A stretch of 64,000 nt of DNA. Origin: Escherichia phage EC1-UPM. The position numbers were made by a program, and so were the translations under genes. How positions within the stretch are numbered: the stretch's first letter is position 1; each line of letters starts with the position of its first letter. The stretch lies in the sequence record NC_041906.1. One strand, written 5' to 3'. The notes under the pieces are model-generated. The model was given only the letters and a program-made list of their open reading frames with translations. It was not told where the DNA came from and made no database searches. This document shows positions 1 to 64,000 of the stretch, piece by piece.

Positions 1-133
1 ATTTTTGCATATGAAAAGTAGCATAGTTATGTATGGCTATAGTGCTACACCTAGGGCTACACCCTTACACTCAACCATCCCCCCCGGTATGTTGACGGTG
101 TAGCCACTACCCTACCCCACCTTACACATTACA

Positions 134-146
134 CATGCTCCGCATG
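134..146 (+). promoter_or_regulatory. Hairpin promoter candidate (virion-RNAP early promoter type), copy 1
   Basis: CATGC-TCC-GCATG: 5-bp stem, 3-nt loop TCC, 44 nt upstream of ORF 190; same loop and architecture as copies at 753, 1025, 4540. Confidence 0.4.
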
Positions 147-189
147 TTATGGACATGTCGTCCTATCATCAACTATTGGAGCTATCATC

Positions 190-513
190 ATGACTACTAC
201 CGCTACTGTACGTATGACCGCAGGAACTTTACTTGGTACTGTTAACTCAGCTGCTACTACTGTTGCAGATACATTCAGCACAGCAACTAAAGCAGTAGGT
301 ATGCTTAATTCATATGTTAGTACGATGGCAGAGAAACAAGCCATTCGTACTAAATTAGAAATGCATACCTTTGTTAACAAATTAGCTGAAGAAACAGCTA
401 TGACTGAGACTCTGCGTAAGAAAAGCATCGAGGAATTCTGCAAGGATTCTGAGAACGCTCGTATCTATAACGCAGAATATTCCAAAGTCATTGACATCCT
501 GACTAAAGAATAA
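190..513 (+). CDS. hypothetical early protein (107 aa)
   Basis: ORF with GGAG RBS ~10 nt upstream; followed by intrinsic terminator. Confidence 0.5.
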   Translation: MTTTATVRMTAGTLLGTVNSAATTVADTFSTATKAVGMLNSYVSTMAEKQAIRTKLEMHTFVNKLAEETAMTETLRKKSIEEFCKDSENARIYNAEYSKVIDILTKE

Positions 514-521
514 ATCCTCAA

Positions 522-548
522 GGAGACTCTTCGGAGTCTCCTGTTTTG
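522..548 (+). terminator. rho-independent terminator
   Basis: GGAGACTC-TTCG-GAGTCTCC stem-loop followed by TGTTTTG. Confidence 0.6.
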
Positions 549-600
549 AACATTAGATAGTTCAACTATTCTGCATAAAAAGTTAAAAGAGATTCCTACT

Positions 601-747
601 ATGAGCAAACTAGAAAACGCATTTATCTTAACTGTTTGTGTACTTGCAGTTGTTGTGATGGTTTCCGTTCACATTGGAAAACCTCTGGTAAACACTGACT
701 ATGGTAATGGTCAGAAAGTAAAATCCATCTTGCTAATGGATAAGTAA
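601..747 (+). CDS. small hydrophobic protein (48 aa), below ORF-track cutoff
   Basis: ATG at 601, stop TAA 745-747; hydrophobic core ILTVCVLAVVVMVSV; my own translation. Confidence 0.3.
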   Translation: MSKLENAFILTVCVLAVVVMVSVHIGKPLVNTDYGNGQKVKSILLMDK

Positions 748-752
748 AAACA

Positions 753-769
753 AAGCTGTTCCACAGCTT
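753..769 (+). promoter_or_regulatory. Hairpin promoter candidate, copy 2
   Basis: AAGCTGT-TCC-ACAGCTT: 7-bp stem, 3-nt loop, 33 nt upstream of ORF 802. Confidence 0.4.
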
Positions 770-801
770 ACGGATACATTTCAACCAATTAAGGAGCATC
801 C

Positions 802-1017
802 ATGAACGTAGAGAATATCCGTATGATTGAGAATTGCTTTAGCAATAAACCTGTAGACCTCAGCAATGCAAGAAGGTCTACAGATAAAGAGTATGGAGAG
901 TTCCTCTCCTTACGCGATGAATACCGTATGCAAGGGCATGTTGAATTACATGCCTATCTGCATAACTCAGGCTTCTTCATGGATAAACTTGAAGCTGAAA
1001 CAGGTTGTCCATTCTGA
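802..1017 (+). CDS. hypothetical early protein (71 aa)
   Basis: ORF with AAGGAG RBS. Confidence 0.5.
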   Translation: MNVENIRMIENCFSNKPVDLSNARRSTDKEYGEFLSLRDEYRMQGHVELHAYLHNSGFFMDKLEAETGCPF

Positions 1018-1024
1018 AAACCAG

Positions 1025-1039
1025 GGCTGCTCCGCAGCC
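1025..1039 (+). promoter_or_regulatory. Hairpin promoter candidate, copy 3
   Basis: GGCTGC-TCC-GCAGCC: 6-bp stem, 3-nt loop, upstream of ORF 1145. Confidence 0.4.
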
Positions 1040-1144
1040 TTTGGATGATTTATGCATCCACTAATCATTGAACTTTTATCCTTTTGTTTGGGTGTTCTCA
1101 CCGACGAGTTCACCCGTAAATCACATAAATCTGGAGAGTACAAA

Positions 1145-1525
1145 ATGGCTATTCAAAAATTCACTTTCGGTCAATCTAACGCTGCTGCTTCTACTGCTAA
1201 AACTGACAAACCAAAAGCTCAGTTCTGGCTGAACATTGGTTATGTAGCTAATGAAGGCTCTGATGATGAGAAATTCATCTCACTGCCTACTGGTATCCCA
1301 CTGGATACTCAGGAGCCGCTGCCTACTAATAGCAGCAATGCTGACTTCCGTGCTATGCGTTGTGCACAGAACGACTTGCTGGAACAGTTAATCCAATATG
1401 CTCAGAACCTGGAACCAGGTGAGGAAGGTATCATTAACCTGCAAGTTCAGCTAAGACGCGTGAAAGCAGAGGCTGCTGACATCCCAGCAGACGAGAATAA
1501 ATATGCTCGTAAACTGACTTTCTAA
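1145..1525 (+). CDS. hypothetical early protein (126 aa; internal ATG of ORF 1052..1525)
   Basis: ATG at 1145 preceded by GGAGAG RBS; followed by terminator. Confidence 0.5.
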
Positions 1526-1534
1526 TCAACCACT

Positions 1535-1564
1535 AGACTCCCTTCGGGGAGTCTTTTATTTTTA
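1535..1564 (+). terminator. rho-independent terminator
   Basis: AGACTCCC-TTCG-GGGAGTCT followed by TTTATTTTTT. Confidence 0.65.
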
Positions 1565-1665
1565 ATTAGACGATAAGCTATTTCTACTTTTTGAGTATCT
1601 TTAGACGAAGGGTACTGAAACAGTAACCAGATAGATATAGATTTATATTAGAAGAGGAATTAACC

Positions 1666-1854
1666 ATGTTAGACTTCATCGCTTTCTGTGTAATATTCTA
1701 CTTTCTGGGTTGGAAGTTACGTCATAAATGGTTGCTTATTGCTAAGCTGCCATTCGTTACTATCGAGTGTCTCATTGCTAGTGTTAAACACAAGAAAGCA
1801 ATGACTCAGTACTACAAGCAACAAGCAGAAGAGTTTGCAAAGAGGAACCAGTGA
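1666..1854 (+). CDS. small membrane protein (62 aa)
   Basis: ORF with N-terminal hydrophobic segment FIAFCVIFYFLGW; AGAGGA RBS. Confidence 0.45.
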   Translation: MLDFIAFCVIFYFLGWKLRHKWLLIAKLPFVTIECLIASVKHKKAMTQYYKQQAEEFAKRNQ

Positions 1855-2039
1855 TATTCACTAACATAGAAGATGCTATTGAAGAATGTATCTTTCGTAG
1901 GTATCACACTGGTGTACAGAAACGACACTATGGTGTTGTACAGCTCAATGGTTATCAAATGGTTGTAAGAATTGTACGTAACAATAAACCTTTTAACTTT
2001 ATGTGGAGTACTAAATCATGCGTAAATCACTTATTTTAG
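1851..2039 (+). CDS. hypothetical protein (62 aa); alternative model 2017..2147 (43 aa) in another frame
   Basis: ORF overlapping previous stop; ambiguous with the short ORF that ends just before terminator at 2151. Confidence 0.3.
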   Translation: MIFTNIEDAIEECIFRRYHTGVQKRHYGVVQLNGYQMVVRIVRNNKPFNFMWSTKSCVNHLF

Positions 2040-2150
2040 GTAATAAATCTGACGTACAGAAGATGAAAGAGCGTCTGGCTGCTAAGAAACAGACATCTGA
2101 ACCAGTACGTAAGATTGTTACCTTCAACCACCCATGTATCAAATAACTAG

Positions 2151-2183
2151 GAGTCCTCCATTGGGGGGACTTCTATTTTTTAT
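2151..2183 (+). terminator. rho-independent terminator
   Basis: GAGTCC..GGACTT stem, loop ATTGG, followed by TCTATTTTTT. Confidence 0.55.
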
Positions 2184-2224
2184 TCTTGAATAGTTAGATA
2201 TGTATTTAAACAGGAGAAATAACC

Positions 2225-2542
2225 TTGAATGAAATTGTTTGTATACTTCCTCATTCAGCTAAGATAGCTGACAGGAACATACGTATCCACTTACCATTCC
2301 CATTAAGTAATCCATTTGCTCGTAATGAAAGAACCACAGTAGAAGATATAGAGGTAGCTTATGAGGCTTACCTTCGTAATCGTCTTATTAGTGGTGACAA
2401 GTTAATTACAGCAGAGATGGAAAGGATTGCATCCTTTGTAACAGATAGTACAGGTAAGCCTGTTGGCTTAATTGGTACTGAATCTGATGTGAATGTTATT
2501 CGTAAAATATTAATGGAGGCACTAAGTGAACAACCTCAGTGA
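2225..2542 (+). CDS. hypothetical protein (105 aa, TTG start)
   Basis: ORF with AGGAG RBS 9 nt upstream of TTG. Confidence 0.4.
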   Translation: MNEIVCILPHSAKIADRNIRIHLPFPLSNPFARNERTTVEDIEVAYEAYLRNRLISGDKLITAEMERIASFVTDSTGKPVGLIGTESDVNVIRKILMEALSEQPQ

Positions 2543-2759
2543 TGTAATTGTAGGTAATGAGATATTCGTTGACCAAAAAGGCTATGCCCGAATTAAACTA
2601 AAGGGTAATAACAGAACTATTGTTCGTAAGGTGTACTCTAAACCTTTTAGCAATTTCTCTATTGATGAAGTACGTATTAATAACAAGATGTACTTCATAG
2701 ATAGTAAAGTATCTGTATGCCATACAGATGGTAAAACCTCTCTTGAATATACTTACTAA
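2526..2759 (+). CDS. hypothetical protein (77 aa, GTG start)
   Basis: ORF with GGAGG RBS. Confidence 0.4.
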   Translation: MNNLSDVIVGNEIFVDQKGYARIKLKGNNRTIVRKVYSKPFSNFSIDEVRINNKMYFIDSKVSVCHTDGKTSLEYTY

Positions 2760-2771
2760 GGAGTAAGCAAA

Positions 2772-2993
2772 ATGCTGTTCAGCACTAATTATGGTATTTG
2801 CCCGATTTGCAATAAAGGAAGAGGAGTTGCCAATCATAAGAAGTGTAGTCGTATCCTACAGAAACGACGGAACCAGAAGGAATGGGATAAGATATTGGAA
2901 AACCAACACAAAGATGAGTTCAAGGAGACAGCTGTTAAAGCATCTACTCAGCTCATTCGTCGTACTAACTTCATAGAAGGTTATCAGAAATGA
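2772..2993 (+). CDS. hypothetical protein with CxxC pair (73 aa)
   Basis: CPIC...KKC cysteines; RBS GGAG. Confidence 0.4.
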   Translation: MLFSTNYGICPICNKGRGVANHKKCSRILQKRRNQKEWDKILENQHKDEFKETAVKASTQLIRRTNFIEGYQK

Positions 2994-3346
2994 AACTAAT
3001 AGTAGCTGGTGGCAGAGACTTCGTAAATACCCAAGTAATGATTACAGTATTAATGGATTTAGTGGAGAAGGGTAAGATTGACCCTAATCCAGAATTAGTA
3101 TGTGGTATGGCTCGTGGAGCAGATATGCTTGCATATAGCCTATGGGCTAATAACAAAATGCCTATTCATAATTTCCCAGCAAACTGGGATAAGTATGGAA
3201 AATCCGCTGGTTATAGACGTAATCAGGAAATGGGTGAATTTGCAGATGCTGCTGTATGTTTCTGGGATGGTAAATCCAAAGGAACCAAGCACATGATTGA
3301 TATCATGAATAGGCTTAATAAACCTGTATATGTTGTGAGGTACTAA
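2990..3346 (+). CDS. SLOG-family (DUF2493/YspA-like) protein
   Basis: KLIVAGGRDF ... GMARGADMLAYSLWA ... ANWDKYGKSAGYRRNQEM resembles recalled SLOG/DUF2493 signature. Confidence 0.5.
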   Translation: MKLIVAGGRDFVNTQVMITVLMDLVEKGKIDPNPELVCGMARGADMLAYSLWANNKMPIHNFPANWDKYGKSAGYRRNQEMGEFADAAVCFWDGKSKGTKHMIDIMNRLNKPVYVVRY

Positions 3347-3601
3347 ATGATTATTACGTATCCTACAGGCAAGAATGTGGAATATATGGGACATACCATC
3401 CAAGTGCCTCACTGGGTTAAGTATATAGCGTTATATACTCGTCAATATAAGAGTGCTAATACCTCGTTAATAGGATTCTCTAAGAAGCCTAAACTAACAG
3501 AAAACAATATCTGGGTATCCTCTGGGAGACAAGAAGAGATTGGTTTTTGTGATTTGAGTATTGTCGATAATAACATTTATGGGACATTGAGAAAGGTATG
3601 A
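3347..3601 (+). CDS. hypothetical protein (84 aa)
   Basis: ORF, GAGGT RBS. Confidence 0.4.
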   Translation: MIITYPTGKNVEYMGHTIQVPHWVKYIALYTRQYKSANTSLIGFSKKPKLTENNIWVSSGRQEEIGFCDLSIVDNNIYGTLRKV

Positions 3602-3918
3602 AAACTATTCTAGTAGTTCATGATTCTACATTTACTGATGTAGATAAGATGATGCGTAATATTGATTATGTATCTCAGACAAGCCAGGCATTCAATGAAG
3701 AGTTTACTCTGTACTGTAATGCTGAATCACCATTAGTTCCTATCCTTAAGGAATCAGGTCTGCCATTCTCTACAGAGAACTTCCCGGAAGAACCAGACTA
3801 TGTAATCTCATTTATCTATGACTTACATGATGGTTCTGAAACTAGTGAATTAGCTATGAACCAGTGGCGTAGTAAACGTCCTGTGTTCGCATTCCAGGTA
3901 CTTAAACCAAAGGATTAA
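3598..3918 (+). CDS. hypothetical protein (106 aa)
   Basis: ORF overlapping upstream stop. Confidence 0.45.
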   Translation: MKTILVVHDSTFTDVDKMMRNIDYVSQTSQAFNEEFTLYCNAESPLVPILKESGLPFSTENFPEEPDYVISFIYDLHDGSETSELAMNQWRSKRPVFAFQVLKPKD

Positions 3919-3920
3919 TC

Positions 3921-4271
3921 ATGAAAGAAATCTTAGTATTCACTACCAATGTACTTGGACAACATACTAATGCTGCTGCCAAGTTAGCTTATAAGAAGCA
4001 TGGTGCTCGCTGGGGTATGGCCTATGGTCATTATGGTAATAGCTTTGCCATTCCGGTAAGGGATGGTAGTGGTGACCGAATCAAAGAGGGTGCTATTTAT
4101 GGCTTCATTGAGGGTTTTATTGCTTATGCATCTGTTAATCCACAATGGGATTTCAAAGTAATGAGAATGGACTTTATGGACCCATACCTGTTCTTCAATG
4201 TTACGGGCAACGTACTGTTACCGGAAGCATGGCGTAAATACTTAGGAAATGCTTACAACTATTGGAGTTAA
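3921..4271 (+). CDS. hypothetical protein (116 aa)
   Basis: ORF, AAGGA RBS. Confidence 0.45.
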   Translation: MKEILVFTTNVLGQHTNAAAKLAYKKHGARWGMAYGHYGNSFAIPVRDGSGDRIKEGAIYGFIEGFIAYASVNPQWDFKVMRMDFMDPYLFFNVTGNVLLPEAWRKYLGNAYNYWS

Positions 4272-4273
4272 TA

Positions 4274-4534
4274 ATGACTTATGAAGAATTATGGTCTGCT
4301 CAAGTCAGAGCCAGAGCACTCACACGACACGATATCTATTGTGCATTACAGAATGAATTAAAGAGCCGTACTAAACTAGGTTACATATCCGGCTTAATTA
4401 AAATACCTATGACTAGCCTAGTCTGGCCTTATCAGAAGAAAAGTAATGAGTTTAATGGCAATGGTCTGCATGTACGTATCGACTACATCGGTAATGAAAA
4501 TAGTATTCGTATTACCTTTTGGACTAAGCGTTAG
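4274..4534 (+). CDS. hypothetical protein (86 aa; ATG inside ORF 4262..4534)
   Basis: ATG at 4274 with GGAG RBS 7 nt upstream. Confidence 0.45.
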   Translation: MTYEELWSAQVRARALTRHDIYCALQNELKSRTKLGYISGLIKIPMTSLVWPYQKKSNEFNGNGLHVRIDYIGNENSIRITFWTKR

Positions 4535-4539
4535 GTAAT

Positions 4540-4554
4540 AGCTGCTCCGCAGCT
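4540..4554 (+). promoter_or_regulatory. Hairpin promoter candidate, copy 4 (upstream of RNAP II genes)
   Basis: AGCTGC-TCC-GCAGCT followed by TTTGG, as in copy 3; 34 nt upstream of ORF 4588. Confidence 0.4.
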
Positions 4555-4587
4555 TTTGGTTATTAATCACATTTAGGAGAATAAGCG

Positions 4588-5406
4588 ATGTACTCATCTA
4601 TTGAACATCAGAAGCAACTCGAAAAACTATTCAATAAAAATCAGCTCTTGTCTCGCATGAGGAAGGAATTCGAGGACTCCGAAGAAATTGACTTTAAGGC
4701 ATTCGCTGCCTATTTGGAAATTGATTATAAGCTGCTCATTGATGCAATGGTGCAGATTGCCCTACATAAACGTGCTGACATTCAGACTATGATTGGCTCC
4801 CTCATGAGCCACTCAGATGATGCTCAGTACATCGCTGACTGTCTGTATAAGATGGCAGAGAATGACTGCTTCAACTATGACCCTACCATCGACAAGTTCG
4901 GTGTTATCTATGAGATTAGTGAAGATGTTCAAATGGAACTGGAAGCATTCCAATACCCATTGCCTATCGTAAGTGCTCCTAAGCCTGTTAAGTGTAACCG
5001 TGATACTGGCTACTACGAGAGCAGAGGAAGCATCATCCTCAAGAAGAACCATCATGAGATGGATGTCTGTCTTGACCACATCAACCGTATGAACAATCAA
5101 CGTCTCAGCATTAACTGGGACGTTGCTAACTATGTAAAAGACTCACGTCCTAACATGGATAAACCCAAAGAAGGTGAGACCCGTCAGGACTATGAGAAAC
5201 GTGTTAAAGCCTTTGAGAAGTACAGTCGTACTGCTAAGGAAGTAATGGAGTTAGTAACTAAAGAAGGTAATAACTTCTCACTGGCTCACAAATACGACAA
5301 ACGTGGGCGTACATATGCCTGTGGCTACCACATTCAATATCAGGGAACCAGCTACAACAAAGCTGTTGTAGAATTTGCTGATAAAGAATTAGTAAACGAA
5401 GATTAA
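4588..5406 (+). CDS. phage RNA polymerase II small subunit (N4 gp15-like)
   Basis: 272 aa ORF immediately upstream of the catalytic T7-like RNAP subunit; position matches N4 gp15/gp16 pair. Confidence 0.65.
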   Translation: MYSSIEHQKQLEKLFNKNQLLSRMRKEFEDSEEIDFKAFAAYLEIDYKLLIDAMVQIALHKRADIQTMIGSLMSHSDDAQYIADCLYKMAENDCFNYDPTIDKFGVIYEISEDVQMELEAFQYPLPIVSAPKPVKCNRDTGYYESRGSIILKKNHHEMDVCLDHINRMNNQRLSINWDVANYVKDSRPNMDKPKEGETRQDYEKRVKAFEKYSRTAKEVMELVTKEGNNFSLAHKYDKRGRTYACGYHIQYQGTSYNKAVVEFADKELVNED

Positions 5407-5462
5407 TCATACAATAAGCAGGCTCTCCATAGTGGGGAGCCAAGAAGCAAAAGGAACATAAA

Positions 5463-6680
5463 ATGCAACTTTTAACAGCAGCTCAGTACCTGAAAGTAGA
5501 TATCGCGAACTCATATGGCTTAGATAAAAAGACATGGGATGAACGTATTGCTTGGTTCGATGAGAACGAAGCTAACCTGCTTAATCTGGTAGATGAAGCT
5601 GAAGATTCTGCTCTGTTCTTTGCAGGTGTAAACGCATGGAAAGATATGAAAGCAGGTAAGCCTATTGGTTATGCTGTAGCATTGGATGCTACATCATCAG
5701 GCTTGCAGTTACTGGCCTGTCTGACTGGTGACCGTTCTGCTGCTGAACTGTGTAACGTAGTTAACTACATGGGTGAGAATGGTAAGCCATTACGTCGTGA
5801 TGCTTATACAGTTATCTATCACAAGATGCTGGACATCCTTGGTGAAGCATCACGTATTAAACGTAGTGACACTAAGCAGGCAGTTATGACTGCATTCTAC
5901 GGCTCAGAAGCCAAGCCTAAAGAAGTATTCGGTGAAGGTATTCGTCTCAAGACTTTTGAGAATGTAATGGAAACTGTTGCTAGTGGTCCTTGGGCACTTA
6001 ACAAGTTCTTACTGCAATGTGGTAATCCTGATGCCAACCGTTACATATGGGTACTTCCTGATAACTTCCACGCTGTCATTAAGGTCATGGTTCCTGAAGT
6101 ACAGACCATTAACTTCTTAGGTAAACCATTCGACATCACTCGTATGGTTCAAGGTACTGAAGAGAAGACCCGTATGCTCTCTGCTAACATCACCCACTCT
6201 ATTGATGGAATGGTGGTACGTGAGATGCTGCGTCGTTGTAACTTCAACAGTGACTTAGTGGAAGCTGTGCGAGAACTCTGCGATGAAGGTCCATCAGAAT
6301 ATGGGGAGATTGCAGGTAATCTGGAGAAGGTACAAGAGCTATGGAGCCATTATGAGAAATCTGGCTTCTTATCCGTATCAATCCTGGATTATCTTGACCC
6401 ATGTACTATTGCTTATGTAGACCGTCAGGTAATAGCAGATATGATTGACTCTATGCCTAAGAAGCCATTCCCTGTAATAACTGTACATGACTGCTTCCGT
6501 TGCCATCCTAACTACGGTAATGACCTGCGTCGTCAGTACAATCAGATTTTGTCTGACATTGCTAAGAGTGACCTGCTGGGATTCATCCTGTCTCAGGTGC
6601 TGGGACAAGAGTTCTCTGCTGGTAAACTGGATGACAGCCTCTGGCAGGACATTCTTGAAACAGACTATGCGTTGAGTTAA
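5463..6680 (+). CDS. phage RNA polymerase II catalytic subunit (T7-like single-subunit RNAP, N4 gp16-like)
   Basis: Motif A DATSSGLQ, motif B RSDTKQAVMTAFYGSE, motif C VHDCF, all T7-RNAP-like. Confidence 0.8.
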   Translation: MQLLTAAQYLKVDIANSYGLDKKTWDERIAWFDENEANLLNLVDEAEDSALFFAGVNAWKDMKAGKPIGYAVALDATSSGLQLLACLTGDRSAAELCNVVNYMGENGKPLRRDAYTVIYHKMLDILGEASRIKRSDTKQAVMTAFYGSEAKPKEVFGEGIRLKTFENVMETVASGPWALNKFLLQCGNPDANRYIWVLPDNFHAVIKVMVPEVQTINFLGKPFDITRMVQGTEEKTRMLSANITHSIDGMVVREMLRRCNFNSDLVEAVRELCDEGPSEYGEIAGNLEKVQELWSHYEKSGFLSVSILDYLDPCTIAYVDRQVIADMIDSMPKKPFPVITVHDCFRCHPNYGNDLRRQYNQILSDIAKSDLLGFILSQVLGQEFSAGKLDDSLWQDILETDYALS

Positions 6681-6686
6681 TAAACT

Positions 6687-6721
6687 AGCCTCATTCCTTC
6701 GGGAGTGAGGCTTTATTTTTT
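6687..6721 (+). terminator. rho-independent terminator
   Basis: AGCCTCATTCC-TTCG-GGAGTGAGGCT followed by TTTATTTTTT. Confidence 0.6.
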
Positions 6722-6738
6722 GCTTGGAGGTAACAACT

Positions 6739-6921
6739 ATGCTAATCCCTTTTGAAGTAATCTCTCAGCTAATACTGATAGTTTTATCTGTACTGGTTCT
6801 GTCTACAATCGTTCATGCCCATAAATCTAAGTTTGCTTGCTACTGTTATGGAGCATACTCACTAGGCTGCTTTGTAATAGCAGGATGGATAGCTTTTGCT
6901 ATCTACTGTGTAAACATCTAA
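6739..6921 (+). CDS. small membrane protein (60 aa)
   Basis: ATG with GGAGG RBS; two hydrophobic segments. Confidence 0.4.
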   Translation: MLIPFEVISQLILIVLSVLVLSTIVHAHKSKFACYCYGAYSLGCFVIAGWIAFAIYCVNI

Positions 6922-6948
6922 CCATCCTTTAGGAGGGTTTATTTTTTT
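6920..6948 (+). terminator. rho-independent terminator (imperfect stem)
   Basis: AACCATCC-TTTA-GGAGGGTT followed by TATTTTTTT. Confidence 0.45.
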
Positions 6949-6995
6949 GTCTGTCATGTATACTAATCCTGCTATTTACTTATGAGGAAATTGAT

Positions 6996-7829
6996 ATGCC
7001 AACTTTGAAAGTAGGTTTTAACAAAACCACTAATGTTGCAACTGTACTGGATGCAGGTGGTTCTATCCCAGGTGGTTCCGTAGAAGTAGGTACTTTTGTA
7101 CACCCAGATGCCACTTATCCGGATAGTTTGGTTATCTTCCATGGTGTTCGTGACCTGCTGTATAAACGTTCTGCTAAAGACCCATCTAAAGCAGGCTTCT
7201 GGCCTAACAACATCGTGGATATGCAGTCCATCTCTATTGATATGAAAGCTACTCCACGACTAACTATTGCTACCAAACTGCCTCGTGTAGCCTCTGCTAT
7301 CGAAGGTGAAGACATCAACTGGCACGTTGATGTAGCAGGTGGCAAAGCACCATTTACTTATAAATGGCAATTCAAAGCTAAAACCGCTGGTGCAGTATTC
7401 ACTGATATTGATTCAGGTGATAACGCATCTGCTATTACTGCAACATTGACCCTTAATGACGTAACGGCTGCTTCTGCTGGTACTTATAAAGTAATTGTTA
7501 CTGATGCTAATGGAACCACGGTAGAAGATGAGTCGTTGTTGGCTGTAGGCTACTATGAAGCAAGCTCACTGGTAGCTACCCCTGCTTCACTGGCTCTGTC
7601 TGTTGCTGCCGATACTACTGATGGTAAGAATGTAACAATTGCTGCTATGCCTGTTGGTTCTTCTTCTGGTGCTTTGTCTATCAAGACTGCTCCAGAATCT
7701 GGACGTGCTACGACTACCATTGCCGGTAACGTACTGACGGTTAAACCAGTAGCTGCTGGTGATGCTACTTCTGTAGTAGTTACCAACGGTAAGGTCGATG
7801 TAACCATCCCTGTTACTGTTGCAGAATAA
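6996..7829 (+). CDS. Ig-like domain protein, probable capsid decoration protein (N4 gp17-like)
   Basis: T/S/A/V-rich beta-strand repeats (YKVIVTDANGTTV, VTVKPVAAGDATSVVV) typical of Ig-like domains; sits just after RNAP II genes as gp17 does in N4. Confidence 0.55.
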   Translation: MPTLKVGFNKTTNVATVLDAGGSIPGGSVEVGTFVHPDATYPDSLVIFHGVRDLLYKRSAKDPSKAGFWPNNIVDMQSISIDMKATPRLTIATKLPRVASAIEGEDINWHVDVAGGKAPFTYKWQFKAKTAGAVFTDIDSGDNASAITATLTLNDVTAASAGTYKVIVTDANGTTVEDESLLAVGYYEASSLVATPASLALSVAADTTDGKNVTIAAMPVGSSSGALSIKTAPESGRATTTIAGNVLTVKPVAAGDATSVVVTNGKVDVTIPVTVAE

Positions 7830-7879
7830 GGGTATCCTTTGTTTGGGGTTATAAACCCTGAAATAAAACTCCCAAGTTT

Positions 7880-7909
7880 GACCTCCCTATTGAAGGGAGG
7901 TCTTTTTTT
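7880..7909 (+). terminator. rho-independent terminator
   Basis: GACCTCCC..GGGAGGTC stem followed by TTTTTTT then GGTTT. Confidence 0.65.
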
Positions 7910-7934
7910 GGTTTAAAACTTATGGAGCCAGGAA

Positions 7935-8123
7935 ATGTATAAAGAAATTGCATTCTTCTCATTCTTACTTGGTGGTTTATTAGGTGCAGGAATTGTAGCT
8001 ATTTCTAATACCTACTTTGGTTCTACTCCAAACTCTGTAACACAAACCCTCAAGCATGAATGTGAACTTAATATCCCTCGTAATCAAAACTGTGTAATGC
8101 AGTTCGTACCGGAGAAGAAATGA
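7935..8123 (+). CDS. small membrane protein (62 aa)
   Basis: N-terminal TM segment FFSFLLGGLLGAGIVAI; GGAG RBS. Confidence 0.4.
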   Translation: MYKEIAFFSFLLGGLLGAGIVAISNTYFGSTPNSVTQTLKHECELNIPRNQNCVMQFVPEKK

Positions 8124-8380
8124 ATATTCATAATCTACGTTTGGTTGAAAAATTGTATGAAGAGTACAACGACAGCCGACAGCAATTAGCTAGTTTAAAG
8201 AAGTCACCCCATATGGTGAGGGTATCTTTCAATGGTACGGATTTAGGACCGCAAGCCCGTACAAAAATACTTCCCGAACTACTGTCATTTTATCAAAAGA
8301 GGATTGCTATCTTAGAGAAACGCTTTGAGCATTTAGGTGTAAATTTATCGCCACTTCCCGATGAAGGAGAAGATGAATGA
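8120..8380 (+). CDS. hypothetical protein (86 aa)
   Basis: ORF, ATGA overlap with upstream gene. Confidence 0.4.
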   Translation: MNIHNLRLVEKLYEEYNDSRQQLASLKKSPHMVRVSFNGTDLGPQARTKILPELLSFYQKRIAILEKRFEHLGVNLSPLPDEGEDE

Positions 8381-8586
8381 AAGTAACAAATCGTTATGAA
8401 AACAATGAAGTAACTTTCGGTGATGTGGAACCCGCTAATGGTTTTATTTATAACCAGACAGTGTGTTTAAAGATTCACTTACCTGAAGGTAAACCTGCTG
8501 CTGTTGCTGTAGAAACTGGTAAATCATTCTATCTATCAGCAAATACATTTGTAACGCCAATAAACCTGGAAGGATATTACCTTTGA
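8377..8586 (+). CDS. hypothetical protein (69 aa)
   Basis: ORF, overlap-coupled. Confidence 0.4.
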   Translation: MKVTNRYENNEVTFGDVEPANGFIYNQTVCLKIHLPEGKPAAVAVETGKSFYLSANTFVTPINLEGYYL

Positions 8587-8768
8587 AATTAACTCAGTCC
8601 CAAGCAATCTTCCTTCGCATGGTTCAAGGTGGTTCTGCCACCAGCAACCGTAATAACAAAACCGCACAGTCTCTTAAGAAGCTGGGCTTAGTGCAGTTCA
8701 ATACTGGTCTTGGGTGGTCATTAACCCCTATCGGTGTACTTCAACTCAATGAAATGAAAGGTAACTGA
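8583..8768 (+). CDS. hypothetical protein (61 aa, TTG start)
   Basis: ORF overlap-coupled; non-ATG start. Confidence 0.3.
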   Translation: MKLTQSQAIFLRMVQGGSATSNRNNKTAQSLKKLGLVQFNTGLGWSLTPIGVLQLNEMKGN

Positions 8769-9098
8769 ATGAAAGCTTTACTTAAAAGTATTGCAGTAGC
8801 TGCACTGATAGCTTTGGTTCCAAATGCACAAGCAGTTAAACCAGAACCAATTCTGGAAGGTGCTCAGGCTTATCTGGATGACACCCGTGATGCGTTCGGA
8901 CAAGGATTCTTCATGGGTAGTATGATCTCTTACATCGAGAACACTAATAACTGTGTTCCAGATGGTATGAAGTATTCAGACATTCTACCTAAGATTGCCA
9001 AAGTAGTTATTTATGACTCTGCAATCCTCAAATTGAAGAATACATCCCAAATTGTTGTGTACTCAGTACACAAGGCATATCCCTGCACCAAATCTTAA
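8769..9098 (+). CDS. secreted/periplasmic small protein (109 aa)
   Basis: Signal-peptide-like N-terminus MKALLKSIAVAALIALVPNAQA; two Cys in mature part. Confidence 0.45.
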   Translation: MKALLKSIAVAALIALVPNAQAVKPEPILEGAQAYLDDTRDAFGQGFFMGSMISYIENTNNCVPDGMKYSDILPKIAKVVIYDSAILKLKNTSQIVVYSVHKAYPCTKS

Positions 9099-9132
9099 TT
9101 AGTAATTCCATTAACTTTAGGAGAGTAAGTAA

Positions 9133-10185
9133 ATGGCGAGCATTGACTCACTGACCGTATGTAATACACGTCAGGCCCGTAACTTTATTATTCGTGCCCT
9201 GCAAGCAGGTAACGTACCGTTTCTGACTTCATCACCAGGTATGGGTAAATCTGCAATTATTCGTTCTGTTGCAGAAGAATTTGGTATGAAGCTGATAGAC
9301 CATCGTCTGTCTACTTCTGCCCCGGAAGACTTATCCGGTTTACCATTCCGTAATGGTGACCGTGCAGAGTTTATTCCTTTCGCTGATTTATTCCCTATCG
9401 AGGGGGATGAGATACCAGAAGGATATAATGGCTGGCTCCTGTTCCTTGATGAGTTTCCATCTGCTCGCAAAGAAGTAATAGCTGCTGCATACAAGCTAAT
9501 TCTCGACCGTATGACTGGTCAGAAAAAACTTCATCCTAATGTGATGATTGTCTGTGCTGGTAACAAAGCTACTGACCGTGCCATTGTTAACCCATTAGGT
9601 ACTGCAATGCAGTCTCGTGTGGTTCACTTTGAGATGGAACTTAACTTCGATGTCTTTGTTGAAGACGTAATGATTCCTCAACAATGGGATGAACGTCTGG
9701 TTGCATTCTTACATGCTAACCCTGGTTATCTGCATGACTTCGACCCAGCTCATAAGAACAAAACGTTCTGTTGCCCACGTACCTGGGACTTTGTTAACAA
9801 AGACCTTAAGAACCAGCCAGAAGGTGCTCTGCCCGATGAAGATTCTCTTTACTACGCAGGACACGTTACTGCCGGTAAGGCTACAGAATTTGTTCAGTTT
9901 ACCCAGGTATACAATCGTATCATTACGATTGAGAAGGTAGTCAAAGACCCACTGGGCTGTGCACTACCAGAAGATAACAACCTGTGCTGGGCTACCGTTA
10001 ATCATCTGGCTAACAAGACTACTGAAGAGAACTTTGTTGATGTTCTTCAGTATATTGAACGTTTTAAAACGTTCACTCATAAGATTCTGTACTTCCGTAC
10101 AGTAGGCAAAGCATTACCAGAAATTCAGGCTACCCCTGAATGGCGTAAAGCTGCTGCTAATGTCTCTCGTTACATTCACGGATAA
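9133..10185 (+). CDS. AAA+ ATPase (MoxR-like; N4 gp24-like)
   Basis: Walker A SSPGMGKSAII, Walker B LLFLDEF. Confidence 0.65.
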   Translation: MASIDSLTVCNTRQARNFIIRALQAGNVPFLTSSPGMGKSAIIRSVAEEFGMKLIDHRLSTSAPEDLSGLPFRNGDRAEFIPFADLFPIEGDEIPEGYNGWLLFLDEFPSARKEVIAAAYKLILDRMTGQKKLHPNVMIVCAGNKATDRAIVNPLGTAMQSRVVHFEMELNFDVFVEDVMIPQQWDERLVAFLHANPGYLHDFDPAHKNKTFCCPRTWDFVNKDLKNQPEGALPDEDSLYYAGHVTAGKATEFVQFTQVYNRIITIEKVVKDPLGCALPEDNNLCWATVNHLANKTTEENFVDVLQYIERFKTFTHKILYFRTVGKALPEIQATPEWRKAAANVSRYIHG

Positions 10186-10191
10186 TCGCAA

Positions 10192-11368
10192 CATGAACCA
10201 ATTTCCTCAGCACACACTTAGTGATGAACAACTCATGCGTGAATATGACCGTATTCAGGCTAAGGCTTTCCTAGGACGCAGTGCTGCGTTCTTTGGTTCA
10301 TTGCTGTGTAGTCTTAAGTTCTCATGGAAACGTGAGGATTGCCCCACTGCATGTACTGATGGGATAGAACTCCATTTCAATCCTGATTTCTTTATCTGGA
10401 TGTGCCCAGATGCAAGAGAAACAGTATTAATGCATGAACTCTGGCATGTGGCTTATCTACACGACATCCGTCGTGGAAGCCGAGACCCAGAAGTCTGGAA
10501 CCAGGCTTGTGACCACTTCATTAACCTTCAGTTAGAAGAAGATGGTTACAAGTTCACTGGCATTGATGAAGGCATTTGCAAAGACCCTCAATATAAAGGA
10601 TGGGTCGAAGAAGACATCTACGATGACCTGATGAAGAACCCCCAGAAAAGGCAGAAGCCGTCAGGGGGTGCTGGAGCAGGTCTTGCTGGCGACATGAAAT
10701 CCCCCACTTCGGGGCAGTCCCAGGGTGCTGTCGTCAACAACGTAGTACGTGCAATGCAGAGCCAGAAAATGGCTGGTGGAACGATGCCTGGTAAGGGTGC
10801 TGGTCGTATGGAAGAGGTTATTACCCAATTCCTTAAACCAGTGGTTCCATGGCAAGAAGTCCTGATGAACTTCTTTACCGACATTGATGACACTCACTAT
10901 ACGTGGGCCAGACCTAACCGTCGTTACACTGATATTTATCTACCTTCACTGGAAGATGATGAAGGACGCTTACGACACTTAGCCTACTTTGAGGATGTAT
11001 CTGGTTCCATCAGTAGTACTGACTCTCTGCGTTTTAACTCAGAGGTTGCCTACGTTAAGAGCCAGTTCAATCCTAAGAAGATGACCCTAATCACCTTCGA
11101 CGATGTTATCCAAGAAGAGATAGACATCACTGAAGAAGATACTTTTGAGGAGATTAAGATTACTGGTCGTGGTGGTACAAACCTGGAACCAGTACGTGAT
11201 TGGATTATTAAGAATAAGCCAACCGCTGCAATCATATTCTCTGATATGTATGTTCGTCCAATGGAAGAACTACCATTTGATATCCCAATCATCTGGTGTG
11301 TTCTGAATAATCCTAATGCTACCGTACCTTTTGGGGAGGTAGTTCATATCCCTAAAGGAATGAAATGA
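10192..11368 (+). CDS. vWA-domain protein (partner of AAA ATPase; N4 gp25-like)
   Basis: MIDAS-like DVSGS motif; directly downstream of AAA ATPase. Confidence 0.5.
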
Positions 11369-11817
11369 TTATTAACCGCAGTCGTTTATTAGAACTGGCT
11401 CCTATAAAGAACATGGTGGACTCTAAGCAAACCTTTAATGGTTTTTCTTGGGGATTAACAGAATGCGGATACGATATTCGTATTAAGCAAGATGTGACCA
11501 TGTTTTTAGGTCGTCGTTTCGTGTTGGCTTCTGCCATAGAAGAATTCGATGTACCTCATAACCTAATGGGTCGTGTACTCAATAAGAGTACCTGGGCCAG
11601 AAAGGGCATTGACGCAAGCATGACTACCAATATCGAACCAGGGTGGGAAGGTTTCCTTACTCTTGAGCTTCGTTATTCGGGTGTTTTGCCTGTTAAAATA
11701 AAAGCTGGTACTGGCATAGCTCAGGTTATCTTCGAAGAGATAGCAGAACATTGTCATTATGAAGGTAAGTACCAGTGTCAACCAAACCAACCAGTAGCTG
11801 CTAGAAGCAGTAAATAA
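11365..11817 (+). CDS. dCTP deaminase-like protein (dUTPase superfamily)
   Basis: KSTWARKGIDAS...IEPGWEGFLTLEL...KAGTGIAQVIF matches Dcd/dUTPase core motifs. Confidence 0.55.
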   Translation: MIINRSRLLELAPIKNMVDSKQTFNGFSWGLTECGYDIRIKQDVTMFLGRRFVLASAIEEFDVPHNLMGRVLNKSTWARKGIDASMTTNIEPGWEGFLTLELRYSGVLPVKIKAGTGIAQVIFEEIAEHCHYEGKYQCQPNQPVAARSSK

Positions 11818-11826
11818 GGGGACAAC

Positions 11827-12036
11827 ATGTCAGTATTTCAAGTAACTCATGCAACCTCAGATGTACGCTTAACCATTAATGCTGCAAATGTAATTGCAGT
11901 AGAACAGATTCCACAGTCTGACCATGCACGCGTCATATTTGTAGATAATAACTATATAGAAACCAAAGAAACCTATCGTTCAGTACGCAATTACCTGAAG
12001 AAAGCTCTTACACCTGCAAGCAAAGACTCTGAGTAA
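11827..12036 (+). CDS. hypothetical protein (69 aa)
   Basis: ORF with AAGGGG RBS. Confidence 0.4.
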   Translation: MSVFQVTHATSDVRLTINAANVIAVEQIPQSDHARVIFVDNNYIETKETYRSVRNYLKKALTPASKDSE

Positions 12037-12109
12037 GTAGCTGCCTAAATAGCCCAGCATAGTTGGGCTATTTGTGAAGAAACTAACTCAACCCCACATA
12101 GGAACCATC

Positions 12110-12352
12110 ATGGAATCTTTAGCAGCAATTCTTGTTCTGTTATTTGTATTAGCGGTATACCTTATCCCTACTATCATTGCTTTTGCACGAGGCCATGCCT
12201 CTAAGTGGGGCATTGGTGTGCTTAATATCGTATTAGGCTGGTCACTGGTATTCTGGGTAGTAGCACTGATTTGGGCACTGTCTAATAAAGGTCAGAGCCA
12301 GGTTACAAATGTAACTGTTGTACAAACCAACGGTGGCAGTAAAGCAGAGTAA
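12110..12352 (+). CDS. superinfection-immunity-like membrane protein (Imm family)
   Basis: YLIPTIIAFARGH...LNIVLGWSLVFWVVALIWA matches recalled Imm family signature; two TM helices. Confidence 0.55.
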   Translation: MESLAAILVLLFVLAVYLIPTIIAFARGHASKWGIGVLNIVLGWSLVFWVVALIWALSNKGQSQVTNVTVVQTNGGSKAE

Positions 12353-12426
12353 CTAATCTAAGCATCATTACATAGTGGTGCTTGTGGAAGTTGCTTCCAG
12401 CTCATTGCTTATCCATCTCCTAACCC

Positions 12427-12455
12427 AAGCCCACCTAACCCGTGGGCTTTTTTAA
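12427..12455 (+). terminator. rho-independent terminator
   Basis: AAGCCCAC..GTGGGCTT stem followed by TTTTTT. Confidence 0.6.
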
Positions 12456-12469
12456 TTACAGGTACTCTT

Positions 12470-12850
12470 ATGACAAACAGACAAAATGGTAAGTCTATCT
12501 TGTATGGGCTGGACTTAAGTAAACTAGAACAAACTGCAATGCTTGCTTTGGGTAAAACTGTCCATGGCCAAGTGGAGAGTAAAATTGAATTAGATCTTTA
12601 TGCAACAATTCAGACTCTTATTCAGAAAAAATGGATTACTAGCAGACCTTTTCCTTCATACATTCCCCCAGAACCTCATCTGAAAGCTAAGGTAGACCGA
12701 ATCATAGATAAGTTCTGGCTTAATCCATGTAAGGATGACATGCAACTTTATCTGGCTCAAATACAAAAGAACCCCCGTACTAAGGATGTATTCAAAGGTA
12801 AGAGTACTACTCACCACTACCCCTGGTATAGAAGAGGTAGTAAATACTAA
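12470..12850 (+). CDS. hypothetical protein (126 aa)
   Basis: ORF. Confidence 0.4.
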   Translation: MTNRQNGKSILYGLDLSKLEQTAMLALGKTVHGQVESKIELDLYATIQTLIQKKWITSRPFPSYIPPEPHLKAKVDRIIDKFWLNPCKDDMQLYLAQIQKNPRTKDVFKGKSTTHHYPWYRRGSKY

Positions 12851-13293
12851 TGCGTATCCCATTCCTAAGAAAAAGGGAACGAAGCCATGTTCTTTATAAG
12901 AAGGACATAGAGAATGAGTATGAACTCAACCGTAAAGCCCGTTCCTACACAACAAAATTATTTATGGGGACTAAAAACCCTGATAGATTACTGGACTTTG
13001 TTTTTGAACAAGTCTTTATCATATACAGCTTAGCTATGTCTGCTGGTTCACAAGAAGTAAGTGATAAAGCAAGACATGCTCTCTGTATGCTCCGTAAAGA
13101 GTATGAAGCCCTCATGTATAGAGACTTGTACTCCTTTAAAGAAGAAACCGCTGTAGCGTGTTCTGTGGCTCTTACTGAAGGTGTAGCAGTATTACAGGAA
13201 CTACCTCGTAGTGAGTTTAAGCTGGTATACGTTCAGGTTAAGAGAATCACAGAGACGAGAAGTGGTATCACCAACTATCTAAGGTCATTCTAA
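12850..13293 (+). CDS. hypothetical protein (147 aa)
   Basis: ORF overlap-coupled. Confidence 0.45.
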   Translation: MRIPFLRKRERSHVLYKKDIENEYELNRKARSYTTKLFMGTKNPDRLLDFVFEQVFIIYSLAMSAGSQEVSDKARHALCMLRKEYEALMYRDLYSFKEETAVACSVALTEGVAVLQELPRSEFKLVYVQVKRITETRSGITNYLRSF

Positions 13294-14237
13294 TGATTAA
13301 GGCATCAGTAATTGCAGATTCCGTGCATCCAGAAACAGGAACTCGTATCACAACCTTTGAATTGGTTTATCCCCGATTCATTCACAGTGAGTTTATGACT
13401 CACCGTGTATTCAACCGCAATGCTTCAAGCAGTCGTGCTATTCCTACTTCTAAGCTTATCGAACAGGTTCGTAATGAACCAGTGATGCCAAGTCACTGGG
13501 GCAAGAACCAGAAAGGTATGCAAGCAGACGAAGAACTCACTCCTATGGAAATCGGGGATGCTAAGTTTATCTGGGATAACGCTGCATCTGCTGCTGCTGT
13601 GTATGCTGAACAGCTACGTCGTGGGCAAGTACATAAGCAGATTGTTAACCGTATTCTGGAACCCTTCACGCATATCCGTGTAGTGGTAACTTCAACAAGC
13701 TGGGCTAATTTCTATGGACTTCGTGACCACAAAGATGCACAACCAGAAATTCGTGAACTGGCTCAGGCAATGCGTAAGGCACACGAAGAAAGTGTTCCAT
13801 CTAAACTCATACAAGGACATTGGCATTTGCCGTATATCACTGCTAATGACCGTTTTGCTGCTTACGATTTCTGCAAACACAATCGAATTACACGCGATGA
13901 ACCAAGTGGTGCAGAAGTGTATGGCTTACTTCTCAAAGTAAGTGCTGCACGCTGTGCCCGTGCTTCCTATAACAACTTTGAAGGACGTCCCTCTACCATT
14001 GAAGAAGACCTTGGCTTATTTGCTAAGTTAGTGGAAAACCAACCTATTCACGCTTCGCCAACGGAGCATCAGGCTACACCTATGAACCTTGGTGAGAAAT
14101 ACGTGAATAACATGAACCCAGTTACATGGGAACAAGGTGTTACATCTATGGATAAAGAAGGGAATCTGTACTCAGGTAACCTGCTCCACTTTATCCAATT
14201 CCGTAAGTTAATCCCAGGTGAGACTATTACTGAATGA
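13293..14237 (+). CDS. thyX: flavin-dependent thymidylate synthase (ThyX-like)
   Basis: EFMTHRVFNRNASSSRAIP resembles ThyX RHR(x7)SxR signature. Confidence 0.65.
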   Translation: MIKASVIADSVHPETGTRITTFELVYPRFIHSEFMTHRVFNRNASSSRAIPTSKLIEQVRNEPVMPSHWGKNQKGMQADEELTPMEIGDAKFIWDNAASAAAVYAEQLRRGQVHKQIVNRILEPFTHIRVVVTSTSWANFYGLRDHKDAQPEIRELAQAMRKAHEESVPSKLIQGHWHLPYITANDRFAAYDFCKHNRITRDEPSGAEVYGLLLKVSAARCARASYNNFEGRPSTIEEDLGLFAKLVENQPIHASPTEHQATPMNLGEKYVNNMNPVTWEQGVTSMDKEGNLYSGNLLHFIQFRKLIPGETITE

Positions 14238-14473
14238 ATAAACTAGCTCTGTACGCAATGCTAATTAGTGCCTTACTCACACTGACCTACGCATACAAAG
14301 TCGCCTTTGTGGTAGAAACAGATATGCAGTTCATTCGAGCCAGTATTCTGTTCTTTGTAAGCGAAATTGGCTTATGGTGTGTCTACTACTTTGCTCGTGA
14401 CTACGAAGCCATTCGTGAGCAAGAAGAAATGAAAAAACAAATGATACGATTTGTAGAACAAAATCGTAAATAA
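14234..14473 (+). CDS. small membrane protein (79 aa)
   Basis: Hydrophobic segments; ATGA overlap with thyX. Confidence 0.45.
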   Translation: MNKLALYAMLISALLTLTYAYKVAFVVETDMQFIRASILFFVSEIGLWCVYYFARDYEAIREQEEMKKQMIRFVEQNRK

Positions 14474-14478
14474 ACCTA

Positions 14479-14505
14479 AGACCTCCTCCGGGAGGTCTTT
14501 TTTTG
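14479..14505 (+). terminator. rho-independent terminator
   Basis: AGACCTCC-TCCG-GGAGGTCT followed by TTTTTTT GGTTT; near-identical to terminator at 7880. Confidence 0.65.
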
Positions 14506-14738
14506 GTTTCAATTAACTCTTTCAGGAGGGCATATGCCTGCTAAATACCGTATCAAAGACACACCCATAATGTGTGAGGGTGAGAAGGGTGACATTGTAT
14601 ATGCCTGTATCTAGGATGATTTCAATGCTGCTCTTATGTTAACCCAAATGACCAATACACTGCATGTATCAGTAACACTGGACCCCACTGGTGACTATCC
14701 ATGCTTCCCTATTCCTGCCCATAACCTGGAGCAAATCC

Positions 14739-15068
14739 ATGATTAATCCTGAAGTAATTCATAGTAAAACAGGTAAGGCTGTCCCACTTAGTGAGATTGC
14801 AGTAACTGGTGATATTGCTGCTTGTCCAGCTAACATTGCCTCTCTATGTATGTGCATCGCTGCCCTAGCAGAGGAACGTAAGTTATGGTTGGAACCAAGC
14901 AAGGAAATGATTCAAGCCGGTCTGTCCGAAGTACAGCGTATGCTTGATGAATGGGATGACGAAGGTCACATTCAATTAGGGCACGGTAATGACCCAGTCA
15001 GTGATGACCAAGCAGCAGATTTGGCTGTATTTGTCCTTCAAGCAATGGCAGGTAAACGTAATGGCTAA
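14739..15068 (+). CDS. hypothetical protein (109 aa; internal ATG of ORF 14691..15068)
   Basis: ATG at 14739 with GGAG RBS 8 nt upstream. Confidence 0.35.
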   Translation: MINPEVIHSKTGKAVPLSEIAVTGDIAACPANIASLCMCIAALAEERKLWLEPSKEMIQAGLSEVQRMLDEWDDEGHIQLGHGNDPVSDDQAADLAVFVLQAMAGKRNG

Positions 15069-15252
15069 TGTAAATATCGCCTCAGAGAAAACGTATAGCA
15101 TTCAGATTAACGGCTTAACCGAATATCAGGTCTTATTCCTAATGAATGCTTTTCAGAATAGTCCTGTAGGTCACCATCCTAATGATGAACCACGGGAAGA
15201 AGCTGAACTTCGTAAAGCTATTTTTGATAAGTGTAAACAAGTTCTAATGTAA
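15061..15252 (+). CDS. hypothetical protein (63 aa)
   Basis: ATG overlapping upstream stop. Confidence 0.35.
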   Translation: MANVNIASEKTYSIQINGLTEYQVLFLMNAFQNSPVGHHPNDEPREEAELRKAIFDKCKQVLM

Positions 15253-15279
15253 GCAACATTTAATCTGGAGAGTAAATAA

Positions 15280-17847
15280 ATGTTAGTTGCAGATACCAAT
15301 GAAGTAGCTACCTCAGCGACACTGGGTGGCAAAGAAACAATTGCCTTTGGCATCTCTGATGACCCGGCATTCTTCCATGTATTAAGTACTTCCTTGTATA
15401 ACAATCCTACCTTAGCAGTAGTTCGTGAGACTATCTGTAACAGTTGGGATGCTCATATTGAAGCAGGTAAGACTGATACCCCTATTCGTATCACTATTGA
15501 TACAGACAATTTTATTACCTTCCGTGACTTCGGTAACGGTATACCAGATGAACTCATTGGTTCCGTTTATGGTGTCTATGGTGCATCTACTAAAAAAGCC
15601 AACAGTAGTGTTACTGGTGGTTTTGGTCTGGGATGTAAATCTCCATTCGCTTATACAGATAGCTTCCAGGTTACTTCATGGAACCAAGGAAAGATGTCGG
15701 TATACAACATAGCTAAGGCTGCGATTGAGAATGATGGTAAACCAGGCATTGTTCCTATTGTTACTGGTATTCCTACTGAGGAATCTGGTCTGGAAGTTAA
15801 ATTCCAATTAGGTAAGCATGATTTAAATACCTTTATTCATTACATTAGGTCAATTGTATTCAATGGTGAAATTAAGGCCGAGCTTAGTACTACCAAACTA
15901 ATTAAAACGGATACAGGTATTAGTATTCAACAGGGTGACTATACTCTACTGGATACACTGGGTATGTCATTTGAACCTGGTTCATATGATATGTCTGATA
16001 GGTGGTATCAGGGATATATGGGTAACAGTAACATATACGTTCGCTACGGTAATGTAATGTATCCAATAGTATCCAGCCCAGCTAGTGAAGAAGCTGTGGG
16101 TCTTATTCTCAACTTCATGAACATCATTGGTGCTGACAATTTAGTAGTACAGGCTGCACCAGATACTCTAGCTATTGCTCCTAGCCGAGAAACGCTGTCT
16201 AACCAGAAGTTAACCGACGATGGTATTACTACTCTGTGTGTAGATTTAGTAGACCGTATGGAGAAGGAGATTAAGACTAAAATTCCTGAAGCTATTAAGC
16301 AGATTGAGGAATATGCTTCTAAATCCTCTGCTCGCTTTTGGGAATATCCTTCTTTCCTACTTGCCGTTACAGACAGAACTGTTCAACGCTATATGTCCTC
16401 TAGTCTATGGGCTAAGCAACGTAAGCATCACATCAAGCACTGGCGTAACTTATCCAATAAGGCATTATTAGCTCGCCCAGAGTATGCGGGTCTTAAGAAA
16501 CTGTATGGTAAGGCTATGCGTGCTCTTAAGGATACTCGTGAAGAAAGTACATACTCCCCATTCCATGAATTAGTATATCGTCATCTGCACTTACCTCAGC
16601 TTGCTATTTTAAAGGCCACAGGTATTAAATGGTCAGGTTACATAGTGAAACAGGGTAACTATGTTGACCTAGTGAAAAGTAAGCTTACTGACTACTTTAA
16701 GATGTACCATAACTCCCACCAGAGTATCGGCATATTCACTACCAAGAACGTTGTAGTTACCCGACGTTTATCTGATTGTGCAGACTCTTTCTCATACTTC
16801 CCTGAGTACAACCGAGGTGACCTGGAGCGTACAGCTTTTGTTCACGTAGTTGGTCCTAAGAAAGGTGCAGCGGAAGAAGCTGTAGCTAAGTTCGCTACTA
16901 TGGGTTATCGGGTAATTGACCTTACTCAATATAATGAGTGGGACAAACCGACTAACTACCGTAGAGAACAAGCTAAGATAGCAGCTGAGAAACGGGCTAA
17001 GACAATAGCTGCCAATAAAACCAAAGCAGGAGGTAAAATTAATGCTCTGATTTCATTGAATGCAGTTCTTGGTGCTACCCAGGTACGGAATAAAAATGGG
17101 GATTGGGAACCCAAGCCGTATATTCAGAAAGAATTTGCTGACCCAAGCCGTCATGAGAAATATGGTTTCGTTGAGGTAGAACAGCCTAAGTACTATGTAC
17201 TGGCTAATCAGGTTGGTGCTGGTAGCCCTGTAACTGCCTGGATTGGAACCATGTGGAAATGGTATGAGTTATCCGATGAGATGAAAGCAGAGACTGTTGT
17301 CTGCCGCAATCAAATTGAGGCTAACAAGGCAAAACGACGTGGTGCTATCCACATTGATGATGTTCGCTTTAATGAGTTGATGTCTGTTATTACCAGTAAG
17401 GGATTTAAGAAATATGTTACTGAACATCGCATCGGTATTCTAGAATACGTAGGACTGGATGACAGAGAATATTGGGAAATCCTCGACACACTGGGCCTAA
17501 CCTTCAAACCATTACAGAATCTGATTTTTAAACCAGAGTATGAATGGGCATATGACTTTTTACGAAATCGACCACATGACAACAAAGAAAAACTTGTTGA
17601 AATGGGTTGTATTAAGTCAGTGAGTGACTTAGAGCCATATACAATGATGGTTAATCCACGTAATCATAAATACTTCGAAGTGCTTAATAGGTACAAAGAA
17701 CTATTTTGTTATAGCTGGGCTAAAAATGACATCCTACAGACACTAGACTTAGGTAGTCTGGTTAAACACCTCAAGAAGAATCCAGAGGATATTCCTGGGT
17801 TTAAGTCCCTCTACCGTAATCGTCTAAATAAACTGAAAGGTAACTAA
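15280..17847 (+). CDS. rIIA: rIIA-like protein with N-terminal GHKL ATPase domain
   Basis: GHKL boxes ETICNSWDAH, DFGNGIP, GGFGLGCKS; 855 aa; followed by rIIB-sized gene. Confidence 0.6.
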   Translation: MLVADTNEVATSATLGGKETIAFGISDDPAFFHVLSTSLYNNPTLAVVRETICNSWDAHIEAGKTDTPIRITIDTDNFITFRDFGNGIPDELIGSVYGVYGASTKKANSSVTGGFGLGCKSPFAYTDSFQVTSWNQGKMSVYNIAKAAIENDGKPGIVPIVTGIPTEESGLEVKFQLGKHDLNTFIHYIRSIVFNGEIKAELSTTKLIKTDTGISIQQGDYTLLDTLGMSFEPGSYDMSDRWYQGYMGNSNIYVRYGNVMYPIVSSPASEEAVGLILNFMNIIGADNLVVQAAPDTLAIAPSRETLSNQKLTDDGITTLCVDLVDRMEKEIKTKIPEAIKQIEEYASKSSARFWEYPSFLLAVTDRTVQRYMSSSLWAKQRKHHIKHWRNLSNKALLARPEYAGLKKLYGKAMRALKDTREESTYSPFHELVYRHLHLPQLAILKATGIKWSGYIVKQGNYVDLVKSKLTDYFKMYHNSHQSIGIFTTKNVVVTRRLSDCADSFSYFPEYNRGDLERTAFVHVVGPKKGAAEEAVAKFATMGYRVIDLTQYNEWDKPTNYRREQAKIAAEKRAKTIAANKTKAGGKINALISLNAVLGATQVRNKNGDWEPKPYIQKEFADPSRHEKYGFVEVEQPKYYVLANQVGAGSPVTAWIGTMWKWYELSDEMKAETVVCRNQIEANKAKRRGAIHIDDVRFNELMSVITSKGFKKYVTEHRIGILEYVGLDDREYWEILDTLGLTFKPLQNLIFKPEYEWAYDFLRNRPHDNKEKLVEMGCIKSVSDLEPYTMMVNPRNHKYFEVLNRYKELFCYSWAKNDILQTLDLGSLVKHLKKNPEDIPGFKSLYRNRLNKLKGN

Positions 17848-17851
17848 TCTG

Positions 17852-19909
17852 ATGAAAATCGAACTGATTTCTATCATCGCACTGGCAGTTGACAGTCGTA
17901 ACCTTACACTGTGGAAGCCTGATGGTTCCACAATTGTATATCCTCAGAGCGACCCACGGGTTGCTCGTATTGTATCTGAAGCACAAACCAAAGGTCTTGG
18001 AACTACCAAAGACCAGATAGAAGTAAACATTGCACCAGAAGTAAATCTGCGTACTGAATATCTGGAAGCAGAGAAGAACACTAACGGATTCGTCCGTTTC
18101 TTCAAGGTAGCTAAGGCTAAACTTAAAGAGTTCTTCCAGGATGGTACAGGTGTTCCTCCTGCTCGTATCGTTTCTGATATTAAGCTAGGCAACCCTACTA
18201 AGACACTGGTGTCTAAAACCATGGATACCTTCCTGGCTGTACAGGCTAATGAACCAGAAGTAACAGTATCAGACGGTTATTACGACAGACGTGATAACCT
18301 GATGTGGGTTACTGGCTGGGATAAGGACCATAACCATCCTGCACTGGTTCGTTTTATTAACGACGTACTGTGTTGGGGTCATGAACATACCAACCGTACT
18401 CTTGCACAAGAATGGCCTATTGCAATTCGTGCAGTATCCGATGATGAAATGGGTGAGTTTGCTAAACAAGCTAAACACATCAAAGGAGTACATATTGTAT
18501 TTACCAGTCGTGAGCAAACACCACTGCCTTACATTGAAGTAGCTAAAACTACGAACCAGGATAAGCTGGCTGCTGCTTCTGAGAAGTTAGCCGCATTGGG
18601 TGCTATTAGTACCGATGATGCTAACTTCCACACTGATGTTAAGGAAGATGAAGTGGTTGTTGCTGTTACCAACAATGGGGTTATCCCTGGAGTTGAGAAC
18701 CTACAACGTCACTTACGCCAGTCTGCCAAGCTAAAAGACTACAAGGGCTTTACTAAGTTCCTTGAGCGTCTGGCTCCGGTTATTAAAGACCGTCTGCACT
18801 CAGTAGAAGACCTGATGAAGTTCATGGAAACTGCTGAACTGCCTATTGCCGATGATGGTTCAATCCTGTTCCTCAAACGCCTTAAGTCTAGTGGTATAGA
18901 AAACGGTAAACGTGTATTCGTTGACTGTCACTCGGGTAACATTCGTCAATGGGTAGGCTGTAAAGTGCAGGTACGTGAAGACCTGGTAGACCCTGACCGT
19001 CGTCAGGATTGCTCTAACGGTCTGCACGTAGCATCCATGAGCTATCTACGTGGCTTCGGTGGTAACGTAACTGTCCTTGGTAAAGTAGCACCGGAAGACG
19101 TGTTTGCTGTTCCTCAGTACAGCACCAATAAGATGCGTGTATCTGCATATCATATTATTGCTGAACTGCCTGAAGAGGAACGTAATAACGTTAACAATGG
19201 TATCTACCTGTCTATGACAGAAGTAGGTAAGAAATTACTTAATGATGCCATCGTTGGGAACCATAGTTCACCTACCACACTTATTATGGTTGGTGGTCAT
19301 TATGGTACTAACCTCAAATACACTAATCTTACATCTGGTTCTGTAGAACAATTCCGTACAGTTGCTAGTAAAGAAGCACTGAACATGGAAGGGTCACTGA
19401 ATGAAGCTGTAGCTGCTGAACCAGTTAAGGCTACTGACCTTAAACCTGTTAATAAGAAGGCTCCTACTGTGAGAGAACAAATCCAGGAACTGGTAAAAGA
19501 GTTCCTTAATGCAACAACACCGGAAGATAAGTTAGCCGCTGCTGACCTTCTGGTAGAACTGCGTGGTAAAGCTCGTACGCCATGGGCTGTTTTTGGTGTT
19601 AGCTCAGATGTGGTTGATGCTATCGCTGTTTGCCGTGCTGCTGAAAGCAAACCAGCTAAAGCTGGACTAGAGAAGAAACTAAAAGCTGTTAGTAAAAGAG
19701 TTTCTGACTCAACAGTAAAAGTTAAATTCACATCAGGGAAACACGCTGACAATCTGCGTAGCATCCTGAATGATACGACGTACTCTGACTATCAGAAAGG
19801 CCATGCTCTGCAAGACTATAAGCGTCATGCTAAGAAGTCATTCACTGCAATGGGTCTGACTGAAGAAGAAGCTAAGTTAGCTACCAAGCTGGTCAAGGCT
19901 GCTAAGTAA
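17852..19909 (+). CDS. rIIB: rIIB-like protein
   Basis: 685 aa ORF immediately downstream of rIIA-like gene; assignment by synteny only. Confidence 0.5.
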   Translation: MKIELISIIALAVDSRNLTLWKPDGSTIVYPQSDPRVARIVSEAQTKGLGTTKDQIEVNIAPEVNLRTEYLEAEKNTNGFVRFFKVAKAKLKEFFQDGTGVPPARIVSDIKLGNPTKTLVSKTMDTFLAVQANEPEVTVSDGYYDRRDNLMWVTGWDKDHNHPALVRFINDVLCWGHEHTNRTLAQEWPIAIRAVSDDEMGEFAKQAKHIKGVHIVFTSREQTPLPYIEVAKTTNQDKLAAASEKLAALGAISTDDANFHTDVKEDEVVVAVTNNGVIPGVENLQRHLRQSAKLKDYKGFTKFLERLAPVIKDRLHSVEDLMKFMETAELPIADDGSILFLKRLKSSGIENGKRVFVDCHSGNIRQWVGCKVQVREDLVDPDRRQDCSNGLHVASMSYLRGFGGNVTVLGKVAPEDVFAVPQYSTNKMRVSAYHIIAELPEEERNNVNNGIYLSMTEVGKKLLNDAIVGNHSSPTTLIMVGGHYGTNLKYTNLTSGSVEQFRTVASKEALNMEGSLNEAVAAEPVKATDLKPVNKKAPTVREQIQELVKEFLNATTPEDKLAAADLLVELRGKARTPWAVFGVSSDVVDAIAVCRAAESKPAKAGLEKKLKAVSKRVSDSTVKVKFTSGKHADNLRSILNDTTYSDYQKGHALQDYKRHAKKSFTAMGLTEEEAKLATKLVKAAK

Positions 19910-19971
19910 TAGCCTGTTCAAATGCCCTCACTTGTAATAAAGTGAGGGTAATTTTGAGGAGGAAATGTACT

Positions 19972-20367
19972 ATGAGTAAAGTATTCAGAAGTAATCGCAA
20001 AGCAACTGATGAAGACATCATTCGTATGAATGCTGTTGGTCTGTCCCTCGCAACTATCGCTAAGACGTTGGGGGTTCACCCAACTACTGTTACTTTGCGA
20101 TTGCGTTCTCTAAACATTGAACCAGCCGACACACGTCGGACGTTCATGGAAAACGTATTACGTCCTTTACCAACCCATGTGGCTGATTGGCTGTCAGAAC
20201 AAGTTGGCCCTGCTTATGAGATTCGCTCATATGTAAGGGACTTGATTCTGGAGGCATATAACAATCGCCACCTTAACCAAGAGAGTGAGCATGACAAGTT
20301 CATCCGTTTGTACACTGGCAAATACGGAAGCCTGGTTCAGGAAAGCCGTACCGAATCCAACGAGTAA
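19972..20367 (+). CDS. HTH DNA-binding protein (131 aa)
   Basis: Helix-turn-helix-like LSLATIAKTLGVHPTTVTLRL; GGAGG RBS. Confidence 0.45.
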   Translation: MSKVFRSNRKATDEDIIRMNAVGLSLATIAKTLGVHPTTVTLRLRSLNIEPADTRRTFMENVLRPLPTHVADWLSEQVGPAYEIRSYVRDLILEAYNNRHLNQESEHDKFIRLYTGKYGSLVQESRTESNE

Positions 20368-20743
20368 GAATATTAGTACCCAGATTGGTTGTCATCTGGA
20401 AGAAGTGGCAGAAATGCTAAATGCTATTACCAGTAATAATCCAGAACGTGCCTCACAAATTGATGCATTACGGGCAGCAATTGACCATGTAGGCAATCTG
20501 CTTAAAAAGGATAACAAGATTGTTATCAAAGATTCAGTAGAACTGCTGGACTCACTGGCAGACCAGATTGTTACAGCAACTGGCGTCGGTACTTTCCTTG
20601 GGATGAATGTCCCTGGAGCATTGGCTGAGGTCAATCGCTCAAACTATTCTAAGTTTGAAGATGGAGAACCCGTCTTCAATGAGAATAAGAAAGTTATGAA
20701 AGGGAAAGACTACACTCCCCCGGATTTAACCCCTTACATCTAA
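20285..20743 (+). CDS. MazG-like nucleotide pyrophosphohydrolase candidate (start uncertain; overlaps upstream gene)
   Basis: HLEEVAEMLNA ... ELLDSLADQIV acidic motifs; alternative ATG at 20414. Confidence 0.35.
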   Translation: MSMTSSSVCTLANTEAWFRKAVPNPTSKNISTQIGCHLEEVAEMLNAITSNNPERASQIDALRAAIDHVGNLLKKDNKIVIKDSVELLDSLADQIVTATGVGTFLGMNVPGALAEVNRSNYSKFEDGEPVFNENKKVMKGKDYTPPDLTPYI

Positions 20744-20764
20744 CCCTCTACGGAGGGTTTTTTA
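20742..20764 (+). terminator. rho-independent terminator
   Basis: AACCCTC-TACG-GAGGGTT followed by TTTTT. Confidence 0.55.
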
Positions 20765-20776
20765 CTGGAGATTTTA

Positions 20777-22087
20777 ATGTTTTCCAAACCTACCAAAGCC
20801 CCGCTGAACAAGGGGCAAGAAGCGGTTGCGAAGGAGTTCTTCGACTTCCTGCTCAACCCTAATGCTACCGAATTCAATATTAGTGGCCCAGGGGGAACTG
20901 GCAAGACATTCCTGATGTCGCACCTCATTGATGACACTATGCCTGCATATATGGAAACTTGCTCTCTCATGGGAACCAAGCCTCTGTATAACGAGGTTGT
21001 TATGACTGCGACCACGAACAAAGCTGCTGAAGTTCTGGCTCAAGCTACTGGGCGTCCAACATCTACCTATCATTCCTTCCAGGGATTGATTGTTAAGAAT
21101 GATTTTAAGACTGGTGAGGCTAATGTCGTACCGTCTAAATCATTCAATATTAAGAAGAACAAAATCATCTTCGTAGATGAAGCATCCATGATAGACCGTC
21201 AGTTGCTTAAGTATGCCCGTGAAGGTACTCACCAGTGCAAACTGGTATTCGTAGGTGATGCTTCTCAGCTTCTGCCTGTTAAAGAGAATAAGTCTCCAGT
21301 GTATGCAGGTAATATCCCAACACACTATCTGACTGAACAGATGCGTACCGATGCACCGGAACTCAAAGCATTGCACCAGCAATTGCGTGATACGGTGGAA
21401 GGTAAGACAGGCTTCCTGCCTATTAAATGTATTCCAGGTATCATTGACTGGGTACAAGGGGAGGAGATGGAGAAACTGGTTCTCAGTCACTTCACTCAAC
21501 CTACCAATAGCCGTATTGTTGCCTACACGAATGACCAGGTTATTAATTACAATAACTACATTCGTGAAGCCAATGGTTACGTAGGTGAGTACTCCATTGG
21601 TGAGCAGCTAGTGTCTAACTCTGCTGTTCGCTTAGGGGTGGAAGACCGTCTGTCTATCGAGCAGGACGTAAAACTCATCGACCAGGATAGTAGTACTCGC
21701 ATGATTCCAGTTACGGGTGACCTGGAACTGGAAGTTCGTGATAGTACTCTGGACCTTGGTTATGGTGGTATTGTAAGTGAAGTTCCAGTACCTACTGACC
21801 CAGACTACTTCAACCGTTTGGTTAAGTGGTTAGGAAAGGAAAAGAACTGGGAACCTTACTTCCGTCTTAAAGAAACCATTCCAGACCTGCGTGCTACCCA
21901 TGCATGTACTGTCCATAAATCACAAGGCTCTACTTACGACACAATCTTCATTGATGCAGATGACCTCTCAAGCTGTCGCCAACCAGATATGGTTGCCCGT
22001 CTGCTTTACGTCGCTGTGTCCCGTGCACGTAAGCGAGTAGTGTTCTATGGCAATCTTGCCAGTAAGTATGGTGGTCTAACTTTCTAA
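20777..22087 (+). CDS. DNA helicase (SF1, RecD/Pif1-like; N4 gp37-like)
   Basis: Walker A GPGGTGKTF; motif VHKSQGSTYD. Confidence 0.75.
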   Translation: MFSKPTKAPLNKGQEAVAKEFFDFLLNPNATEFNISGPGGTGKTFLMSHLIDDTMPAYMETCSLMGTKPLYNEVVMTATTNKAAEVLAQATGRPTSTYHSFQGLIVKNDFKTGEANVVPSKSFNIKKNKIIFVDEASMIDRQLLKYAREGTHQCKLVFVGDASQLLPVKENKSPVYAGNIPTHYLTEQMRTDAPELKALHQQLRDTVEGKTGFLPIKCIPGIIDWVQGEEMEKLVLSHFTQPTNSRIVAYTNDQVINYNNYIREANGYVGEYSIGEQLVSNSAVRLGVEDRLSIEQDVKLIDQDSSTRMIPVTGDLELEVRDSTLDLGYGGIVSEVPVPTDPDYFNRLVKWLGKEKNWEPYFRLKETIPDLRATHACTVHKSQGSTYDTIFIDADDLSSCRQPDMVARLLYVAVSRARKRVVFYGNLASKYGGLTF

Positions 22088-22097
22088 GGGAGGATAT

Positions 22098-22628
22098 ATG
22101 CCTCAGATTGGTTCAGCGACTATTGGTCAAGTTGCCAATAGCAGTGAGATAGTCAAACACCTGTTCTTAGCAGAACTGGTTCGTCTTGATAGTGTGTTAA
22201 ACGGTATCATTGATAAGAATGACCGTATCAATGGTATTGATGTATCGGCTGGATTCCTTTACCAAGGGGAGTTCTATCAGCGTTCTAATGCTACCAGACC
22301 TCCAACCTACGGTGAACGATTAACGCTTAATCCAGAACTATGGCCTGCAATGGACAAGTATCTGAAAGCCTCCAGTCGTCTGATTATGGAAGTACACCTT
22401 GTGAACCAGACTGTATATCGCCTGGTTCGTGGTTGTATGTCCTATCAGGATGTACGTGATGCTTTGCCTGAGTGCCTGGTAGCTCAAGACCAGACCGGTA
22501 AATACAAAGAACTACCACGTACTCGTGAAGCAGCCTGGACACTTGCTGGTGATGCTATGGCAATAAAACAGTATGAGAAGATTCTGCCTTCTATTGAGTA
22601 CTATGCAGCTTCCCATCTGATTTTCTAA
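22098..22628 (+). CDS. hypothetical protein (176 aa)
   Basis: ORF with GGGAGG RBS between helicase and DNA polymerase. Confidence 0.5.
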   Translation: MPQIGSATIGQVANSSEIVKHLFLAELVRLDSVLNGIIDKNDRINGIDVSAGFLYQGEFYQRSNATRPPTYGERLTLNPELWPAMDKYLKASSRLIMEVHLVNQTVYRLVRGCMSYQDVRDALPECLVAQDQTGKYKELPRTREAAWTLAGDAMAIKQYEKILPSIEYYAASHLIF

Positions 22629-22637
22629 GGTAAAGCT

Positions 22638-25217
22638 ATGCGTTACATCACCTCTCAGGATACTGGTAAGTATCCTATTGCTATCCTCGGTCATCAAATC
22701 CGAAGGGAGGAGATGATTAAAACCTACCTGCTGCCTAATGACCTAAGCATGGAAGATTTCATCTTCATTGAGCTTCATTCTGCTCCAGGCAAGAAGAAGA
22801 CTCCTGCAAGGGAGATTAAGGAGTTTATTCAGCAGGAATTGCAACAGGTACTGGATGATGCAGAGACTCAGTACATCATTTGTACTGATTCTGATTACTT
22901 CAAAATACTGACTAAAGAAGCTAAAGCAGAGGCTAACCTCGGCTATGTTTGTGACTCAGTATGGGGTAAGCAGAAGGTTATCTATACACCTAGCTACAGG
23001 CAGGTCTTTTATGACCCTCCTGTAGTGAAAGCTAAGATTGCTCAGGGTATGGATGCATTACTTAACCACATTCGTGGGCAGTATGCTGAACCAGGTCATG
23101 GAATCATTGAGTTTGAAGCCTATCCGGATACTCCAGAGAAGATTAAAGCCTGGCTAGACCAGTTGCTTGAGATGGATAAGCCACTGGCTATAGACATCGA
23201 AGCATTCGGTTTAAAGCACTATAACGCCGGTATAGGAACAATTACGTTCTGTTGGAGTAAGACACAGGGCATAGCCTTTAATGTGGACTACGAGCCAATT
23301 CCAGGAGCTACTGAAGCACCATACGGGCGTATCAACAGAAATGATATTGTTCGTAATCTTCTACGTGAGTTCTTCATTAAGTACACCCAACGGCAGATGT
23401 ATCACAACATTAGCTATGACGTGTATGTGCTTATCTATCAGTTATTCATGGATAACCTGATTGATACAGAAGGCTTACTGCATGGCATGGAAATCATGCT
23501 ACGTAATTGGGATTGCACTAAGTTAATCACCTATCTGGCTACTAACAGTTGTGCTGGTAATCACCTTAGTCTGAAAGACCAGGCCCAGGAGTATGCCGGT
23601 AACTATGCTCAGGATGATATTAAAGACATTCGCCTTATTCCTAATGAGCAGCTGTTACGTTACAACCTCATTGACGGTTTGTGTACGTGGTACACCTACG
23701 AAAAGCACTGGGATACTCTCATTGCTGATGACCAGCTAGATGTTTACAACAGCATCTTTAAGCCAGCTTGTGAAGACATCATTCAGATGCAGTTAACAGG
23801 TATGCCCATGAATATGGATACCGTTAACCAAGTGGCTAAGGAGATGGAAACTGACAGGAACCTGGCTCTGAAAACTATTCGTGAGTCCAAGCTCATGAAG
23901 AACTTCACCCTGATGCTTCGTCAGGAATGGGTAGACGATAAGAATGCTAAGCTCAAGAAGAAACAAGTAACACTTGCTGACTGTGACATCGAGTTTAACC
24001 CTAACTCCGGTCCACAACTACAAAAACTGTTATTTGATTATATTGGCTTACCGGTTCTTGGTCTTACTAAGAGCAAGCAGCCTGCTACTGATGGTGACAC
24101 TATTAAAGCACTGCGTACTCATACGCAGAGCGAAGATGTTAAGGAACTGCTCAATGCACTTATCGATTATAAGCTTGTGGATAAGATTATCACTAGCTTC
24201 ATCCCGGCCTTTAGAAATGCCCAACCTGGGCCGGATGGATGGCACTACCTATTCGGCAACCTCAATCTGGGGGGAACGGTTTCTGGTAGATTATCTGCCT
24301 CTGAACCAAACCTGCAAACCATTCCGTCTGGTTCCAAATACGCCAAGAAGATTAAGAAATGCTTCGAAGCACCACCAGGTTGGGTCTTTTGTGGATTGGA
24401 CTTTGCAAGCCTTGAAGACCGTATCTCTGCATTAACTACTAAAGACCCTCAGAAGCTTAAGGTATATACCGATGGCTATGATGGGCATAGTCTCCGTGCA
24501 TATGCTTACTTTGGTGAGCAGATGCCAGACATAGAAGACACGGTAGAATCCATTAACTCCATTCAGCATAAGTACAAATCATTACGTAGTGACTCGAAGG
24601 CTCCAACCTTCCTGCTTACCTATGGTGGTACGTATATGGGCTTAATGAAAAACTGTGGCTTCTCTGAAGAGAAGGCTAAGACTACAGAGAAACGTTATCA
24701 CGATCTCTATGTAGTTAGTGACAGATGGGTTCAGGCTAAGCTAGACGAAGCTGCCAAAACTGGTTATGTTACTGCCGCATTCGGTTTGAGAGTGCGTACT
24801 CCTTTACTGGCTCAGGTTTTACGTGGGACATGTAAGACTCCGTATGAGGCAGAAGCAGAAGGCAGAACTGCTGGTAATGCTTTAGGGCAAAGCTGGTGTC
24901 TACTGAATAACCGTGCTGGTTCAGAATTTATGCGTAAAGTCAGAGCCAGTGAGTTCAGGTTAGATATACGTCCTAGTATTCATATTCATGATGCTCAGTA
25001 CTTCATGATTCGTGACAACATGGATACCTTGCAGTTCACAAACAAGCACTTGGTTGAAGCCGTTAACTGGCAAGACCATCCTGATATTGCTCATCCAGAA
25101 GTTGGTTTGGGTGGGGAACTATCCTTGTTCTACCCAACGTGGGCTAACGAGATTGAGATTCCAAATCACGCTACCCCAGAAGAAGTTCATCAAATAATTC
25201 AAAAGGCATTCGCATGA
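22638..25217 (+). CDS. family A DNA polymerase with 3'-5' exonuclease domain (N4 gp39-like)
   Basis: Exo motif LAIDIEAFG; pol motif A DFASLEDRI, motif B RSDSKAPTFLLTYGG, motif C HIHDAQ. Confidence 0.85.
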   Translation: MRYITSQDTGKYPIAILGHQIRREEMIKTYLLPNDLSMEDFIFIELHSAPGKKKTPAREIKEFIQQELQQVLDDAETQYIICTDSDYFKILTKEAKAEANLGYVCDSVWGKQKVIYTPSYRQVFYDPPVVKAKIAQGMDALLNHIRGQYAEPGHGIIEFEAYPDTPEKIKAWLDQLLEMDKPLAIDIEAFGLKHYNAGIGTITFCWSKTQGIAFNVDYEPIPGATEAPYGRINRNDIVRNLLREFFIKYTQRQMYHNISYDVYVLIYQLFMDNLIDTEGLLHGMEIMLRNWDCTKLITYLATNSCAGNHLSLKDQAQEYAGNYAQDDIKDIRLIPNEQLLRYNLIDGLCTWYTYEKHWDTLIADDQLDVYNSIFKPACEDIIQMQLTGMPMNMDTVNQVAKEMETDRNLALKTIRESKLMKNFTLMLRQEWVDDKNAKLKKKQVTLADCDIEFNPNSGPQLQKLLFDYIGLPVLGLTKSKQPATDGDTIKALRTHTQSEDVKELLNALIDYKLVDKIITSFIPAFRNAQPGPDGWHYLFGNLNLGGTVSGRLSASEPNLQTIPSGSKYAKKIKKCFEAPPGWVFCGLDFASLEDRISALTTKDPQKLKVYTDGYDGHSLRAYAYFGEQMPDIEDTVESINSIQHKYKSLRSDSKAPTFLLTYGGTYMGLMKNCGFSEEKAKTTEKRYHDLYVVSDRWVQAKLDEAAKTGYVTAAFGLRVRTPLLAQVLRGTCKTPYEAEAEGRTAGNALGQSWCLLNNRAGSEFMRKVRASEFRLDIRPSIHIHDAQYFMIRDNMDTLQFTNKHLVEAVNWQDHPDIAHPEVGLGGELSLFYPTWANEIEIPNHATPEEVHQIIQKAFA

Positions 25218-25519
25218 CCAAAAGTACTAAAGAAACTGTAGTCAGAAAATATCATTGGATGGTAGCAGCACAAGTAGTCTTCCAGCTTCCTAAAGTGGAT
25301 GATGGTTCCCTGCTTACCATGAACACAATGTTGCTCACCGATGAACCTTATGTGACCTATAAAGATTTGGCCCGTGCCAATCATTCCCTGAAGATTAGTC
25401 TGGACCAACGTTTCGACACTTCAGTTGACCTGAAAGACATTGTTTATCTGTCTCTTAGCAACCTGGGTCTGATGTCTGAACCAGAGTTCCAGGCAAACAT
25501 GATTCCTAAGGATAAATAA
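25214..25519 (+). CDS. hypothetical protein (101 aa)
   Basis: ORF, ATGA overlap with polymerase gene. Confidence 0.45.
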   Translation: MTKSTKETVVRKYHWMVAAQVVFQLPKVDDGSLLTMNTMLLTDEPYVTYKDLARANHSLKISLDQRFDTSVDLKDIVYLSLSNLGLMSEPEFQANMIPKDK

Positions 25520-25995
25520 TGGCTAAGCTCTCCGGTGGATTGAATAACTGGTATGTAGTGCCAGTTAAGCACCCTCAACGGAAAGAGCAAGAGCCATATC
25601 AAGCAGAGTGTGAGGATATTATCCAAGCACTGGGCATGACCTTCGATGAAGGTTGTGCCTTTAAAGCTCTGTGGCGAAATGCTGCTGCCCGTATGGGTAA
25701 TGGTAAACCTGGTAATACTGCTGCTTACGATGCAGAGAAGCTGGTTCATTATGCTAATCGTATTCTTGCTAAGGAGAAGTTAGCTAGTGAGTTATTTCCG
25801 GATCCTGCTACGAATGTAAATACCGTTGGTAGTTATTGGCACCATACACGCAATGGTAAACCTCACTTCACTAAAGAATTTTCATTCATTGAGATTGTTT
25901 ATAAAGATGAACGAGATGAAATTTACTCGTATAACTTCAATCAGCTAAGTGAAATTAAGTGGAACTGGGTTCACAGATACAGGATTACTTACTAA
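25519..25995 (+). CDS. hypothetical protein (158 aa)
   Basis: ORF with AGGA RBS. Confidence 0.45.
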   Translation: MAKLSGGLNNWYVVPVKHPQRKEQEPYQAECEDIIQALGMTFDEGCAFKALWRNAAARMGNGKPGNTAAYDAEKLVHYANRILAKEKLASELFPDPATNVNTVGSYWHHTRNGKPHFTKEFSFIEIVYKDERDEIYSYNFNQLSEIKWNWVHRYRITY

Positions 25996-26057
25996 TGAAG
26001 ATAACCAACAATCATGATGTCTCACTGGCTCTGGCTGTATGGCTATTGCATGGGTAA
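25995..26057 (+). pseudogene. 20-codon remnant duplicating the N-terminus of the nuclease gene at 26558
   Basis: Encodes MKITNNHDVSLALAVWLLHG*; 16/17 residues identical to start of ORF 26558 but 12/17 codons differ synonymously. Confidence 0.5.
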
Positions 26058-26063
26058 CTAGTT

Positions 26064-26561
26064 ATGAAACATAGAATTGCCCATGACAGGCTTTTACAGC
26101 TTGTATATTACGACCCTATTTCCGGGATTTTTACTCGTAGGAATACTGGAAAGGTATCCGGTTATCTAATGAAGAGTGGCTACATTCAACTCCGTGTGGA
26201 TAGCGTGTTGTACTATGGGCATATTCTTGCATGGTTCTATGTACATGGCGTATGGCCTACAGATAGGATTGACCATAAGGACAATATTCGCCATCACAAC
26301 TGGATAGATAACCTCAGAGAAGCAACCCACATGCAGAATAACCAGAGTGCTGTTCTATCTAAAGCGAACACATCTGGTTTCAAGGGAGTATCCTTTTCAA
26401 AGAAATTAGGTAAATACAGAGCAACTATTTGGGTTAATAGCAAACCGATCTCATTAGGTTTCACGGATAACCCAAGAGAAGCTGCTCTTCTTTATGATGA
26501 GGCTGCTGTAATTCATTATGGTGAATTTGCCAAAACCAATAAACAATTAGGTCTGCTATGA
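26064..26561 (+). mobile_element. HNH homing endonuclease with AP2-like DNA-binding domain (copy 1)
   Basis: IDHKDNIRHHNWIDNLREAT HNH motif; C-terminal GFKGVS...W AP2-like; inserted between gene-start remnant and intact nuclease gene. Confidence 0.7.
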
Positions 26562-27535
26562 AACTTACTAACAATCACGACGTTAGTCTCGCACTTGCCG
26601 TATGGCTTGTAACAGATGATTATGATTACGTAGACAATCCTAAGTATCTGTCTGTTACTACATTGCTTAAGCCCATTAAGCAAATCGTCATGAAGCATCG
26701 TGTAGACCTCAGTGACCAGTCTATTGATGTTATGGATTTCGTCTCTACATCAATGGGTACTGGCTTACATGATTCTATCGAGAAAGCCTGGAAGCTGGGG
26801 CATAAGACTGCATTGAAGAAGCTAGGATATCCTCAGCGTGTAATTGATGCAGTAGTCATTAACCCAACCAAAGCAGACTTTGATGCTAACCCTGACCTTA
26901 TCCCTATCTACATTGAGCAACGTGGAACCAGGGTGGTTAAGGGTTGGACTATCGGTGGTAAGTTCGACATCGTAACAGAAGGTCTGTTGCAGGACTTTAA
27001 GTCTACCTCAACCTATTCCTGGGTTGCTGGTTCCCGTGATGATGAACACAAGATGCAAGGTAGCTTGTATCGTTGGATTCACAACGACATCATTACTGAG
27101 GATGTAATTCGTATTAACTACATCTTCACTGACTTCATGAAACACATGGCTAATAGCAATCCGAACTATCCTGCTAATCGTATTATGCATAAGGATATTC
27201 CGTTGCTATCTGTCGAGAAGACTGAACGTTGGGTGGAAGAGAAGATTCACCTCATTGAGAAGTACTGGAATGCACCTGAAGAGGAAATTCCTGAATGTAC
27301 TGACGAGGAGTTGTGGCGAACAGAGCCACAGTTCAAATACTTCTCTGATGCTTCTAAGGTAGATGTACCTGGAGCCAGAAGTACCAAAAACTTTGACGAT
27401 ATGGCATCTGCCCGTATCTTCATGGCTGAAAAAGGTGGCAAGGGTGCTATCAAGGTCGTGGAGGGGCAGGTTAAGCGTTGTCTGTATTGCCCTGTCGCGT
27501 CCATTTGTGAACAGAGGAAACGATATTACCCATGA
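26558..27535 (+). CDS. PD-(D/E)XK-family nuclease with C-terminal Cys cluster (Cas4/RecB-like exonuclease)
   Basis: C-terminal CTDEE...C-x2-C-x5-C Fe-S-like cysteines; replication-module position. Confidence 0.5.
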   Translation: MKLTNNHDVSLALAVWLVTDDYDYVDNPKYLSVTTLLKPIKQIVMKHRVDLSDQSIDVMDFVSTSMGTGLHDSIEKAWKLGHKTALKKLGYPQRVIDAVVINPTKADFDANPDLIPIYIEQRGTRVVKGWTIGGKFDIVTEGLLQDFKSTSTYSWVAGSRDDEHKMQGSLYRWIHNDIITEDVIRINYIFTDFMKHMANSNPNYPANRIMHKDIPLLSVEKTERWVEEKIHLIEKYWNAPEEEIPECTDEELWRTEPQFKYFSDASKVDVPGARSTKNFDDMASARIFMAEKGGKGAIKVVEGQVKRCLYCPVASICEQRKRYYP

Positions 27536-28020
27536 AATTAATACCAATCGAGGTGTACCAACAAGCAGCTCTTGAGTTGTCTTACGACCCAGCCTCCCGT
27601 AGTTGTATACGGAAAAATGGTAAGGAAGTTGGAACCCTCGATGGTAGTGGTTACTGGTTAGTACGAGTAGGTAAGGGCAAAGGGACCTTACTAAAATGCC
27701 ACCGAGTAGTATGGTTCTTACATCATGGAACCATGCCACCCCTCATAGAACACAAAGACAGAAATCCGTCGAATAACCTTATTACTAATTTAAGGGAAGC
27801 GACTGAATCGCAGAACAGATGTAATACATCTAAGCATTGTGATAATACGTCTGGTGCTAAAGGTGTTTTCTGGTGCAAGTCCACCTCTAAGTGGATGGTT
27901 AAAGTCTGCGTTAACTATAAAACTTATTGGGGAGGCCGACACGCCGACCTGGAAACTGCAATCGCAGTAGCAACCGAATTACGAAATAAACTTCACGGAG
28001 AGTATGTAAACCATGATTGA
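27532..28020 (+). mobile_element. HNH homing endonuclease with AP2-like domain (copy 2, paralog of 26064)
   Basis: IEHKDRNPSNNLITNLREAT HNH motif; SGAKGVFW AP2-like; same architecture as copy 1. Confidence 0.7.
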
Positions 28021-38600: not shown

Positions 38601-41600
38601 GCGACCTTGAGCATCAAACTCAATGTTGTTAGCACCCATAATGGTATCGAACTTCTGCTGTGCATAATAACGGTCAGCAGGGTTAGTACTATCTGGGTCA
38701 GCCATGAATGCTTCGACGGTCAGGTTCTTAGTAACGTGTGTATAGTATTCCTGTGCACGAGCCATGGCAGCAGGATTAATAGCAGCCTCGGTAGCGAGTG
38801 CAGCAACAATGTTAGTGAAGAGACGTTGTTCCTGCATGTTCATGGTGAAGCCATGAGCCTGAACATCACGAGTTACTTTGGTTGCATTCACTACTGCATC
38901 AGAGAACTTACCTTTACGAATTACTTGCTGTACTGGTTCCGAACCAATGTAGTCAGTAATCAGTTTATCAAAGGTTTTCCCTAACTCTTCCAGACGAGTA
39001 TTGTTACCGTATGCTTTGTTATGGAACAGAGTAGTGTCTTTAGCTACAGCAGCAGTAGGAGCTTGTCCACGCATTACTACAGCAGAGTTAAACAGTAAAC
39101 CTGAGAACATATCATCTGCATTAGCAGGAGCTTTCTTACGACCAAATACCAGACGTTTGATTGCCTCATATACAGCCTGAACCATAGCCTTAAGTGCAGT
39201 GGTTTTCTTCTGCTTACTAATCAATTCTCGGTTGGTTAAACCCCAGGCCATGTACTCGTTCAATGCAGCAGCTTTAGCCATTGCTGGTTCAATGAAGCCA
39301 TTAGACAAGTGACCATTAATGGTATTAAGTGCATCAGCATATGCTTCACGTACTGCCGGAGATTCATCCTTAACATCCAGAGTACGGAACTGGTTCATCA
39401 GGTCTTCAATGTTCTGGACTGCTTCATTAGGAGTACCCTCGTAGTGAGCCAGTACAGATTCAAAAGTAGAAGCATGTACCAATTCATGAACCAGAGTCTC
39501 TAAGGAAGGGGTAACTAAGTAGATGGTTTTATCTTCAAAGTTAGTCCAGCCATATGCATTACCAGCTTCAGCAGCTTCAATATCTTCCGGTGCTGGGCGA
39601 GTAATATTCTTCTCAATGGCGTAGGCATCCAGTTGAGCAGGTGTACCGTAAACAACTTTATAGTCTTTAGCAGCAAGGGATTTCTGTATTTCTTTCAATA
39701 CTGCTTGCTGTTCAGGAGACATCTCTTTAGCCAGTTTAGTAATGGCAGTATTAGACAGTAGACGTACACCAGATTTCAGTACACGACCAACCATCTCCAT
39801 AGCAGGTACTTCAACCACTGGCACTTCCTTCACTGGTTCTACCTTCGTTGGTTCCGCTTTAGTAGCACGTACTGCTTCACGACGCTTGTTTAGTTCAGCA
39901 TCAAACAGTTCGTTCAGCTTAGCTACTTGCTGGTCTACAGTAAGACCTTCCAAAGAAATTTTACCGTTGTTCACATAAGGAGCGCCTACAGCAGCCATCT
40001 GGTCAACAGTGACCTGTACCTGGTCCATTACCTTGTGACGAATATCTACACCCAAAGCAATGTTACGCAGATTACGCTCAATCAATGCAATACCAGAATC
40101 TCTAATCATAGAAATTTTATAATCTCTATCACCATCTACTCTGGCAATATGAGCACGTTGCTCAAAGTCTAAAGCAGACTTCGCAATAGCATCTATTGCT
40201 GCATCGGATAACTTATTTAAATCAACATTCTTAGCAAACTTAGAGAAAGACTCATATACATTCTTGATAGGGTTACCCTGCCAGGAAATATATACAGCCT
40301 CATTAGCTTTACGGCTTGCATCAGTAATGTCATTGATACCAATGTTCATACCATCAAAGATTTTCAGGGTATTCTTCGGAGCACCTTTCATAGTAGAAAG
40401 GGTCTGCATCATCATGCCATCACCAGTACCGATGGTCATAAATGGAATACCTGCTACACCTGCCTGCGAAGGAGCATAGATGCTCATTGGCACACGCATA
40501 CGGTCATCTAAGTTGGTAGCCAGTACCTGGTTAGCAACATCAGTGTTTTCACTGCCAGCAATGTAGAAAGTCTGTGAGCCAGTCTTAATCATTGGAGCCA
40601 GAGGAGCTAAGCTATTCTGAATTTCATTCAGTTCTTTCTGTGTTAAGAAATCACCCTTCTTCCATGTTGGGTCTTTTTCTTTTTCTGCCAGCTTAGCCTG
40701 TACTGCTTGTTGGAACATATCCTGCAATACCAGAGATTGAATCTGAGTAGCCTTCTGCAAATTCTCAGTAGAGTGCATCAACCCCTCACCAACAGTGAAC
40801 CGGATACCTTGTCTCATTGGCTCAACAAAGAAGTGCAGCATATTCTCTTGTAAGTTCTTCAGAGAATCCCCGGATACGGTAAACCCCTGGGGATTTAACT
40901 CACCAGTCAGAACACCATCTACTTCCTTAATAAATAACCTACCTTTGCGTTTGGCTGGAATTTTGCCAGTCAATGCTTCCATAGAAGTAAGGAAGGTATC
41001 CAGCATAGCCTGAGCATCAGCCTCAGACGCAGCCTCCTTACCAAACATCGCCATAGCCGGAGAAATGCTAGGGTCAGCAGCACGTGCTTTCAGAACATCG
41101 CTTAGGCGTTCATAAATGGAATCAGTAATTGCACTTACCATTTTGCCAGCAATACCACGAGCACCAGAACCATAGATGGTAATGGTCAGTGGGTTTTTGG
41201 CGATACCACGTTTCAGGTCCAGAGTACCATCTTCATTCAAGTTAAAATCTTTGATGAACAAATCCATTAACTTCTGGAGATGGTCTATCTGGTTTATAAC
41301 AGAAATATCCTTACTATAAGCATTGCGTAATTCATTTAGATAGAATTGCAGACTATTAGTAGATGCTTCATACAGGTCAACATCGTCTTCCTGAGTATGA
41401 TGCTCATTCATAGTCTTACCAGCTTTACCAAAGAACAAACCACCTTTAGCAGTATTCTTAATCCAGTTTGAAGTGAACTTACCTCCAGTCATTAATACCA
41501 TTGCGTTGATTGGACCGTTGGTTACACCATCAGCTTCAACGTACAAAGGAGTATTAAAGTTGGCACGGTCATCACTGTTCAGGTAACGGGCATATTCCAT

Positions 41601-44600
41601 AAGAGCCATGAGAGCTACAAAGGATTTATCATTACCAAGAGATGTTCTCAGGATATCCACTGCATCAGTTGGTAAGTATCCAGACTTATCAAACTCAACC
41701 ATCATATCTACAGCAGGCTTCAGCTTACCTTCCAGAGCTTTGGTAAGTTCTTCTGACATAGTTTCACGGGTCATTTTATGAACTTTGATACCCAATGCCT
41801 GAGCCAGTCCAAGCTGGAAGCCTGAAAAATCTTCGTTGTTCTGGTTCGATAAATCCAGGGTAGCTTTGGTAGGTAAGATAGCCTCACGAACCAGCTTAGC
41901 TGATTGGGGGGTATATTTACCTAACATCTGCATACGACCAACACGGGTCATATTGTAAGCATAGTGGATAGGTACAGAAGAAATGTCTTTACTCTGTGCT
42001 CTTACCTGTTCAATAACAGAGAACAATTGGTTATAAGAGTCTTCTACTGAACGGTTCTTACCTTCCAGCGATTTAGCGTGGTTCTCGTTAAGTAATTCTT
42101 TATTCAGAGTACCAGCACCCATCAGTTCGAGGATACGGTCTTTACCTAATGCCTCATAGAACTGAACCATTGGGGTATGTACAAAGAACTCTGTATCCTG
42201 TTCTGCTTTAAGAGCAGCTTTCTGTTCTGGAGTATTACGAACAGCAGGGTTACGTAACTGTGTATGAGCCACGGAAGGAATATCATCACCCAGATACAAT
42301 TTCTCTGCTGGTTCTAAGAGTACAGCCTCCTCGATAGCAGTAGGATAATTATTAATTGCATCATTATCTTCTAACTTATCAATGGTATACAGACCAATCG
42401 TCTTATTGGATTCTGGGTCAATCTCAGACACATCCAGCATAGACTCTTTAACTTCACCCATCTCAATGAAAGAAGACAGAATCTCTGTAGCCATTGCCAC
42501 TGGGATACCCTTGGTATAACCAAGTGGTGCATCGGCATTACGGTTAAGCCCCCAGTAAGACTCAATCTTTTGAGCCAGTGAGTTAGTAGCTTCAACCAGG
42601 GTCTGAGCATTCTCGAAGTCAGCCAGAATACCTTCTGGTAACAAAGACTCATTTACACCAGTAATAGCAGCTACGTCTTTCATGTCTTTAATGGCAGCAT
42701 TCTGTGTAGCAGTAAGTCGCCATTGCAGACCAGCAAGTACAGCAGTCTCTAACAACTGGTCATTGAACTTAAAGGTATCACCATCTTTTTCTACGATGTT
42801 AAGTAACTTACCACCCACCCAACGGTTAGCCTCAGTCCCTTCTGCAAAACGTTTACCAACGTTCTTGTTAGCAAGGAACTTAGCCAGACGGTCAGACAGG
42901 GTAGTCTTCAGAGTTTCACCGAAATCAAATAAGTCCTGATAACGCTTAATCACATCACTTGTGAGAGCGTTATTTTCTTTTTGAGTGAATGCTTCAAAGC
43001 GAGCAACGGAAGACAATGCTTTCTTAACATCAGTCAAAGGAGACTCGGAACCAATGGTACGAGACTTAGGTTCTTCTGGTAGAGAAAATGCTTTAAGGAA
43101 CTGGTTCGGTGTCTTGTCATTGTTATAGACAGGGAACACTGTTTCCATTTGAGATAGAGGTTTACCACCAACGGTATAGTCTGCTTTCAGTTGAGCCAGA
43201 GATACTTCTTCCTTCTCAACGTTATTAGTGTTACGCCCAGACGTATCTACACCAACCTGAATCAGTGCATTGTTTGCTTCTACAAATGATTGAACAGTAT
43301 TAAATTGTTCAGGAGTTAGTTTCTGATTATCAAATAGTTGTAAAGATACAAATGGTTGTTCACTGCCTTTGTAGAAGGTAGAGCGAATAGCACCAGTATC
43401 TAGTGACATATCTCGATAACCATCGTGTCCAAATACATCAGACAGACTGATGTGGTCGCCATTGGAACCAACAACAGTACCATCAGCAAATAACCATGGA
43501 CTCTCCCTACGATCACCATACTTATTAAGAGTATCTTGAGAAATGGTATTCTCTTTTACATAAGCATCCTGTTCAGATTCAGTAGGTTGCTCGATGGTAT
43601 CCTCATTAGTGAGGGTAGCATCCTGTTTTTCAGACTGATTCTCAGGTTCTTTTACAGGCTGTGGTTTAGACTCTTTAGTAGTGGGTTCTGTTTTAACAGC
43701 TTCACTAACAGAGGGTTTAGTCTGTACAGTAGGGGTAACTGGTTCCTGTTTTGTAACAGGAGTTTCATCAACCTGATTCACTGGTTCACTAGTCTGTTGG
43801 GATTGAGCAGCATCAAGATTGCCCTGACGGAACTCTTTAACTACCTGGGCAGCAGGCTTGTCTAGACGTGAATCCAATGGGGTAACTTTAACATGAGAAA
43901 CATTAAGCTCCGGGTAAGCCGTAGCAAGTGCGTTAGCAATATCAGCTACGGTCTTGGCTTCCAGTCCTACTTGCTGGGCAAACTTAACCGACTTGGTATC
44001 ATACGGATTGACACCGAGGCCAGTACGACTACGTACCCATTCACGCGAAGGAGTAAGAGCCTGATAATGGACAGACTTATTCTTATCCGCATTCCCAGAA
44101 ATCAGATGCTCATTCAACGCTCCGACCTTATTCTGCATGTGCTGGGCGAACTTCATAAAGTCGTCGAGATAAGCGGAAGCCAAATCGAAGTTACCAGAGT
44201 TGTACGCAGAACGAATGCGTTTAGCATGTTGCAACGCAGAGTACTGGCCTTCATTAGAACGAGACTCGTCGGTTTTAATTTGTTTACTAACAATGTCCTG
44301 AGGACGTAAGCCTAGTTCTTCTGCTTTAGCGTCAAATTCTCGTGCTCCTTGCAATAGAGCAGCAGCAGATTGCAGGGCAGCACGCTGACGATTCCCTAGC
44401 GTAATCTTACCTTCACTTGCATGTTTCAGAACCATGTTCACTGAGTCTGCATCCAGTACTTCTGGAGACATATCAGCAGCCATAGCAATGTTGTTTGCCT
44501 GGGCTTGGTTAGCTTCTTCAGTAGCCTTCAGTTTACCTGCTTCAGCCTGTTCCTGAATCATGGAATGAATAGCACGGAATGCACGGAGTACCTTCGGTGT

Positions 44601-46523
44601 ATTCTGAACGTTAGCCATCAGGCCAGAGAACTGGTCTACGATTGCAGCAGCAGGAGAACCTTGTTCCAGATTAGCCAGAGCACCTGGGTCACGGTTAATG
44701 AAGCTATCCATAGACATGATGTTGTCATACATCTGGATTGCAGCTTCCATTTGAACGTTAGGGTCTTCAGCAGTATTAACCAGGTCAGCCATTTTCTGAA
44801 TAGCTTCAACACGGTTAGTGGAACCAGAAACAGCTTCACGGATTGCAGGACTAGCTTGTTCTAGTTCTACTGGGTCAAACTTCATTGCCTGAGTTAAGTC
44901 AGCAGCATACTGAGTAGCAGCAGCTTTCTCTTCAGGAGAAATATCCATTGCATCTACTGCTTCCTGAACAGTTGCTTGTGCTTGTTCTGCCTGAGCAGTA
45001 GCTTCTTGTGCAGCAGCGTTAACTGTAGCGTCTGATACGGGAGATGCTTGTTCATTACGCTTAGCTACTTCTTCCCCACGTTGAACCAGAATGTTAGTAA
45101 TAGGAGAAGCTACTTTTGCTAGTGCCTTACCAGCCAGAGAAGCACCAGCCAGGGTAGTACGTACAGCAGGACCAACGGCAGCACCAGCAGCCTTAACAGT
45201 TGCACCAGGAGCTTGAGCAACTCCAGCAGAACCAAAGCCATACAACGCACCAAGACCAGTTTGTTCACCCACACCTTTAAGCAATTCACGATTAGCATCT
45301 ACATTACCTTGAATTGCTTTGTTCTGTGCAAACTGACTTGTACCAGACTGGATACCTTCTTCCACAGTTTCACGGAGCATGTTAGAACCAGCACCGGCCA
45401 GTGAACCTACCTTGAGTGGGTTAAGTTCAAACTTAGATACCAGTGGACCAGTAATAGCAGCAACCGGAGCAGTTAAGCCAGCAGCAGTGATACCTGTTTC
45501 AGATGCAGTCTGACGTCGTGCCTCTTCAGGAGTTAAGCCGTCTTTAATATGCTGTTGGTATACTGGGGATTTAGCAGCCAGTTCACTGAATGGCATTTCC
45601 ATAATTTCATTGGCAGTCTGTTGGTATGCACCACCAGCTTCCATACCACCAATTGCTATAGCAGGTGCAGCAACACGACCAGTAGCTAATGCAGTACGTG
45701 CAGGACGTGAACCTAATTCAGCAGCTAAGGTAATACCCTTAACAGCTTTATCTCCACCTACCATTACTTTACCTAGTGCAGATACACCACGAATTAATGG
45801 GCCACCGGTAAAGAGAGAACCAACACCCTCAGCCAGACCATCTGTAGCAGCCATGCCATTAGATAAGGTGTTAGCAACAGAATCATAAGCATCACGACCG
45901 ATACGAGACAGGGAAGCAACGAGTTCACTTTCTCCTTTATCAATATCCTGCTTATAGAGTTTCTCATTTTCCTGTGCAGATATTACGTTCTGGTTCTGTA
46001 CTACATTACGACGAGCATTCAATGCATCAGACTGTAGGTTGTGTACACCTTTATTCAACCAGTCAAGACCGGAAGCAATGGATGCCCCGGCATTATCATT
46101 GACCAAGCCTGTGCCAAGAGCAGCAATGCCCCCGAGGGTATTAGCAACACCAAGACCAACACCAGAAAGGGTATCACCAAGTGCTTCACCATATGTACGA
46201 CTCTTAGTTAAATCACGACGAACAGCATTAGCTGCATTGACACGAGCATTGAGAATATCCATTCCTTGCTCATTGCCATATTTATTTATGATTTCGAGAG
46301 GAGAGGCATTAGTAAAATCTGCCTGAATAGAACCTGGGTCAAATGCACCAGCACCTAAGTTACCAGCACGACCTGCCTGTAATTGGTAAGCGTTCTGTGG
46401 AGTTAATTGGAAAGGGTTTTGCCCTTGTTCAGCTTGTTTCCGAGAGGTTGCAGTAGAGACATCGACTTGCTTAGCAGTAGTGATGCTGTCTGCGAAACCT
46501 GCCAGACGGTCAAATGTTGACAT
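35685..46523 (-). CDS. giant virion-encapsidated RNA polymerase (vRNAP, N4 gp50-like)
   Basis: ~3600 aa ORF, hallmark of N4-like phages; ATG at 46523 with AGGA RBS (track start 46541 is TTG). Confidence 0.9.
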   Translation of the reverse strand: MSTFDRLAGFADSITTAKQVDVSTATSRKQAEQGQNPFQLTPQNAYQLQAGRAGNLGAGAFDPGSIQADFTNASPLEIINKYGNEQGMDILNARVNAANAVRRDLTKSRTYGEALGDTLSGVGLGVANTLGGIAALGTGLVNDNAGASIASGLDWLNKGVHNLQSDALNARRNVVQNQNVISAQENEKLYKQDIDKGESELVASLSRIGRDAYDSVANTLSNGMAATDGLAEGVGSLFTGGPLIRGVSALGKVMVGGDKAVKGITLAAELGSRPARTALATGRVAAPAIAIGGMEAGGAYQQTANEIMEMPFSELAAKSPVYQQHIKDGLTPEEARRQTASETGITAAGLTAPVAAITGPLVSKFELNPLKVGSLAGAGSNMLRETVEEGIQSGTSQFAQNKAIQGNVDANRELLKGVGEQTGLGALYGFGSAGVAQAPGATVKAAGAAVGPAVRTTLAGASLAGKALAKVASPITNILVQRGEEVAKRNEQASPVSDATVNAAAQEATAQAEQAQATVQEAVDAMDISPEEKAAATQYAADLTQAMKFDPVELEQASPAIREAVSGSTNRVEAIQKMADLVNTAEDPNVQMEAAIQMYDNIMSMDSFINRDPGALANLEQGSPAAAIVDQFSGLMANVQNTPKVLRAFRAIHSMIQEQAEAGKLKATEEANQAQANNIAMAADMSPEVLDADSVNMVLKHASEGKITLGNRQRAALQSAAALLQGAREFDAKAEELGLRPQDIVSKQIKTDESRSNEGQYSALQHAKRIRSAYNSGNFDLASAYLDDFMKFAQHMQNKVGALNEHLISGNADKNKSVHYQALTPSREWVRSRTGLGVNPYDTKSVKFAQQVGLEAKTVADIANALATAYPELNVSHVKVTPLDSRLDKPAAQVVKEFRQGNLDAAQSQQTSEPVNQVDETPVTKQEPVTPTVQTKPSVSEAVKTEPTTKESKPQPVKEPENQSEKQDATLTNEDTIEQPTESEQDAYVKENTISQDTLNKYGDRRESPWLFADGTVVGSNGDHISLSDVFGHDGYRDMSLDTGAIRSTFYKGSEQPFVSLQLFDNQKLTPEQFNTVQSFVEANNALIQVGVDTSGRNTNNVEKEEVSLAQLKADYTVGGKPLSQMETVFPVYNNDKTPNQFLKAFSLPEEPKSRTIGSESPLTDVKKALSSVARFEAFTQKENNALTSDVIKRYQDLFDFGETLKTTLSDRLAKFLANKNVGKRFAEGTEANRWVGGKLLNIVEKDGDTFKFNDQLLETAVLAGLQWRLTATQNAAIKDMKDVAAITGVNESLLPEGILADFENAQTLVEATNSLAQKIESYWGLNRNADAPLGYTKGIPVAMATEILSSFIEMGEVKESMLDVSEIDPESNKTIGLYTIDKLEDNDAINNYPTAIEEAVLLEPAEKLYLGDDIPSVAHTQLRNPAVRNTPEQKAALKAEQDTEFFVHTPMVQFYEALGKDRILELMGAGTLNKELLNENHAKSLEGKNRSVEDSYNQLFSVIEQVRAQSKDISSVPIHYAYNMTRVGRMQMLGKYTPQSAKLVREAILPTKATLDLSNQNNEDFSGFQLGLAQALGIKVHKMTRETMSEELTKALEGKLKPAVDMMVEFDKSGYLPTDAVDILRTSLGNDKSFVALMALMEYARYLNSDDRANFNTPLYVEADGVTNGPINAMVLMTGGKFTSNWIKNTAKGGLFFGKAGKTMNEHHTQEDDVDLYEASTNSLQFYLNELRNAYSKDISVINQIDHLQKLMDLFIKDFNLNEDGTLDLKRGIAKNPLTITIYGSGARGIAGKMVSAITDSIYERLSDVLKARAADPSISPAMAMFGKEAASEADAQAMLDTFLTSMEALTGKIPAKRKGRLFIKEVDGVLTGELNPQGFTVSGDSLKNLQENMLHFFVEPMRQGIRFTVGEGLMHSTENLQKATQIQSLVLQDMFQQAVQAKLAEKEKDPTWKKGDFLTQKELNEIQNSLAPLAPMIKTGSQTFYIAGSENTDVANQVLATNLDDRMRVPMSIYAPSQAGVAGIPFMTIGTGDGMMMQTLSTMKGAPKNTLKIFDGMNIGINDITDASRKANEAVYISWQGNPIKNVYESFSKFAKNVDLNKLSDAAIDAIAKSALDFEQRAHIARVDGDRDYKISMIRDSGIALIERNLRNIALGVDIRHKVMDQVQVTVDQMAAVGAPYVNNGKISLEGLTVDQQVAKLNELFDAELNKRREAVRATKAEPTKVEPVKEVPVVEVPAMEMVGRVLKSGVRLLSNTAITKLAKEMSPEQQAVLKEIQKSLAAKDYKVVYGTPAQLDAYAIEKNITRPAPEDIEAAEAGNAYGWTNFEDKTIYLVTPSLETLVHELVHASTFESVLAHYEGTPNEAVQNIEDLMNQFRTLDVKDESPAVREAYADALNTINGHLSNGFIEPAMAKAAALNEYMAWGLTNRELISKQKKTTALKAMVQAVYEAIKRLVFGRKKAPANADDMFSGLLFNSAVVMRGQAPTAAVAKDTTLFHNKAYGNNTRLEELGKTFDKLITDYIGSEPVQQVIRKGKFSDAVVNATKVTRDVQAHGFTMNMQEQRLFTNIVAALATEAAINPAAMARAQEYYTHVTKNLTVEAFMADPDSTNPADRYYAQQKFDTIMGANNIEFDAQGRSSLLPTFVGLAMVSEEVRKVLADIPVMKADKKSGNTVDAMLTNIGTAAMASLNARVAGDTKASNVQEGMDALAQTIMQTSLNAQSFYDSVATPTGNAIDRANQYLVDSIDVLSTRALGGAREVAANTKNPLVKGAAHAAQLVAAIATEKNGAIVAEGVMAAMNQGKVWQPFHDLVNDIIGRTKSNASVYDLIKAVRAQVQADRQQFREHLPTTIASKFSRKLTNDEWKAMHTGMGKTDLAVLRDTMPLDEIRDLLTDQKIVDREVNKLEADLQKQAGRNWPLISRKSKQLAQYMINGTVGNNLLRNATAISRLLGERKTTSSIVDVAQLDKLITLYALEAMNKTDREMLSSLAQTEIEGMDFATSYLVGQRKDEMAKAKSDSRATLNQYKGYIPSENKQGVNLIVAEDSQFADLIEKSYVRLGTYQGSSANRGSARSYYFAPVQAQAPFSQGILQNVRNTAGGADLGTGFTMGTMVAGRITDKPSVDRITKALARGERGNEPLLPVYDANGNVVAYEQSIDPNMLKHIEGDNHLARAIGVWRGRQVEEAKAQRFNDMLIENLHSMYENDLKMSASNKFQYVNLFDSKLDPVTADALKLMNSETRRKAESLFGPGELWVRRDMLNDALGYRAASVGDAWSGNSRWSPETLDTFKKAMLGVFGNRAYKYVMGGENLVQNLVKEAKTLIVVKSVVVPAVNFLANLYQMVARGVPVKNIAKSIPQKTAEINQYLKSRLRQVDAEAELRAATNPNQIRKLKAEIQSITDSHKRLSIWPLLEAGEFSSIADAGIGRDDILITEGKLHEYMDKLADKLPKSVRNAGRYALITKDTALFQGIQKTVEYSDFIAKAIIYDELTQRKGKTREEALGRVTEEFINYDRLPGRFRGYMESVGLMWFYNFKIRSAKVAVSMIRNNPVHAAMAMLAPTPTMFGNVGLPIQDNIFSIAAQGNLGYSFGFGQGLRAHNLNPWLNLTN

Positions 46524-46590
46524 AGCATGATTCCTGTTCAAACTTATATCGTATAAGAAGATTCACTGTACAGTAAGTGAATGTAAGAGA

Positions 46591-46610
46591 AAAGCCCCGG
46601 ATGGGGCTTT
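46591..46610 (-). terminator. intrinsic terminator-like hairpin after gp51-like gene
   Basis: AAAGCCCC-GGAT-GGGGCTTT between stop at 46627 and vRNAP start. Confidence 0.4.
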
Positions 46611-46626
46611 ATTAGTATGTAAGATT

Positions 46627-48573
46627 TTATCGAGGTTGCATATAGGGAGGTAAACCCTCTGCTAATTTTCGATAACGTTTAGCTCGTTCTTCATCTTCAC
46701 GACTGCGTTCACGCTCTACGGAAGCATTAGAACGGAAGTTCTGTGGAACCAGGTTCCCTTGATTAGCTACCACAGTATTAACAGCAGCATCCAGTGCAGC
46801 CCGTGCTCTTACTAACTCAGCTTCACGAGCAGGAATAGTAGCAGCAAGTCCGCTTTGACCAGCAGCCACACGACGACGAGTATCAGCAAGTAAGGTTTCT
46901 GCTTGATCTACCTGGTTCTGGGCATTAGCAATATTACCCTGTACCTGAGTAAGAACATTATCACGAGCAGTAGCTTCAATGCCTTCCCCACGTCGCACTG
47001 AACGTGCTAGTTCTCTGGCAACGGTATCGTCAATACGAATACCATTACCACCTTCCGGTGATTTCCCTGGTGTAAGCGCATCCCAGGTACGACCAAGAAT
47101 ACCCTCTGGTACGTTTGTAATAGATTGCTTAAGAATCTCAGCAGCTACAGCAGGAGACTGCCCCGATTCCTGCATAACTTTATTCAGTCGAGCTACCATC
47201 CATCCTTTCTCAGAACCTTTAAAAGCATCCTTGAGAAGACGGTCTGCTACTTCACCAATGGTGGAGTTGTCACGTAATGCACGAGCATAGTTAGCAGTAA
47301 TGGTTCCAGTATTATCTTCAGACTGGCGTGCAGCAACTGTATTGCCTGCCATGTTTGAAACTACTTGCTGGGTCTGTAGCTGGTCAAGAGGTGCACCTAC
47401 TTCTGCCTGTGCAATTAACTGACGTGCTTCACTCCACGGCATATCCTTATAACCACCTACACCCAAGTCAGGCAATGCAGCCCAAGTCTTGGAAAGGTTA
47501 CCACTCTTACGGTCATTAAAGATTGCTTCAGCTATTTTGTCCTGTACTTCAGGAGTCATTTGCTGATTACGCCAGTCTGAACCAAGTACCTTAGGTGCAT
47601 AGTCTTCCAGGGTAGCTTTATTAATCTGGAATGCTCCTACAGGGGAATGACCTTGTGACGGGTTATTAATCATAGTTTGCTGATGATTAGTAACCTCACC
47701 CAGTGTCATTTCAGTAATAGGCTTATCAGTAGCAGCAAAGGTATAGGTTGCATCATAAGGGGAACCAGAACGAGTACCAGCAGTTCCAGGAGCAGAGCCA
47801 GAAGGGGATGTAGCATAAGTACCAGGGAATCTCTCGTTCACACCCCGCATGATTGCAGAACGTACACCTGGGGAAGCATTCTGCATAGCAGACTCTGCCA
47901 GTGTAAGAGCATCCATAGGAGTGGAAGCACTACGGAAGATGTCAGTCAATATACCGGATGCAGCTTGTGAATCAGCATCATTACGTTGACGTACATTAAG
48001 GTCAAAGCGACTACTTGCCTGATTAATAGCAGCACCACCTTGCCCCTGAAGACGGCTCAACATATCCAGTTGTTGGTCAGCAGGAAGTGCAGATAATGCA
48101 TCACGGGTTTGACCTAATGCAGTATTAATACGGTTCTGGTCACCTGACTGATAAGCCTCAGACAGCAAACGAATAGCCGGTGAAGCATTATCTAGGGCAG
48201 AGTCAGTATTCTGTAAACGACCGAAACGATAAGCATTGTAGTCATTGGTTCCTTGCTGACCTTGCTGAGTCAGAAGAGTACCTGCTCGCTCATCCAGATT
48301 CTGAAGAGTACGCTGACTTACTAATGAAGGGTCAACCCCCTGGAACAATGCACCTGATGCTAAAGCATTACGATACTCAGTAGGGTCTTGGTATCGCATA
48401 GCATTCATCATGACGGCATTGCCAGCCTCCTGCTTGGCAGCGTTCTGGAAATTACCCAGTGCATCACTTAAGCCGGAGGTAGCGTTACCAATCATGTTTC
48501 CAAATGTGCGAATGCTGTCACCTACTCCAGAGAAGTTAGGTGCATCAACATTTCTCCATGTTATCTGGCTCAT
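46627..48573 (-). CDS. internal virion protein (N4 gp51-like) with possible lysozyme-like segment
   Basis: 648 aa, Q/N/G/A-rich; segment EMTLGEV...GAFQINKATLEDY resembles transglycosylase core. Confidence 0.5.
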   Translation of the reverse strand: MSQITWRNVDAPNFSGVGDSIRTFGNMIGNATSGLSDALGNFQNAAKQEAGNAVMMNAMRYQDPTEYRNALASGALFQGVDPSLVSQRTLQNLDERAGTLLTQQGQQGTNDYNAYRFGRLQNTDSALDNASPAIRLLSEAYQSGDQNRINTALGQTRDALSALPADQQLDMLSRLQGQGGAAINQASSRFDLNVRQRNDADSQAASGILTDIFRSASTPMDALTLAESAMQNASPGVRSAIMRGVNERFPGTYATSPSGSAPGTAGTRSGSPYDATYTFAATDKPITEMTLGEVTNHQQTMINNPSQGHSPVGAFQINKATLEDYAPKVLGSDWRNQQMTPEVQDKIAEAIFNDRKSGNLSKTWAALPDLGVGGYKDMPWSEARQLIAQAEVGAPLDQLQTQQVVSNMAGNTVAARQSEDNTGTITANYARALRDNSTIGEVADRLLKDAFKGSEKGWMVARLNKVMQESGQSPAVAAEILKQSITNVPEGILGRTWDALTPGKSPEGGNGIRIDDTVARELARSVRRGEGIEATARDNVLTQVQGNIANAQNQVDQAETLLADTRRRVAAGQSGLAATIPAREAELVRARAALDAAVNTVVANQGNLVPQNFRSNASVERERSREDEERAKRYRKLAEGLPPYMQPR

Positions 48574-48585
48574 GATGGTTTCCTA

Positions 48586-49035
48586 TTAACGAGTTAGCTT
48601 GTTAGCTGCAATGTAAGCATCAGCTGAAGACTGGTCACGGTTTTCTGCCGTAGCACGACTACGAGCACGGTCTTCAAGTGCAGTGTTATAAGACTTAATC
48701 TGGTTATTCAGGTTAGTGTTAGTAACACTCTTAGCAAAGTTCAGCTGGTCTTTGGCTAACTTATTAGCCTGAAAACCACTATAGATATTTGCTAACGAAC
48801 CAAGAGCACCCAGTCCTAGTTGGAAGGTAGGTATGTTCATACCAAGCTGGTCAGCTGAGCCATTACCCGAACCAAACAGTGAGTTATCTAGGTTTCCATT
48901 TAAAAAATCCATACCAACTACCTGTCCTGGCTGATAATTCATAGCTGGGGTATTAAAGTTCTGATTGTTATTAGACATCCAAGACATAGCAGCTGGCTGT
49001 GGGGTTTGGTTGCCTGTAAAGAATGACAAATCCAT
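48586..49035 (-). CDS. virion protein (N4 gp52-like)
   Basis: ATG at 49035 with AGGAGA RBS (track start 49056 is TTG). Confidence 0.5.
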   Translation of the reverse strand: MDLSFFTGNQTPQPAAMSWMSNNNQNFNTPAMNYQPGQVVGMDFLNGNLDNSLFGSGNGSADQLGMNIPTFQLGLGALGSLANIYSGFQANKLAKDQLNFAKSVTNTNLNNQIKSYNTALEDRARSRATAENRDQSSADAYIAANKLTR

Positions 49036-49048
49036 GGGGATTCTCCTG

Positions 49049-51703
49049 TTAAACAAGGTCAGTATTAAGAGTCATGTCAGAGTAGTTACCTATCATATCT
49101 AGAGACAAGTCAGCTATATCTGAACCAGTCATGAGCGTACGTGATAAGAATGAATCCAGCGACTCTATTGACACGAATTGCATTGGGTCAATTACACCCT
49201 GTCCAGCAGTACCAAACATTTCTTCATACTGCTTATTGATTGCCATCATATCAGTATTGTACTGCTGCATTACTTTCTCTGCTTTCTGAATAGTAGCAGC
49301 CGTAGATGCATTAATATACTGGCTGATACCATTACCCACTGAACTGGTAAGCTGCATGATATTTTGGGCATTCATCATCTCACTCGCCAGAGTAGATAGA
49401 GATGTACCGGTAGACAAAGCAGTACCAACATTCATAGCTACCATTGAAGCGATAGCAGCAATGATAAAGCCCAGCTTGTCCCCGAACAGTGCGGCAGATA
49501 CTTTAGTGATAATAGATACAAGAATCATTCCAGCAATAGCATTTGCTACAGCACCCACTATCACAGCAGCTAATCCAACAAAGCCAAGTGATGCACCAAC
49601 TGCACCATACGCTCCAAGTATACCTGCTCCACCAGCACCAGCTGTAAATACAGAGATAACCACAGCAACTACAACAACCAAAATCTTAAAAGCAGAGGAA
49701 TGATACCATTTCTTCTTAACCTTCTTATATGAGTTCATCACTAAGTAGGAACAGGCAGTAGATAACTGAGTACTTCGAACCAGTGACATGGAACGGTATA
49801 TGTTAGTGTGTAGTGGAATAATGAATCCACTTTCTTCTGCATCACCCATTGCCCCAGCAACATCAATGTGTACTGATTTATTCTTATATACCCTGTTATA
49901 GTGATTTAGACCCAGTACTCTTAGTTTACGGTAAGTGTTATTACCATCCTGCCAAAGTAACTCGTATTCCTGCATAGTGTAAAATGTAGGAGTAACCTCC
50001 AATTCCTTAACTGAACCGGAGTTACGAGAGGTACGCATATTCTTGCGAGTAAGGGTTATATCCCCTGCATACCTGGCTCGAAGCTGACCCTGTTTAGCAC
50101 CAGGCCATGCTTTACCGGAGTGAGTAGTTTCAAATACATAGTTCCAGCCAATAGTCATGTCATACTTGTAATGTTTACTGCTATGTACCCTAAACTCTCG
50201 CTTAGGTATGACAGGGTATTCCGGCAGTGGAGGGGGTGTTCCAACAATATGACCTTCATGCCTGTTCCACCATTCTACATATGTATCAACCGCATCATTG
50301 GCTGCCTGATAACCTGCAATTACTGCTTCCAGAGTAGGGTAGGTTGGGTCAGGCGGAAATGCTTCAGTAGCCATCTGAAAGAAACGGTAGATGTATTCCT
50401 TAGCAGTATCCTCTGGGGTATTAAGAGATACACCGAATGTGCCATAAATGTATTGGATATCGCCTATGTCCTTATTCTTCTTAAGCTCAGTTATTACATT
50501 ATTGAGTTTACCACCAGTAGCTTTATAAAGAGCTTTCTTACAGTGAGGGTAGATTGGGTCATTCTCTACCCATTGTTTATCATTCCTGATCGGAATGAAT
50601 GGGTAGAATCGGTTGTCAGTAGCTTCAGTCTCAAACAGTGAATCCAGTACAACGTTACCAGAGTTCTGTTTATAGATAAGCATCTTAGGTGTACCAACAG
50701 CAGTCATCTCAGTATCAGTACGAGTAGTCTGCGATGAATACTTACGAACCAGTGTCTCTGTGGTTGTAGTAATTGTATCAGTACGAGTAACACCACCACC
50801 TATATCAACTACATTAGTAGTTACAGAAGTACTGGATTGAACCTCACCAAACTTTTTATGAGTCATTACCCTGTCAGATACAACCACAGTTACATCATTA
50901 GGTTTCTCAGTAAATCCTCTACGGTAAACCTTAACGTAGGAGTTCCAGTTATCCACACTTGGTTCAGTGACGGTACTGTCTTCATCCGGTCTACCGTCAG
51001 AGTAAACAGAATGAGTATGTATAGTCTTAGTAAGGTTAGTTGTATTAGCCGTCGTATCACTTGAGACAGTAGTCCATAACAAAGTGGAGGGTAAATCATC
51101 CTCATTATCATAGACAGTAGTTGGTCCCTCTACCGGTGGATTGGTAGATGGGGACTTATAGAATGAGTAATCAGCATAGAGATACAAAGCACCTGGTTCA
51201 AAGTTAGTGGGTGTGAATTTAATAGTAGAACCTCCATCCAGGGAGGTCATAGTAATTTCATTAGTATCTTCATCAATATCTATGTCGAATCGTTCCATGA
51301 TTCGACTTGGAGCATTCTCATAAAGATACTGGTCACACCATTGTTCAAAGTCAGCAAAGCCAATCTCTGCTGCCTGAACATAAACAGACTCTCCAGCAGG
51401 TGGTGTAATTTGACCCTCTATTACAGTAGGGTCAATCTTAGCCAGTACACCTAATGAAGAACCAGCCATACCAACTTCTGAATCATAGTGGTTCTTACTC
51501 CAGCTGGAGAACAGTCGCATACGAATACCAGGTCCATTCATATAACTATCAGAGATAGTGTCTGCCATAGTGAATCCTGTATTGGAAACAATGTTACCAA
51601 TGACTACAGTCTTCATATAGTTAGGACGTTTGTGTATATCCCCTGCCATGTTATAGACAGAGGATGCTACGTATACTTTGGTCTTCCCACTGAATAAACC
51701 CAT
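49049..51703 (-). CDS. large internal virion protein (N4 gp53-like) with Gly/Ala-rich membrane-spanning segment
   Basis: 884 aa; hydrophobic VVVAVVISVFTAGAGGAGILGAYGAVGASLGFVGLAAVIVGAV; TAATATG coupling with upstream gene. Confidence 0.55.
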   Translation of the reverse strand: MGLFSGKTKVYVASSVYNMAGDIHKRPNYMKTVVIGNIVSNTGFTMADTISDSYMNGPGIRMRLFSSWSKNHYDSEVGMAGSSLGVLAKIDPTVIEGQITPPAGESVYVQAAEIGFADFEQWCDQYLYENAPSRIMERFDIDIDEDTNEITMTSLDGGSTIKFTPTNFEPGALYLYADYSFYKSPSTNPPVEGPTTVYDNEDDLPSTLLWTTVSSDTTANTTNLTKTIHTHSVYSDGRPDEDSTVTEPSVDNWNSYVKVYRRGFTEKPNDVTVVVSDRVMTHKKFGEVQSSTSVTTNVVDIGGGVTRTDTITTTTETLVRKYSSQTTRTDTEMTAVGTPKMLIYKQNSGNVVLDSLFETEATDNRFYPFIPIRNDKQWVENDPIYPHCKKALYKATGGKLNNVITELKKNKDIGDIQYIYGTFGVSLNTPEDTAKEYIYRFFQMATEAFPPDPTYPTLEAVIAGYQAANDAVDTYVEWWNRHEGHIVGTPPPLPEYPVIPKREFRVHSSKHYKYDMTIGWNYVFETTHSGKAWPGAKQGQLRARYAGDITLTRKNMRTSRNSGSVKELEVTPTFYTMQEYELLWQDGNNTYRKLRVLGLNHYNRVYKNKSVHIDVAGAMGDAEESGFIIPLHTNIYRSMSLVRSTQLSTACSYLVMNSYKKVKKKWYHSSAFKILVVVVAVVISVFTAGAGGAGILGAYGAVGASLGFVGLAAVIVGAVANAIAGMILVSIITKVSAALFGDKLGFIIAAIASMVAMNVGTALSTGTSLSTLASEMMNAQNIMQLTSSVGNGISQYINASTAATIQKAEKVMQQYNTDMMAINKQYEEMFGTAGQGVIDPMQFVSIESLDSFLSRTLMTGSDIADLSLDMIGNYSDMTLNTDLV

Positions 51704-51704
51704 A

Positions 51705-52541
51705 TTAGTTCAGCCCGTTGTTAGACTTCAGCTTGGTCAGAATGGTATCAATACTTGCGTTAGTGAAACCATTAGGTGGATTCAAGCCTTCATCAATAGT
51801 CTTCTGAGTAATCCATGCATCAGTAAACAGCTTGGATGCTTTAACTTCTGCATCACGTTGGTAAGAGGTAATCTGTTGGGTATACAGATCTTTCTGTTTA
51901 CCAACAGAACCTTTAACTACTGCACCATCTGTACGAGTGTCCAGAGTCTGTGCACGTTGTGCTTCGGTCTGCTCGGTAAGCAACTTAAGCTGCTGAGGTA
52001 ACATCTGCCCGACATTAAACAATGCAGCACAGTACGTTTCAGACTCAGTAGCAATCTTCATCTTAGTAAGGGCATACTCACTCTTAGCAGACAGTGCCTG
52101 AAGCTTAGCTAGTACAAACTGAGCTTTAGAGGTAGCCAACGTAACACGAGCAGTAACTGCCTGAATCTGTGCCAATGCAGCAGCCCAGTATGCCTGGTCA
52201 CGACCAAGTAAGAACTGAACAGCATTACTCATGCACGATTCCATCATAGCAATGTATGCTTTGGTGTATTCACCACCTGTAATACGGTTAGCCTTAAACT
52301 CAGCCTTAAGGTGATTGTGTGCAGATTCCATTAATGCATCAAACGTACCACTACCACCTACTTCACGAGTAGTAAGAGATTCATTGGTTATTTTGGTAAT
52401 AGCACCAAAGATTGGAGAACCATCCCCACCTGGGATATCCCACTCAGGACCGGACATATCAATATCAGGAAGGGTAAAATCATCACCCTTAGTCAACTCC
52501 TCAAGGAGTCGGTTAGCTTCTACCTCAGCAGAACAAGACAT
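51705..52541 (-). CDS. virion structural protein (N4 gp54-like)
   Basis: 278 aa ORF in conserved late-module position; AAGAGGA RBS. Confidence 0.5.
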
Positions 52542-52617
52542 AATCATTCCTCTTGGTTCAAAAAGAAACGGCCCACGGAGTTACCCCAGTGAGCCGTGTT
52601 GAACTGTAGCTTATACG

Positions 52618-53250
52618 TTAATCGTTAAGGCTACCAGCAGCAATCTGTGCTTGAGCCAGTTGAGCTAATTCAGCTTCAGTCAACGGAGGCAGTACTTCAA
52701 TGGAGAACTCGCGTGCTTCTGTTGCACGGATGTCCGGTAAGCCATTCTTACCTTTACGGGTAGTAATGTTAATGAACTTACGCTCTTTAAGGAACTCGTA
52801 GATACAGTACGGGATGTGATAACCATTGTCGGTTACTTCACCGAACGGAACAAACTTACGTACAGTACCCATATATTCGTTAGCTACGGTGATAATCTCA
52901 CCCGGCAGATCTTTCTTCTTAGGGTCAAGGTTCTGGATACGTACACGAATCAGTCGAGTCTGTTCTGCACGAATCTTCTGACCCAGGGTCATCTTCTTAA
53001 CACCAGCTTCTTGATTAGCACCCAATGGGTTAACAGTAGCTTCTACTACTGGTTCATCTTTTACTTGTGCAGCTTCAATCTTCTCACGAAGCTTCTCAAC
53101 GGAAATGTTGTTAGAGAACTTGATATTCATCAACGTTGCACGTTGCTTAAGAACTTCAAGTTCGCTAGGCATTGCAATATCGTTAACGGTATCTTCGTTG
53201 CCCTGTACGTTCACTTCTACGTCAGTGGTCGGTTTATCGTTAATGCTCAT
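52618..53250 (-). CDS. hypothetical structural protein (N4 gp55-like)
   Basis: ORF downstream of MCP gene on - strand. Confidence 0.45.
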   Translation of the reverse strand: MSINDKPTTDVEVNVQGNEDTVNDIAMPSELEVLKQRATLMNIKFSNNISVEKLREKIEAAQVKDEPVVEATVNPLGANQEAGVKKMTLGQKIRAEQTRLIRVRIQNLDPKKKDLPGEIITVANEYMGTVRKFVPFGEVTDNGYHIPYCIYEFLKERKFINITTRKGKNGLPDIRATEAREFSIEVLPPLTEAELAQLAQAQIAAGSLND

Positions 53251-53285
53251 GTTCATATTTCCTGTGGTTCGTTTAGTTTTATTAA

Positions 53286-53305
53286 GAGGGGGACTTATGT
53301 CCCCC
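53286..53305 (-). terminator. stable hairpin downstream of MCP gene (terminator or RNA stabiliser)
   Basis: AGGGGGAC-TTAT-GTCCCCCT; strong T-tract on + side, weaker on - side. Confidence 0.4.
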
Positions 53306-53323
53306 TTGTTTTATTTCGGACTA

Positions 53324-54526
53324 TTACAGAGGAGCAACAGTCTTAATCAGAGCCAGACGTTCTGGGCGTTTAACCAGAATACCATAGTACCACTTGATAG
53401 AACTGAAGCCAGTTTCACCATACGGGTCGTTACGGTCAGCAGTTTCTTTACCAGGCATCTTAGTCATGATGGTGAACTTAACAGACTTACCATCAGTCTG
53501 GAAGCCAATGGTAGAGAAGGAGTCATCACCAACTACCAGCATCGGGAATACGTCGTAGTGCTCCTGACCAGATACCATAGAGGTACGGTAGCCTGGGTTA
53601 GTAGTAACCTGTGCACCAGCACCTGCCCAATGCAGCATCTCAGGAACCTGGATAATACGGAACTTATCAATACAACCGATTTCACCATTCATCAGAGTAC
53701 CAGCGTCAGCATAGTGCTGAATTTCAATGAATGCTTTGTTACCGAACAGGTCTTTCATCGCTTTCAGTTCTGGAACCAGTTCAGAACCTACGTACATTAC
53801 ACGAGTACCACCAAGTACTTTGGTATCTGTCAGTTTAGAACCAGTGATGATAGTAGTCTGGGTCGGAGTACGGTTCTCAGTAAGAATCTGGTCAAGACGC
53901 ATCAAGTTCTTATAAGAAACTACAGACGGGGTAGCACCTTCACCGGTGATGGTAGCATCAGAGACAGCAGCACCTGCATACAGTACAGTACCGGCAGCAG
54001 CCAACAGGTCTTTCTGAAGAACAGCCTCAGTCAACTGTACAGCACCATTCATCAGTTCACGGGACAGGTGTTCTTTCAGTTGGTCATCAGAATCAAAGTC
54101 CAGAGACTCTTGGGTAAATTCGTAGAAGAAGCCGAACTTATGAATAGAGCCTTCACGAGCAAGACGAGTGAAGCCTACACGGTTAACACGACCACCGTTC
54201 TCTGACAACAGGGGCAGTTTAGAGGTGATGTTACCAACGTCTTTAGAAGAACCATACAGGTTACCGTTAACGATGGTAGCACCATTAGCATCAATACCCT
54301 GGTCGTTAATGTTCTTATCGTCGAGCAGAGGAACGTACTCATACACCTTAACAGTCTTACCGTAGTTCTTCGGCATGTTAACGGTGTTAGCTAGAGGCAT
54401 GAAATACTGGTCTTTACGGGACTGAATAATAGCCTTCTTCAGCCAGTAATAGGTATTCATCTGGTCGGAACCAGCACCATCAATGCTAGATTTCTGACCG
54501 TCAATTGGAGCGTTATAGTTTAACAT
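53324..54526 (-). CDS. major capsid protein (N4 gp56-like)
   Basis: 400 aa; position between scaffold-like and gp55-like genes; followed by strong hairpin; size matches N4 MCP. Confidence 0.65.
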
Positions 54527-54542
54527 ATCATCTCATTCCTGT

Positions 54543-55763
54543 TTAAAGACTACCCGGTACTGGGAGTTTAGCGAAATCTTCATCACTCATAGCGAGTGGG
54601 TTTACAATAGGCGTTGCTTTACGTGTAGCAGCCCGATTAAGGGAAGCTGCTTTAGCTTGCTCATTATTAGCCAGAGTCTGCTTAGGTCGTGCTACACGCA
54701 CTACCGGCTGAACAGCTGGTTTAACTGCTTGTACTGGTTCAGGCTTAGCCACTTGGTTAAATGCTCCTTGTTGTGCAAGAAGGTTACCAACGTGGTTATA
54801 AGCCTGAATAAACGGAGTACCTACCGGAATCTGGCCTAACATCTGAAGACGATTCACTTCGTTAGCAATGGTGTCATAAATACCATTCTCACGTTGTTCG
54901 TGAATGGTGTGAAGTAAGCCACGGTTCTGATAAAGAGCATCTTTACTGGCAGCATCCCATGTCGAGCTAATAACACCTAATGTAGCTTGTCCTTCTTGAG
55001 TAGACTTTAAGTCGTCAATTTCGGTTGCAAAATCTGCTTCGGTGTCTGTAACACGGTAATTGCCACCCTGGTAGTTAATTTCCTCATCAGGATTAAAGTC
55101 CAGAGGATCTGTACCAGAGTCTTTCAACAACTTTTTAATGGCTTCAGGATTCTTCTTATCCAGGTCAATCAGGAAAGAAAGTTTTTCCTCATCCATTAAA
55201 CCGTTGTTCTGTAGCATCAGCATTACCTTACGGTACGGCTGAAGTTCTTGCATCTTACGAGTATAGTTAGCACCCATCTGCATCAGGCTAATGGCCTCCT
55301 CCGGAGAACGGGGAGTAATCATTTTGCCGTTGGCTTTAAAAGGAGCCATCAACTTCTCATAACCTTCCTTATAGTTGAAGTCAGCAGGCAGACCTTCAGA
55401 CTGTTTGCCTTCTTCTTTCTGTTCCTGGCCTGGTTCAGCAGTAGAAGGTTCAGCTTTAGTAATCGGCTTACCGTTACTATCAACTTCTGTGTCAACAACT
55501 TTATCATCAACTTTATCAGAAGTTAAAGAATTTGCTGAATCATCTTCATCTGGGTCAGGTTCAGTGGAGGTTTCTTCGGTTGGTAGGTCTTCAACAGCAG
55601 GGGGGTCAACTTCTTCTTCAGGAGTCTGTACGCCGTTGGTTTCTGGGTTGTTCTGAGTGGAAGTAACTTCCTCAGCAATAATAGCTGGGACTTCCATATT
55701 CAGAATCTCATCATCCGACATTGCGAGAATGTCGGAAGCTGTGGTTGCAGCTTCCGTAGTCAT
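54543..55763 (-). CDS. scaffolding-like protein (acidic N-terminus; N4 gp57-like)
   Basis: 406 aa, D/E-rich N-terminal third; located between portal and MCP genes. Confidence 0.5.
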   Translation of the reverse strand: MTTEAATTASDILAMSDDEILNMEVPAIIAEEVTSTQNNPETNGVQTPEEEVDPPAVEDLPTEETSTEPDPDEDDSANSLTSDKVDDKVVDTEVDSNGKPITKAEPSTAEPGQEQKEEGKQSEGLPADFNYKEGYEKLMAPFKANGKMITPRSPEEAISLMQMGANYTRKMQELQPYRKVMLMLQNNGLMDEEKLSFLIDLDKKNPEAIKKLLKDSGTDPLDFNPDEEINYQGGNYRVTDTEADFATEIDDLKSTQEGQATLGVISSTWDAASKDALYQNRGLLHTIHEQRENGIYDTIANEVNRLQMLGQIPVGTPFIQAYNHVGNLLAQQGAFNQVAKPEPVQAVKPAVQPVVRVARPKQTLANNEQAKAASLNRAATRKATPIVNPLAMSDEDFAKLPVPGSL

Positions 55764-55782
55764 AGGAAATATCTCCGGTTAA

Positions 55783-56127
55783 TTATTCGTCTTCAGGTTC
55801 AGCACGAACTGCGTCGAGTTCTTCTTCTACCTGTAGAATAACGTCAGCTTCGTTTTCACCCATACGAATGGCGAGGTCGAGCCAACGACGTAAGTGACCA
55901 GCAGCTTGAGCCATGTTCAGTGCATCTGCACGGTTATTTGGTTCAAGCAGTGGGTCACCAGACTCCTGCACGTAACGTGCACAATCTTCCACACAGAATT
56001 GGCGAAGAATTACTTTACGGAACAGTGGATTCTCCAGAAGTTTACGTACATCTTCTGCATGTGCAACTGCACCTTTAGCAGCTTCCAGTCGATGTTCCAG
56101 TCCTGCGATTGTTGATTCTTTACTCAT
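55783..56127 (-). CDS. hypothetical protein (N4 gp58-like)
   Basis: 114 aa ORF between portal and scaffold-like genes. Confidence 0.45.
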   Translation of the reverse strand: MSKESTIAGLEHRLEAAKGAVAHAEDVRKLLENPLFRKVILRQFCVEDCARYVQESGDPLLEPNNRADALNMAQAAGHLRRWLDLAIRMGENEADVILQVEEELDAVRAEPEDE

Positions 56128-56140
56128 GTGAAGGTCTGCC

Positions 56141-58411
56141 TTATAGGTTCATACCAAGAGCCGATGCTGGGTCTTGGCTAGGGTCATAATACTGGGAACT
56201 GAGTGAATAAGTCGGATCTTGCTGTGCAGCTAAGTCACGTTCCTGTAAAGAGTTCCCGTTAGTCAAAGCGTTATATCCGACAGCAGCAGATATGTTGGGG
56301 GTAGTTTCACCTTCTTTAGTAGGTGTTGTCAACGCCTTAGTTATTTGAAGGTTCTGGTTTCCTTGAGATTGTGCTTTTTGTTTTTCCATATCACGAGCAT
56401 GTTTAGTACCAGATTCCTGTTCCAGATAATCAAGGTCTTTAAGGTCACCGCTAGAAGCAGCTTCTTTAGCTTTAGCATTATTAAGTGCAATCTTACTTTG
56501 CAGCTCTTCGTTCTCAAGCTGTGCTTTCTGAATTGCTAATTGCTTAAGCTGTTCCTCCATAGGGTCTGGTTGTGGTTTCCAGGTACGTAATTCATGAGCA
56601 AGGTCTGGCATACGTTTAAGTTCTGCAATCTTAGCTACAAGGGATAATGTAATAGTCTGGTCAACTGTATTACCTAATGTTTGAACCATGAAGCTCAGGT
56701 CTTGAGATTTCTGGTTATCAATCTCAGCAGTATTAATATCAACTTCAATGTCGAAGTTACCTTTAAGGTCTTCACGGTTAATTTCTACATACTGTTCATT
56801 AGTAATACGTACTACTTCCTTCTCAGATAAGAACACAGCATTCATTGCACAAATCTTAGTACCAATGTCTGCCATACCCTTAGCTAATCGACGAAGAATT
56901 GCCATTTCACGTTTAGATGCTGCATCAAGTGCACCACGAATACCAGCAGCTACATCTCCATAGGCTGCACCAGTTACACCACCAGAGAATGCTTTAACAC
57001 CTGTTAGTGCTTCTGCTTCCTGGTTCTGCATCTGAGTCATTACTATTGCCGACTGAGGTAACTCTGGGAACTTATGCTCCATAATAGACTGACTAGGGTT
57101 ACCCTGCATTGGGTTATATTCATAGTCTTGCCCATCGTCATACCGACGTCGGTTAAGAGTATCTAACATCCCTTTAGGATAACCACGTTGCCCGTTTGCA
57201 CTTCGACCTAATAGGTCAATCATCCCACGCATGGTTGCACCAAGAATTGCTTGGTTATCCCCTAACAGTTCAGCATCAGCTTCACCATAGAGTTCACGTT
57301 TACGGGGCATATATGGAACAACTACCAAAGGTAATTTACCATCCGGGAATGGGTTCTTCTCCATACGAATAAGAGTAGAACCAATCCAGGTAGCAACAAT
57401 AGGTTCAAGTGAACCATCATCATTGATGTCATAGAATCCCCAGTATTCATAAGCAATGACTTTCTTACGAAGTGCATCCTTAAACTGGAAATCACCAGGA
57501 GTTTTACTTTCATGGTCCGGGTCAGTCATAGGACTAGAACTTTCCCAGTCAATCTTATCCAGGTTGTGATAACGGTCTTTGTTTTTCATGAGGTCTGCTT
57601 TGCACGTCTCAAAGGAGATAACTGCATAAAGAGCCTTATCCAAATCACCATTACAGCTTGGGTCAATAACTACGTTATTAGGGTTAAGCATTTCAACAGT
57701 AGGTCTGTTAACCAGTGCTTTCTCTACCTCTACCTCAGTAACACCAGTCTGGATTGCATACGTAGCTTCCCCAGTTTCATTGAAGTAGTTAACAGCTTCC
57801 TTAATATCTTCCGGCATTGTTTCATCATACTCACGGGGATTTTCTGCCTGAAGCTGTAGAGCCTGCTGAAGAATATCTGCTTGTTCTTGGTTCTCAATTG
57901 GATACAACTGGAAGACTGGTGTTTCTGTTTTAATCTTAACAGTCTTACGTTCCCAACCAATACGAGCAATACCAGTGCCATCATCTACGACACTGTGTAC
58001 GTAATCATCTACCAGTTTTACTTTATTAAGCTGAGTACGGAATTGGTAGTTAAGAACTAGTTCATTCTGACGTGCAGCTAACTCATCTTCAAAAGTAACA
58101 GGGGTTACCTTAAAGAGTTTATTAGATGAAAGGAATGGTTCGGACAATGGTGCATAACGCCACTCTGCCTGACGGCGAACCAGTCTAGGTTGGACTTGTG
58201 AGCGTCCTTTAACCTTTGGGGGTTTAGCCTTGCCCTTAACTTCCATCAAGTCATTCCACTCACGAATCTGAGCCATGATTGCATCGTGAGCAGGTTTAGC
58301 TGATTCCAAATCACCTTTCAGTAATTGGATACTTGGTTCCTTCTTCCAGTCCGTTAACTTCTCTGATTGAGCCGGGTCTGGTAAAGGCTTAAAAGTGTCT
58401 TGGTGTTCCAT
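56141..58411 (-). CDS. portal protein (N4 gp59-like)
   Basis: 756 aa; upstream of scaffold/MCP genes in transcription order; size matches N4 portal. Confidence 0.65.
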
Positions 58412-58413
58412 AG

Positions 58414-58920
58414 TTATTCCTGTTCAAAAAGTTTACGGTCAGCCTGAATCTGTTTACCCAACTCAATTAGTTGGCTGTCACGGAGTCTAACAGTTGCTCT
58501 GAGTTCTTCAACCAAACGTCTGCCTTCTTCAAGATTGTTGTCGAGTCTGGATGCATGGCTTGCAAGACTTCTGCACTCAAAGGTTCCGGCTTCGGCTTGA
58601 CGTTTATATACCGATGCTCGTCTTTCAGACTGTTGCATCCGGCTGTCGTAATCACTGCTAACGCGAGCAAGCTCGCTTGCGTAATTACTCTCAGCCGTCT
58701 GCAACCGGGAAGTGAGTAACCCAACTTCATAACTATGGTTTCTTTGGAGAGCATTGTATTTGTCCTGTAATTTTTGCGTTGCCTTTTGGTCTTCAACCTT
58801 TTGGGCATCCCACTTCTTTTGAACAGTAGACTGCCCATTGGAATTACCCCAAAAGTAAATGGTGGCCCCTAGGACCACCACCAGAAGATAAGGCCAACCT
58901 TTAGAGATTAGCATCTTCAT
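58414..58920 (-). CDS. i-spanin (Rz-like)
   Basis: N-terminal [18 protein letters not shown] then coiled-coil-rich periplasmic domain; directly after endolysin gene. Confidence 0.55.
58467..58730 (-). CDS. o-spanin (Rz1-like lipoprotein) embedded in +1 frame of i-spanin gene
   Basis: [32 protein letters not shown] signal peptide with lipobox-like TAGC, then Pro-rich PKPEP; wholly inside Rz ORF. Confidence 0.45.
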   Translation of the reverse strand: MKLGYSLPGCRRLRVITQASLLALAVITTAGCNSLKDEHRYINVKPKPEPLSAEVLQAMHPDSTTILKKADVWLKNSEQLLDSVTAN

Positions 58921-59536
58921 TACATGCCTCCAGTGGCACATTGCCTATTCGGTTAGCTACCCAACCATACGTAAAGTCTGGCATGTTTAATGAGGTGTAG
59001 TGGTTCAGTTGTTTGGCATCAAGTAACTTAATCATTACCTGACATGCTGCAACTTTGCCTCGTTTTTTCTGTAATGCTTTATATGCATTAACAGTACTTG
59101 TACCGACTTTACCATCAACCTGTATTTTAGGGTAGTCTTTGCCATCACGGGACATTTCGTTAAGAGATAACTGCAACCACTTAGCAGGACGGGTTACACC
59201 AGTGTTAACACCAGCATCAACCAGTTTGTGTGTTACAGCAGGAGATATATCAGCGAAAGCTACGAAGTTAGGCTTAAGTACGTAATCATCAATGTATATC
59301 TCAGCAGCCATCTCTTTAGATAAACCTTTCATAGAACCATCCCAACCATATTCAGTAGCCAGAACTTCTTTATGAGTCTTAGCTACAGATTGGGTAATAC
59401 CATGATTGGTTTCCCCACCTGGGTCACGAGGATTGTTTACATATCCTCCTTCCATATAGAACACTGCCCCCAGAATAGCAGCGATAACTCCTCCCACTGC
59501 ACCACCTTTCGCAGCAAGTTTCTGTTTAGCTTTCAT
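58901..59536 (-). CDS. endolysin, GH108 N-acetylmuramidase with C-terminal peptidoglycan-binding domain (N4 gp61-like)
   Basis: EGGYVNNPRDPGGETNHGIT is the GH108 signature. Confidence 0.75.
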   Translation of the reverse strand: MKAKQKLAAKGGAVGGVIAAILGAVFYMEGGYVNNPRDPGGETNHGITQSVAKTHKEVLATEYGWDGSMKGLSKEMAAEIYIDDYVLKPNFVAFADISPAVTHKLVDAGVNTGVTRPAKWLQLSLNEMSRDGKDYPKIQVDGKVGTSTVNAYKALQKKRGKVAACQVMIKLLDAKQLNHYTSLNMPDFTYGWVANRIGNVPLEACNEDANL

Positions 59537-59786
59537 GTGAATTTTCCTTTGGACGGAATCGTATCAATCTACCAACGATGTTTAAGGCAAACAATGCGAT
59601 TGCAATATTGGAACCATGGGGAATATCTTCCAGGATGTGACGGGGTAATCCTGTCAGCATTGGTTGAATGATATCTATGGCAGAAAACATAATTAGCCCA
59701 AGTGTACTAATCTGAATGGATGCCCATTTCCAGCATCTTTTCCAATTAGGTACTAACTCTACCTTTCTTTTTAGCCTGCGAACCAT
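59526..59786 (-). CDS. holin candidate (two TM helices)
   Basis: TM1 ASIQISTLGLIMFSAIDII, TM2 IAIALFALNIVGRLI; overlaps endolysin start; start codon uncertain (59852 or 59786). Confidence 0.4.
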   Translation of the reverse strand: MVRRLKRKVELVPNWKRCWKWASIQISTLGLIMFSAIDIIQPMLTGLPRHILEDIPHGSNIAIALFALNIVGRLIRFRPKENSHES

Positions 59787-60100
59787 GCGAATATCTCCCG
59801 TCTTGTAGCAGCTAATACACCAATAATTGCACCTGCCCCAGCCCATACCCACTTACCAAAAATTCCAGCACCAACCACTTTATGTTTAATAGTAATGAAC
59901 TCTTCGATAGTAGGTTCGTTCTTAGCTAAACTATCCTCCACGTTCTTTAGTCTGTTGCCTATGTCATTGATTGAATCCCGTAGTTCTACCAGAGTTTCCT
60001 CTAGTTTCTCACGGTCCTGTCTGTCTCTTGCCTGGTTATCAAACAAAGTCTTCAATCGTTCCTCCAGTCTGACTAGGAGCAGTTCACCCGATTCATTCAT
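59771..60100 (-). CDS. tail-anchored coiled-coil membrane protein (lysis regulator candidate)
   Basis: Charged coiled-coil N-terminus, single C-terminal TM VVGAGIFGKWVWAGAGAIIGVLAA. Confidence 0.4.
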   Translation of the reverse strand: MNESGELLLVRLEERLKTLFDNQARDRQDREKLEETLVELRDSINDIGNRLKNVEDSLAKNEPTIEEFITIKHKVVGAGIFGKWVWAGAGAIIGVLAATRREIFAWFAG

Positions 60101-60300
60101 AATATTACCGTAGTTGTGTAGTTAGTATTCCCGATAGGGCCATATCATAAGATGACTCTTAGATAATACTTAGTATGATGGGATACATCCAGACATAGTG
60201 GATGGTATTCAACTGTGTATGTTTAACATATCCGGGCAAGTAATCACCCTAACAGCAGTATCGGTTAGGGTAATGCAAACAATAAACTCTATATAAGAAA

Positions 60301-60317
60301 AGGCCCAAACTGGGCCT
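60301..60317 (-). terminator. intrinsic terminator after tailspike gene
   Basis: AGGCCC-AAACT-GGGCCT; on - strand followed by TTTCTTATAT. Confidence 0.5.
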
Positions 60318-60326
60318 TAGTTTTAA

Positions 60327-62441
60327 TTAAATCAATCCGTAAACTACATTATGTATTACGACACCGCCAACAACAGAGGAAACATTAAAATTAATTTCAG
60401 CTTTGTAGGCTCCTTGTGGAACGCAATCAACCAAAGCATAAAAGTTGAACGTGTTTACCACTGGGATGATATATCCTATGGAATCCGCAACAGCATTTCC
60501 TTGCTGGTCCAGGAATCTAATTGACGCCAGGGTGGTTGTTGTATTTTTAGCCCAAAAGCCAAGCTGAAAATAACGACCCGGCTCACAATCAATGATTGTT
60601 TGAGTGAAGTTAGCTGCTGCATCTGCTGATGGTACAGATAAAACAAAAGAAGTTGTAAACATTAAATCATTAGGAACATCGTTTGCTGTAGTAGCAGTGA
60701 CAGCACCTGTTCCAGTTTGCGAGAGTGTCCAGTTAGATGTATTTACAAACTGTCCTGAGCCATTACTAATACTATTAATATATGGGCTTACAATGCTCCC
60801 TAGACTCCAGTTAGTTGTAATAAATCCTGCACGAGGGAAGCACCCCCTGGACATTACTTTTTTACTTGCACCGCCTATCAACTGTCTTGTGGCAAATCCA
60901 GTAGCAATCGTTGTGTTACCGTAGAGAGGTAATGAGCAGTTATTTAAACTAACTACCCCGTCACCATTACTAACAATAGGCACTGTACTGTAGCCTTCCG
61001 GAAGCAAAATTGTAGAATCTTTAATACTGAGGCGTGAGCTTCCGCTTACAGTAAAGCCTACAAAGCTCTGCCCAGGTTGATACTCAATATTACCGTTAGC
61101 AAATACTAGGGTAGCATTATCACTTAATGCCACTACTGGATCAAAGTAGCCTGCCTTTTTACCTGCTGGTAATGAGCATGAATCAAAGATGAACTGCCCA
61201 TTCTCAAAAGTAAATGGACCCCCATTATCAACCATCCAGCAGTGATTGAATTTTATAACCTCACCAGCATTAGCCGGGGAATTAAAGATTACAGAGTTAG
61301 TAAAACTGCGAGAAATAGTGCACTTATCAAACAGGATACGGTATGCATTATCTTTAAACTCAATACCAGCGGTAGATATAAACCCACAGTTAGCTATACG
61401 TAATTCTGCTATCCCCCCTCCAGTACTACTGCCCAAACACATCTTTCGGGTACCTTTACCTACAAAGGAAATACCTGTTAATAGGGCAGTAGCATTAATG
61501 GCATCACGAGCTGTGTAATCCGTGTTAGAGTTGATTACGGTTAAGTAATACTCTCCTGTTACACCTTCCACTTCCGTAAGGGTACACTTATTGGCTCCTA
61601 CTAAAGCCCCCTTAGCTACATCCAGTAAGATAGGTGTACTAATAGTCCCTGATGTAGGTACAAGACAATCGTAACCGGCAGAGTTTACTTTGTTAATGAA
61701 CGGAGCAATGTCTCCCGTACCAGTATAACCTGCATCATATACCGTAGCAGTGCCATCAAAGAACTTACGCTTCCAGACCACACCTGCACCGGTGAAAGTT
61801 ACAACTTCATCTACAGGAGTAGTATTAGGAACCGCAATCATAATACCCCCACCAACGGAAGAGCCTGAGTATGAATCTAGCATTACACTAGACCCTACTG
61901 TTGCTCCGATAGAGGCCAGGGCAGTTACGTCAGGTACACTACCAATCAAGGTCATACCATCCTGAGATGCCAACTGAGCACGCAAAATAGGACCCGTTTG
62001 AGACTTCCAGTCCGTGTTGCCAACAGGGTTGGTCCCTTCAACAATAGTTACAGGTAGAGAACCTAAGTAGGTATAACCAATACCATTATGCATCAAAAGC
62101 TCATTTCGAGTATTTACTACTAAGCCCGTAGTAAATGATTCAGATAAGCATACAAACTCCCTACGTGCAGCAGCCAGTTCACCTAAATCAACTGTACCTG
62201 CTGAATGAACCAGGACTGCCTGCTCACTGAGACTTACAGCAATGGTTCCTACTGGAAGTACAGGCAATGAGTAAGCACGTTGAGTAGCCTTATCATAAAT
62301 TACTTTGTATCCACCTAAATCTACTCCTACAGAAAAGTAGACTACTTCATTCTGCTTAACACCAAACTTACGGGCAATGGCTTGTTTATTGGTAAGAATA
62401 CCAGTGGAGCCTTTACCACCTTGAGAGAACATTTCGTTCAT
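60327..62441 (-). CDS. tail spike / receptor-binding protein with beta-helix-like repeats
   Basis: 704 aa; G/S/T/N-rich short-period repeats (CGFISTAGIEF, CTISRSFTNSVIFNS, CWMVDNGG) suggest right-handed beta-helix. Confidence 0.5.
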   Translation of the reverse strand: MNEMFSQGGKGSTGILTNKQAIARKFGVKQNEVVYFSVGVDLGGYKVIYDKATQRAYSLPVLPVGTIAVSLSEQAVLVHSAGTVDLGELAAARREFVCLSESFTTGLVVNTRNELLMHNGIGYTYLGSLPVTIVEGTNPVGNTDWKSQTGPILRAQLASQDGMTLIGSVPDVTALASIGATVGSSVMLDSYSGSSVGGGIMIAVPNTTPVDEVVTFTGAGVVWKRKFFDGTATVYDAGYTGTGDIAPFINKVNSAGYDCLVPTSGTISTPILLDVAKGALVGANKCTLTEVEGVTGEYYLTVINSNTDYTARDAINATALLTGISFVGKGTRKMCLGSSTGGGIAELRIANCGFISTAGIEFKDNAYRILFDKCTISRSFTNSVIFNSPANAGEVIKFNHCWMVDNGGPFTFENGQFIFDSCSLPAGKKAGYFDPVVALSDNATLVFANGNIEYQPGQSFVGFTVSGSSRLSIKDSTILLPEGYSTVPIVSNGDGVVSLNNCSLPLYGNTTIATGFATRQLIGGASKKVMSRGCFPRAGFITTNWSLGSIVSPYINSISNGSGQFVNTSNWTLSQTGTGAVTATTANDVPNDLMFTTSFVLSVPSADAAANFTQTIIDCEPGRYFQLGFWAKNTTTTLASIRFLDQQGNAVADSIGYIIPVVNTFNFYALVDCVPQGAYKAEINFNVSSVVGGVVIHNVVYGLI

Positions 62442-62465
62442 AAGTACCTCTTTGTTTTTCTAGAA

Positions 62466-62485
62466 AACCCCGCCGAAGCGGGGTT
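62466..62485 (-). terminator. intrinsic terminator between tail genes
   Basis: AACCCCGC-CGAA-GCGGGGTT hairpin ~25 nt upstream of 704-aa gene start. Confidence 0.45.
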
Positions 62486-62724
62486 TTACTGTTGTTGTTG
62501 TTATACTGTTCCAGCAACATCAGGAGGAGTTTGCCTACTAGCGTAAACTGTTGTGTTTCCTGTTGGCGTTGCTTTTCCTGATCCATCTGTATACCAGCAG
62601 TATATCCTCACAACCAGACCAATTCTAACCTGCGTAAAGAATTTGGTTCTATCGTTAACTGGTTCTAAAGTAACAGTTACTTGCTTATTACCTCGAAACG
62701 GAAACTGCTAAACAGGCCTGTTAC

Positions 62725-63972
62725 TTAGATCTCTTTAACAATCAAAACCAATTCCGCAGCTGTTATACCAGCGGCGCCAGTATTGCCTAAAGTAGCCATG
62801 ATGTTAACAGTGTTACCTGATACAGAGCTAGTTAACGTACATGTCCCTGCATTGGTGCTAGTTCCCGCATCACCCGCCACTGAACTCTCTGAATATTCCA
62901 GTATGTTAACACGCGCCGCTCCAGAAGTTTTAGCTGCTAGAACGCTGGCCCTCTTCATTAGTAGACCTGCACCGTTGCCCGTTTTATTTTTGCAAACCAA
63001 CTGCATATCGTATGCAGCCTGTGAATAATTGGGGATTGTAAAACTGAATATCGTGGTAGCAACTCCGACCGAAAGGTTAGTGATCGAGCGCCTGCCTGTA
63101 TCGTTAACTTCCACTGCTGACGGTACACCCGCACCAAGTGTTAAACTCAGAGACTGAATTTCCGTAGCGGTACCAACTTTGCCGTCAAATATGATTTCAA
63201 TCACATCACCGGCATCAGCTTTGAAGGTGGTCGTACTAAACCCACTATGTTCAATGAGGTCATATGTCCTGCCTCCTCCTTTTGTTGTATTAGCTATTGC
63301 TGTAGATTCCAGGCCAGCCCCTGTTTCCTTTAAGTTTGCAGAAATTGTCCACTCACCACTACAAGGCAACGGTAAAGAGAGAATTCTTATGATCTCTTCG
63401 CCAGCAACTGTCCGTTTAAATCTTGGAAGGTAACTAAGTGAGCCAGCTGGAATGTACCGACTATTCTTTATGCCGCCAGACTGCATTCCGATATTTGCAG
63501 TTGGTGTCGTGTAAGGTCGAGCATCTCTTGCAGGAACCCTTGCCCCTACAACGTCAAACGTAGTTACTTCGTTGGAGCCATCAGCAAACCATTTAGAGCC
63601 GGAATCAATAAAGCCACCAACCCAAACGACAGCCCACGTGATATGAGGGTCTACTACCTTAAAGACAGCAGTATAACTGGCGTCACATCCAATAAAGGTG
63701 GTTCCTGAGAAAACAGCTTTGTGATTTGGCGTCTCGTAGAAATAAAAAATTGCTTCATCCGTATCTAAGCGCCTGCGCAACTCACAACTGTCGAACACGT
63801 TGCTATTAAAGTTGGCGCTGTCAATGTCAGTTTTTGCATACATGCCCGCGAAGCGGCATTCGTTAAATTTGTTCCAGTAAATGGAGTAAGTTGCCCGCCC
63901 TAATTCTTCCCAGCGTCCAAACCTTGTGGCACCGAAATCAATATCTGAAAACGTGCAGTTCCGCACATCCAT
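62725..63972 (-). CDS. tail fiber/appendage-like structural protein (possibly partial; frame stays open to window edge)
   Basis: 415 aa from first ATG; no in-frame stop between 63973 and 64000. Confidence 0.45.
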   Translation of the reverse strand: MDVRNCTFSDIDFGATRFGRWEELGRATYSIYWNKFNECRFAGMYAKTDIDSANFNSNVFDSCELRRRLDTDEAIFYFYETPNHKAVFSGTTFIGCDASYTAVFKVVDPHITWAVVWVGGFIDSGSKWFADGSNEVTTFDVVGARVPARDARPYTTPTANIGMQSGGIKNSRYIPAGSLSYLPRFKRTVAGEEIIRILSLPLPCSGEWTISANLKETGAGLESTAIANTTKGGGRTYDLIEHSGFSTTTFKADAGDVIEIIFDGKVGTATEIQSLSLTLGAGVPSAVEVNDTGRRSITNLSVGVATTIFSFTIPNYSQAAYDMQLVCKNKTGNGAGLLMKRASVLAAKTSGAARVNILEYSESSVAGDAGTSTNAGTCTLTSSVSGNTVNIMATLGNTGAAGITAAELVLIVKEI

Positions 63973-64000
63973 AAGCGTTACATATTCACTTACAGAGAAT

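Follow-up and report, generated by a model that had tools for sequence, protein, structure and literature searches.

The 64-kb stretch of DNA analyzed here (the window) belongs to a G7C-like coliphage (Gamaleyavirus, Schitoviridae), an N4-like phage. Its left-end early region carries, within positions 133–4554, four short hairpins with a TCC loop, all intergenic and all on the + strand, which lie upstream of a gp1 homolog (190–513), a 71-aa open reading frame (ORF; 802–1017), a gp2 homolog (1052/1145–1525) and the two subunits of an N4-like RNAPII (4588–5406 and 5463–6680). The four elements, with their predicted start sites, are the following:

Hairpin 133–147, element 133–151, + strand: predicted early promoter P1; ACATGC-TCC-GCATGT, 6 bp, loop 139–141, predicted +1 G151
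Hairpin 753–769, element 753–772, + strand: candidate additional early promoter; AAGCTGT-TCC-ACAGCTT, 7 bp, loop 760–762, predicted +1 G772
Hairpin 1025–1039, element 1025–1043, + strand: predicted early promoter, P2 ortholog; GGCTGC-TCC-GCAGCC, 6 bp, loop 1031–1033, predicted +1 G1043
Hairpin 4540–4554, element 4540–4558, + strand: predicted early promoter, P3 ortholog; AGCTGC-TCC-GCAGCT, 6 bp, loop 4546–4548, predicted +1 G4558

A first-pass annotation made from the sequence had placed four TCC-loop hairpins here, upstream of early ORFs that include the RNAPII genes, and both observations were confirmed, with stems of 6, 7, 6 and 6 bp. It had given the first hairpin as 134–146; this 5-bp core is real, but the full 6-bp hairpin spans 133–147. 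Its statement that the template strand reads GGA in the loop, the central base being a purine, holds at all four sites. The hairpin ends 43 nt before the next start codon at the 133 site (ATG 190), 33 nt before it at the 753 site (ATG 802) and 34 nt before it at the 4540 site (ATG 4588); at the 1025 site, the distance is 13 nt to a conserved ATG at 1052 and 106 nt to the ATG at 1145, which follows a Shine-Dalgarno sequence.

No other place on the + strand of the window combines a TCC loop with a perfect stem of 5 bp or more, and the − strand has a single counterpart, with a 5-bp stem, at 21725–21737. Four TCC loops with a 5-bp stem are weakly above chance (0.89 expected per strand; 3 of 300 shuffles reached four), whereas 0.20 were expected for stems of at least 6 bp, and 0.013 per strand when the hairpin was combined with a GG at a fixed distance, a combination that reached four in none of 300 shuffles. 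At each of the four hairpins, the offset of this GG from the first loop base is exactly 12 nt. The first-pass annotation had named an equal density of the motif in coding regions as an argument against its reading; outside the four sites the window has no further copy of the motif, and relaxed matches were found on neither strand there. When the template strand was folded as DNA, exactly these hairpins were obtained, at −4.7 to −7.3 kcal/mol for the four sites. An Rfam scan of positions 1–7000 gave no match, as expected because the signals act at the DNA level. Several look-alikes were rejected: the − strand hairpin at 21725–21737 has a T:A closing pair and no GG, a + strand candidate at 55300 has a 4-bp stem and the wrong −8 base, and TTC-loop hairpins at 901, 22758 and 40623 are without the G-C/G-C core and the GG.

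Hairpin promoters for the virion RNA polymerase (vRNAP) of coliphage N4 were reportedly described by Glucksmann in 1992, Dai and Rothman-Denes in 1998, Davydova in 2007 and Gleghorn in 2008. In N4, gp1 is preceded by P1, gp2 by P2, and the RNAPII genes gp15 and gp16 by P3. Judged by position and sequence, the hairpins at 133, 1025 and 4540 are the orthologs of P1, P2 and P3, respectively: the gp1 homolog downstream of the first is 65% identical to N4 gp1, the gp2 homolog downstream of the second is 68% identical to N4 gp2, and the third is followed by the two RNAPII subunits. The N4 P1 region (locus L001, 90–102) has GTTGC-TTC-GCAAC (ttatGGACATGT) before gp1, and the 133 site has a homologous flank with compensatory changes in the stem. 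N4 carries AAGAAGC-TCC-GCTTCTT before gp2 and AAGCTGC-TCC-GCAGCTT before gp15, each followed by ttGG; N4 P3 and the 4540 hairpin have one and the same core, GCTGC-TCC-GCAGC. In an alignment of the 4540 locus with N4 and five relatives, conservation started at the hairpin and the upstream sequence diverged. The two phages share a template-strand hairpin with a 5–7 bp stem and a 5′-GGA-3′ loop of 3 nt, the spacing, and the leftmost position in the genome before gp1, gp2 and gp15/16. N4 P2 and P3 have the loop seen in the window, whereas N4 P1 has TTC (GAA on the template, −11A) where the window P1 has TCC (−11G). N4 also has three sites rather than four, its stems differ by compensatory changes, and the extra site at 753 differs in its T:A loop-closing pair.

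Since the hairpins at 753, 1025 and 4540 start 6–8 nt past stop codons, they could be intrinsic terminators of the upstream genes, in which an RNA hairpin is followed by U residues. The 4540 hairpin is followed by TTTTGGTTATT, and a pattern scan listed it as terminator-like on the + strand; this simple scan responds to the stop codon 6–8 nt before the hairpin and the T's after it. We took an intrinsic terminator to be a stable GC-rich RNA hairpin directly followed by about five or more U, which none of the four sites presents: there is no T run after the 133 and 753 hairpins, and those at 1025 and 4540 are followed by TTT and TTTT. The four regions fold as RNA at −7 to −12 kcal/mol, and the fold predicted for P1, which has no gene upstream of it, is not the TCC hairpin. 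Moreover, nothing in a terminator calls for a constant loop, a constant −8 base or a GG at a set distance, and in N4 the orthologs have been mapped experimentally as sites of initiation (PMC4496689). The region does contain hairpins with terminator features:

521–548, + strand: terminator-like hairpin after the gp1 homolog, closing the P1 unit; UUCG loop, U run
1535–1563: similar terminator-like hairpin
2148–2182: similar terminator-like hairpin
6687–6722: similar terminator-like hairpin

These four have stems of 8–12 bp, tetraloops (UUCG in three of them), folding energies of −14 to −19 kcal/mol and long T runs, and are set apart as a class from the TCC hairpins. We conclude that a terminator function of the TCC hairpins is very improbable.

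N4 vRNAP is reported to recognize a purine (A or G) at −11, G at −10, G at −8 and C at +1 of the template strand (PMC4496689), and the template oligonucleotide for N4 P2 is 5′-...GCC-AAAA-GAAGC-GGA-GCTTC-3′ (PMC13492108). The spacing of this oligonucleotide and the list of recognized bases map onto all four window sites, each of which has −12A, −11G, −10G, −8G and +1C on the template, the last 8 nt beyond −8. The template −13G:−9C pair that closes the loop is present at 133, 1025 and 4540; the 753 site has −13A:−9T instead.

To the relatives used for comparison, a search with a single RNAPII subunit contributed 8 close ones only, and the more distant genomes were taken from tblastn hits. From them we compiled 32 distinct promoters at 14 loci; a minimum stem of 5 bp was the criterion of selection, which makes the percentage of paired cells in this set partly circular. 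Both sides of the stem change in five of its seven pairs, among them −16/−6 and −15/−7; doubly changed cells numbered 35, compared with 11.0 ± 2.3 in shuffles and at most 10 in slid controls, and the covariation score was 0.471, compared with 0.156 in shuffles and at most 0.111 in slid controls. Little or no variation is seen in the −14/−8 pair, the loop and +1/+2: without exception among the four window sites and the 32 aligned promoters, the non-template −8 base is C and GG stands at +12/+13 from the first loop base. The closing pair is C:G in 29 of the aligned promoters and T:A in 3. Orthologous sites carry different stems with the pairing kept. All 12 Enquatrovirinae loci that we examined have a hairpin ahead of the gp15 homolog, and four or more different core stem sequences occur among them. 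Among more distant schitoviruses searched for TCC or TTC loops, Achromobacter phage JWAlpha has the signature a single time, ahead of its gp1 homolog, and Erwinia phage Ea9-2 gave no match. The consensus GCTGY-TCC-RCAGC of the first-pass annotation matches three of the window hairpins (none in 100 shuffles), but the first differs (CATGC/GCATG); because stems covary freely, the stem consensus did not hold up as part of the signal. The conserved signal is G-C/TCC/G-C plus GG at +1/+2.

The window also encodes a polymerase suited to such sites:

35685–46523, − strand: vRNAP gene (N4 gp50 homolog), matching the N4 vRNAP PDB chains over nearly the full length

Identity between its product and N4 gp50 is 68% over the whole protein and 72% in the polymerase domain. 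The promoter-contact residues K114, R119, W129, K268, K849, K850, D901 and R904 are conserved, and K267 of N4 vRNAP is N in the window protein. We propose that this is the enzyme that reads the four hairpins. After injection, negative supercoiling by host gyrase would extrude each inverted repeat as a cruciform, and host SSB would melt the non-template hairpin, leaving the template-strand hairpin (5′-...G-C-GGA-G-C...-3′) intact. The vRNAP would then bind this hairpin, reading −11G, the central loop purine, through W129 and R119, −10G through K114 and D901, and the stem base −8G through R904, and RNA would start with GTP, paired with a template C whose distance from the hairpin is constant (in N4, 8 nt beyond −8). 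Extrusion, SSB dependence and the exact 5′ ends are what we infer from N4 biochemistry. The units driven in this way would be the gp1 homolog, the 71-aa accessory ORF, the gp2 homolog (an RNAPII cofactor) and the two RNAPII subunits.

Recognition by another polymerase, either the heterodimeric RNAPII acting on middle genes or the host σ70 RNA polymerase, is favored by the case of Pseudomonas phage LUZ7, whose middle promoters take the form of GC-rich hairpins too (PMC9163698). However, N4 RNAPII reportedly favors T as its first base and reads two sequence motifs rather than hairpins like these (PMC9163698), and the sites precede the RNAPII and cofactor genes, whose products are needed before RNAPII exists. 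Matches to σ70-like promoters coincide with none of the hairpins and are depleted in positions 1–9000 (9 found, 25.7 expected), and the signature agrees with the N4 vRNAP determinants base for base, making either polymerase a highly implausible reader. Instead, the four hairpins are very probably early promoters for an encapsidated and injected vRNAP, working as in N4. This reading, already made in the first-pass annotation, is supported by the sequence signature with its template determinants, its uniqueness in the window, the spacing of the N4 P2 oligonucleotide, the orthology to N4 P1–P3, the stem covariation and the retained vRNAP reader residues; it is correct, but already well known.

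Comparable layouts are found in other phages. In Klebsiella phage KP8, four putative hairpin promoters (P1–P4) were predicted by similarity to N4 and not mapped (PMC6950046, Table 1). They have TCC loops, a ...GG start and an identical architecture, and lie, as in the window, before ORF1, an accessory ORF, the gp2 analogue and an RNAPII subunit. The putative KP8 P3 (GGGCTGCTCCGCAGCCTTTGGA) has the same sequence as window 1024–1045 (PMC6950046), whereas the second KP8 promoter, unlike the 753 site, is a canonical AAGACGC-TCC-GCGTCTT and stands before a different context. In LUZ7, which is N4-like, early starts with a preference for G were mapped downstream of such hairpins by ONT-cappable-seq (PMC9163698), and early hairpin promoters were predicted in LIT1 and PEV2 (PMC3715699). 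By description, the sites of these three phages resemble ours in a stem of at least 4 bp, a conserved 3-nt loop, an injected vRNAP and a preferred G start at a fixed 13–14 nt downstream of the hairpin center; they differ in belonging to another Schitoviridae subfamily, in shorter stems, and in nine early starts of which some are without hairpins. T7-type promoters likewise span about −17 to +1 with a G start and are read by a homologous polymerase with a specificity loop, an intercalating hairpin and an upstream recognition element, but they are read double-stranded, whereas N4-type sites are extruded single-stranded hairpins that need supercoiling and SSB (PMC4496689).

The 753 site deserves separate consideration. 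As a promoter it has no N4 counterpart. The hairpin and the 71-aa ORF that it precedes occur together in pSb-1, G7C and CU10EC as well, and the element belongs to a small promoter-plus-gene unit found in some relatives only. When IMG/VR was scanned for exact matches to the variant hairpin GCTGTTCCACAGCNNNNGG, 77 stretches came back, 3 of which, from two genomes (pSb-1 once, G7C twice), have N4-like downstream sequence; with 15 fixed bases, the pattern is not selective enough for such a collection, and the scan told us no more than BLAST did. Extrusion and stability of the N4 hairpins reportedly require the G:C closing pair, whose −9C is contacted by D901 (PMC4496689). Because T:A (template −13A:−9T) replaces this pair, the 753 site may be weak or inactive, in which case three of the four hairpins would be active and ORF 802–1017 would be transcribed by read-through from P1. 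Also in favor of a decayed or very weak site, every variant copy has one and the same core (GCTGT-TCC-ACAGC), so that the variant shows no covariation of its own. On the other hand, the 753 site retains −12A, −11G, −10G, −8G, +1C and a perfect 7-bp stem, its predicted stability as DNA (−5.6 kcal/mol) is like that of the other sites, and the variant hairpin has been maintained in several genomes, which show two different contexts upstream of it. In St11Ph5, a canonical GAAGC-TCC-GCTTC hairpin with a different stem precedes the same ORF at the same distance, which argues that the ORF needs a promoter of its own, and the strong terminator at 521–548 separates ORF 802–1017 from P1. We therefore consider a decayed or very weak 753 site unlikely.

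Homology between St11Ph5 and the window at the 753 unit begins at +1. Among the relatives, the hairpin or +1 is the exact point at which homology breaks off, hairpins of identical sequence stand before downstream sequences that are unrelated, and the number of hairpins per genome ranges from 3 to 6. Tentatively, and with more doubt than confidence, we suggest that in G7C-like phages the hairpin promoters may be junctions at which small early genes are swapped as promoter-plus-ORF units, and that the 753 promoter may be active despite its T:A pair. The promoter-stem-loop elements of T4-type phages offer a loose analogue of such units.

For the phage itself, these results fix the early transcription units, with predicted starts at 151, 772, 1043 and 4558 and terminators at 521–548, 1535–1563, 2148–2182 and 6687–6722, and they indicate that the N4 promoter code (GGA loop, −8G, +1C) is unchanged in the G7C group. 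Their importance beyond annotation is little, and what is mildly new is confined to the conserved natural T:A variant of the loop-closing pair and the signs of promoter-plus-gene exchange at the hairpins. An active 753 site, if true, would relax the closing-pair requirement defined on N4.

A scan of the window for perfectly paired hairpins (3-nt loop, stem of 5 bp or longer) recovered 106. Only four of them carried a TCC loop on the + strand, and these were the four that the first-pass annotation had described and proposed as candidate promoters for the virion RNA polymerase (vRNAP, the N4 gp50 homolog injected with the phage DNA). They are named below by their start positions. As had also been proposed, the ORFs that follow them are early genes, including those of RNAPII, the heterodimeric phage RNA polymerase (gp15/gp16).

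TCC-loop hairpins of the window, the genes downstream of them and the vRNAP gene
133-147, + strand: ACATGC-TCC-GCATGT, perfect 6-bp stem
190-513: homolog of N4 early gene gp1 (65% identity), downstream of hairpin 133
753-769, + strand: AAGCTGT-TCC-ACAGCTT, perfect 7-bp stem
802-1017: 71-aa ORF of unknown function (phrog_20790), downstream of hairpin 753
1025-1039, + strand: GGCTGC-TCC-GCAGCC, perfect 6-bp stem
1052/1145-1525: homolog of N4 early gene gp2 (68% identity), downstream of hairpin 1025
4540-4554, + strand: AGCTGC-TCC-GCAGCT, perfect 6-bp stem
4588-5406 and 5463-6680: two N4-like RNAPII subunits, downstream of hairpin 4540
35685-46523, - strand: giant vRNAP gene, nearly full-length match to the solved N4 vRNAP chains

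The sole TCC loop on the - strand belonged to a weak 5-bp hairpin at 21725-21737. The consensus GCTGY-TCC-RCAGC suggested earlier describes three of the four hairpins but not hairpin 133, whose stem is CATGC/GCATG. Two features common to all four had been missed: the pair adjoining the closing pair is G...C, and a GG lies exactly 12-13 nt past the first loop base. In 300 dinucleotide-preserving shuffles, counted per strand, 0.89 TCC loops with a stem of at least 5 bp were expected, compared with 4 observed; the expectation fell to 0.20 for stems of at least 6 bp and to 0.013 when the GG was also required, with 4 still observed and none of the 300 shuffles reaching four in either case. A search of both strands of the window with the relaxed core G[CT]-T[CT]C-[GA]C found no extra site with a stem, which answers the objection, foreseen in the first-pass annotation, that the motif might recur in coding regions elsewhere in the window: it does not.

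When the same hairpin search was applied to the N4 genome (L001), it yielded two hairpins, and a third site was read directly at the left end.

Counterparts in the N4 genome
90-102: GTTGC-TTC-GCAAC, then ttatGGACATGT, before gp1
557-573: AAGAAGC-TCC-GCTTCTT, then ttGG, directly before gp2
4546-4562: AAGCTGC-TCC-GCAGCTT, then ttGG, directly before gp15

The vRNAP promoters P1, P2 and P3 have been mapped by experiment to these three places (PMC4496689; PMC13492108). The flanks are homologous between N4 and the window at P1 (N4 'ttatGGACATGTTGTCC', window 'tatGGACATGTCGTCC') and at P2 (N4 'GGATGAAGTAATGCATCC', window 'GGATGATTTATGCATCC'), and when the sequences preceding gp15 in N4, the window and five relatives are aligned, they are conserved from the hairpin on and divergent upstream of it. 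Homologous flanks and conservation that starts at the hairpin indicate that, judged by alignment, 133, 1025 and 4540 correspond to P1, P2 and P3, respectively. These three N4-orthologous sites are almost certainly vRNAP early promoters.

N4 vRNAP specifically recognises template bases -11A/G, -10G, -8G and +1C; the four bases preceding +1 serve only as a ruler, and extrusion and stability require a G:C loop-closing pair as well as the 3'A and 5'G of the loop (PMC4496689). The N4 P2 template oligonucleotide used for cryo-EM (5'-...GCC-AAAA-GAAGC-GGA-GCTTC-3'; PMC13492108) sets the register, placing the non-template TCC at -12 to -10, the 3' arm from -9 and +1 at the first G of the GG. Applied to the window, this register gives template -12A, -11G, -10G, -8G and +1C at all four sites, with transcription predicted to start at G151, G772, G1043 and G4558. 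Three sites close the loop with C:G, and 753 does so with T:A. The window vRNAP was aligned to N4 gp50 with mini-vRNAP residue n equal to gp50 residue 997+n, a conversion that gives every expected N4 residue. K114, R119, W129, K268, K849, K850, D901, R904 and the catalytic D559 and D951 are kept, and K267, replaced by N, is the only substitution among the residues checked. In N4, K267 is one of two intercalating-hairpin lysines that melt long promoter stems at their base. Since the base-reading residues are kept and the template determinants are present, vRNAP and hairpin signal match at the level of sequence. The N4 determinants, the orthology with P1-P3 and the conserved vRNAP residues support the proposed promoter role, and the four hairpins as a whole very probably constitute the vRNAP early-promoter set. 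We infer the exact 5' ends, and a dependence on supercoiling and SSB, from N4.

Fourteen loci were also scanned (N4, eight IMG/VR relatives, Klebsiella phage JZBo1, Jgk1, SP5M, JWAlpha and Ea9-2). Hairpins of the TCC/TTC type, all with GG at +1/+2, occurred on the early-gene strand of every Enquatrovirinae genome scanned, at three to six per genome where the full early region was available. The stems seen were ACATGC, GTTGC, AGACGC, GACGC, AGAAGC, AAGATGC, GGCTGC, AGCTGC, AGGTGC, GGTGC, AAAGCAGC and GCTGT. In an ungapped alignment of 32 distinct promoters, counted over a 7-bp helix, both sides had changed at -16/-6 in 17 sequences and at -15/-7 in 11, and the pair -14/-8 was invariant. Doubly changed cells numbered 35, versus 11.0 +/- 2.3 in shuffles, and the covariation score was 0.471, versus 0.156 when shuffled; sliding the partner column gave no more than 0.111. 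Because a site needed 5 or more paired bases to enter this set, the pairing percentage is partly circular; comparisons of orthologous sites are free of that circularity. A hairpin precedes the gp15 homolog in 12 of 12 Enquatrovirinae loci, with at least four core stems (GCTGC, GGTGC, AGGTGC, GCAGC), and is likewise kept before gp1 and gp2 despite differing stems. As in N4, where the conserved bases are read and the remaining stem bases need only pair, so the stems of the window's group behave. One G7C hairpin (L006 503-515; AACGC-TCC-GCGTT) has the full core with CG replacing GG at the expected start, and could be a promoter copy that has decayed or is atypical. Beyond the Enquatrovirinae, JWAlpha had the TCC-loop signature only before gp1 (L012 55-67) and Ea9-2 had none in its first 14.7 kb (L013); different loop sequences may be in use in these lineages.

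Three of the window's hairpins start 6-8 nt past stop codons, and a simple scan called hairpin 4540 terminator-like on the + strand, as would be expected if the TCC hairpins terminated the upstream genes. However, P1 has no upstream gene to terminate, a T run is absent at two of the four hairpins, and the early region's own terminator-like hairpins (521-548, 1535-1563, 2148-2182 and 6687-6722) form a clearly different class, with 8-12 bp stems and tetraloops (UUCG in three of four). By RNA folding, this class reaches -14 to -19 kcal/mol and is followed by long T runs, whereas the TCC-hairpin regions reach -7 to -12 kcal/mol. Nor do terminators feature a fixed GG, an invariant -8 base or an invariant loop. 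A further hairpin of the strong class (mostly UUCG tetraloops, then T runs) lies at 7880-7909, and the terminator-like hairpins partition the early region into separate units. Neither ORF 601-747 nor the block 1666-4534 has its own hairpin promoter, and both would depend on read-through. No host-type (sigma-70-like) promoter match coincides with the hairpins. Within 1-9000 such matches are depleted (9 versus 25.7 +/- 5.2 in shuffles) and terminator-like sites enriched (22 versus 5.7).

The first 6 kb of the window have matches in 81 phage records (88-94% identity), all of them G7C-like coliphages, Shigella phages or Klebsiella relatives (Gamaleyavirus, Enquatrovirinae, Schitoviridae). Many related records begin at a position matching window 51-55, the left genome end in those deposits, so a permuted record or terminal-repeat sequence is the probable source of the first ~50 nt (1-54). 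In the G7C record a terminal repeat is annotated and a 753-type hairpin occurs twice, once near each end. The upstream part of ORF 1052-1525 gives the gp2 homolog an N-terminal extension (1052-1144; 19 protein letters not shown) that is conserved and lies in frame with the gene body in 11 relatives, with in-frame indels. Its ATG lies 9 nt past the predicted transcription start without a Shine-Dalgarno sequence; a second ATG, at 1145, is preceded by a good one (GGAGAG), and the two ATGs suggest that two isoforms may be made.

Hairpin 753 has no N4 counterpart. It sits between the gp1 terminator and P2, in a ~430-bp segment that N4 lacks and that contains ORFs 601-747 and 802-1017, and a strong terminator separates P1 from ORF 802-1017. 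Its activity is the least certain part of the set, because N4 requires a G:C closing pair and this hairpin has T:A. The hairpin keeps all polymerase-read bases and has the longest stem of the four; the element accompanies its ORF and is present in 14 related records. In CU10EC it directly follows the gp1 terminator, without the 48-aa ORF. In St11Ph5 the same ORF, sharing the leader (GGATACATTTCAACC...), stands equally far behind a canonical GAAGC-TCC-GCTTC hairpin with a different stem, and it is from the predicted +1 on that the sequence is homologous to the window. The read bases and long stem, the element's travelling with its ORF and the canonical St11Ph5 hairpin favour function: site 753 is probably active, possibly more weakly than the other three. 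Across window 590-1045, St11Ph5 (L093) 880-1190 and CU10EC (L094) 940-1250, the point where homology is lost is either window 752, at the hairpin, or window 772, the predicted +1; identical hairpins in different phages precede unrelated sequence, and hairpin number ranges from 3 to 6 per genome. Small early ORFs thus appear to be exchanged together with their promoters as units, the breakpoints falling at the hairpins.

The finding is the textbook N4 system and is already known. Similarity-based predictions of hairpin promoters exist for many N4-like genomes, LIT1 and LUZ7 among them (PMC3715699), and those of LUZ7 were confirmed through 5'-end mapping (PMC9163698). KP8 has four putative promoters in the same layout as the window, of which GGGCTGCTCCGCAGCCTTTGGA is identical in sequence to window 1024-1045 (PMC6950046). 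No promoter features for these hairpins are annotated in the GenBank records inspected, so the analysis is of use for annotation only. Some novelty attaches only to the naturally occurring variant with T:A closure and to the apparent promoter-plus-ORF exchange with breakpoints at hairpins.

Follow-up and report, generated by a model that had tools for sequence, protein, structure and literature searches.

The gene at 2990..3346 of the window (the whole stretch of 64,000 nucleotides that was analysed) encodes a standalone SLOG protein of the YAcAr family. It lies in an operon that, by synteny, belongs to the early genes and also carries separate genes for a DUF4326-like and a Macro-like protein. 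We infer the identity of the ligand, the catalysis and the counter-defence role of the SLOG protein, and we regard as evenly balanced the question of whether it binds nucleotide or ADP-ribose derivatives, or takes part in their N-glycosidic processing, together with DUF4326- and Macro-type enzymes in early counter-defence. A counter-defence role is plausible in view of the operon context, the fusions found elsewhere and the phenotype of the ORF83 knock-out of phage PhiDruSM1. The fold, the conservation of the pocket, the fusions, the operon, the accessory status of the gene and the ORF83 phenotype all fit an ADP-ribose counter-defence reading.

The window represents an N4-like podovirus of the genus Gamaleyavirus, Schitoviridae, and its first 8 kb share 92-94% identity with Shigella phage pSb-1 and Escherichia phage ECBP1. 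The gene under study is:

2990..3346, + strand, SLOG gene, ATG to TAA, 118 aa, standalone YAcAr-family domain

The initial annotation had placed an ORF here, in exact agreement with the called ORF boundaries, and the two signatures that it had noticed are present in the product, GGRDF at aa 7-11 and GMARGADMLAYSLWA at aa 39-53. In the sequence ATGA the SLOG gene begins before the preceding 73-aa ORF has ended, and the downstream ORF begins 1 base past the SLOG stop codon, as expected of a translationally coupled phage operon gene. With this coupling, the PF10686 and PHROG 289 scores and the numbers of homologues given below, 2990..3346 is a real gene and not a chance ORF. Escherichia phage EC1-UPM has a deposited protein, AGC31520.1 / YP_009598285.1, that shows 100% identity to its product and is named "GTP-binding domain" in RefSeq and "YspA cpYpsA-related SLOG domain-containing protein" in UniRef. 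The SLOG protein is thus a known family member, the identical protein being already public under the correct family name, and the viral distribution, the fusion partners and the predicted ADP-ribose-processing role of the family were published in 2022 (PMC9503650). As a discovery, our analysis only re-identifies an annotated family member.

Family, predicted fold and conserved pocket

The SLOG protein matched Pfam PF10686 (YAcAr, YspA/cpYpsA-related SLOG, formerly DUF2493) with 39.8 bits (E 4.1e-10; curated gathering cut-off 28.2 bits) over aa 1-69, covering the whole 66-position model, and PHROG 289 with 3e-31; NCBIfam and PADLOC scans of the protein gave no match. Homologues fell into 7033 clusters of 90% identity at E<=1e-5 and 16,105 clusters of 50% identity at E<=1e-3. 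In addition, tblastn matched 841 phage GenBank records that span mycobacteriophages, vibriophages, N4-like, phiEco32-like and jumbo phages and one giant virus, and that variously annotate the protein as GTP-binding, DprA-like or DUF2493. The first of these labels, given by RefSeq, pharokka and PHROG 289, would make the product a GTP-binding protein, which we find hardly credible: the database label speaks for it, whereas the Walker A P-loop GxxxxGK[ST] is absent from the protein, Pfam assigns it to YAcAr and its predicted fold is that of SLOG and not of a P-loop NTPase.

The AlphaFold2 model, obtained with 54 homologs as input (pLDDT 96, pTM 0.89), contains five beta-alpha units. The predicted fold is a Rossmannoid three-layer alpha/beta arrangement with a parallel five-stranded sheet, nearest to other SLOG clades. 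Its structural matches, with scores, were:

ShosA, DprA-like antitoxin (8zva), 13.6
YpsA, 12.3
DprA (3maj), 11.5
LOG-like TM1055, 11.0
DprA (4ljk), 10.7
Moco carrier protein, 10.3
ThsA SLOG domain with 3'cADPR, 10.2
LOG phosphoribohydrolases, about 9.5

Foldseek led to the same outcome. The SLOG/DUF2493-like Rossmann identity first proposed from the two signatures is therefore borne out by a PF10686 match above the cut-off, the AlphaFold2 fold and SLOG structures as the closest matches; structure prediction had been named in advance as a possible refutation of the SLOG fold, and its result favours SLOG. At the sequence level, phmmer of the protein against PDB sequences returned spurious designed-repeat matches only, and the family profile against the same sequences returned one marginal DprA segment (E 0.11). 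The window protein shares the fold and the conserved loops of the YAcAr family, from which it shows no structural difference. Like the viral members of the family it is phage-encoded, standalone, as they usually are, and associated with DUF4326, Macro and NADAR domains (PMC9503650). Membership of YAcAr alone does not settle the function of the protein.

The conserved positions were determined in an alignment of 83 relatives at 41-55% identity. Invariant or at least 90% conserved among them are A6, G7, R9, G39, A41, G43 and D45 in the N-terminal part, P63, A64, W66, G70, A73, G74, R77, N78 and M81 in the middle, and W92, G94, S96, G98, T99, M102 and I103 in the C-terminal part; G43 and D45 are invariant, and G7, R9, G39 and A41 are conserved to at least 96%. 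A6-G7-G8-R9 forms the glycine-rich loop after strand 1, and G39-M-A41-R-G43-A-D45 the GxxxGxD loop after strand 2. The pocket motifs are accordingly G7-G8-R9, G39-x-A41-R-G43-A-D45 and P63-A64-x-W66, followed by G70-K-x-A73-G74-x-x-R77-N78-x-x-M81 and W92-D-G94-x-S96-x-G98-T99-x-H101-M102. In the AlphaFold2 model all conserved residues are located at strand C-termini or helix N-termini, which points to a canonical Rossmannoid ligand site.

Comparison with characterised SLOG proteins allows several readings of this site. The LOG phosphoribohydrolases (Cg1261 5wq3, TT1465 1wek, PpnN/YgdH) have the SLOG fold of the window protein, with Arg and Thr pocket residues at equivalent positions; the window protein is much shorter, however, and His replaces the catalytic Glu. 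At this position (101) the 83 relatives carry H in 62, N in 11 and D in 4 cases, and with a His here and variation in the family LOG-type catalysis is not assured. We consider it highly improbable that the protein is a housekeeping LOG-like nucleotide 5'-monophosphate phosphoribohydrolase that reshapes the nucleotide pool for replication (for example AMP -> adenine + ribose-5-phosphate) with no direct role in immunity. Such an activity would suit the R/N/T pocket residues, conserved as R77, N78 and T99 in the window protein, the nucleotide-metabolism genes that are often neighbours in other phages, and the modelling of AMP into ORF83 with high AF3 confidence in the EVADES study (bioRxiv 10.1101/2025.06.06.658234). 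Nevertheless, the PGGxGTxxE signature is not kept (WDGKSKGTKHM instead, Glu -> His), a Pfam LOG (Lysine_decarbox) match is missing from the SLOG protein, the gene is accessory within N4-like phages and the fusion partners are ADP-ribose domains, not nucleotide-salvage domains.

The best structural matches are DprA/Smf and ShosA (8zva, 4ljk, 3uqz), which have in common with the window protein the motifs G-[GS]-R and G-x-A-[RK]-G-x-D that contact ssDNA in DprA and ShosA. A rival that we take seriously, if unlikely in our estimate, is that the window protein is a minimal DprA-like ssDNA-binding protein which holds the phosphates and bases of ssDNA in its pocket, as DprA/ShosA do, and which protects or processes phage ssDNA or aids recombination or repair, indirectly blunting nuclease-type defences. 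Beyond the structural ranking, its GGR and GxARGxD motifs align with GSR and GLAKGID of DprA, the GSR arginine (HpDprA R52 = ShosA R139) is required for ssDNA binding (PMC12961424), and R9, which aligns with that arginine, is near-invariant in the family. R77 is invariant in the RN motif of the 83 relatives and may be equivalent, as inferred from motif order only, to R143, which together with R52 and R170 makes up the conserved ssDNA-binding arginines of HpDprA. Weak PF02481 matches also occur in 10 of the 40 long homologs considered below, but the window protein itself has no PF02481 match at E<=0.1. Furthermore, the DprA Rossmann domain is twice as large as the window protein, which, unlike DprA and ShosA, has in its 118 aa no SAM, winged-helix, dimerisation or RecA-binding elements, among them the SAM and the extra helices used by DprA/ShosA for dimerisation and RecA binding.

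The SLOG domain of ThsA (7uxs, type I Thoeris) is a 3'cADPR sensor; ThsA is, in contrast to the window protein, a host protein with a SIR2 effector fusion, and shares about 15% sequence identity with it. This precedent, the proposal that viral SLOG domains are sensors of ADP-ribose derivatives (PMC9503650) and the small, early and accessory character of the SLOG protein would suit a non-catalytic sponge that sequesters an immune signal (3'cADPR, His-ADPR, N7-cADPR or a cyclic oligonucleotide), a role that the initial annotation had put forward as speculative and that we hold to be very unlikely. A SLOG/Rossmann fold is not mentioned in the papers on the phage sponge families (Tad1, Tad2, Acb2, Acb4, Sequestin, Lockin, TadIV-1), among them the one on Sequestin and Lockin, there is no SLOG among the families in a 2026 review of sponges, the PADLOC scan stayed negative and nothing points to CBASS. 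Moreover, the invariant polar residues (R9, D45, R77, N78, S96, T99) and the fusions to hydrolases suit an enzyme or targeting module equally or better.

Early operon, candidate partner genes and fusions elsewhere

The transcription unit that holds the SLOG gene comprises, besides this gene, the following features:

2148..2175, + strand, terminator-like hairpin, 12 pairs and a T run, upstream end of the unit
2225..2542, + strand, diverged DUF4326-like gene, homolog of N4 gp9, PHROG 464
2526..2759, + strand, ORF
2772..2993, + strand, 73-aa ORF, PHROG 6887, directly upstream of the SLOG gene
3347..3601, + strand, 84-aa ORF, PHROG 1972, directly downstream of the SLOG gene
3598..3918, + strand, ORF
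3921..4271, + strand, A1S_2505-family gene with Macro-like predicted fold, homolog of N4 gp14
4262..4534, + strand, ORF
4588..5406, + strand, N4-type RNA polymerase II subunit RNAP1, downstream in the unit
5463..6680, + strand, N4-type RNA polymerase II subunit RNAP2, downstream in the unit
6687..6712, + strand, terminator-like hairpin closing the unit

The hairpins at 2148-2175 and 6687-6712 enclose a run of overlapping + strand genes, in which some 1.2 kb separate the SLOG gene from the RNA polymerase II subunit genes downstream. RNAP II of N4 is an early product and is required for middle transcription. With the RNAP II genes downstream, on the same strand and in the same unit, the SLOG unit is early by synteny, which lends support to the early-gene setting that the initial annotation had suggested. 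Within 1..7000 of the window, sigma-70-like promoter matches are depleted (7 observed vs 20.3 expected) and terminator-like hairpins enriched (15 observed vs 4.3 expected), with strong + strand hairpins at 1535-1554, 2148-2175 and 6687-6712; the depletion and the enrichment fit N4-type early transcription by a phage polymerase.

In phage N4 the genes of 2772..3601 (PHROG 6887, SLOG and PHROG 1972) are absent as a block from the compared interval, 1763..2259, between gp10 and gp11; the block is present in Gamaleyavirus phages. Within the subfamily the SLOG gene thus counts as accessory, and 2772..3601 looks like a small accessory cassette. The product of 2772..2993 starts with CPICNKGRG...HKKC, which is zinc-ribbon-like. 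The products of 3598..3918 and 3921..4271 were considered as SLOG paralogs and rejected, their hhalign probabilities with the family profile being no higher than 6% and 1%, respectively. Elsewhere in the window no Nudix, NADAR, Nampt, Nmnat or other NAD-salvage genes were found. The remainder of the window is of ordinary N4-like content; a giant ORF at 35688..46541 (- strand, about 3617 aa) is presumably the N4-type virion RNA polymerase, and there are two HNH_3 endonuclease ORFs and two AP2-domain ORFs.

Two genes of the unit are candidate partners of the SLOG protein. The Pfam DUF4326 match of 2225..2542 is weak (E 0.046, below the Pfam threshold), and an iterated profile from the DUF4326 domain of the fusion protein P0132 matches this product with E 5e-11 over a stretch limited to the first ~50 of 70 profile positions. 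A second, canonical DUF4326 gene, which the window lacks, is found in relatives (pSb-1 gp51, Mimir124, N4 gp12) between the homologs of 3598..3918 and 3921..4271. For the product of 3921..4271 a compact Macro-like fold was predicted, with the following structural matches and scores:

Alphavirus nsP3 macro, 7.8
M. tuberculosis DarG macro, 7.7
Chikungunya virus macro, 7.6
TARG1, 7.0
Poa1p, 6.5
DarTG macro with ADP-ribose, 6.5

Its Mimir124 ortholog is labelled "ADP-ribosylglycohydrolase" by Pharokka-based annotation. The Pfam scan of the 3921..4271 product gave no support for a Macro assignment, and the A1S_2505 profile had no sequence-level match to solved Macro domains among PDB sequences; given these results and the moderate structural scores, we call the product Macro-like and not a proven Macro domain.

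Fusions were surveyed among the best 150 of the 16,105 50%-identity representatives, about 110 of which are standalone and 40 long enough to hold extra domains. DUF4326 is the commonest fused domain (11 of the 40 long homologs); the others are NADAR (4), DUF488-N3a (4), Macro (3) and DUF488 (1). Examples are:

P0122, SLOG + DUF4326, 59% identical to the window SLOG protein
P0134, DUF4326 + SLOG
P0160, NADAR + SLOG
P0189, Macro + SLOG
P0215, A1S_2505-like + SLOG with the A1S_2505-like part N-terminal, 47% identical to the window SLOG protein
P0254, DUF488-N3a + A1S_2505-like + SLOG

The window encodes the DUF4326-like, SLOG and A1S_2505/Macro-like proteins separately, within 2 kb and in one operon, and the fusion architectures thus join elsewhere, in single polypeptides and in both orders, the three domain types that are separate here. 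This pattern, read from sequence comparison, is the strongest functional evidence that we obtained. It agrees with the survey of Iyer, Burroughs and Aravind 2022, which places viral SLOG domains for the most part in the YpsA-like clade, finds them in 7% of small, 19% of medium and 31% of jumbo phages, describes their combination with Macro, NADAR and DUF4326 and proposes that they sense or cleave ADP-ribose derivatives from host immunity (PMC9503650). Fusions that would suit a DprA-like ssDNA-binding protein exist as well, namely to an SF1B helicase (ICP1 HelB) and, as reported, to HNH, exonuclease and helicase domains (PMC9503650), but the partners are mostly ADP-ribose-processing domains and not recombination proteins.

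The genomic neighbourhood was compared in 71 diverse viral loci. Neighbours up to two genes away are heterogeneous, and blastp clustering with Pfam scans revealed no dominant conserved neighbour of the SLOG gene, the largest cluster covering 7 of the 71 IMG/VR loci. Pfam domains among these ORFs included Metallophos (6), DUF4326, pyrimidine-dimer glycosylase and OGG (4 each), 5'-3' exonuclease (3) and NMN transporter (2). In the roughly 6-kb flanks our own profiles detected DUF4326-like genes in 9 of the 71 loci and A1S_2505-like genes in 2, mostly in N4-like phages, and such sparse matches indicate that the three-gene arrangement is mainly an N4-like feature. In several unrelated viral contigs SLOG adjoins base-excision glycosylases (T4 endonuclease V-like Pyr_excise, OGG/HhH-GPD), and in others 5'-3' exonucleases or PnuC-type NMN transporters (L014/L016/L018, L021/L068/L074/L075 and other IMG/VR loci); the counts of these neighbours are inflated, since several of the loci are near-duplicates. 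Recurrent DNA glycosylases and exonucleases are what a DprA-like role in ssDNA protection or repair would lead one to expect.

PhiDruSM1 ORF83 as the experimental anchor

In the literature on experimentally characterised phage SLOG proteins, the knock-out of PhiDruSM1 ORF83 was the one case that we found. Ojima et al. deleted genes of PhiDruSM1 (Queuovirinae) singly, and deletion of ORF83 ("Smf/DprA Rossmann fold"), which is dispensable for growth, lowered plating on AVAST type III hosts, as did the loss of ORF55 (DNA ligase), ORF72 or ORF84; all the mutants formed small plaques (bioRxiv 10.1101/2024.04.14.589459). As the phenotype is common to a DNA ligase and other genes and comes with small plaques, the ORF83 effect may be indirect, and it could arise via DNA damage tolerance against a nuclease-type effector. 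The phenotype held in common with a DNA ligase would favour a DprA-like ssDNA-binding protein; against this, ORF83 has none of the DprA dimerisation and RecA-binding residues and a low AF3 score with RecA (EVADES, bioRxiv 10.1101/2025.06.06.658234).

EVADES assigned R89, N90, T112 and D114 to the pocket of ORF83 and described homologs with a C-terminal DUF4326 (bioRxiv 10.1101/2025.06.06.658234). The homolog P0348 is Dru_SM1 WZK98996.1 and has R89, N90, T112 and D114 at exactly the positions described for ORF83. It shares a 90%-identity cluster with Seurat gp80 (L002:46156-46548), which matches PF10686 with 4.9e-18 and is 29% identical to the window SLOG protein (E 5e-8). Thus, by the residues of P0348 and the PF10686 match of Seurat gp80, ORF83 is a member of the YAcAr family. 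In the papers on ORF83 the gene is described as Smf/DprA-like or LOG-like, and YAcAr is not named as its family.

ORF83 and the window protein are alike in their Pfam family, in being small standalone phage proteins and in the motifs GGRDF, GxxDGxD loop, FPAxW and AGxYRN, with R77/N78 of the window protein corresponding to R89/N90 of ORF83. They differ in that the two proteins share 29% identity, the PAxW motif is followed in ORF83 by a 12-residue insert, and the beta4 loop is a LOG-like FPGGAGTMD in ORF83 but FWDGKSKGTKHM in the window protein; furthermore, ORF83 comes from a Queuovirinae siphovirus and the window from an N4-like podovirus. Given the 29% identity and the different beta4 loop, the ORF83 phenotype may not transfer to the window protein. 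Nevertheless, one YAcAr member, though a distant one, has a counter-defence phenotype.

Proposed function in counter-defence

In the mechanism that we propose, the SLOG protein would be a single-domain, five-stranded Rossmannoid module of the YAcAr clade, whose conserved loops form one nucleotide-binding pocket. Early in infection it would bind an adenine-nucleotide or ADP-ribose-derived ligand, possibly a soluble NAD+-derived molecule or an ADP-ribose adduct, and would then either cleave a ribosyl N-glycosidic bond or hold the ligand for partner enzymes. Together, the SLOG, DUF4326-like and Macro-like proteins of the early operon would neutralise NAD+/ADP-ribose-based host immunity.

As a more specific and tentative version, for which we would claim no great likelihood, the three proteins may be a split three-enzyme system that dismantles an ADP-ribose-based immune product, with the SLOG protein acting in enzymatic, non-sponge counter-defence. 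One candidate target is ssDNA or RNA that is ADP-ribosylated by DarT- or CmdT-type toxins, in which case a DprA-like SLOG would supply the nucleic-acid recognition; the other is the glycocyclic ADPR signals of Thoeris. Both NADAR domains and Macro domains of the DarG type are able to take ADP-ribose off the bases of ssDNA. In a hybrid of the ADP-ribose and DprA-like readings, the recognition of ADP-ribosylated nucleic acid could fall to a DprA-like SLOG.

For the locus itself, our analysis adds a confident, predicted structural confirmation of the SLOG fold, the recognition of the A1S_2505-type neighbour as a Macro-like protein fused to this SLOG subfamily elsewhere, a DUF4326 assignment for the gp9-type neighbour at 2225..2542 and the link of ORF83 to PF10686. 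The locus is also a handy test case, with E. coli as the host, a SLOG gene that is short and accessory, and two predicted partners of the SLOG protein nearby as separate genes, each of which can be deleted. Of the phage accessory domains whose activity is so far only predicted, viral SLOG domains are some of the most widespread. Should the family break down or capture immune molecules derived from ADP-ribose, or undo the ADP-ribosylation of nucleic acids, it would represent a common enzymatic form of counter-defence and would extend a repertoire that is at present mostly sponge-based. If the three proteins indeed act as a split system, the SLOG protein would stand for a class of phage counter-defence proteins that is new and works by enzymatic action, not as a sponge.

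What the first reader, a model, noticed from the sequence alone, without database searches (positions are those of the whole stretch)
12110..12352. Superinfection-immunity (Imm-like) membrane protein in the middle region
Motif YLIPTIIAFARGH...LNIVLGWSLVFWVVALIWA with two TM helices resembles the Imm family that blocks DNA injection by superinfecting phage; it has its own terminator downstream. This would be a candidate phage-phage exclusion function.
Basis: partly seen in the sequence, partly recalled or inferred. Interest (0 to 1): 0.5.

Follow-up and report, generated by a model that had tools for sequence, protein, structure and literature searches.

The report
Phage superinfection-immunity (Imm) membrane protein gene
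This is a real 80-residue membrane-protein gene of the same family as phage T4's Imm, which stops a second phage from delivering its DNA into an already infected cell. It is already annotated this way in closely related N4-like coliphages, so the finding is correct but ordinary.

Summary
Window 12110..12352 (+) encodes an 80-aa protein with two hydrophobic segments. It matches Pfam PF14373 Imm_superinfect over the full model (61.7 bits against a cut-off of 27.9) and PHROG 1039 "immunity to superinfection" (6.7e-30). It aligns directly with T4 Imm (28% identity, E 4e-10).

Both T4 Imm residues whose mutation weakens exclusion are conserved: T4 R33 is window R27, and T4 W50 is window W44. The gene is under strong purifying selection (dN/dS about 0.02-0.13).

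The window is a Gamaleyavirus (G7C-like, N4-like podovirus) genome. Its relatives already carry this gene, annotated "immunity to superinfection" or "putative membrane immunity protein", and one is listed in a 2013 paper. Novelty is therefore nil at the annotation level.

Two points add modest interest. Phage N4 lacks the gene, which sits as a cassette inside an otherwise conserved intergenic spacer. Also, a 2026 preprint shows T4 Imm works by binding the T4 tape measure protein, and podoviruses have no such protein. The target of this Imm is therefore unknown: its own N4-type ejection proteins, or the tape measures of competing phages. No exclusion phenotype has been tested for any N4-like Imm.

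The parts
12046..12074 (+). Upstream hairpin: 13-bp stem with a 3-nt loop, just after the stop of the gp27-like gene. It is the left boundary of the imm cassette.
   Evidence: Folds at -20.1 kcal/mol, z -3.0. Conserved in relatives. N4 has an analogous hairpin after gp27.
12100..12103 (+). Shine-Dalgarno AGGA, 6 nt upstream of the ATG.
   Evidence: Read directly from the sequence. Invariant in the four Gamaleyavirus sequences aligned.
12110..12352 (+). imm coding sequence: 80 aa plus stop.
12119..12187 (+). Hydrophobic segment 1 (aa 4-26), with a kink at the invariant Pro20.
   Evidence: Hydropathy maximum 2.91. AF2 helices 2-17 and 19-26.
12155..12280 (+). PF14373 Imm_superinfect domain (aa 16-57).
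   Evidence: model positions 1-42 of 42, 61.7 bits.
12188..12205 (+). Short basic loop RGHASK (aa 27-32). Contains R27, the equivalent of T4 Imm R33.
   Evidence: R27 is invariant in alignments A1 and A2. The T4 R33A mutant loses activity (preprint 10.64898/2026.03.06.709160).
12206..12280 (+). Hydrophobic segment 2 (aa 33-57), with a helix break at G43-W44-S45. W44 (12239-12241) is the equivalent of T4 Imm W50.
   Evidence: Hydropathy maximum 2.25. AF2 helices 32-42 and 46-57. W44 is invariant. T4 W50A weakens exclusion.
12281..12349 (+). Polar, predicted-disordered C-terminal tail (aa 58-80). From about aa 62 it is allelic among relatives.
   Evidence: pLDDT 50-58. The tail occurs as an 80-aa type and an 83/86-aa type.
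12359..12384 (+). Hairpin (11-bp stem) immediately after the imm stop codon.
   Evidence: Conserved in relatives.
12386..12398 (+). Small hairpin GGAAG-TTG-CTTCC. This is where the spacer sequence shared with N4 begins.
   Evidence: N4 has GGAAATTCC at the aligned position.
12427..12455 (+). Intrinsic terminator (8-bp stem plus T6) ahead of the next gene, which starts at 12470.
   Evidence: The stem arms and the T-run are invariant in all five sequences aligned, N4 included; the loop differs in N4.

Best explanation
The gene encodes an Imm-family superinfection-exclusion protein of a virulent N4-like podovirus (Gamaleyavirus).

Shown here: it is a genuine, selectively maintained 80-aa protein with two hydrophobic helical segments joined by a short basic loop. 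It is homologous over its whole conserved core to T4 Imm, including the two residues shown to matter in T4.

Inferred: it is transcribed with the + strand middle genes (nucleotide-metabolism and replication block) soon after infection and inserts into the inner membrane. As T4 Imm does with the T4 tape measure protein, it then binds the membrane-inserting, channel-forming component of a secondarily adsorbing phage. This prevents an inner-membrane conduit from opening, so the incoming genome is not delivered.

This phage has no tape measure protein. [quoted passage not shown] Their homologues lie at window 46627..48573 and 35685..46541 (- strand).
For: Family: PF14373 at 61.7 bits against GA 27.9, full model. 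PHROG 1039 at 6.7e-30. T4 Imm hits the same model and aligns pairwise at 28% identity, E 4e-10, with the same length and architecture. The top BFVD structural neighbours are all named superinfection immunity proteins.

Functional residues: T4 R33 and W50 correspond to window R27 and W44. Both are invariant across 20 and 31 aligned homologues. T4 R33A and W50A reduce exclusion, and T4 Imm co-purifies with the tape measure protein fragment (preprint 10.64898/2026.03.06.709160).

Real gene: dN/dS is 0.02-0.13 in most pairs. It keeps the same position in N4-like lineages whose Imm is only 59-60% identical.

Mobile-element character: absent from 5,426 complete E. coli genomes at DNA level. Present in virulent phages of several families and on a bacterial contig next to an integrase gene.

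Plausible self-target: the N4 ejectosome's inner-membrane complex is proposed to be the gp51 C-terminus plus the gp50 N-terminal domain (PMC13434306).
Against: No experiment on any N4-like Imm was found in 7 literature searches, so the function is inferred from one characterised homologue at 28% identity.

The T4 mechanism needs a tape measure protein. The window has no sequence similar to T4 gp29 (tblastn, nothing at E<=10). Its gp51-like and gp52-like proteins show no strongly hydrophobic 19-residue segment by Kyte-Doolittle.

Phage N4 does without the gene.

PADLOC has no model that matches.

Topology is unresolved. Positive-inside reasoning gives N-out, loop-in, C-out. Bacterial homologues, however, carry a C-terminal zinc ribbon, which is normally cytoplasmic.
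Confidence: 0.7

Rival explanations
1. The protein is a true Imm-family member, but its target is not its own kind. It blocks competing myoviruses or siphoviruses that use a tape measure protein to open the inner membrane (heterotypic exclusion), for example T-even-like or Chaseviridae phages of the same gut hosts.
For: The only mechanism known for the family is binding to a tape measure protein. The window phage has no gp29-like protein. The closest Imm outside the N4-like clade belongs to a myovirus, Chaseviridae phage Mangalitsa, at 57-60% identity. The R and W residues needed in T4 are conserved.
Against: By my recollection of Lu & Henning 1989, T4 Imm acts against T-even phages, that is, against its own kind. 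Identity to T4 Imm is only 28%, so the binding surface has probably diverged. There are no data on specificity.
Confidence: 0.15
2. Its main role is to protect the infected cell's inner membrane from damage by secondary adsorptions (resistance to lysis from without or secondary traumatisation), or to modulate lysis timing or lysis inhibition. Keeping foreign DNA out would then be secondary.
For: T4 imm mutants show partly defective lysis inhibition, and Imm has been proposed to limit damage from secondary adsorption (review PMC6832632). N4, which lacks imm, shows lysis inhibition, whereas G7C, a Gamaleyavirus, is reported not to (bioRxiv 10.1101/2025.11.12.688109). By homology with the annotated relative, the phage carries an rIIA gene just downstream.
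Against: This role would be a consequence of the same molecular act, blocking insertion of the incoming channel, so it is not truly exclusive of the main explanation. The N4 versus G7C contrast is a two-phage correlation.
Confidence: 0.1
3. It is a holin, antiholin or other lysis-related small membrane protein, not an exclusion factor.
For: It is small, has two hydrophobic segments and a polar C-terminal tail. A review notes that T4 Imm 'reportedly molecularly resembles a holin' (PMC6832632).
Against: The window has a complete, separate lysis cassette on the - strand among late genes: Rz-like spanin 58414..58941, endolysin 58901..59536, holin PHROG 1356 at 59526..59789, and a gp63-like protein at 59771..60100. 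The imm gene lies among middle genes on the other strand. No holin family matches it.
Confidence: 0.03
4. It is a chance ORF or a non-functional remnant.
For: None beyond its small size.
Against: Pfam E 6e-17. dN/dS is far below 1. 75 close homologues keep an intact frame. The SD and start codon are conserved.
Confidence: 0.01

Closest known systems
Orthologous 'immunity to superinfection' / 'putative membrane immunity protein' genes of Gamaleyavirus phages (St11Ph5, Bp4, ECBP1, IME11, ShWW44, Moo19, EC1-UPM AGC31537)
   Same: Protein identity is 80-98%. The gene has the same position between the dCTP deaminase/gp27-like genes and the gp28-like/ThyX genes, and the same flanking hairpins and terminator. 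It is already annotated with this function in GenBank/RefSeq and listed with IPR016410 in PMC3853248.
   Different: Only the C-terminal tail allele differs (80-aa type here, 83/86-aa type in several relatives), plus a few conservative substitutions in helix 1.
Bacteriophage T4 Imm (NP_049660, 83 aa), founding member of PF14373
   Same: Same length. Same architecture of two hydrophobic segments, a short basic loop (RG(H/S)xSK) and a polar tail. 28% identity at E 4e-10. R33/W50 are conserved as R27/W44. Both are encoded among early/middle DNA-metabolism genes of a virulent coliphage.
   Different: T4 is a contractile-tailed myovirus, and its Imm binds the T4 tape measure protein gp29. This phage is a podovirus with no gp29-like protein and an ejectosome built from gp52/gp51/vRNAP homologues. 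T4 pairs Imm with the periplasmic Spackle protein; I did not search the window for a Spackle homologue.
Imm of Chaseviridae myovirus Escherichia phage Mangalitsa (QEG07836, 84 aa)
   Same: This is the closest relative outside the N4-like clade, at 57-60% identity. It shares the MES N-terminus and a similar ...VVNVGSNN.SNVSQ tail, and lies about 2 kb upstream of a ThyX gene.
   Different: The phage family and virion type differ (a myovirus with a tape measure protein).
Other inner-membrane injection blockers: P22 SieA, HK97 gp15
   Same: These are also proposed or shown to block genome entry at the inner membrane. The T4 preprint cites HK97 gp15 as also acting through the tape measure protein.
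   Different: They are prophage-expressed rather than made by a virulent phage, and they were not retrieved by any search run here. I did not compare them directly with the window protein.

Membership tests
Imm_superinfect (Pfam PF14373 / InterPro IPR016410 / PHROG 1039) | Significant full-length match to the family profile, above the curated cut-off | tested here: met
   PF14373 at 61.7 bits against GA 27.9, model 1-42/42, aa 16-57. PHROG 1039 at 6.7e-30.
Imm_superinfect (Pfam PF14373 / InterPro IPR016410 / PHROG 1039) | Direct sequence similarity to the characterised founder, T4 Imm | tested here: met
   BLASTP 28% identity over 61 aa, E 4e-10. T4 Imm scores 58.2 bits on the same Pfam model.
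Imm_superinfect (Pfam PF14373 / InterPro IPR016410 / PHROG 1039) | Small (about 70-90 aa) protein with two hydrophobic helical segments joined by a short basic loop | tested here: met
   80 aa. Hydropathy peaks at aa 4-26 and 33-57, loop RGHASK. AF2 helical hairpin with pLDDT 86-94.
Imm_superinfect (Pfam PF14373 / InterPro IPR016410 / PHROG 1039) | Conservation of residues shown by mutagenesis to matter in T4 Imm (R33, W50) | tested here: met
   Window R27 and W44 align with T4 R33 and W50 and are invariant in A1 and A2. Mutant data come from the preprint.
Imm_superinfect (Pfam PF14373 / InterPro IPR016410 / PHROG 1039) | Inner-membrane location with a periplasmic N-terminus | not testable with these tools
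   Only hydropathy and charge distribution are available. C-terminal zinc-ribbon fusions in bacterial homologues leave the orientation of the C-terminus open.
Imm_superinfect (Pfam PF14373 / InterPro IPR016410 / PHROG 1039) | Confers exclusion: blocks genome entry of secondary phage when expressed | not testable with these tools
   Needs plating and DNA-entry assays. No published test of an N4-like Imm was found.
T4-type Imm-tape measure blocking mechanism (Roa-Eguiara et al. 2026 preprint) | The excluded phage delivers a tape measure protein with a helical-bundle plus transmembrane domain, which Imm binds | tested here: not met
   This holds for the phage's own virion proteins only: tblastn of T4 gp29 (full length and residues 205-518) against the window gave nothing at E<=10. 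N4-type phages use gp52/gp51/vRNAP instead. It says nothing about competitor phages. It is a mechanistic feature, not a criterion for family membership.
Holins / antiholins | Encoded in the lysis cassette with endolysin and spanin, and matches a holin family | tested here: not met
   The lysis cassette is at 58414..60100 on the - strand and has its own holin, PHROG 1356. The imm protein matches no holin model.
Known bacterial anti-phage defence systems (PADLOC-DB) | Match to a defence-system protein model | tested here: not met
   0 families at E<=1.

The most novel reading that the evidence does not exclude
The Imm family is not restricted to tape-measure targets. In this tape-measure-less podovirus, Imm would bind the membrane-inserting part of the N4-type ejectosome (gp51 C-terminus and/or the vRNAP N-terminal domain). 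It would thereby block entry of the giant virion RNA polymerase and the DNA of a second N4-like phage. That would make Imm a general inhibitor of phage inner-membrane channel formation across virion types, and a genetic handle on the poorly defined N4 inner-membrane complex.
Probability: 0.35. Interest if true: 0.5.

Novelty: already known. Interest (0 to 1): 0.17.

Why it matters
As an annotation it adds nothing. The same gene, at 80-98% protein identity, is already labelled an immunity or superinfection-immunity protein in public Gamaleyavirus genomes and in a 2013 genome paper.

Its residual value is as an experimental lead. The T4 Imm mechanism (binding the tape measure protein) was reported only in a 2026 preprint. 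An Imm homologue that is conserved, under purifying selection, and sits in a phage without a tape measure asks directly what the family recognises. Escape mutants against this protein could identify the inner-membrane component of the N4-type ejectosome.

For phage-therapy cocktails that include G7C-like phages, it is also a candidate cause of interference between cocktail members.

Tried and rejected
- NCBIfam gave only a sub-threshold hit (12.7 bits against a cut-off of 90), and PADLOC gave none.
- No solved structure of a relative was found, by sequence profile (best E 0.34, a PsaM transmembrane helix, i.e. noise) or by Foldseek against the PDB (0 hits).
- I looked for an Imm homologue in phage N4, both halves of the genome, by tblastn with the window and T4 proteins: nothing better than E 2. 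N4 gp28, at the equivalent position and of the same length, is unrelated; a global alignment gives 38% identity between it and the product of the next window gene, 12470..12850.
- I looked for a T4 gp29-like target in the window and found none.
- Kyte-Doolittle scanning found no strong transmembrane segment in the gp51-like or gp52-like proteins. The N4 paper reports putative membrane helices using a different predictor.
- There is no DNA match in 5,426 complete E. coli genomes. Only 9 distant core matches occur in plasmids.
- The sigma-70 promoter scan found none near the gene. This is uninformative, because N4-type middle genes use the phage RNA polymerase II.
- The original T4 papers (Lu & Henning 1989; Lu et al. 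1993) are not held in the library. Statements about T-even specificity and the 'unusual topology' rest on my memory and on secondary citations.
- The GTG start at 12074 (92-aa version) was rejected: it overlaps the hairpin, has no SD and is not conserved.
- I did not run the 1.84-billion-protein representative search or the genome-contig scan. Family membership was already unambiguous.

Full report
**What is there**

The ATG is preceded by AGGA at 12100-12103 with a 6-nt spacer. The longer GTG start at 12074 lies in the 3' arm of an upstream hairpin and is changed to GCG or GAG in close relatives, so it is not the start.

Hydropathy shows two hydrophobic segments, at about aa 4-26 and 33-57. 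They are separated by the loop RGHASK and followed by a polar tail. An AlphaFold2 model built on 31 homologues gives helices 2-17, 19-26, 32-42 and 46-57. pLDDT is 86-94 over residues 1-60, and the tail is disordered.

**Is it real?**

Yes. Over codons 1-61, pairwise dN/dS among the window and eight Gamaleyavirus-type orthologues is mostly 0.02-0.13, with dS 0.1-0.6. One nearly identical pair has too few changes to be informative. Against the more distant Mangalitsa copy the ratios are 0.08-0.21 where dS could be computed, but dS there is saturated.

A database search returned 75 close homologues with intact frames, most on contigs of about 72 kb.

**What the window is**

The region is about 92% identical at nucleotide level to Escherichia phages ECBP1, Bp4, St11Ph5, IME11 and others of the genus Gamaleyavirus (Schitoviridae, Enquatrovirinae). 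These are G7C-like relatives of coliphage N4. The window also holds the hallmark 3618-aa virion RNA polymerase ORF on the - strand.

The gene lies in the + strand block of middle-type genes. The order is: DUF2201 metallopeptidase/VWA protein, dCTP deaminase, a 69-aa protein, imm, two proteins of unknown function, ThyX. By homology with the annotated relative, an rIIA gene follows.

**Family membership**

- The protein matches Pfam PF14373 (Imm_superinfect) over the whole 42-position model at 61.7 bits, against a cut-off of 27.9, E 6e-17.
- It matches PHROG 1039 "immunity to superinfection" at 6.7e-30.
- I fetched T4 imm from NC_000866. T4 Imm hits the same Pfam model at 58.2 bits.
- T4 Imm aligns directly with the window protein at 28% identity, E 4e-10, with no gap in the core.
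- Invariant positions across Gamaleyavirus homologues and T4 are P20, I23, A24, R27, G28, S31, G34, I35, W44, W49, I54 and W55.
- The best structural neighbours among predicted viral structures are all named superinfection immunity proteins.
- No relative has a solved structure.

**Already known**

The orthologue is annotated "immunity to superinfection", "superinfection immunity protein" or "putative membrane immunity protein" in the public records of St11Ph5, Bp4, ECBP1, IME11, ShWW44 and Moo19. The EC1-UPM genome paper of 2013 lists it with the T4 Imm InterPro signature (PMC3853248).

**How the family works**

Reviews state that T4 Imm and Spackle together confer exclusion, with Imm acting on DNA injection. 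T4 imm mutants also have partly defective lysis inhibition (PMC6832632).

A 2026 preprint (10.64898/2026.03.06.709160) reports the following:

- T4 Imm co-purifies with, and by cryo-EM binds, the helical-bundle domain of the T4 tape measure protein gp29.
- This binding is proposed to prevent formation of the inner-membrane conduit.
- W50A and R33A reduce exclusion.
- The Imm N-terminus faces the periplasm.

With the ungapped 6-residue offset, T4 R33 and W50 correspond to window R27 and W44. Both are invariant. The most likely mechanism here is therefore the same kind of act: an inner-membrane protein made by the resident phage captures the membrane-inserting component of an incoming phage.

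**What differs**

This phage is a podovirus. T4 gp29 has no detectable similarity anywhere in the window.

In N4, the trans-envelope channel is built from ejected gp52 (outer membrane) and gp51 (periplasmic tunnel). The inner-membrane complex is proposed to be the gp51 C-terminus plus the vRNAP N-terminal domain (PMC13434306). By gene order and length, their homologues are at window 48586..49056, 46627..48573 and 35685..46541.

This leaves two possibilities, and nothing computed here decides between them:

- The Gamaleyavirus Imm recognises these non-tape-measure proteins (self-exclusion).
- It is aimed at tape-measure-bearing competitors.

The closest Imm outside the N4-like clade is from a myovirus, Chaseviridae phage Mangalitsa, at 57-60% identity.

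**Evolutionary context**

Phage N4 itself has no Imm homologue. In N4, the 113-nt spacer between gp27 and gp28 contains a hairpin, a short conserved stretch (GGAAATTCC...CATTGCTTA) and a terminator (GCCCAC...GTGGGCTTTTTTAATTA).

In the window, the same conserved stretch and terminator lie at 12386-12455. The imm gene, with a hairpin on each side (12046-12074 and 12359-12384), sits between the gp27-like stop and that stretch. So imm looks like a cassette inserted into, or in N4 deleted from, an ancestral spacer. The "own terminator" is the spacer's.

The gene occupies the same slot in two more divergent N4-like lineages. There its identity (59-60%) falls between that of the flanking accessory genes (38-55%) and the conserved enzymes (76-81%). 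This is consistent with vertical inheritance within that clade.

The family is large: 3,826 proteins at E<=1e-3 among word-sharing candidates. It occurs in T-even-like, Chaseviridae, Obolenskvirus and Salmonella phages with genomes of about 41-47 kb, in a few plasmids, and on a bacterial contig next to an integrase gene. The window gene is absent from 5,426 complete E. coli genomes at DNA level.

**Rivals**

- A holin role is unlikely. The window has a full lysis cassette elsewhere: spanin, endolysin, holin PHROG 1356 and a gp63-like protein at 58414..60100 on the - strand.
- A membrane-protection or lysis-timing role is compatible with the same molecular act.
- A chance ORF is excluded.

**Verdict**

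The finding is already known from public annotation and is untested experimentally in any N4-like phage. The one non-trivial question is what an Imm protein targets in a phage group that has no tape measure protein.

Noticed in passing
window 12037-12469; L003 (N4) 13034-13146: Phage N4 lacks imm. Its gp27-gp28 spacer keeps the same 3' conserved stretch and terminator found downstream of imm in the window. So imm plus one hairpin behaves as a cassette inserted into, or lost from, an ancestral intergenic spacer.
   Followed up: yes
window 12293-12349 (aa 62-80): The C-terminal tail of Imm is allelic among Gamaleyaviruses. There is an 80-aa type (...QVTNVTVVQTNGGSKAE, as here) and an 83/86-aa type (...TTIVNVGSGNQYNVSQTS + SKAE or QSDK). 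The core is nearly invariant, and the switch is confined to the last ~70 nt of the gene. The meaning is unknown; specificity or topology are possibilities.
   Followed up: partly
P0101, P0105, P0114, P0121; L015 6001-6441: 146-148-aa bacterial homologues carry the Imm domain, a Pro-rich linker and a C-terminal CxxC...CxxC zinc ribbon (UPF0547, 29.9-30.4 bits against GA 29 for two of them). One lies on a contig with a phage-type integrase. A zinc ribbon is normally cytoplasmic, which argues that the C-terminus of the family may be cytoplasmic. That conflicts with a simple N-out two-pass hairpin.
   Followed up: partly
window 11365-11817: The dCTP deaminase gene is a divergent allele. Window 11370-11784 has no nucleotide similarity to phage ShWW44, although both flanks are 91-94% identical. 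The protein is 150 aa against 168 aa and only 52-57% identical to those of other N4-like phages and N4. Phage KKP 3715 covers 96% of the query where most other listed relatives cover 88-90%, so it may share this allele. This looks like a gene-sized allelic replacement.
   Followed up: partly
window 12470-12850: The gene after imm (126 aa, PHROG 12812, unknown function) is the counterpart of N4 gp28 (80 aa; 38% identity in a global alignment) and is 46 residues longer. In ShWW44 a 1-nt indel near the start disrupts the frame, and only a 47-aa ORF is annotated there.
   Followed up: partly
window 12110-14237; L002 (T4) 1-625; L013 (Mangalitsa) 4001-6973: In three unrelated phage families, imm lies next to or near a thymidylate-synthase-type gene. 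In T4 it is adjacent to gene 42 (dCMP hydroxymethylase). Here ThyX is 940 nt downstream, and in Mangalitsa ThyX is about 2 kb downstream. This probably reflects shared early/middle expression with nucleotide-metabolism genes.
   Followed up: no
literature; window lysis cassette 58414-60100: A preprint states that N4 (no imm) shows superinfection-dependent lysis inhibition, whereas G7C (a Gamaleyavirus) does not. The correlation with presence of imm rests on two phages and was not examined further.
   Followed up: no
L003 (N4) 7668-7982: N4 gp18 is annotated 'superinfection exclusion, similar to P22 gp17' in RefSeq. I did not check whether the window has a homologue between 7829 and 9133.
   Followed up: no

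Follow-up and report, generated by a model that had tools for sequence, protein, structure and literature searches.

An HNH-AP2 endonuclease gene within the 5′ coding region of a G7C-like phage exonuclease gene, beside the displaced resident gene start

The closest described counterparts of the locus analyzed here are the mORFs of fungal mitochondria, which carry a foreign C-terminus and are known from atp6 of Allomyces macrogynus, from atp6, atp9, cox2 and nad3 of Glomus sp., and from Rhizopus atp9 and Mortierella cox2 (PMC3630166). The two copies of the terminus differ largely synonymously (in Glomus atp6, 63.5% nucleotide versus 91% amino-acid identity), a pattern that has been interpreted as horizontal transfer (PMC3630166). 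As in the mORFs, the endonuclease ORF studied here lies inside a conserved coding region near its terminus, together with a diverged in-frame copy of that terminus, and next to it the native terminus survives as a second, unused copy that agrees with close relatives. Whereas mORFs are mitochondrial, belong to the LAGLIDADG or GIY-YIG families and replace the 3′ (C-terminal) end of their target, this element is of the HNH-AP2 type, resides in a lytic phage and replaces the 5′ end, and with it the start codon and translational coupling. It works like a mORF hybrid, outside those element families, and extends to phages and to the 5′ ends of genes a pattern hitherto reported from the mitochondrial genes of fungi.

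Among phage elements, the free-standing endonucleases of T4-like phages offer the nearest comparison: polymorphism in the flanks shields the carrier, and co-conversion extends to nearby markers (PMC2988022; PMC10448857), and the T4 seg and mob genes are described as intergenic (PMC2988022). Our gene resembles seg and mob in having neither intron nor intein, in being present or absent among close relatives, in sitting beside a conserved replication gene, and in presumably having its enzyme cut some tens of base pairs away in the neighboring gene. Unlike the T4 elements, it is inserted within coding sequence (65 nucleotides inside the native gene, a position that is not intergenic) and has left a 21-codon duplicate; it appears intergenic after insertion only because the cassette carries a new gene start. 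A mobE insertion is said, in work attributed to Friedrich and colleagues from 2007, to split nrdA of Aeromonas phage Aeh1 into 'genes in pieces', whose two polypeptides reportedly reassemble and in which no terminus is duplicated. That case likewise involves a free-standing HNH gene inside a replication-related phage coding sequence with function retained, but here the gene is whole and the cassette supplies a replacement start. In temperate phages and ICEs that target tRNA or protein genes, attP holds a substitute for the end of the gene, and integration relies on site-specific recombinases and near-identical core sequences. The shared principle is that mobile DNA brings a copy of the segment it displaces, so that the target gene stays functional; the differences are that entry at our locus would have proceeded by double-strand-break repair and that the copies are ~30% diverged. 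Our literature search, which took in the G7C-group preprint, Barth et al. 2023 and the T4 review but whose coverage was incomplete so that absence is not proof, found no phage report of such a terminus duplication.

An endonuclease cassette at the start of gp42

The window (the whole 64,000-nucleotide stretch of DNA that was analyzed) comes from a G7C-like coliphage (Gamaleyavirus, N4-like), and all features described here lie on its + strand. A gp41 homologue (158 amino acids, 25519..25995; annotated as gp41 in G7C, St11Ph5 and PhAPEC7; PHROG 9919) ends in a TAA that overlaps the ATG of a short ORF at 25995..26057. This TAATG is the native gp41/gp42 coupling junction, and the gp41 stop overlaps the gp42 start in the annotation of G7C, St11Ph5 and PhAPEC7. 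The short ORF encodes MKITNNHDVSLALAVWLLHG, comprising codons 1–19 of the native gp42 5′ end and a damaged end, and is closed by a TAA that arises at the insertion junction. It is followed by a 566-bp cassette (26057..26622), made up of a 7-nucleotide linker (ACTAGTT), the HNH-AP2 gene (165 amino acids, 26064..26561; gp41.1 in G7C) and gp42 codons 1–21 of probably foreign origin, which encode MKLTNNHDVSLALAVWLVTDD and serve as the working gp42 start (26558..26620); the cassette junction is ambiguous by a TA dinucleotide common to both sides. The target gene, gp42 (325 amino acids, 26558..27535, beginning MKLTNNHDVSLALAVWLVTDDYDY), encodes a PD-(D/E)XK-type exonuclease with profile matches to PHROG 2139 'exonuclease' (E=3e-151) and, weakly, to PDDEXK_1 (E=0.0045). 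It stays intact because the cassette copy runs in frame from its ATG at 26558 into resident codon 22, with that ATG overlapping the TGA of the endonuclease gene (ATGA).

The predicted endonuclease has an HNH nuclease domain (Pfam HNH_3, E=1.1e-8, 35 bits versus a cut-off of 24.8; PHROG 99 'HNH endonuclease', E=5e-58). Its AP2 match (E=1e-4, 23 bits) falls under the Pfam cut-off of 33.3, and many database relatives have a precomputed PF00847 match. A stop codon separates the gene from gp42, making it free-standing with no intein fusion, and its ORF is undamaged in all nine of the genomes that we aligned. No promoter-like or terminator-like signal of the cassette's own was found on the + strand; N4-like middle genes rely on the phage RNA polymerase, which limits the value of sigma-70 promoter and terminator scans here.

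The original prediction, made from the letters alone, had described the 20-codon ORF upstream of the HNH gene and its resemblance to the start of gp42, both of which we confirmed in the sequence. It had also held that the codon differences are nearly all synonymous, and this was correct: 12 of the first 17 codons (15 of 51 nucleotides) differ between the remnant and the gp42 start, with 11 synonymous changes and one replacement, I3L, giving pS=1.0 and pN=0.08 by the Nei-Gojobori method. Even the Ser10 codon is TCA in one copy and AGT in the other. The similarity is far beyond chance, as a comparison of peptide 14-mers over the 64 kb, on both strands and in all frames, gave no other pair within 1.5 kb that shared at least 12 of 14 residues. 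Chance or low-complexity similarity is thereby refuted, as is the reading of the short ORF as part of an unrelated conserved gene, because the ORF corresponds base for base to the gp42 start of phages lacking the HNH gene. With neither of these borne out, the earlier reading survives.

Relatives with and without the endonuclease gene

The HNH gene occupies the gp42 site in eight deposited phages and the window, and is lacking from that site in at least ~25 G7C-like phages. We aligned nine HNH-bearing genomes base by base; a tenth, metagenomic locus (L222) has the same layout, and further HNH-bearing members of the cluster lie on ~70 kb contigs. An alignment with HNH-less genomes had been proposed as the check on the original prediction, and in such genomes (St11Ph5, PhAPEC7, AN24P2, PGN829.1, U1G, IME11, pSb-1 and others) gp41 and gp42 proved contiguous, the sequence ran uninterrupted across the insertion point (...GAGTA|TGATTAC..., with the bar marking the point), and gp42 began with remnant-type sequence. 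The remnants are 94–97% identical in nucleotide sequence to these native starts. Because the short ORF has the sequence of the HNH-less gp42 start, it is the displaced native gene start.

All nine aligned HNH-bearing genomes have the 566-bp cassette in one and the same place, between gp42 codons 21 and 22, and the HNH gene and the diverged codons 1–21 form a single insert with both ends at one native gp42 point. Remnant start and functional start lie 566 bp apart in PW8 and G7C, and the 3-bp deletion in the window's remnant shortens this distance to 563 bp. In most relatives the duplication spans 21 codons and 2 further nucleotides; in the window and phage 24-32N an in-frame 3-bp deletion and a substitution have changed the remnant end from LLHDE-stop to LLHG-stop, and L222 has the intermediate LLHDG-stop. 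Every sampled HNH-bearing locus combines a remnant ending in one of these three ways with a cassette-type gp42 start, and each of ~78 HNH-less N4-like loci has one native-type gp42 start. A 566-bp cassette has thus been inserted, and the resident codons 1–21 have been displaced as a dead-end ORF of 20 or 21 codons coupled to the gp41 stop. The one-point insertion and the identity of the remnant with the native start support the earlier proposal of a homing-endonuclease footprint at the 5′ end of the nuclease gene. Two points matter for annotation: an ORF of 20/21 codons recurs unannotated, and phylogenies would be misled by the first 63 nucleotides of the chimeric gp42.

The divergence between the copies is confined to the duplicated segment and steps sharply: synonymous sites are saturated in codons 1–21 (pS 0.84–1.0), versus pS 0.21 and pN 0.004 in codons 22–325, and ~95% identity resumes from codon 22. 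None of ~80 natural gp42 starts is more than 68% identical to the 63-nucleotide cassette copy, which is therefore probably foreign rather than diverged in place. The earlier description of a recoded duplicate accordingly holds insofar as the cassette carries a diverged copy, and fails insofar as it implies divergence in place, a foreign allele being the better reading. Over the same 21 codons the native G7C type is likewise saturated relative to N4 (pS 1.06); it is enough to suppose a donor no closer than N4. We regard gp42 as probably chimeric, with foreign codons 1–21 joined to resident G7C-like codons 22–325. Three replacements in the cassette copy (L18V, H19T and E21D) fall in a motif that is nearly invariant among gp42 homologues, and the full function of the chimeric protein is therefore an assumption.

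The sequence LVTDD occurs in the cassette-type gp42 start of every HNH-bearing locus except that of Uz-1, which has the HNH gene yet retains native codons 17–21 (LLHDE) in its functional copy. If this hybrid is real, immunity cannot rest on codons 17–21 alone; the Uz-1 record matches Bp4 exactly in length and coordinates and has the same cassette sequence, so the hybrid may be an artefact of reference-guided assembly. Two HNH-less phages, NAN33P5 and K57alpha1.2, have nucleotides 12–63 of gp42 100% identical to the G7C cassette copy; their remaining gp42 is G7C-like (96–98%) and their gp41 AN24P2-like, with a recombination breakpoint in NAN33P5 at gp42 nucleotide 11/12. These are scar alleles, recombinants of the kind expected from homing and repeat exchange. 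We rejected their interpretation as an ancestral 'empty' allele, as the patch ends equally sharply at codon 21/22 and the genome is itself recombinant between an AN24P2-like gp41 and a G7C-like gp42.

A mirror-image polymerase case, the donor and the proposed history

In two loci from an unrelated phage family (L107 and L135), a related HNH-AP2 gene follows the DNA polymerase gene, and the last 26 polymerase codons recur downstream. This second copy is of the native type, with 77–90% nucleotide identity to HNH-less relatives, whereas the in-frame copy has 59–64% (pS 0.87). The remnant is truncated in L136, and L137 and L140 carry the HNH gene without a remnant. The polymerase loci are an independent, mirror-image case with 3′-end geometry. 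A flank-repeat scan for duplicated termini across 39 + 76 loci of the endonuclease family recovered two independent cases (the G7C type and the L107 type) in ~115 loci. The 76 further loci had no such repeat, and terminus duplication is therefore a rare accident and not a family-wide strategy.

A plausible picture of the donor comes from L219, a distant 70.8 kb N4-like contig in which a 58%-identical HNH gene lies between gp41 and gp42 with no remnant, overlaps gp42 by ATGA as in the window, and precedes a gp42 that starts ...AVWLVDDSYDY. We take this layout to represent the donor-type architecture. A distant gp42 homologue (L087) has LVTDD as its natural sequence. Searches of IMG/VR, INPHARED and a set of 5.8 billion proteins did not find a donor phage with a whole gp42 matching the 63 nucleotides of the cassette, and a degenerate DNA pattern for AVWLVTDDYDY retrieved from IMG/VR nothing beyond G7C, ECBP1 and an unrelated contig of high GC content. 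The closest non-G7C relative of the enzyme is 58% identical, and the protein search returned no relatives of 58%–90% identity outside G7C-like contigs.

We put at roughly 80% the probability that an HNH-AP2 homing gene entered the 5′ coding region of gp42 with its own codons 1–21, stranding the resident start, and that its history is donor-derived; transfer from a distant N4-like donor to a G7C-like genome is likely. The ancestral endonuclease gene would have been seated between gp41 and gp42 in a distant N4-like phage. Its enzyme would cut HNH-less gp42 ~65 bp inside the gene, in the conserved motif AVWLLHDE|YDY, a position that we infer solely from the end point of the duplication. In a G7C-like genome cut there, the right-hand end would have been repaired by homology to the donor gp42 and the left-hand end joined illegitimately just upstream of the endonuclease gene, using the TA microhomology. 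Such one-sided repair would copy the endonuclease gene together with donor codons 1–21 and strand the recipient's own codons. With resident sequence now on both sides, ordinary homing could then spread the finished structure, and each round of homing would turn the start of the recipient's own gene into a fresh remnant.

The two copies share no identical run longer than 8 nucleotides, and their ~30% divergence probably both removes the enzyme's target from the carrier and suppresses recombination between the repeats, through which the endonuclease gene would be lost; the recoded copy is accordingly predicted to resist cleavage, as originally suggested. If the proposed history is correct, a selfish gene can enter the coding region of a replication gene while that gene keeps working, and one-sided illegitimate repair can carry a homing endonuclease between phages across a large sequence gap. 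It would also map the probable cut region of the HNH-AP2 enzyme to the AVWLLHDE|YDY-coding stretch of an N4-family exonuclease gene, for which a natural substrate set is available in the native alleles, the cassette junctions, the HNH-less scar alleles and the Uz-1 hybrid.

Competing explanations and a second endonuclease gene

The second gp42 start might instead have arisen on the spot, through tandem duplication of the first 65 nucleotides of gp42 at insertion and subsequent selection for synonymous recoding of the functional copy, which would escape self-cleavage and stop repeat-mediated deletion of the endonuclease gene. The empty donor search fits this account, as does the protein encoded by the cassette copy, which is closest to the G7C type (A12, NNHD) and not to N4 or other lineages; so too does the extent of change in the first 17 codons, where 12 of 15 degenerate codons differ, at or beyond saturation. 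It would nonetheless require ~20 of 63 nucleotides to have changed, including the switch from TCA to AGT, beside 900 nucleotides that differ by 5%, and hence positive selection at nearly every silent site. The polymerase loci also argue against it, the diverged copy there being the natural allele of the remnant-less HNH lineages (L137 and L140), as does the intergenic, donor-type layout of L219, and we consider recoding in place distinctly improbable. Far less probable still is RNA-level removal of the insert, as a self-splicing intron or in some other way, with the remnant as exon 1 spliced to codon 22. Endonuclease-containing insertions in the polymerase genes of G7C-like phages have been discussed as introns (PhAPEC7 annotation; bioRxiv 10.1101/542787), and the remnant joined to codon 22 onward would give a perfect native gp42. 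But an Rfam search over 25400–28200 gave no group I or group II intron hits at E≤1, and only 7 nucleotides and 63 coding nucleotides lie beyond the endonuclease ORF, leaving no space for a ribozyme core. The ATG, conserved protein sequence and upstream AGG of the cassette copy would be pointless if spliced out, and in the HNH-less scar alleles this copy is the only gp42 start. With the Rfam search negative and the non-coding part of the insert only 7 nucleotides long, we rejected the intron reading.

A further suggestion, compatible with entry of the cassette from a donor, is that the remnant serves as a translated leader, with termination and reinitiation leading from gp41 to the endonuclease gene at low, coupled expression. 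The remnant ATG overlapping the gp41 stop and the in-frame TAA 6 nucleotides before the endonuclease ATG are kept in the nine genomes and L222, and the 3-bp deletion in the window and 24-32N leaves the frame intact. The endonuclease gene also lacks a strong Shine-Dalgarno sequence, whereas its intergenic relative in L219 carries GGAG and lies downstream of a hairpin; a cassette with no promoter of its own would fit as well. Conservation of the remnant in this small and closely related sample is equally explained if each homing event re-creates it from a functional recipient allele, and we consider a leader role rather unlikely. Protection against both self-cleavage and repeat-mediated loss may be what maintains the synonymous divergence. 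It is possible, and we suggest it tentatively, that all of these elements belong together, with free-standing phage homing endonuclease genes entering the coding sequence of essential, highly conserved genes, with neither intron nor intein, by way of a diverged replacement terminus (5′ or 3′), use of the remnant as a leader and maintained divergence. If true, such 'terminus replacement' would constitute a third route beside introns and inteins, common to phages and mitochondria.

The window also contains a second HNH-AP2 gene (27532..28020, + strand), a paralogue 42% identical to the first that occupies the intergenic position between gp42 and gp43. A duplicated fragment was looked for there and not found, the flanks being merely divergent. 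This gene behaves exactly like the free-standing endonucleases of T4, as an ordinary insertion that provides an internal contrast to the first, and PGN829.1 and U1G have it while lacking the first HNH gene.

Two copies of the gp42 start

The window phage is a G7C-like, N4-like coliphage (Schitoviridae, Gamaleyavirus) in which the genes for DNA polymerase (22638–25217), gp40 (25214–25519) and gp41 (25519–25995) are followed by a 20-codon ORF (25995–26057, MKITNNHDVSLALAVWLLHG*), a first HNH-AP2 endonuclease gene (26064–26561; named gp41.1 in the G7C annotation), the gene for the PD-(D/E)XK-type exonuclease gp42 (26558–27535, beginning MKLTNNHDVSLALAVWLVTDD...), a second HNH-AP2 gene (27532–28020) and the gp43 primase gene (28013–30163). 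The original prediction held that the short ORF and gp42 have near-identical N termini that differ mostly at synonymous positions, and our comparison confirmed this: 16 of the first 17 residues are identical, and 12 of the 17 codons (15 of 51 nucleotides) differ, 11 of these codon changes being synonymous. The corresponding proportions of synonymous and nonsynonymous differences (Nei-Gojobori pS 1.0 and pN 0.08) indicate saturated synonymous sites. Chance or low-complexity similarity was excluded, as no second pair of 14-residue peptides with at least 12 identities and at most 1.5 kb apart was present in the whole 64 kb, and the short ORF matches the gp42 start of relatives without the HNH gene.

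Those relatives also bore out the predicted invasion of the 5′ end of gp42. In HNH-less G7C-like phages (St11Ph5, PhAPEC7, AN24P2, PGN829.1, U1G, IME11, pSb-1 and others) the gp41 stop codon overlaps the gp42 ATG, and gp42 opens with the short-ORF sequence (ATGAAGATAACCAACAACCATGATGTCTCACTGGCCCTGGCTGTATGGCTATTACATGACGAGTATGATTAC...); the short ORFs, hereafter remnants, are 94–97% identical to these native starts. HNH-bearing phages follow the native sequence through ...CATGA(T/C)GAGTA, break off, and continue with ACTAATT-ATG of the endonuclease gene, whose stop codon overlaps a new ATG; 21 codons in a different coding version come next, and ordinary G7C-like gp42 resumes at codon 22 (TATGATTAC...). 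The two gp42 starts lie 566 bp apart in PW8 and G7C, so that everything separating this arrangement from that of HNH-less genomes is accounted for by one 566-bp insert at one site within native gp42 (26057–26622 in the window, the junction being ambiguous by a shared TA). We refer to this insert as the cassette and to its gp42 codons 1–21 as the cassette copy.

A base-by-base alignment of nine genomes (the window, 24-32N, PW8, ECBP1, Bp4, PD38, Uz-1, G7C and Mimir124) revealed an intact 165-aa endonuclease ORF in all nine, each of which also keeps the ATG and in-frame TAA of the remnant. This layout is shared by the metagenomic locus L222, and contigs of about 70 kb carry additional members of the cluster. 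Decay of the remnant has set in at the junction: most genomes read LLHDE* there; L222 reads LLHDG*, and the window and 24-32N, having lost 3 bp, read LLHG*. In the 84 N4-like loci compared, duplicate and HNH gene were completely associated: the duplicate was found only where the HNH gene was present, and every HNH-less locus had one native-type gp42 start. These comparisons establish the geometry of the insertion and its presence/absence polymorphism, and they show that the remnant is native and gp42 chimeric. The remnant ORF (20 or 21 codons) is unannotated in every record examined. Some deposited genomes, as seen for PD38 (L216) and for EC1-UPM cluster member P0242, annotate only 130 aa of the endonuclease, starting at an internal codon, although their 165-aa ORF is intact.

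Source of the cassette copy and a proposed route of entry

The motif at the N terminus, ...SL.LAVWLLHDEYDY, hardly varies among gp42 homologues; nearly identical peptides can therefore be encoded by unrelated codons in phages that are only very distantly related. Over codons 1–21 the native G7C type is already saturated against N4 (pS 1.06, pN 0.02), and the cassette copy differs from the native type with a pS of 0.84–1.03; codons 22–325 give a pS of 0.21 and a pN of 0.004. Against the natural gp42 5′ ends sampled, identity of the cassette copy never exceeds 68%, the background level for the motif. So large a step in divergence at the point of insertion would be expected of a foreign segment, and it argues against a duplication that arose in place and was then recoded under selection, an unlikely history that would need selection at nearly every silent site. 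Nor, as far as sequence can tell, is the insert a self-splicing intron: it has no Rfam match and only 7 non-coding nucleotides, and the cassette copy is the sole gp42 start in HNH-less scar alleles.

Two natural loci make a foreign origin of the cassette copy concrete. The high-GC contig L087 lacks an endonuclease gene and has a gp42 homologue that reads ...AVWLVTDDYDY. On the 70.8-kb N4-like metagenomic contig L219, an HNH gene 58% identical to that of the window lies downstream of a short gp41 homologue in a genuinely intergenic position, with no remnant; the overlap between its stop codon and the gp42 ATG is exactly that of the window, and the gp42 of this contig starts ...AVWLVDDSYDY, a layout that should be that of a donor. 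The actual donor was not found among ~80 natural gp42 starts or in IMG/VR, INPHARED and a set of 5.8 billion proteins.

In our proposed model, cleavage by the enzyme falls about 65 bp into an HNH-less gp42. When the element first reached the G7C lineage, coming from a divergent donor, homology within the conserved stretch encoding YDYV would have guided repair of the right end, and the left end would have been joined illegitimately immediately before the endonuclease ORF. This would have copied in the endonuclease gene with donor codons 1–21 and stranded those of the recipient. Both flanks would from then on be resident DNA, so that normal homing could spread the structure, and the gp42 start of each new recipient would turn into a remnant, which would explain why remnants resemble fresh native alleles with synonymous variation only. 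The longest identical run between the two copies is 8 nt; such divergence should make deletion through recombination between the repeats harder and presumably abolishes the target of the enzyme. The + strand of the cassette contains no promoter-like or terminator-like signal. Overlapping stop and start codons join gp41 to the remnant and, 6 nt further on, the endonuclease to gp42 and the second endonuclease, a chain that, speculatively, might reflect coupled translation; a leader function of the remnant is possible.

Patch alleles and Uz-1

NAN33P5 (L132 2002–2982) and Klebsiella phage vB_Kpl_K57alpha1.2 (L131) lack the HNH gene, and in their gp42 nucleotides 1–11 are native, nucleotides 12–63 are 100% identical to the G7C cassette copy and the remainder is 96–98% G7C-like. 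The 3′ half of their gp41 is AN24P2-like (86%) and unlike that of G7C (47%), making them gp41/gp42 recombinants with a breakpoint at the gene start. Such an allele is expected if a cut native allele is repaired with the cassette copy as template and the endonuclease gene is left uncopied or, alternatively, if the diverged repeats undergo exchange; by either route it is an HNH-less allele with a cassette patch. The K57alpha1.2 deposit (OY979416.1 63064–67187) places pseudogenes labelled 'portal protein', 'spanin', 'endolysin' and 'holin' on the strand opposite a clear DNA polymerase–gp40–gp41–gp42 region, and its feature table appears to be out of register with the sequence.

The reverse case is Escherichia phage vB_EcoS_Uz-1 (L217, OP312987.1; locus 902–970), which has the HNH gene and a working gp42 that is cassette-type to codon 16 and then native (CTATTACATGACGAG, codons 17–21). 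It is identical to Bp4 across the cassette (no differences at locus positions 115–951) and divergent on both sides, with 35 differences after position 951. If Uz-1 is genuine, immunity is not conferred by codons 17–21 alone. Because the record has exactly the length of Bp4, Uz-1 is either a real recombinant or, possibly, a reference-guided assembly artefact.

Comparable loci and known systems

The second HNH-AP2 gene, a paralogue 42% identical to the first and situated between gp42 and gp43, is distributed independently: it occurs alone in PGN829.1 (where it is unannotated) and U1G and is absent from PW8 and G7C. No duplicated fragment accompanies it. Within 27500–28120, comparison with genomes lacking this gene revealed unusual divergence, mostly at silent sites, confined to the 3′-terminal ~30 nt of gp42 and the 5′-terminal ~100 nt of gp43, which is the ordinary footprint of intergenic homing.

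A peptide-repeat scan across the endonuclease gene at 39 loci with related HNH-AP2 genes yielded one further case, in mirror image, on an unrelated 46.7-kb viral contig (IMGVR_UViG_3300042861_000953; L107 1900–2570, equivalent to L135 3346–3997). There a 641-aa DNA polymerase ends ...MCTPPDWCADLPLEVEASIMNRYGKG and is followed by the HNH gene and a short ORF, MMTTPPVWAEGLPLDVEASVMGRYGK, which duplicates the last 26 polymerase codons (pS 0.87 between the copies). Of the two, the downstream copy represents the native type, since the polymerases of HNH-less relatives end in this version (77–90% nucleotide identity to it, versus 59–64% to the in-frame copy). The related locus L136 retains 17 nt of the remnant, and L137 and L140 have the HNH gene and the in-frame type without a remnant, so that the donor-type state is directly observed in the polymerase case. 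The duplicated lengths are similar (78 nt, versus 65 nt in the window). Another 76 loci of the HNH-AP2 family contained no such repeat; two independent events in about 115 loci make the duplication a rare outcome rather than a routine of the family.

The closest described system is the 'mobile ORF' gene hybrid of fungal mitochondria, in which a LAGLIDADG or GIY-YIG ORF brings a foreign C terminus to atp6, atp9, cox2 or nad3 and the native C terminus stays behind as a duplicate; the copies differ mostly synonymously, and horizontal transfer was the interpretation (PMC3630166, which cites the Allomyces atp6 case). The phage locus follows the same logic but differs in enzyme family, host and gene end. 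Free-standing phage endonucleases have been described as intergenic (PMC2988022). We found no phage report of such a duplication in the literature, and neither a comparative preprint on the G7C group nor Barth et al. 2023 mentions the one at the gp42 start. The gp42 duplication is of use as a clear-cut natural example and as a lead to the target of the enzyme.

Upstream of the insertion, the DNA polymerase gene of the window is uninterrupted (859 aa); that of PhAPEC7 (L004 1–1018) is annotated as joined across an intron with another HNH endonuclease. The window gp41 and its homologues (L002, L003, L132, L133 and L219) are mosaic: conservation across G7C-like phages and several PHROGs extends over the N-terminal ~88 residues, and the C-terminal half exists in at least three unrelated versions, being replaced in L219 by a terminator-like hairpin.

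Follow-up and report, generated by a model that had tools for sequence, protein, structure and literature searches.

Two HNH-AP2 homing-endonuclease-type genes, one at each end of a gp42-like exonuclease gene, in Escherichia phage EC1-UPM

The free-standing homing endonuclease genes (HEGs) of T4-like phages, such as SegF, SegG and MobE, carry out intron-less homing and marker exclusion. Their known positions are intergenic or within a gene that is thereby divided into two functional polypeptides, and the Seg proteins are GIY-YIG enzymes. I-HmuI, an HNH nicking enzyme of Bacillus phage SPO1, is encoded in a group I intron and binds DNA via NUMOD/helix-turn-helix modules. A further group, widespread in phages, is the family of HNH-AP2 homing endonucleases (Magnani et al. 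2004, as cited in PMC10448857), together with the 'IPA-HNH' HEGs of ICP1. In ICP1 phages, HEGs lie at boundaries of genetic exchange, and shifts in relatedness coincide with nuclease genes (PMC10448857). In fungal mitochondria, mobile endonuclease ORFs have given rise to 'gene hybrids' at atp6 of Allomyces macrogynus and at atp6, atp9, cox2 and nad3 of Glomus: an endonuclease ORF is accompanied by a diverged, largely synonymous duplicate of the gene terminus, and the native terminus persists nearby as an unused remnant that is near-identical to the terminus of close relatives (PMC3630166). Here we compare with these systems a locus in Escherichia phage EC1-UPM, where two HEGs, termed HEG1 and HEG2, flank one exonuclease gene. 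The window analysed is a 64,000-nt stretch of record NC_041906.1 and belongs to a Gamaleyavirus (G7C-like, N4-like, Schitoviridae).

Two HNH-AP2 genes around one exonuclease gene

The features of the locus, in window coordinates, are as follows (an asterisk marks a stop):
25519..25995, + strand: gp41 homologue, 158 aa (G7C gp41 match, phrog_9919), immediately upstream of the HEG1 site
25995..26057, + strand: remnant of the native gp42 5′ end, a 20-codon mini-ORF (MKITNNHDVSLALAVWLLHG*) of near-native identity; upstream repeat arm
26058..26063, + strand: 6-nt spacer CTAGTT, from the remnant stop codon to the HEG1 start codon
26064..26561, + strand: HEG1, HNH_3 + AP2 homing-endonuclease gene, 165 aa, homologue of G7C gp41.1 (Pfam, PHROG, fold, dN/dS)
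26558..26620, + strand: recoded replacement of gp42 codons 1–21 (MKLTNNHDVSLALAVWLVTDD), within the HEG1 cassette; downstream direct-repeat arm
26558..27535, + strand: gp42-like PD-(D/E)XK exonuclease gene, N4 gp42-like, 325 aa, 978 bp (phrog_2139)
27508..27535, + strand: foreign left flank that goes with HEG2, ~28 recoded nt at the end of gp42, one codon below the native allele
27532..28020, + strand: HEG2, HNH_3 + AP2 homing-endonuclease gene, 162 aa, at the gp42/gp43 stop-start overlap
28013..28093, + strand: right flank that goes with HEG2, ~80 nt at the start of gp43, without the Ser2 codon
28013..30163, + strand: gp43-like DNA primase ('DNS protein') gene, downstream of HEG2 (PriCT_1, phrog_2135)

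The first-pass annotation had read ORFs 26064-26561 and 27532-28020 as genes of shared HNH and AP2-like architecture, joined through ATGA overlaps to the nuclease gene between them. Both ORFs are present on the + strand, and the overlaps are found at 26558-26561 (HEG1 TGA with gp42 ATG) and 27532-27535 (gp42 TGA with HEG2 ATG). HEG2 overlaps gp43 by 8 nt (ATGATTGA, 28013-28020), and the gp41-homologue stop codon (TAA, 25993-25995) shares 1 nt with the ATG of the remnant mini-ORF (TAATG); stop/start overlaps chain every gene from gp39 through gp43. The middle gene encodes an N4 gp42-like exonuclease (phrog_2139, E = 3e-151), with a weak PDDEXK_1 match. A scan for internal sigma-70-type promoters gave one weak promoter-like site versus 8.3 expected by chance, and a terminator scan of the region gave no convincing candidate.

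The shared architecture is equally evident. The motifs IDHKD...NLREAT in HEG1 and IEHKD...NLREAT in HEG2 are accompanied by GFKGV/GAKGV. Pfam HNH_3 matches HEG1 (E = 1.1e-8) and HEG2 (E = 3.1e-11) above its 24.8-bit gathering cutoff, AP2 matches them at 23–24 bits (E = 1e-4 and 5e-5, respectively), below its gathering score of 33.3, and phrog_99 'HNH endonuclease' covers both (E = 5e-58 and 2e-54). The Pfam and PHROG profile searches, which might have found the proteins unrelated or lacking HNH catalytic residues, instead placed them in the same family with HNH residues present in both. H71, N83 and N92 of HEG1 are invariant across 49 family members, and their HEG2 counterparts, read off the sequence, are H74, N85 and N94. 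Both proteins have the beta-beta-alpha-metal HNH motif with catalytic His and conserved Asn, and a separate DNA-binding module, AP2, of the kind looked for in a homing endonuclease.

The best PDB fold match of the AF2 model of HEG1 (pLDDT 95.4) is I-HmuI (1u3e; E = 8e-4, 101 columns), which covers the N-terminal two-thirds of the protein and is also an HNH_3 protein. In contrast to the intron-encoded I-HmuI, HEG1 and HEG2 are intron-less and have a C-terminal AP2 domain, and identity is only 24%. The modelled C-terminal domain of HEG1 fits the AP2/ERF domain of AtERF1 (1gcc) at 1.6 Å over 57 residues with 33% identity, which offsets the sub-threshold Pfam AP2 matches; this fold evidence comes from the HEG1 model, and AP2 is assigned to HEG2 from its Pfam match and alignment to HEG1. 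A PDB sequence search with HEG1 yielded just a weak AP2 match (WRI1, E = 0.029) and did not recover I-HmuI. A dN/dS of 0.07–0.11 for HEG1 and ~0.06 for HEG2 indicates purifying selection. HEG1 and HEG2 are thus confirmed as HNH-AP2 homing-endonuclease-type genes; with HNH at the N terminus and AP2 at the C terminus, they are ordinary members of the HNH-AP2 family by architecture. From sequence, modelled fold and population patterns, we infer that they encode active endonucleases and home. A family profile search of the whole window found these two members only, so both copies within 64 kb flank one 978-bp gene.

The pair had also been described as paralogous. Pairwise alignment shows the two proteins to be related (42% identity over 115 aa, BLASTP E = 9e-20), and this, together with the same domain architecture and PHROG family, could point to local paralogues produced by tandem or segmental duplication in this genome. 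However, global identity is only 35%, and each protein has closer relatives in other phages: HEG1 is nearer to a third Gamaleyavirus HEG (54%) and to a HEG of Burkholderia phage HN01 (50%) than to HEG2, and HEG2 is closest (53–61%) to HEGs at the gp42/gp43 junction of three distant N4-like contigs. Moreover, relatives with HEG1 alone and relatives with HEG2 alone both occur, and each gene has its own foreign flank signature. We therefore consider local duplication highly unlikely and conclude from the global identity and the closer relatives elsewhere that the genes were acquired independently; they are paralogous in belonging to one family, not as local duplicates.

The 5′ end of gp42 around HEG1

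HEG1 does not simply stand free beside gp42: it is inserted within the ancestral gp42 frame and is accompanied by recoded codons 1–21, a feature that the first-pass annotation had missed. Its insertion point is not intergenic; it follows codon 21 of the ancestral ORF, within the LAVWLLHDEYDY block, which is tied for the most conserved 12 residues of gp42. At the empty site, as in nithesis or St11Ph5, CATGACGAG runs directly into TATGATTAC, the insertion point lying between them; at the occupied site, the upstream junction is the remnant followed by TAACTAGTT, and the downstream junction is the recoded copy followed by TATGATTAC. The remnant (25995-26057) has 3 mismatches in 57 nt to the intact gp42 5′ end of one HEG-less relative, shares 95–100% identity with this end of gp42 in HEG-less phages and is closed by a conserved in-frame TAA. 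The remnant and the recoded copy, 63 nt each, differ at 20 nt (~32%, 20/63; 20/57 comparable) and form an imperfect direct repeat around HEG1, the longest direct repeat of the region. The divergence of the recoded copy is mostly synonymous (pS ~0.8 versus 0.16–0.27 in the gp42 core), and in all carriers the copy still has its ATG, its frame is intact and 17 of its 21 residues are identical. It is strictly linked to the HEG1 cassette: the gp42 N-terminal sequence LVTDD follows HEG1 presence, and LLHDE is found otherwise. Of the ~570-nt insert, nearly all is HEG1 ORF and recoded codons, and ~6–9 nt are non-coding.

An intact, in-frame, near-native run of codons 1–20 upstream of HEG1 could also be taken as an 'exon 1' that is spliced to codon 22, with HEG1 in a group I intron or intein-type insertion and the recoded copy incidental; some annotators of related phages do label HEG insertions in the DNA polymerase gene 'introns'. 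However, an Rfam scan of 25000-29000 for a group I intron ribozyme core found no match at E ≤ 1, the insert is almost wholly coding, the remnant is closed by its conserved TAA, and the recoded copy gives gp42 its own ATG and an open frame in all carriers. An intein was rejected, as the remnant ends in TAA, a start and a stop codon of its own delimit HEG1, and Pfam finds no Hint/intein domain. We regard splicing of any kind here as very improbable.

Direct repeats on both sides of an ORF might likewise be the target-site duplication of a transposon-like insertion rather than a foreign replacement. Against this, the repeats are 32% diverged while the upstream copy is ~95–100% native-like, the pS of the downstream copy far exceeds that of the rest of gp42, and all carriers have the identical structure. 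Since there is also no transposase, a transposon or insertion sequence was rejected, and target-site duplication is scarcely credible as the source of the repeat.

The organization of the HEG1 cassette is closest, by analogy, to C-terminal replacement in fungal mitochondria. All three parts of the fungal gene hybrids are present, that is, an endonuclease ORF, a diverged terminus duplicate fused to the gene and a native remnant, but in mirror image, with replacement at the N-terminal end and the remnant on the upstream side. The HEG1 cassette is a phage element with an HNH-AP2 enzyme, whereas the fungal hybrids are organellar with LAGLIDADG or GIY-YIG enzymes, and the HEG1 repeat structure, unlike the fungal case, also shows several independent loss products. 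Given the opposite gene end and the different nuclease family, the cassette is an analogue and not a homologue of the fungal hybrids. Among open-access papers, we found none on 5′-end replacement around gp41.1 and no phage precedent for a 5′-end duplication with a free-standing HEG; with coverage limited to open access, this lack of a phage precedent is weak evidence.

Searches for a source of the recoded codons returned members of the same group. In IMG/VR, a degenerate pattern for WLVTDDYDYV matched G7C and ECBP1 only, and a metagenome pattern scan matched two Gamaleyavirus-like HEG1-less chimeras only. Among the best 120 of 2210 gp42 homologues (E ≤ 1e-30), 'LVTDD' occurs in the Gamaleyavirus cluster representative only, and its nearest natural variants, 'LVNDD' and 'LINDD', belong to distant lineages. 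As no donor lineage was found for the 21 codons, they may also have arisen through accelerated recoding in place.

HEG alleles and flanks among relatives

Comparison with ~78 related phage records revealed that HEG1 and HEG2 are both optional among close relatives: each is present or absent at a fixed site with identical junctions, and both sites are empty in many relatives. The HEG1 cassette is carried by eight phages (G7C, PW8, ECBP1, Bp4, PD38, Uz-1, Mimir124 and 24-32N) and is lacking in most others; G7C gp41.1, annotated as an HNH homing endonuclease, has 93% protein identity to HEG1 and an identical position. HEG2 occurs elsewhere only in U1G, PGN829.1 and one Logan contig. U1G gp54 (annotated HNH homing endonuclease) and the PGN829.1 copy share 96–97% DNA identity and an identical position with HEG2, but the former is frameshifted and the latter unannotated, whereas EC1-UPM has HEG1 and HEG2 together, a combination found in no other record or contig of the comparison. 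Exact-protein look-ups with gp42 and HEG1 of the window matched no record; the exact HEG2 protein is encoded in one contig, which is HEG1-less.

The first-pass annotation had suggested repeated invasion of a homing hot spot, and the wider comparison bears this out. The third HEG lies at the gp42/gp43 ATGA in PhAPEC5, ZQ2, PBM-2/3, UE-M6 and Moo19, so that three different Gamaleyavirus HEGs are found at this locus; HN01 has a HEG-gp42-HEG order, Salmonella phage As2 has a HEG upstream of gp42, and the HEG2 relatives of the distant contigs occupy the same junction as HEG2. Because insertion at both junctions recurs in other genomes, the HEG-gp42-HEG arrangement is not due to chance, and these genome comparisons support both ends of the exonuclease gene as recurrent HEG insertion sites.

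Co-converted DNA accompanies both genes, as the 63-nt recoded segment of HEG1 and as short flanks of HEG2 (left, ~28 nt; right, ~80 nt) that are common to HEG2 carriers only. The gp42 C terminus EQRKRYYP* follows HEG2 presence and is KQRERYFPS* otherwise; EC1-UPM gp42 ends in the HEG2-linked ICEQRKRYYP*, and gp43 starts with MIDLTG in HEG2 carriers versus the native MSIDLTG. These flanks match a junction that is natively HEG-free in a lineage of ~70% identity (ICEQRKRYFP*/MIDLTG). The empty gp42/gp43 junction is CCATCATGAGTATTGACC, and the HEG2-type junction without a HEG, represented by the L017 type, is CCCATGATTGACC. About 80 nt into gp43, the window turns 100% identical to PW8/nithesis over the rest of the aligned 240-nt stretch, and the closest relative differs for the backbone, the HEG1 cassette and the HEG2 cassette. 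Short co-converted flanks in a PW8/nithesis-like backbone read as the signature of recent homing-type transfer. Relatedness shifts at nuclease genes in ICP1 as well, in another phage family and with mostly other HEG families (T5orf172). HEG1 and HEG2 resemble T4-like HEGs in the placement of a nuclease gene by a conserved essential gene, in presence/absence polymorphism and in short-flank co-conversion; HEG1 differs in lying within an ORF and restoring the gene by a replacement 5′ end, and the nuclease families partly differ.

At least four crossover classes are seen among HEG1-less gp42 genes whose 5′ ends are native/recoded chimeras (K57alpha1.2 and NAN33P5; the alleles labelled L014/L016; L015/L030; L029), which suggests that HEG1 has been lost repeatedly through recombination between the two repeats. 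Alternatively, repair templated on the recoded copy could yield the same product as repeat deletion. A 13-nt recoded patch common to all chimeras was rejected as a sign of selection for resistance, because a crossover between the upstream and downstream repeats always retains the 3′-most recoded part.

The same data bear on whether the two HEGs have ceased to be mobile and have been domesticated, whether to exclude competitor markers, to act together with gp42 during replication or recombination, or to serve as DNA-binding regulators of the AP2 type. The strong purifying selection (dN/dS 0.06–0.11) would suit a domesticated function just as well, both genes are tightly coupled in translation to the replication operon, and the HEG2 clade has long been tied to one junction across divergent phages. 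Yet most close relatives lack one or both HEGs and are viable isolates, HEG2 is frameshifted in U1G, HEG1 has been lost several times, and the HEG2 flanks bear the mark of recent transfer; competitor-marker exclusion is, besides, mechanistically the same as homing. Domestication is accordingly an improbable account, though a less remote one than duplication, splicing or target-site duplication.

A proposed homing cycle at gp42

We consider it very probable that the locus holds two independently acquired, site-specific HNH(I-HmuI-like)-AP2 cassettes, one per end of the gp42-like exonuclease gene. This reading is directly supported by domain and fold identity, purifying selection, fixed-site presence/absence, flank association, mosaic boundaries and chimeric loss alleles; from these we infer that the nucleases are active, where their targets lie, that carriers are immune and that the genes are expressed through translational coupling. 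During co-infection with a cassette-free phage, the endonuclease would nick or cut the empty allele near the insertion point, and recombinational repair on the carrier genome would then copy in the cassette along with a short stretch of flank. The predicted HEG1 target is the highly conserved LAVWLLHDEYDY coding block of gp42, and gp42 would survive the insertion because the cassette ends with its own ATG and heavily recoded codons 1–21, a start that may be translationally coupled to HEG1 through the ATGA overlap. The remnant, still coupled to gp41 through TAATG, is probably used in homing as the left homology arm and for handing ribosomes over to HEG1; its near-native state could instead reflect ongoing recombination with HEG-less phages.

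The recoded copy presumably renders the carrier immune to its own HEG1 enzyme, and recombination of the diverged 63-nt repeats would return a HEG1-free gene with a native/recoded chimeric 5′ end. HEG2 brought along foreign flanks, ~28 nt at the 3′ end of gp42 and ~80 nt at the 5′ end of gp43, and these, each one codon shorter than native, should likewise destroy its target. Differences in site sequence suggest that carrier alleles resist cleavage. On balance we lean towards viewing the HEG1 cassette as a phage 'gene-end replacement' element, that is, an intron-less homing endonuclease that invades one of the most conserved blocks of an essential gene, keeps that gene alive with 21 recoded, self-immune codons and has in its repeats an exit route leaving presumably cleavage-resistant HEG-free alleles.

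HNH-AP2 HEGs are very common in phages (tblastn matches in 2888 phage records), and both genes have already been annotated singly in relatives, which makes their presence a routine finding in itself. The consequences for annotation and phylogeny are practical: in carriers, ~9 codons at the end of gp42 and ~27 at the start of gp43 are foreign, and the first 21 of gp42 are probably foreign too; the 20-codon remnant is open to miscalling, and one RefSeq record lacks an annotation for an intact HEG2. The N-terminal replacement shows how an intron-less element can occupy coding sequence without splitting the protein. One essential phage gene here has a natural allele series: alleles are empty, carry HEG1, HEG2 or a third HEG, or have a frameshifted HEG, and post-loss chimeras occur in at least four kinds. 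This makes it a convenient system in which to measure homing, immunity and loss in a non-T4 phage. If the gene-end-replacement reading is true, a single Gamaleyavirus locus would display three stages of the homing cycle: invasion, loss and resistance.

Gene order and family of the two endonucleases

The region is that of a G7C-like, N4-like coliphage of the genus Gamaleyavirus, family Schitoviridae. A nucleotide search with window bases 25200-28700 matched 78 phage records; vB_EcoP_PW8, ECBP1, Bp4 and G7C ranked highest (91-95% identity), and no single one of the 78 covered more than 86% of the query. Genes were named by comparison with the annotated G7C record, and families were assigned by Pfam and PHROG searches.

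Genes of the region, by G7C order
22638-25217: gp39, DNA polymerase
25214-25519: gp40
25519-25995: gp41
26064-26561 (+ strand): HEG1
26558-27535: gp42, exonuclease
27532-28020 (+ strand): HEG2
28013-30163: gp43, primase ('DNS protein')
30220-30972: gp44, AAA ATPase

From gp39 to gp43, each stop codon overlaps or abuts the next start along the whole gene chain, and a scan of this region found neither an internal sigma-70-like promoter nor a convincing terminator. The gp43-gp44 position, empty in the window, holds a Tad2-like gene (PF11195) in a distant N4-like Logan contig (ERR14149716, L024 6184-6444); this family is linked to counter-defence against the Thoeris system. The 5′ half of gp41 is 84-99% identical to all relatives compared, whereas its 3′ half (25700-25995) is 97-99% identical to PW8 and 61-84% identical or unalignable to the others; together with PHROG matches that break at about residue 88, this indicates that the C-terminal module of gp41 has been swapped, its end coinciding exactly with the HEG1 insertion site. 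ZQ2-type phages have a gp41 shortened to 94 aa that overlaps gp42.

Intact in the window (859 aa; 22638-25217), gp39 is split in several relatives (U1G, L004 1-1518; PGN829.1, L005 1-1252; PhAPEC5, L007 1-1069; Logan contig L014 1-2437; L024 1-1723) by another HNH endonuclease gene, which matches HNH_3, NUMOD1 and I-HmuI_NUMOD-like. Some annotators label this insertion an intron. For phage 10Gb, a preprint (10.1101/542787) reports a gp39 split of similar kind that is non-spliced.

The first-pass annotation had read the two ORFs flanking gp42 as paralogous HNH-AP2 homing endonuclease genes, and their coordinates, their ATGA overlaps with the middle gene and the HNH and AP2-like motifs quoted for them are as it described. 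The family assignment also held: for both proteins Pfam HNH_3 scored above its curated cutoff and AP2 below, and both fall in phrog_99. An AlphaFold2 model of HEG1 built from 49 family members is confident (pLDDT 95.4); among solved structures the HNH homing endonuclease I-HmuI (1u3e) matches it best, and plant AP2/ERF domains can be superposed on its C-terminal domain (1gcc, 1.6 Å over 57 residues), which compensates for the sub-threshold AP2 match. Residues H71, N83 and N92 of the catalytic motif do not vary anywhere in the family alignment, and both genes are under purifying selection (dN/dS 0.07-0.11 for HEG1, about 0.06 for HEG2). The two are related, as claimed, with 42% identity over 115 residues (E 9e-20) and 35% globally, and a family profile found no other member in the 64-kb window. 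HNH-AP2 homing endonucleases are a described phage family (Magnani et al. 2004, as cited in PMC10448857) and very common, with matches in 2888 phage records.

Replacement of the gp42 5′ end at HEG1

In HEG-less phages the gp42 ATG overlaps the gp41 stop, and the gene begins ATGAAGATAACC...CATGACGAG followed by TATGATTAC, encoding MKITNNHDVSLALAVWLLHDE followed by YDYV. All HEG1 carriers keep the native first 63 nt directly after gp41, then a TAA, a few bases and the HEG1 ORF; a second copy of codons 1-21 overlaps the HEG1 stop (ATGA) and continues into the remainder of gp42 (MKLTNNHDVSLALAVWLVTDD followed by YDYV).

The two gp42 5′ ends in the window
25995-26057: native remnant, 20 codons
26558-26620: replacement copy of gp42 codons 1-21

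The remnant has 20 codons because a 3-nt deletion, common to 24-32N, removed one. It shows 3 differences over 57 nt from a HEG-less gene, and its identity to a range of HEG-less phages is 95-100%. A repeat finder independently returned the remnant and replacement copy as the longest direct repeat of the region. Between the two copies, 20 of 57-63 nt are changed, mostly synonymously, with a pS of about 0.8 compared with 0.16-0.27 in the rest of gp42 within the genus; comparison of carriers with HEG-less phages revealed no extra divergence past nt 63. Whether the gp42 N-terminus reads LVTDD or LLHDE follows the presence of HEG1 in the window and all eight relatives compared. The insertion point lies inside gp42 residues 13-24, which tie for the most conserved 12 residues (0.90 versus a mean of 0.71, scored across 86 diverse homologues).

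An intron or intein at HEG1 was rejected, as the site has no Rfam match and almost no non-coding sequence, an in-frame stop follows the remnant and the replacement-copy start is intact. 'Free-standing', the term of the first-pass annotation, calls for qualification: that annotation missed the native gp42 5′ end kept upstream and the replacement copy downstream.

Some HEG1-less genomes carry a chimeric gp42 5′ end, with native sequence first and recoded sequence nearer codon 21.

Crossover positions in chimeric gp42 5′ ends
nt ~10-26: Klebsiella phage K57alpha1.2, Gamaleyavirus NAN33P5
nt ~7-26, GTG start: two Logan contigs (L014, L016)
nt ~31-36: comparison sequences L015 and L030
nt ~43-50: comparison sequence L029

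Such ends are the products expected when recombination between the two diverged repeats deletes HEG1; repair using the recoded copy as template would lead to identical products. That the crossovers fall into several classes implies several events. That all chimaeras keep the 3′-most recoded bases was considered as evidence of selection and rejected, being a geometric necessity. The record of Klebsiella phage vB_Kpl_K57alpha1.2 (L026, OY979416.1) seems annotated out of register with its sequence at 1-3083, where minus-strand 'portal protein', 'spanin' and 'endolysin' pseudogene features overlie a clear gp41-gp42-gp43 replication region.

The HEG2 junction and the spread of both elements

The empty gp42/gp43 junction reads ...GATATTTTCCATCATGAGTATTGACC, with gp42 ending ...KQRERYFPS* and gp43 starting MSIDLTG from an ATGA overlap. 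In HEG2 carriers it reads ...GATATTACCCATGA, HEG2, ...AACCATGATTGACC; gp42 (...EQRKRYYP*) and gp43 (MIDLTG) are one codon shorter each, and gp42 is recoded over its final ~28 nt. Flanks of this type form the native HEG-free junction of a lineage with ~70%-identical gp42 (L017 and L018, ICEQRKRYFP*/MIDLTGV), which points to import from outside the genus.

To the right of HEG2, alleles common to other HEG2 carriers extend for ~80 nt of gp43, to about 28093, past which the window is 100% identical to PW8/nithesis for the remainder of the 240 nt aligned. At 100-nt resolution, the backbone resembles PW8/nithesis and the HEG1 cassette resembles 24-32N (mostly 94-99%, 89% in one 100-nt interval), and the HEG2 cassette is closest to a DRR831892 contig (99-100%). 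Short, element-centred tracts of this kind are what homing with limited co-conversion yields.

Each gene is optional among Gamaleyavirus genomes, and their carriers differ. The HEG1 cassette occurs in G7C (gp41.1), PW8, ECBP1, Bp4, PD38, Uz-1, Mimir124 and 24-32N, and HEG2 only in U1G, PGN829.1 and one Logan contig; neither is present in many phages, among them nithesis, St11Ph5 and PhAPEC7. The 78 matching records and exact-protein look-ups yielded no other genome with both. The U1G HEG2 (L004 3267-3750; annotated as a 145-aa HNH endonuclease) has its AP2 domain truncated by a 1-nt deletion (GACCTG-AAACTG), and that of PGN829.1 (L005, NC_070871.1, 3001-3489) is an intact 162-aa ORF unannotated in RefSeq. 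The gp42/gp43 junction of PhAPEC5, ZQ2, PBM-2/3, UE-M6 and Moo19 holds a third HEG, with 171 aa and 54% identity to HEG1. A Logan contig (SRR17836596, L015 3001-4493) combines this type with a chimeric gp42 5′ end left by HEG1 loss. There was probably once a lineage with HEGs on both sides of gp42 in this other pairing as well.

HEG2 stands apart from the other HEGs, being ~35% identical to all of them, and its nearest relatives (53-61%) lie at the exonuclease/primase junction of three distant N4-like contigs of ~75 kb each. The two genes, called paralogous in the first-pass annotation, are therefore members of one family that were acquired independently, not local duplicates. Burkholderia phage vB_BpP_HN01 has a HEG on both sides of its gp42 homologue (L009 2998-4981), and Salmonella phage As2 has one upstream of gp42. 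With the distant contigs, these indicate that the gp42 ends are long-standing insertion sites across the family. The homing hot spot proposed earlier is largely right as an interpretation.

In HN01, a distantly related schitovirus, the upstream HEG is truly intergenic, with a hairpin and Shine-Dalgarno sequence before it, a GTG start and no gp42 remnant; three places in that genome matched HEG1 in tblastn. Escherichia phage vB_EcoM_PD205 (L011 1668-4107) has an HNH-AP2 gene (168 aa, 44% identical to HEG1) with an 'RNA polymerase' CDS on one side and, on the other, a misc_feature 'similar to RNA polymerase'. This suggests that a HEG has split an RNA polymerase gene, an arrangement reported for g16 of some G7C-like phages (10.1101/542787).

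Proposed homing route and known precedents

By analogy with the I-HmuI/HNH_3 family and the 'intron-less homing' paradigm of T4, we infer that in a mixed infection each enzyme would nick or cut the empty allele near its own insertion point, and that recombination-dependent repair would then copy the cassette. At HEG1, the native remnant kept on the left would provide unbroken homology as far as the break, and the recoded copy would both restore gp42 and abolish the enzyme's own site. Ribosomes may be handed to HEG1 by the gp41 stop/start overlap, mini-ORF and 6-nt spacer, and on to gp42 by the ATGA overlap.

Nuclease genes mark boundaries of genetic exchange in ICP1 phages (PMC10448857), and HEGs are among the variable loci already listed for G7C-like phages (bioRxiv 10.1101/542787). 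The closest precedent for the HEG1 replacement architecture is in fungal mitochondria, where mobile endonuclease ORFs bring along a foreign duplicate of the C-terminus of atp6, atp9, cox2 or nad3, and the native C-terminus persists as a remnant (PMC3630166); HEG1 is the N-terminal mirror image, with a different nuclease family. The open-access literature searched contained no phage description of the 5′-end replacement structure, which is weak evidence of novelty. Overall novelty is low, as elements of this type are known and each gene is already annotated singly in relatives; what is new is the combination of HEG1 and HEG2 and one more member of that type. Together, the cassette that replaces the 5′ end and the chimeric alleles left by its loss make up a neat natural series that can be tested, which adds modest interest.
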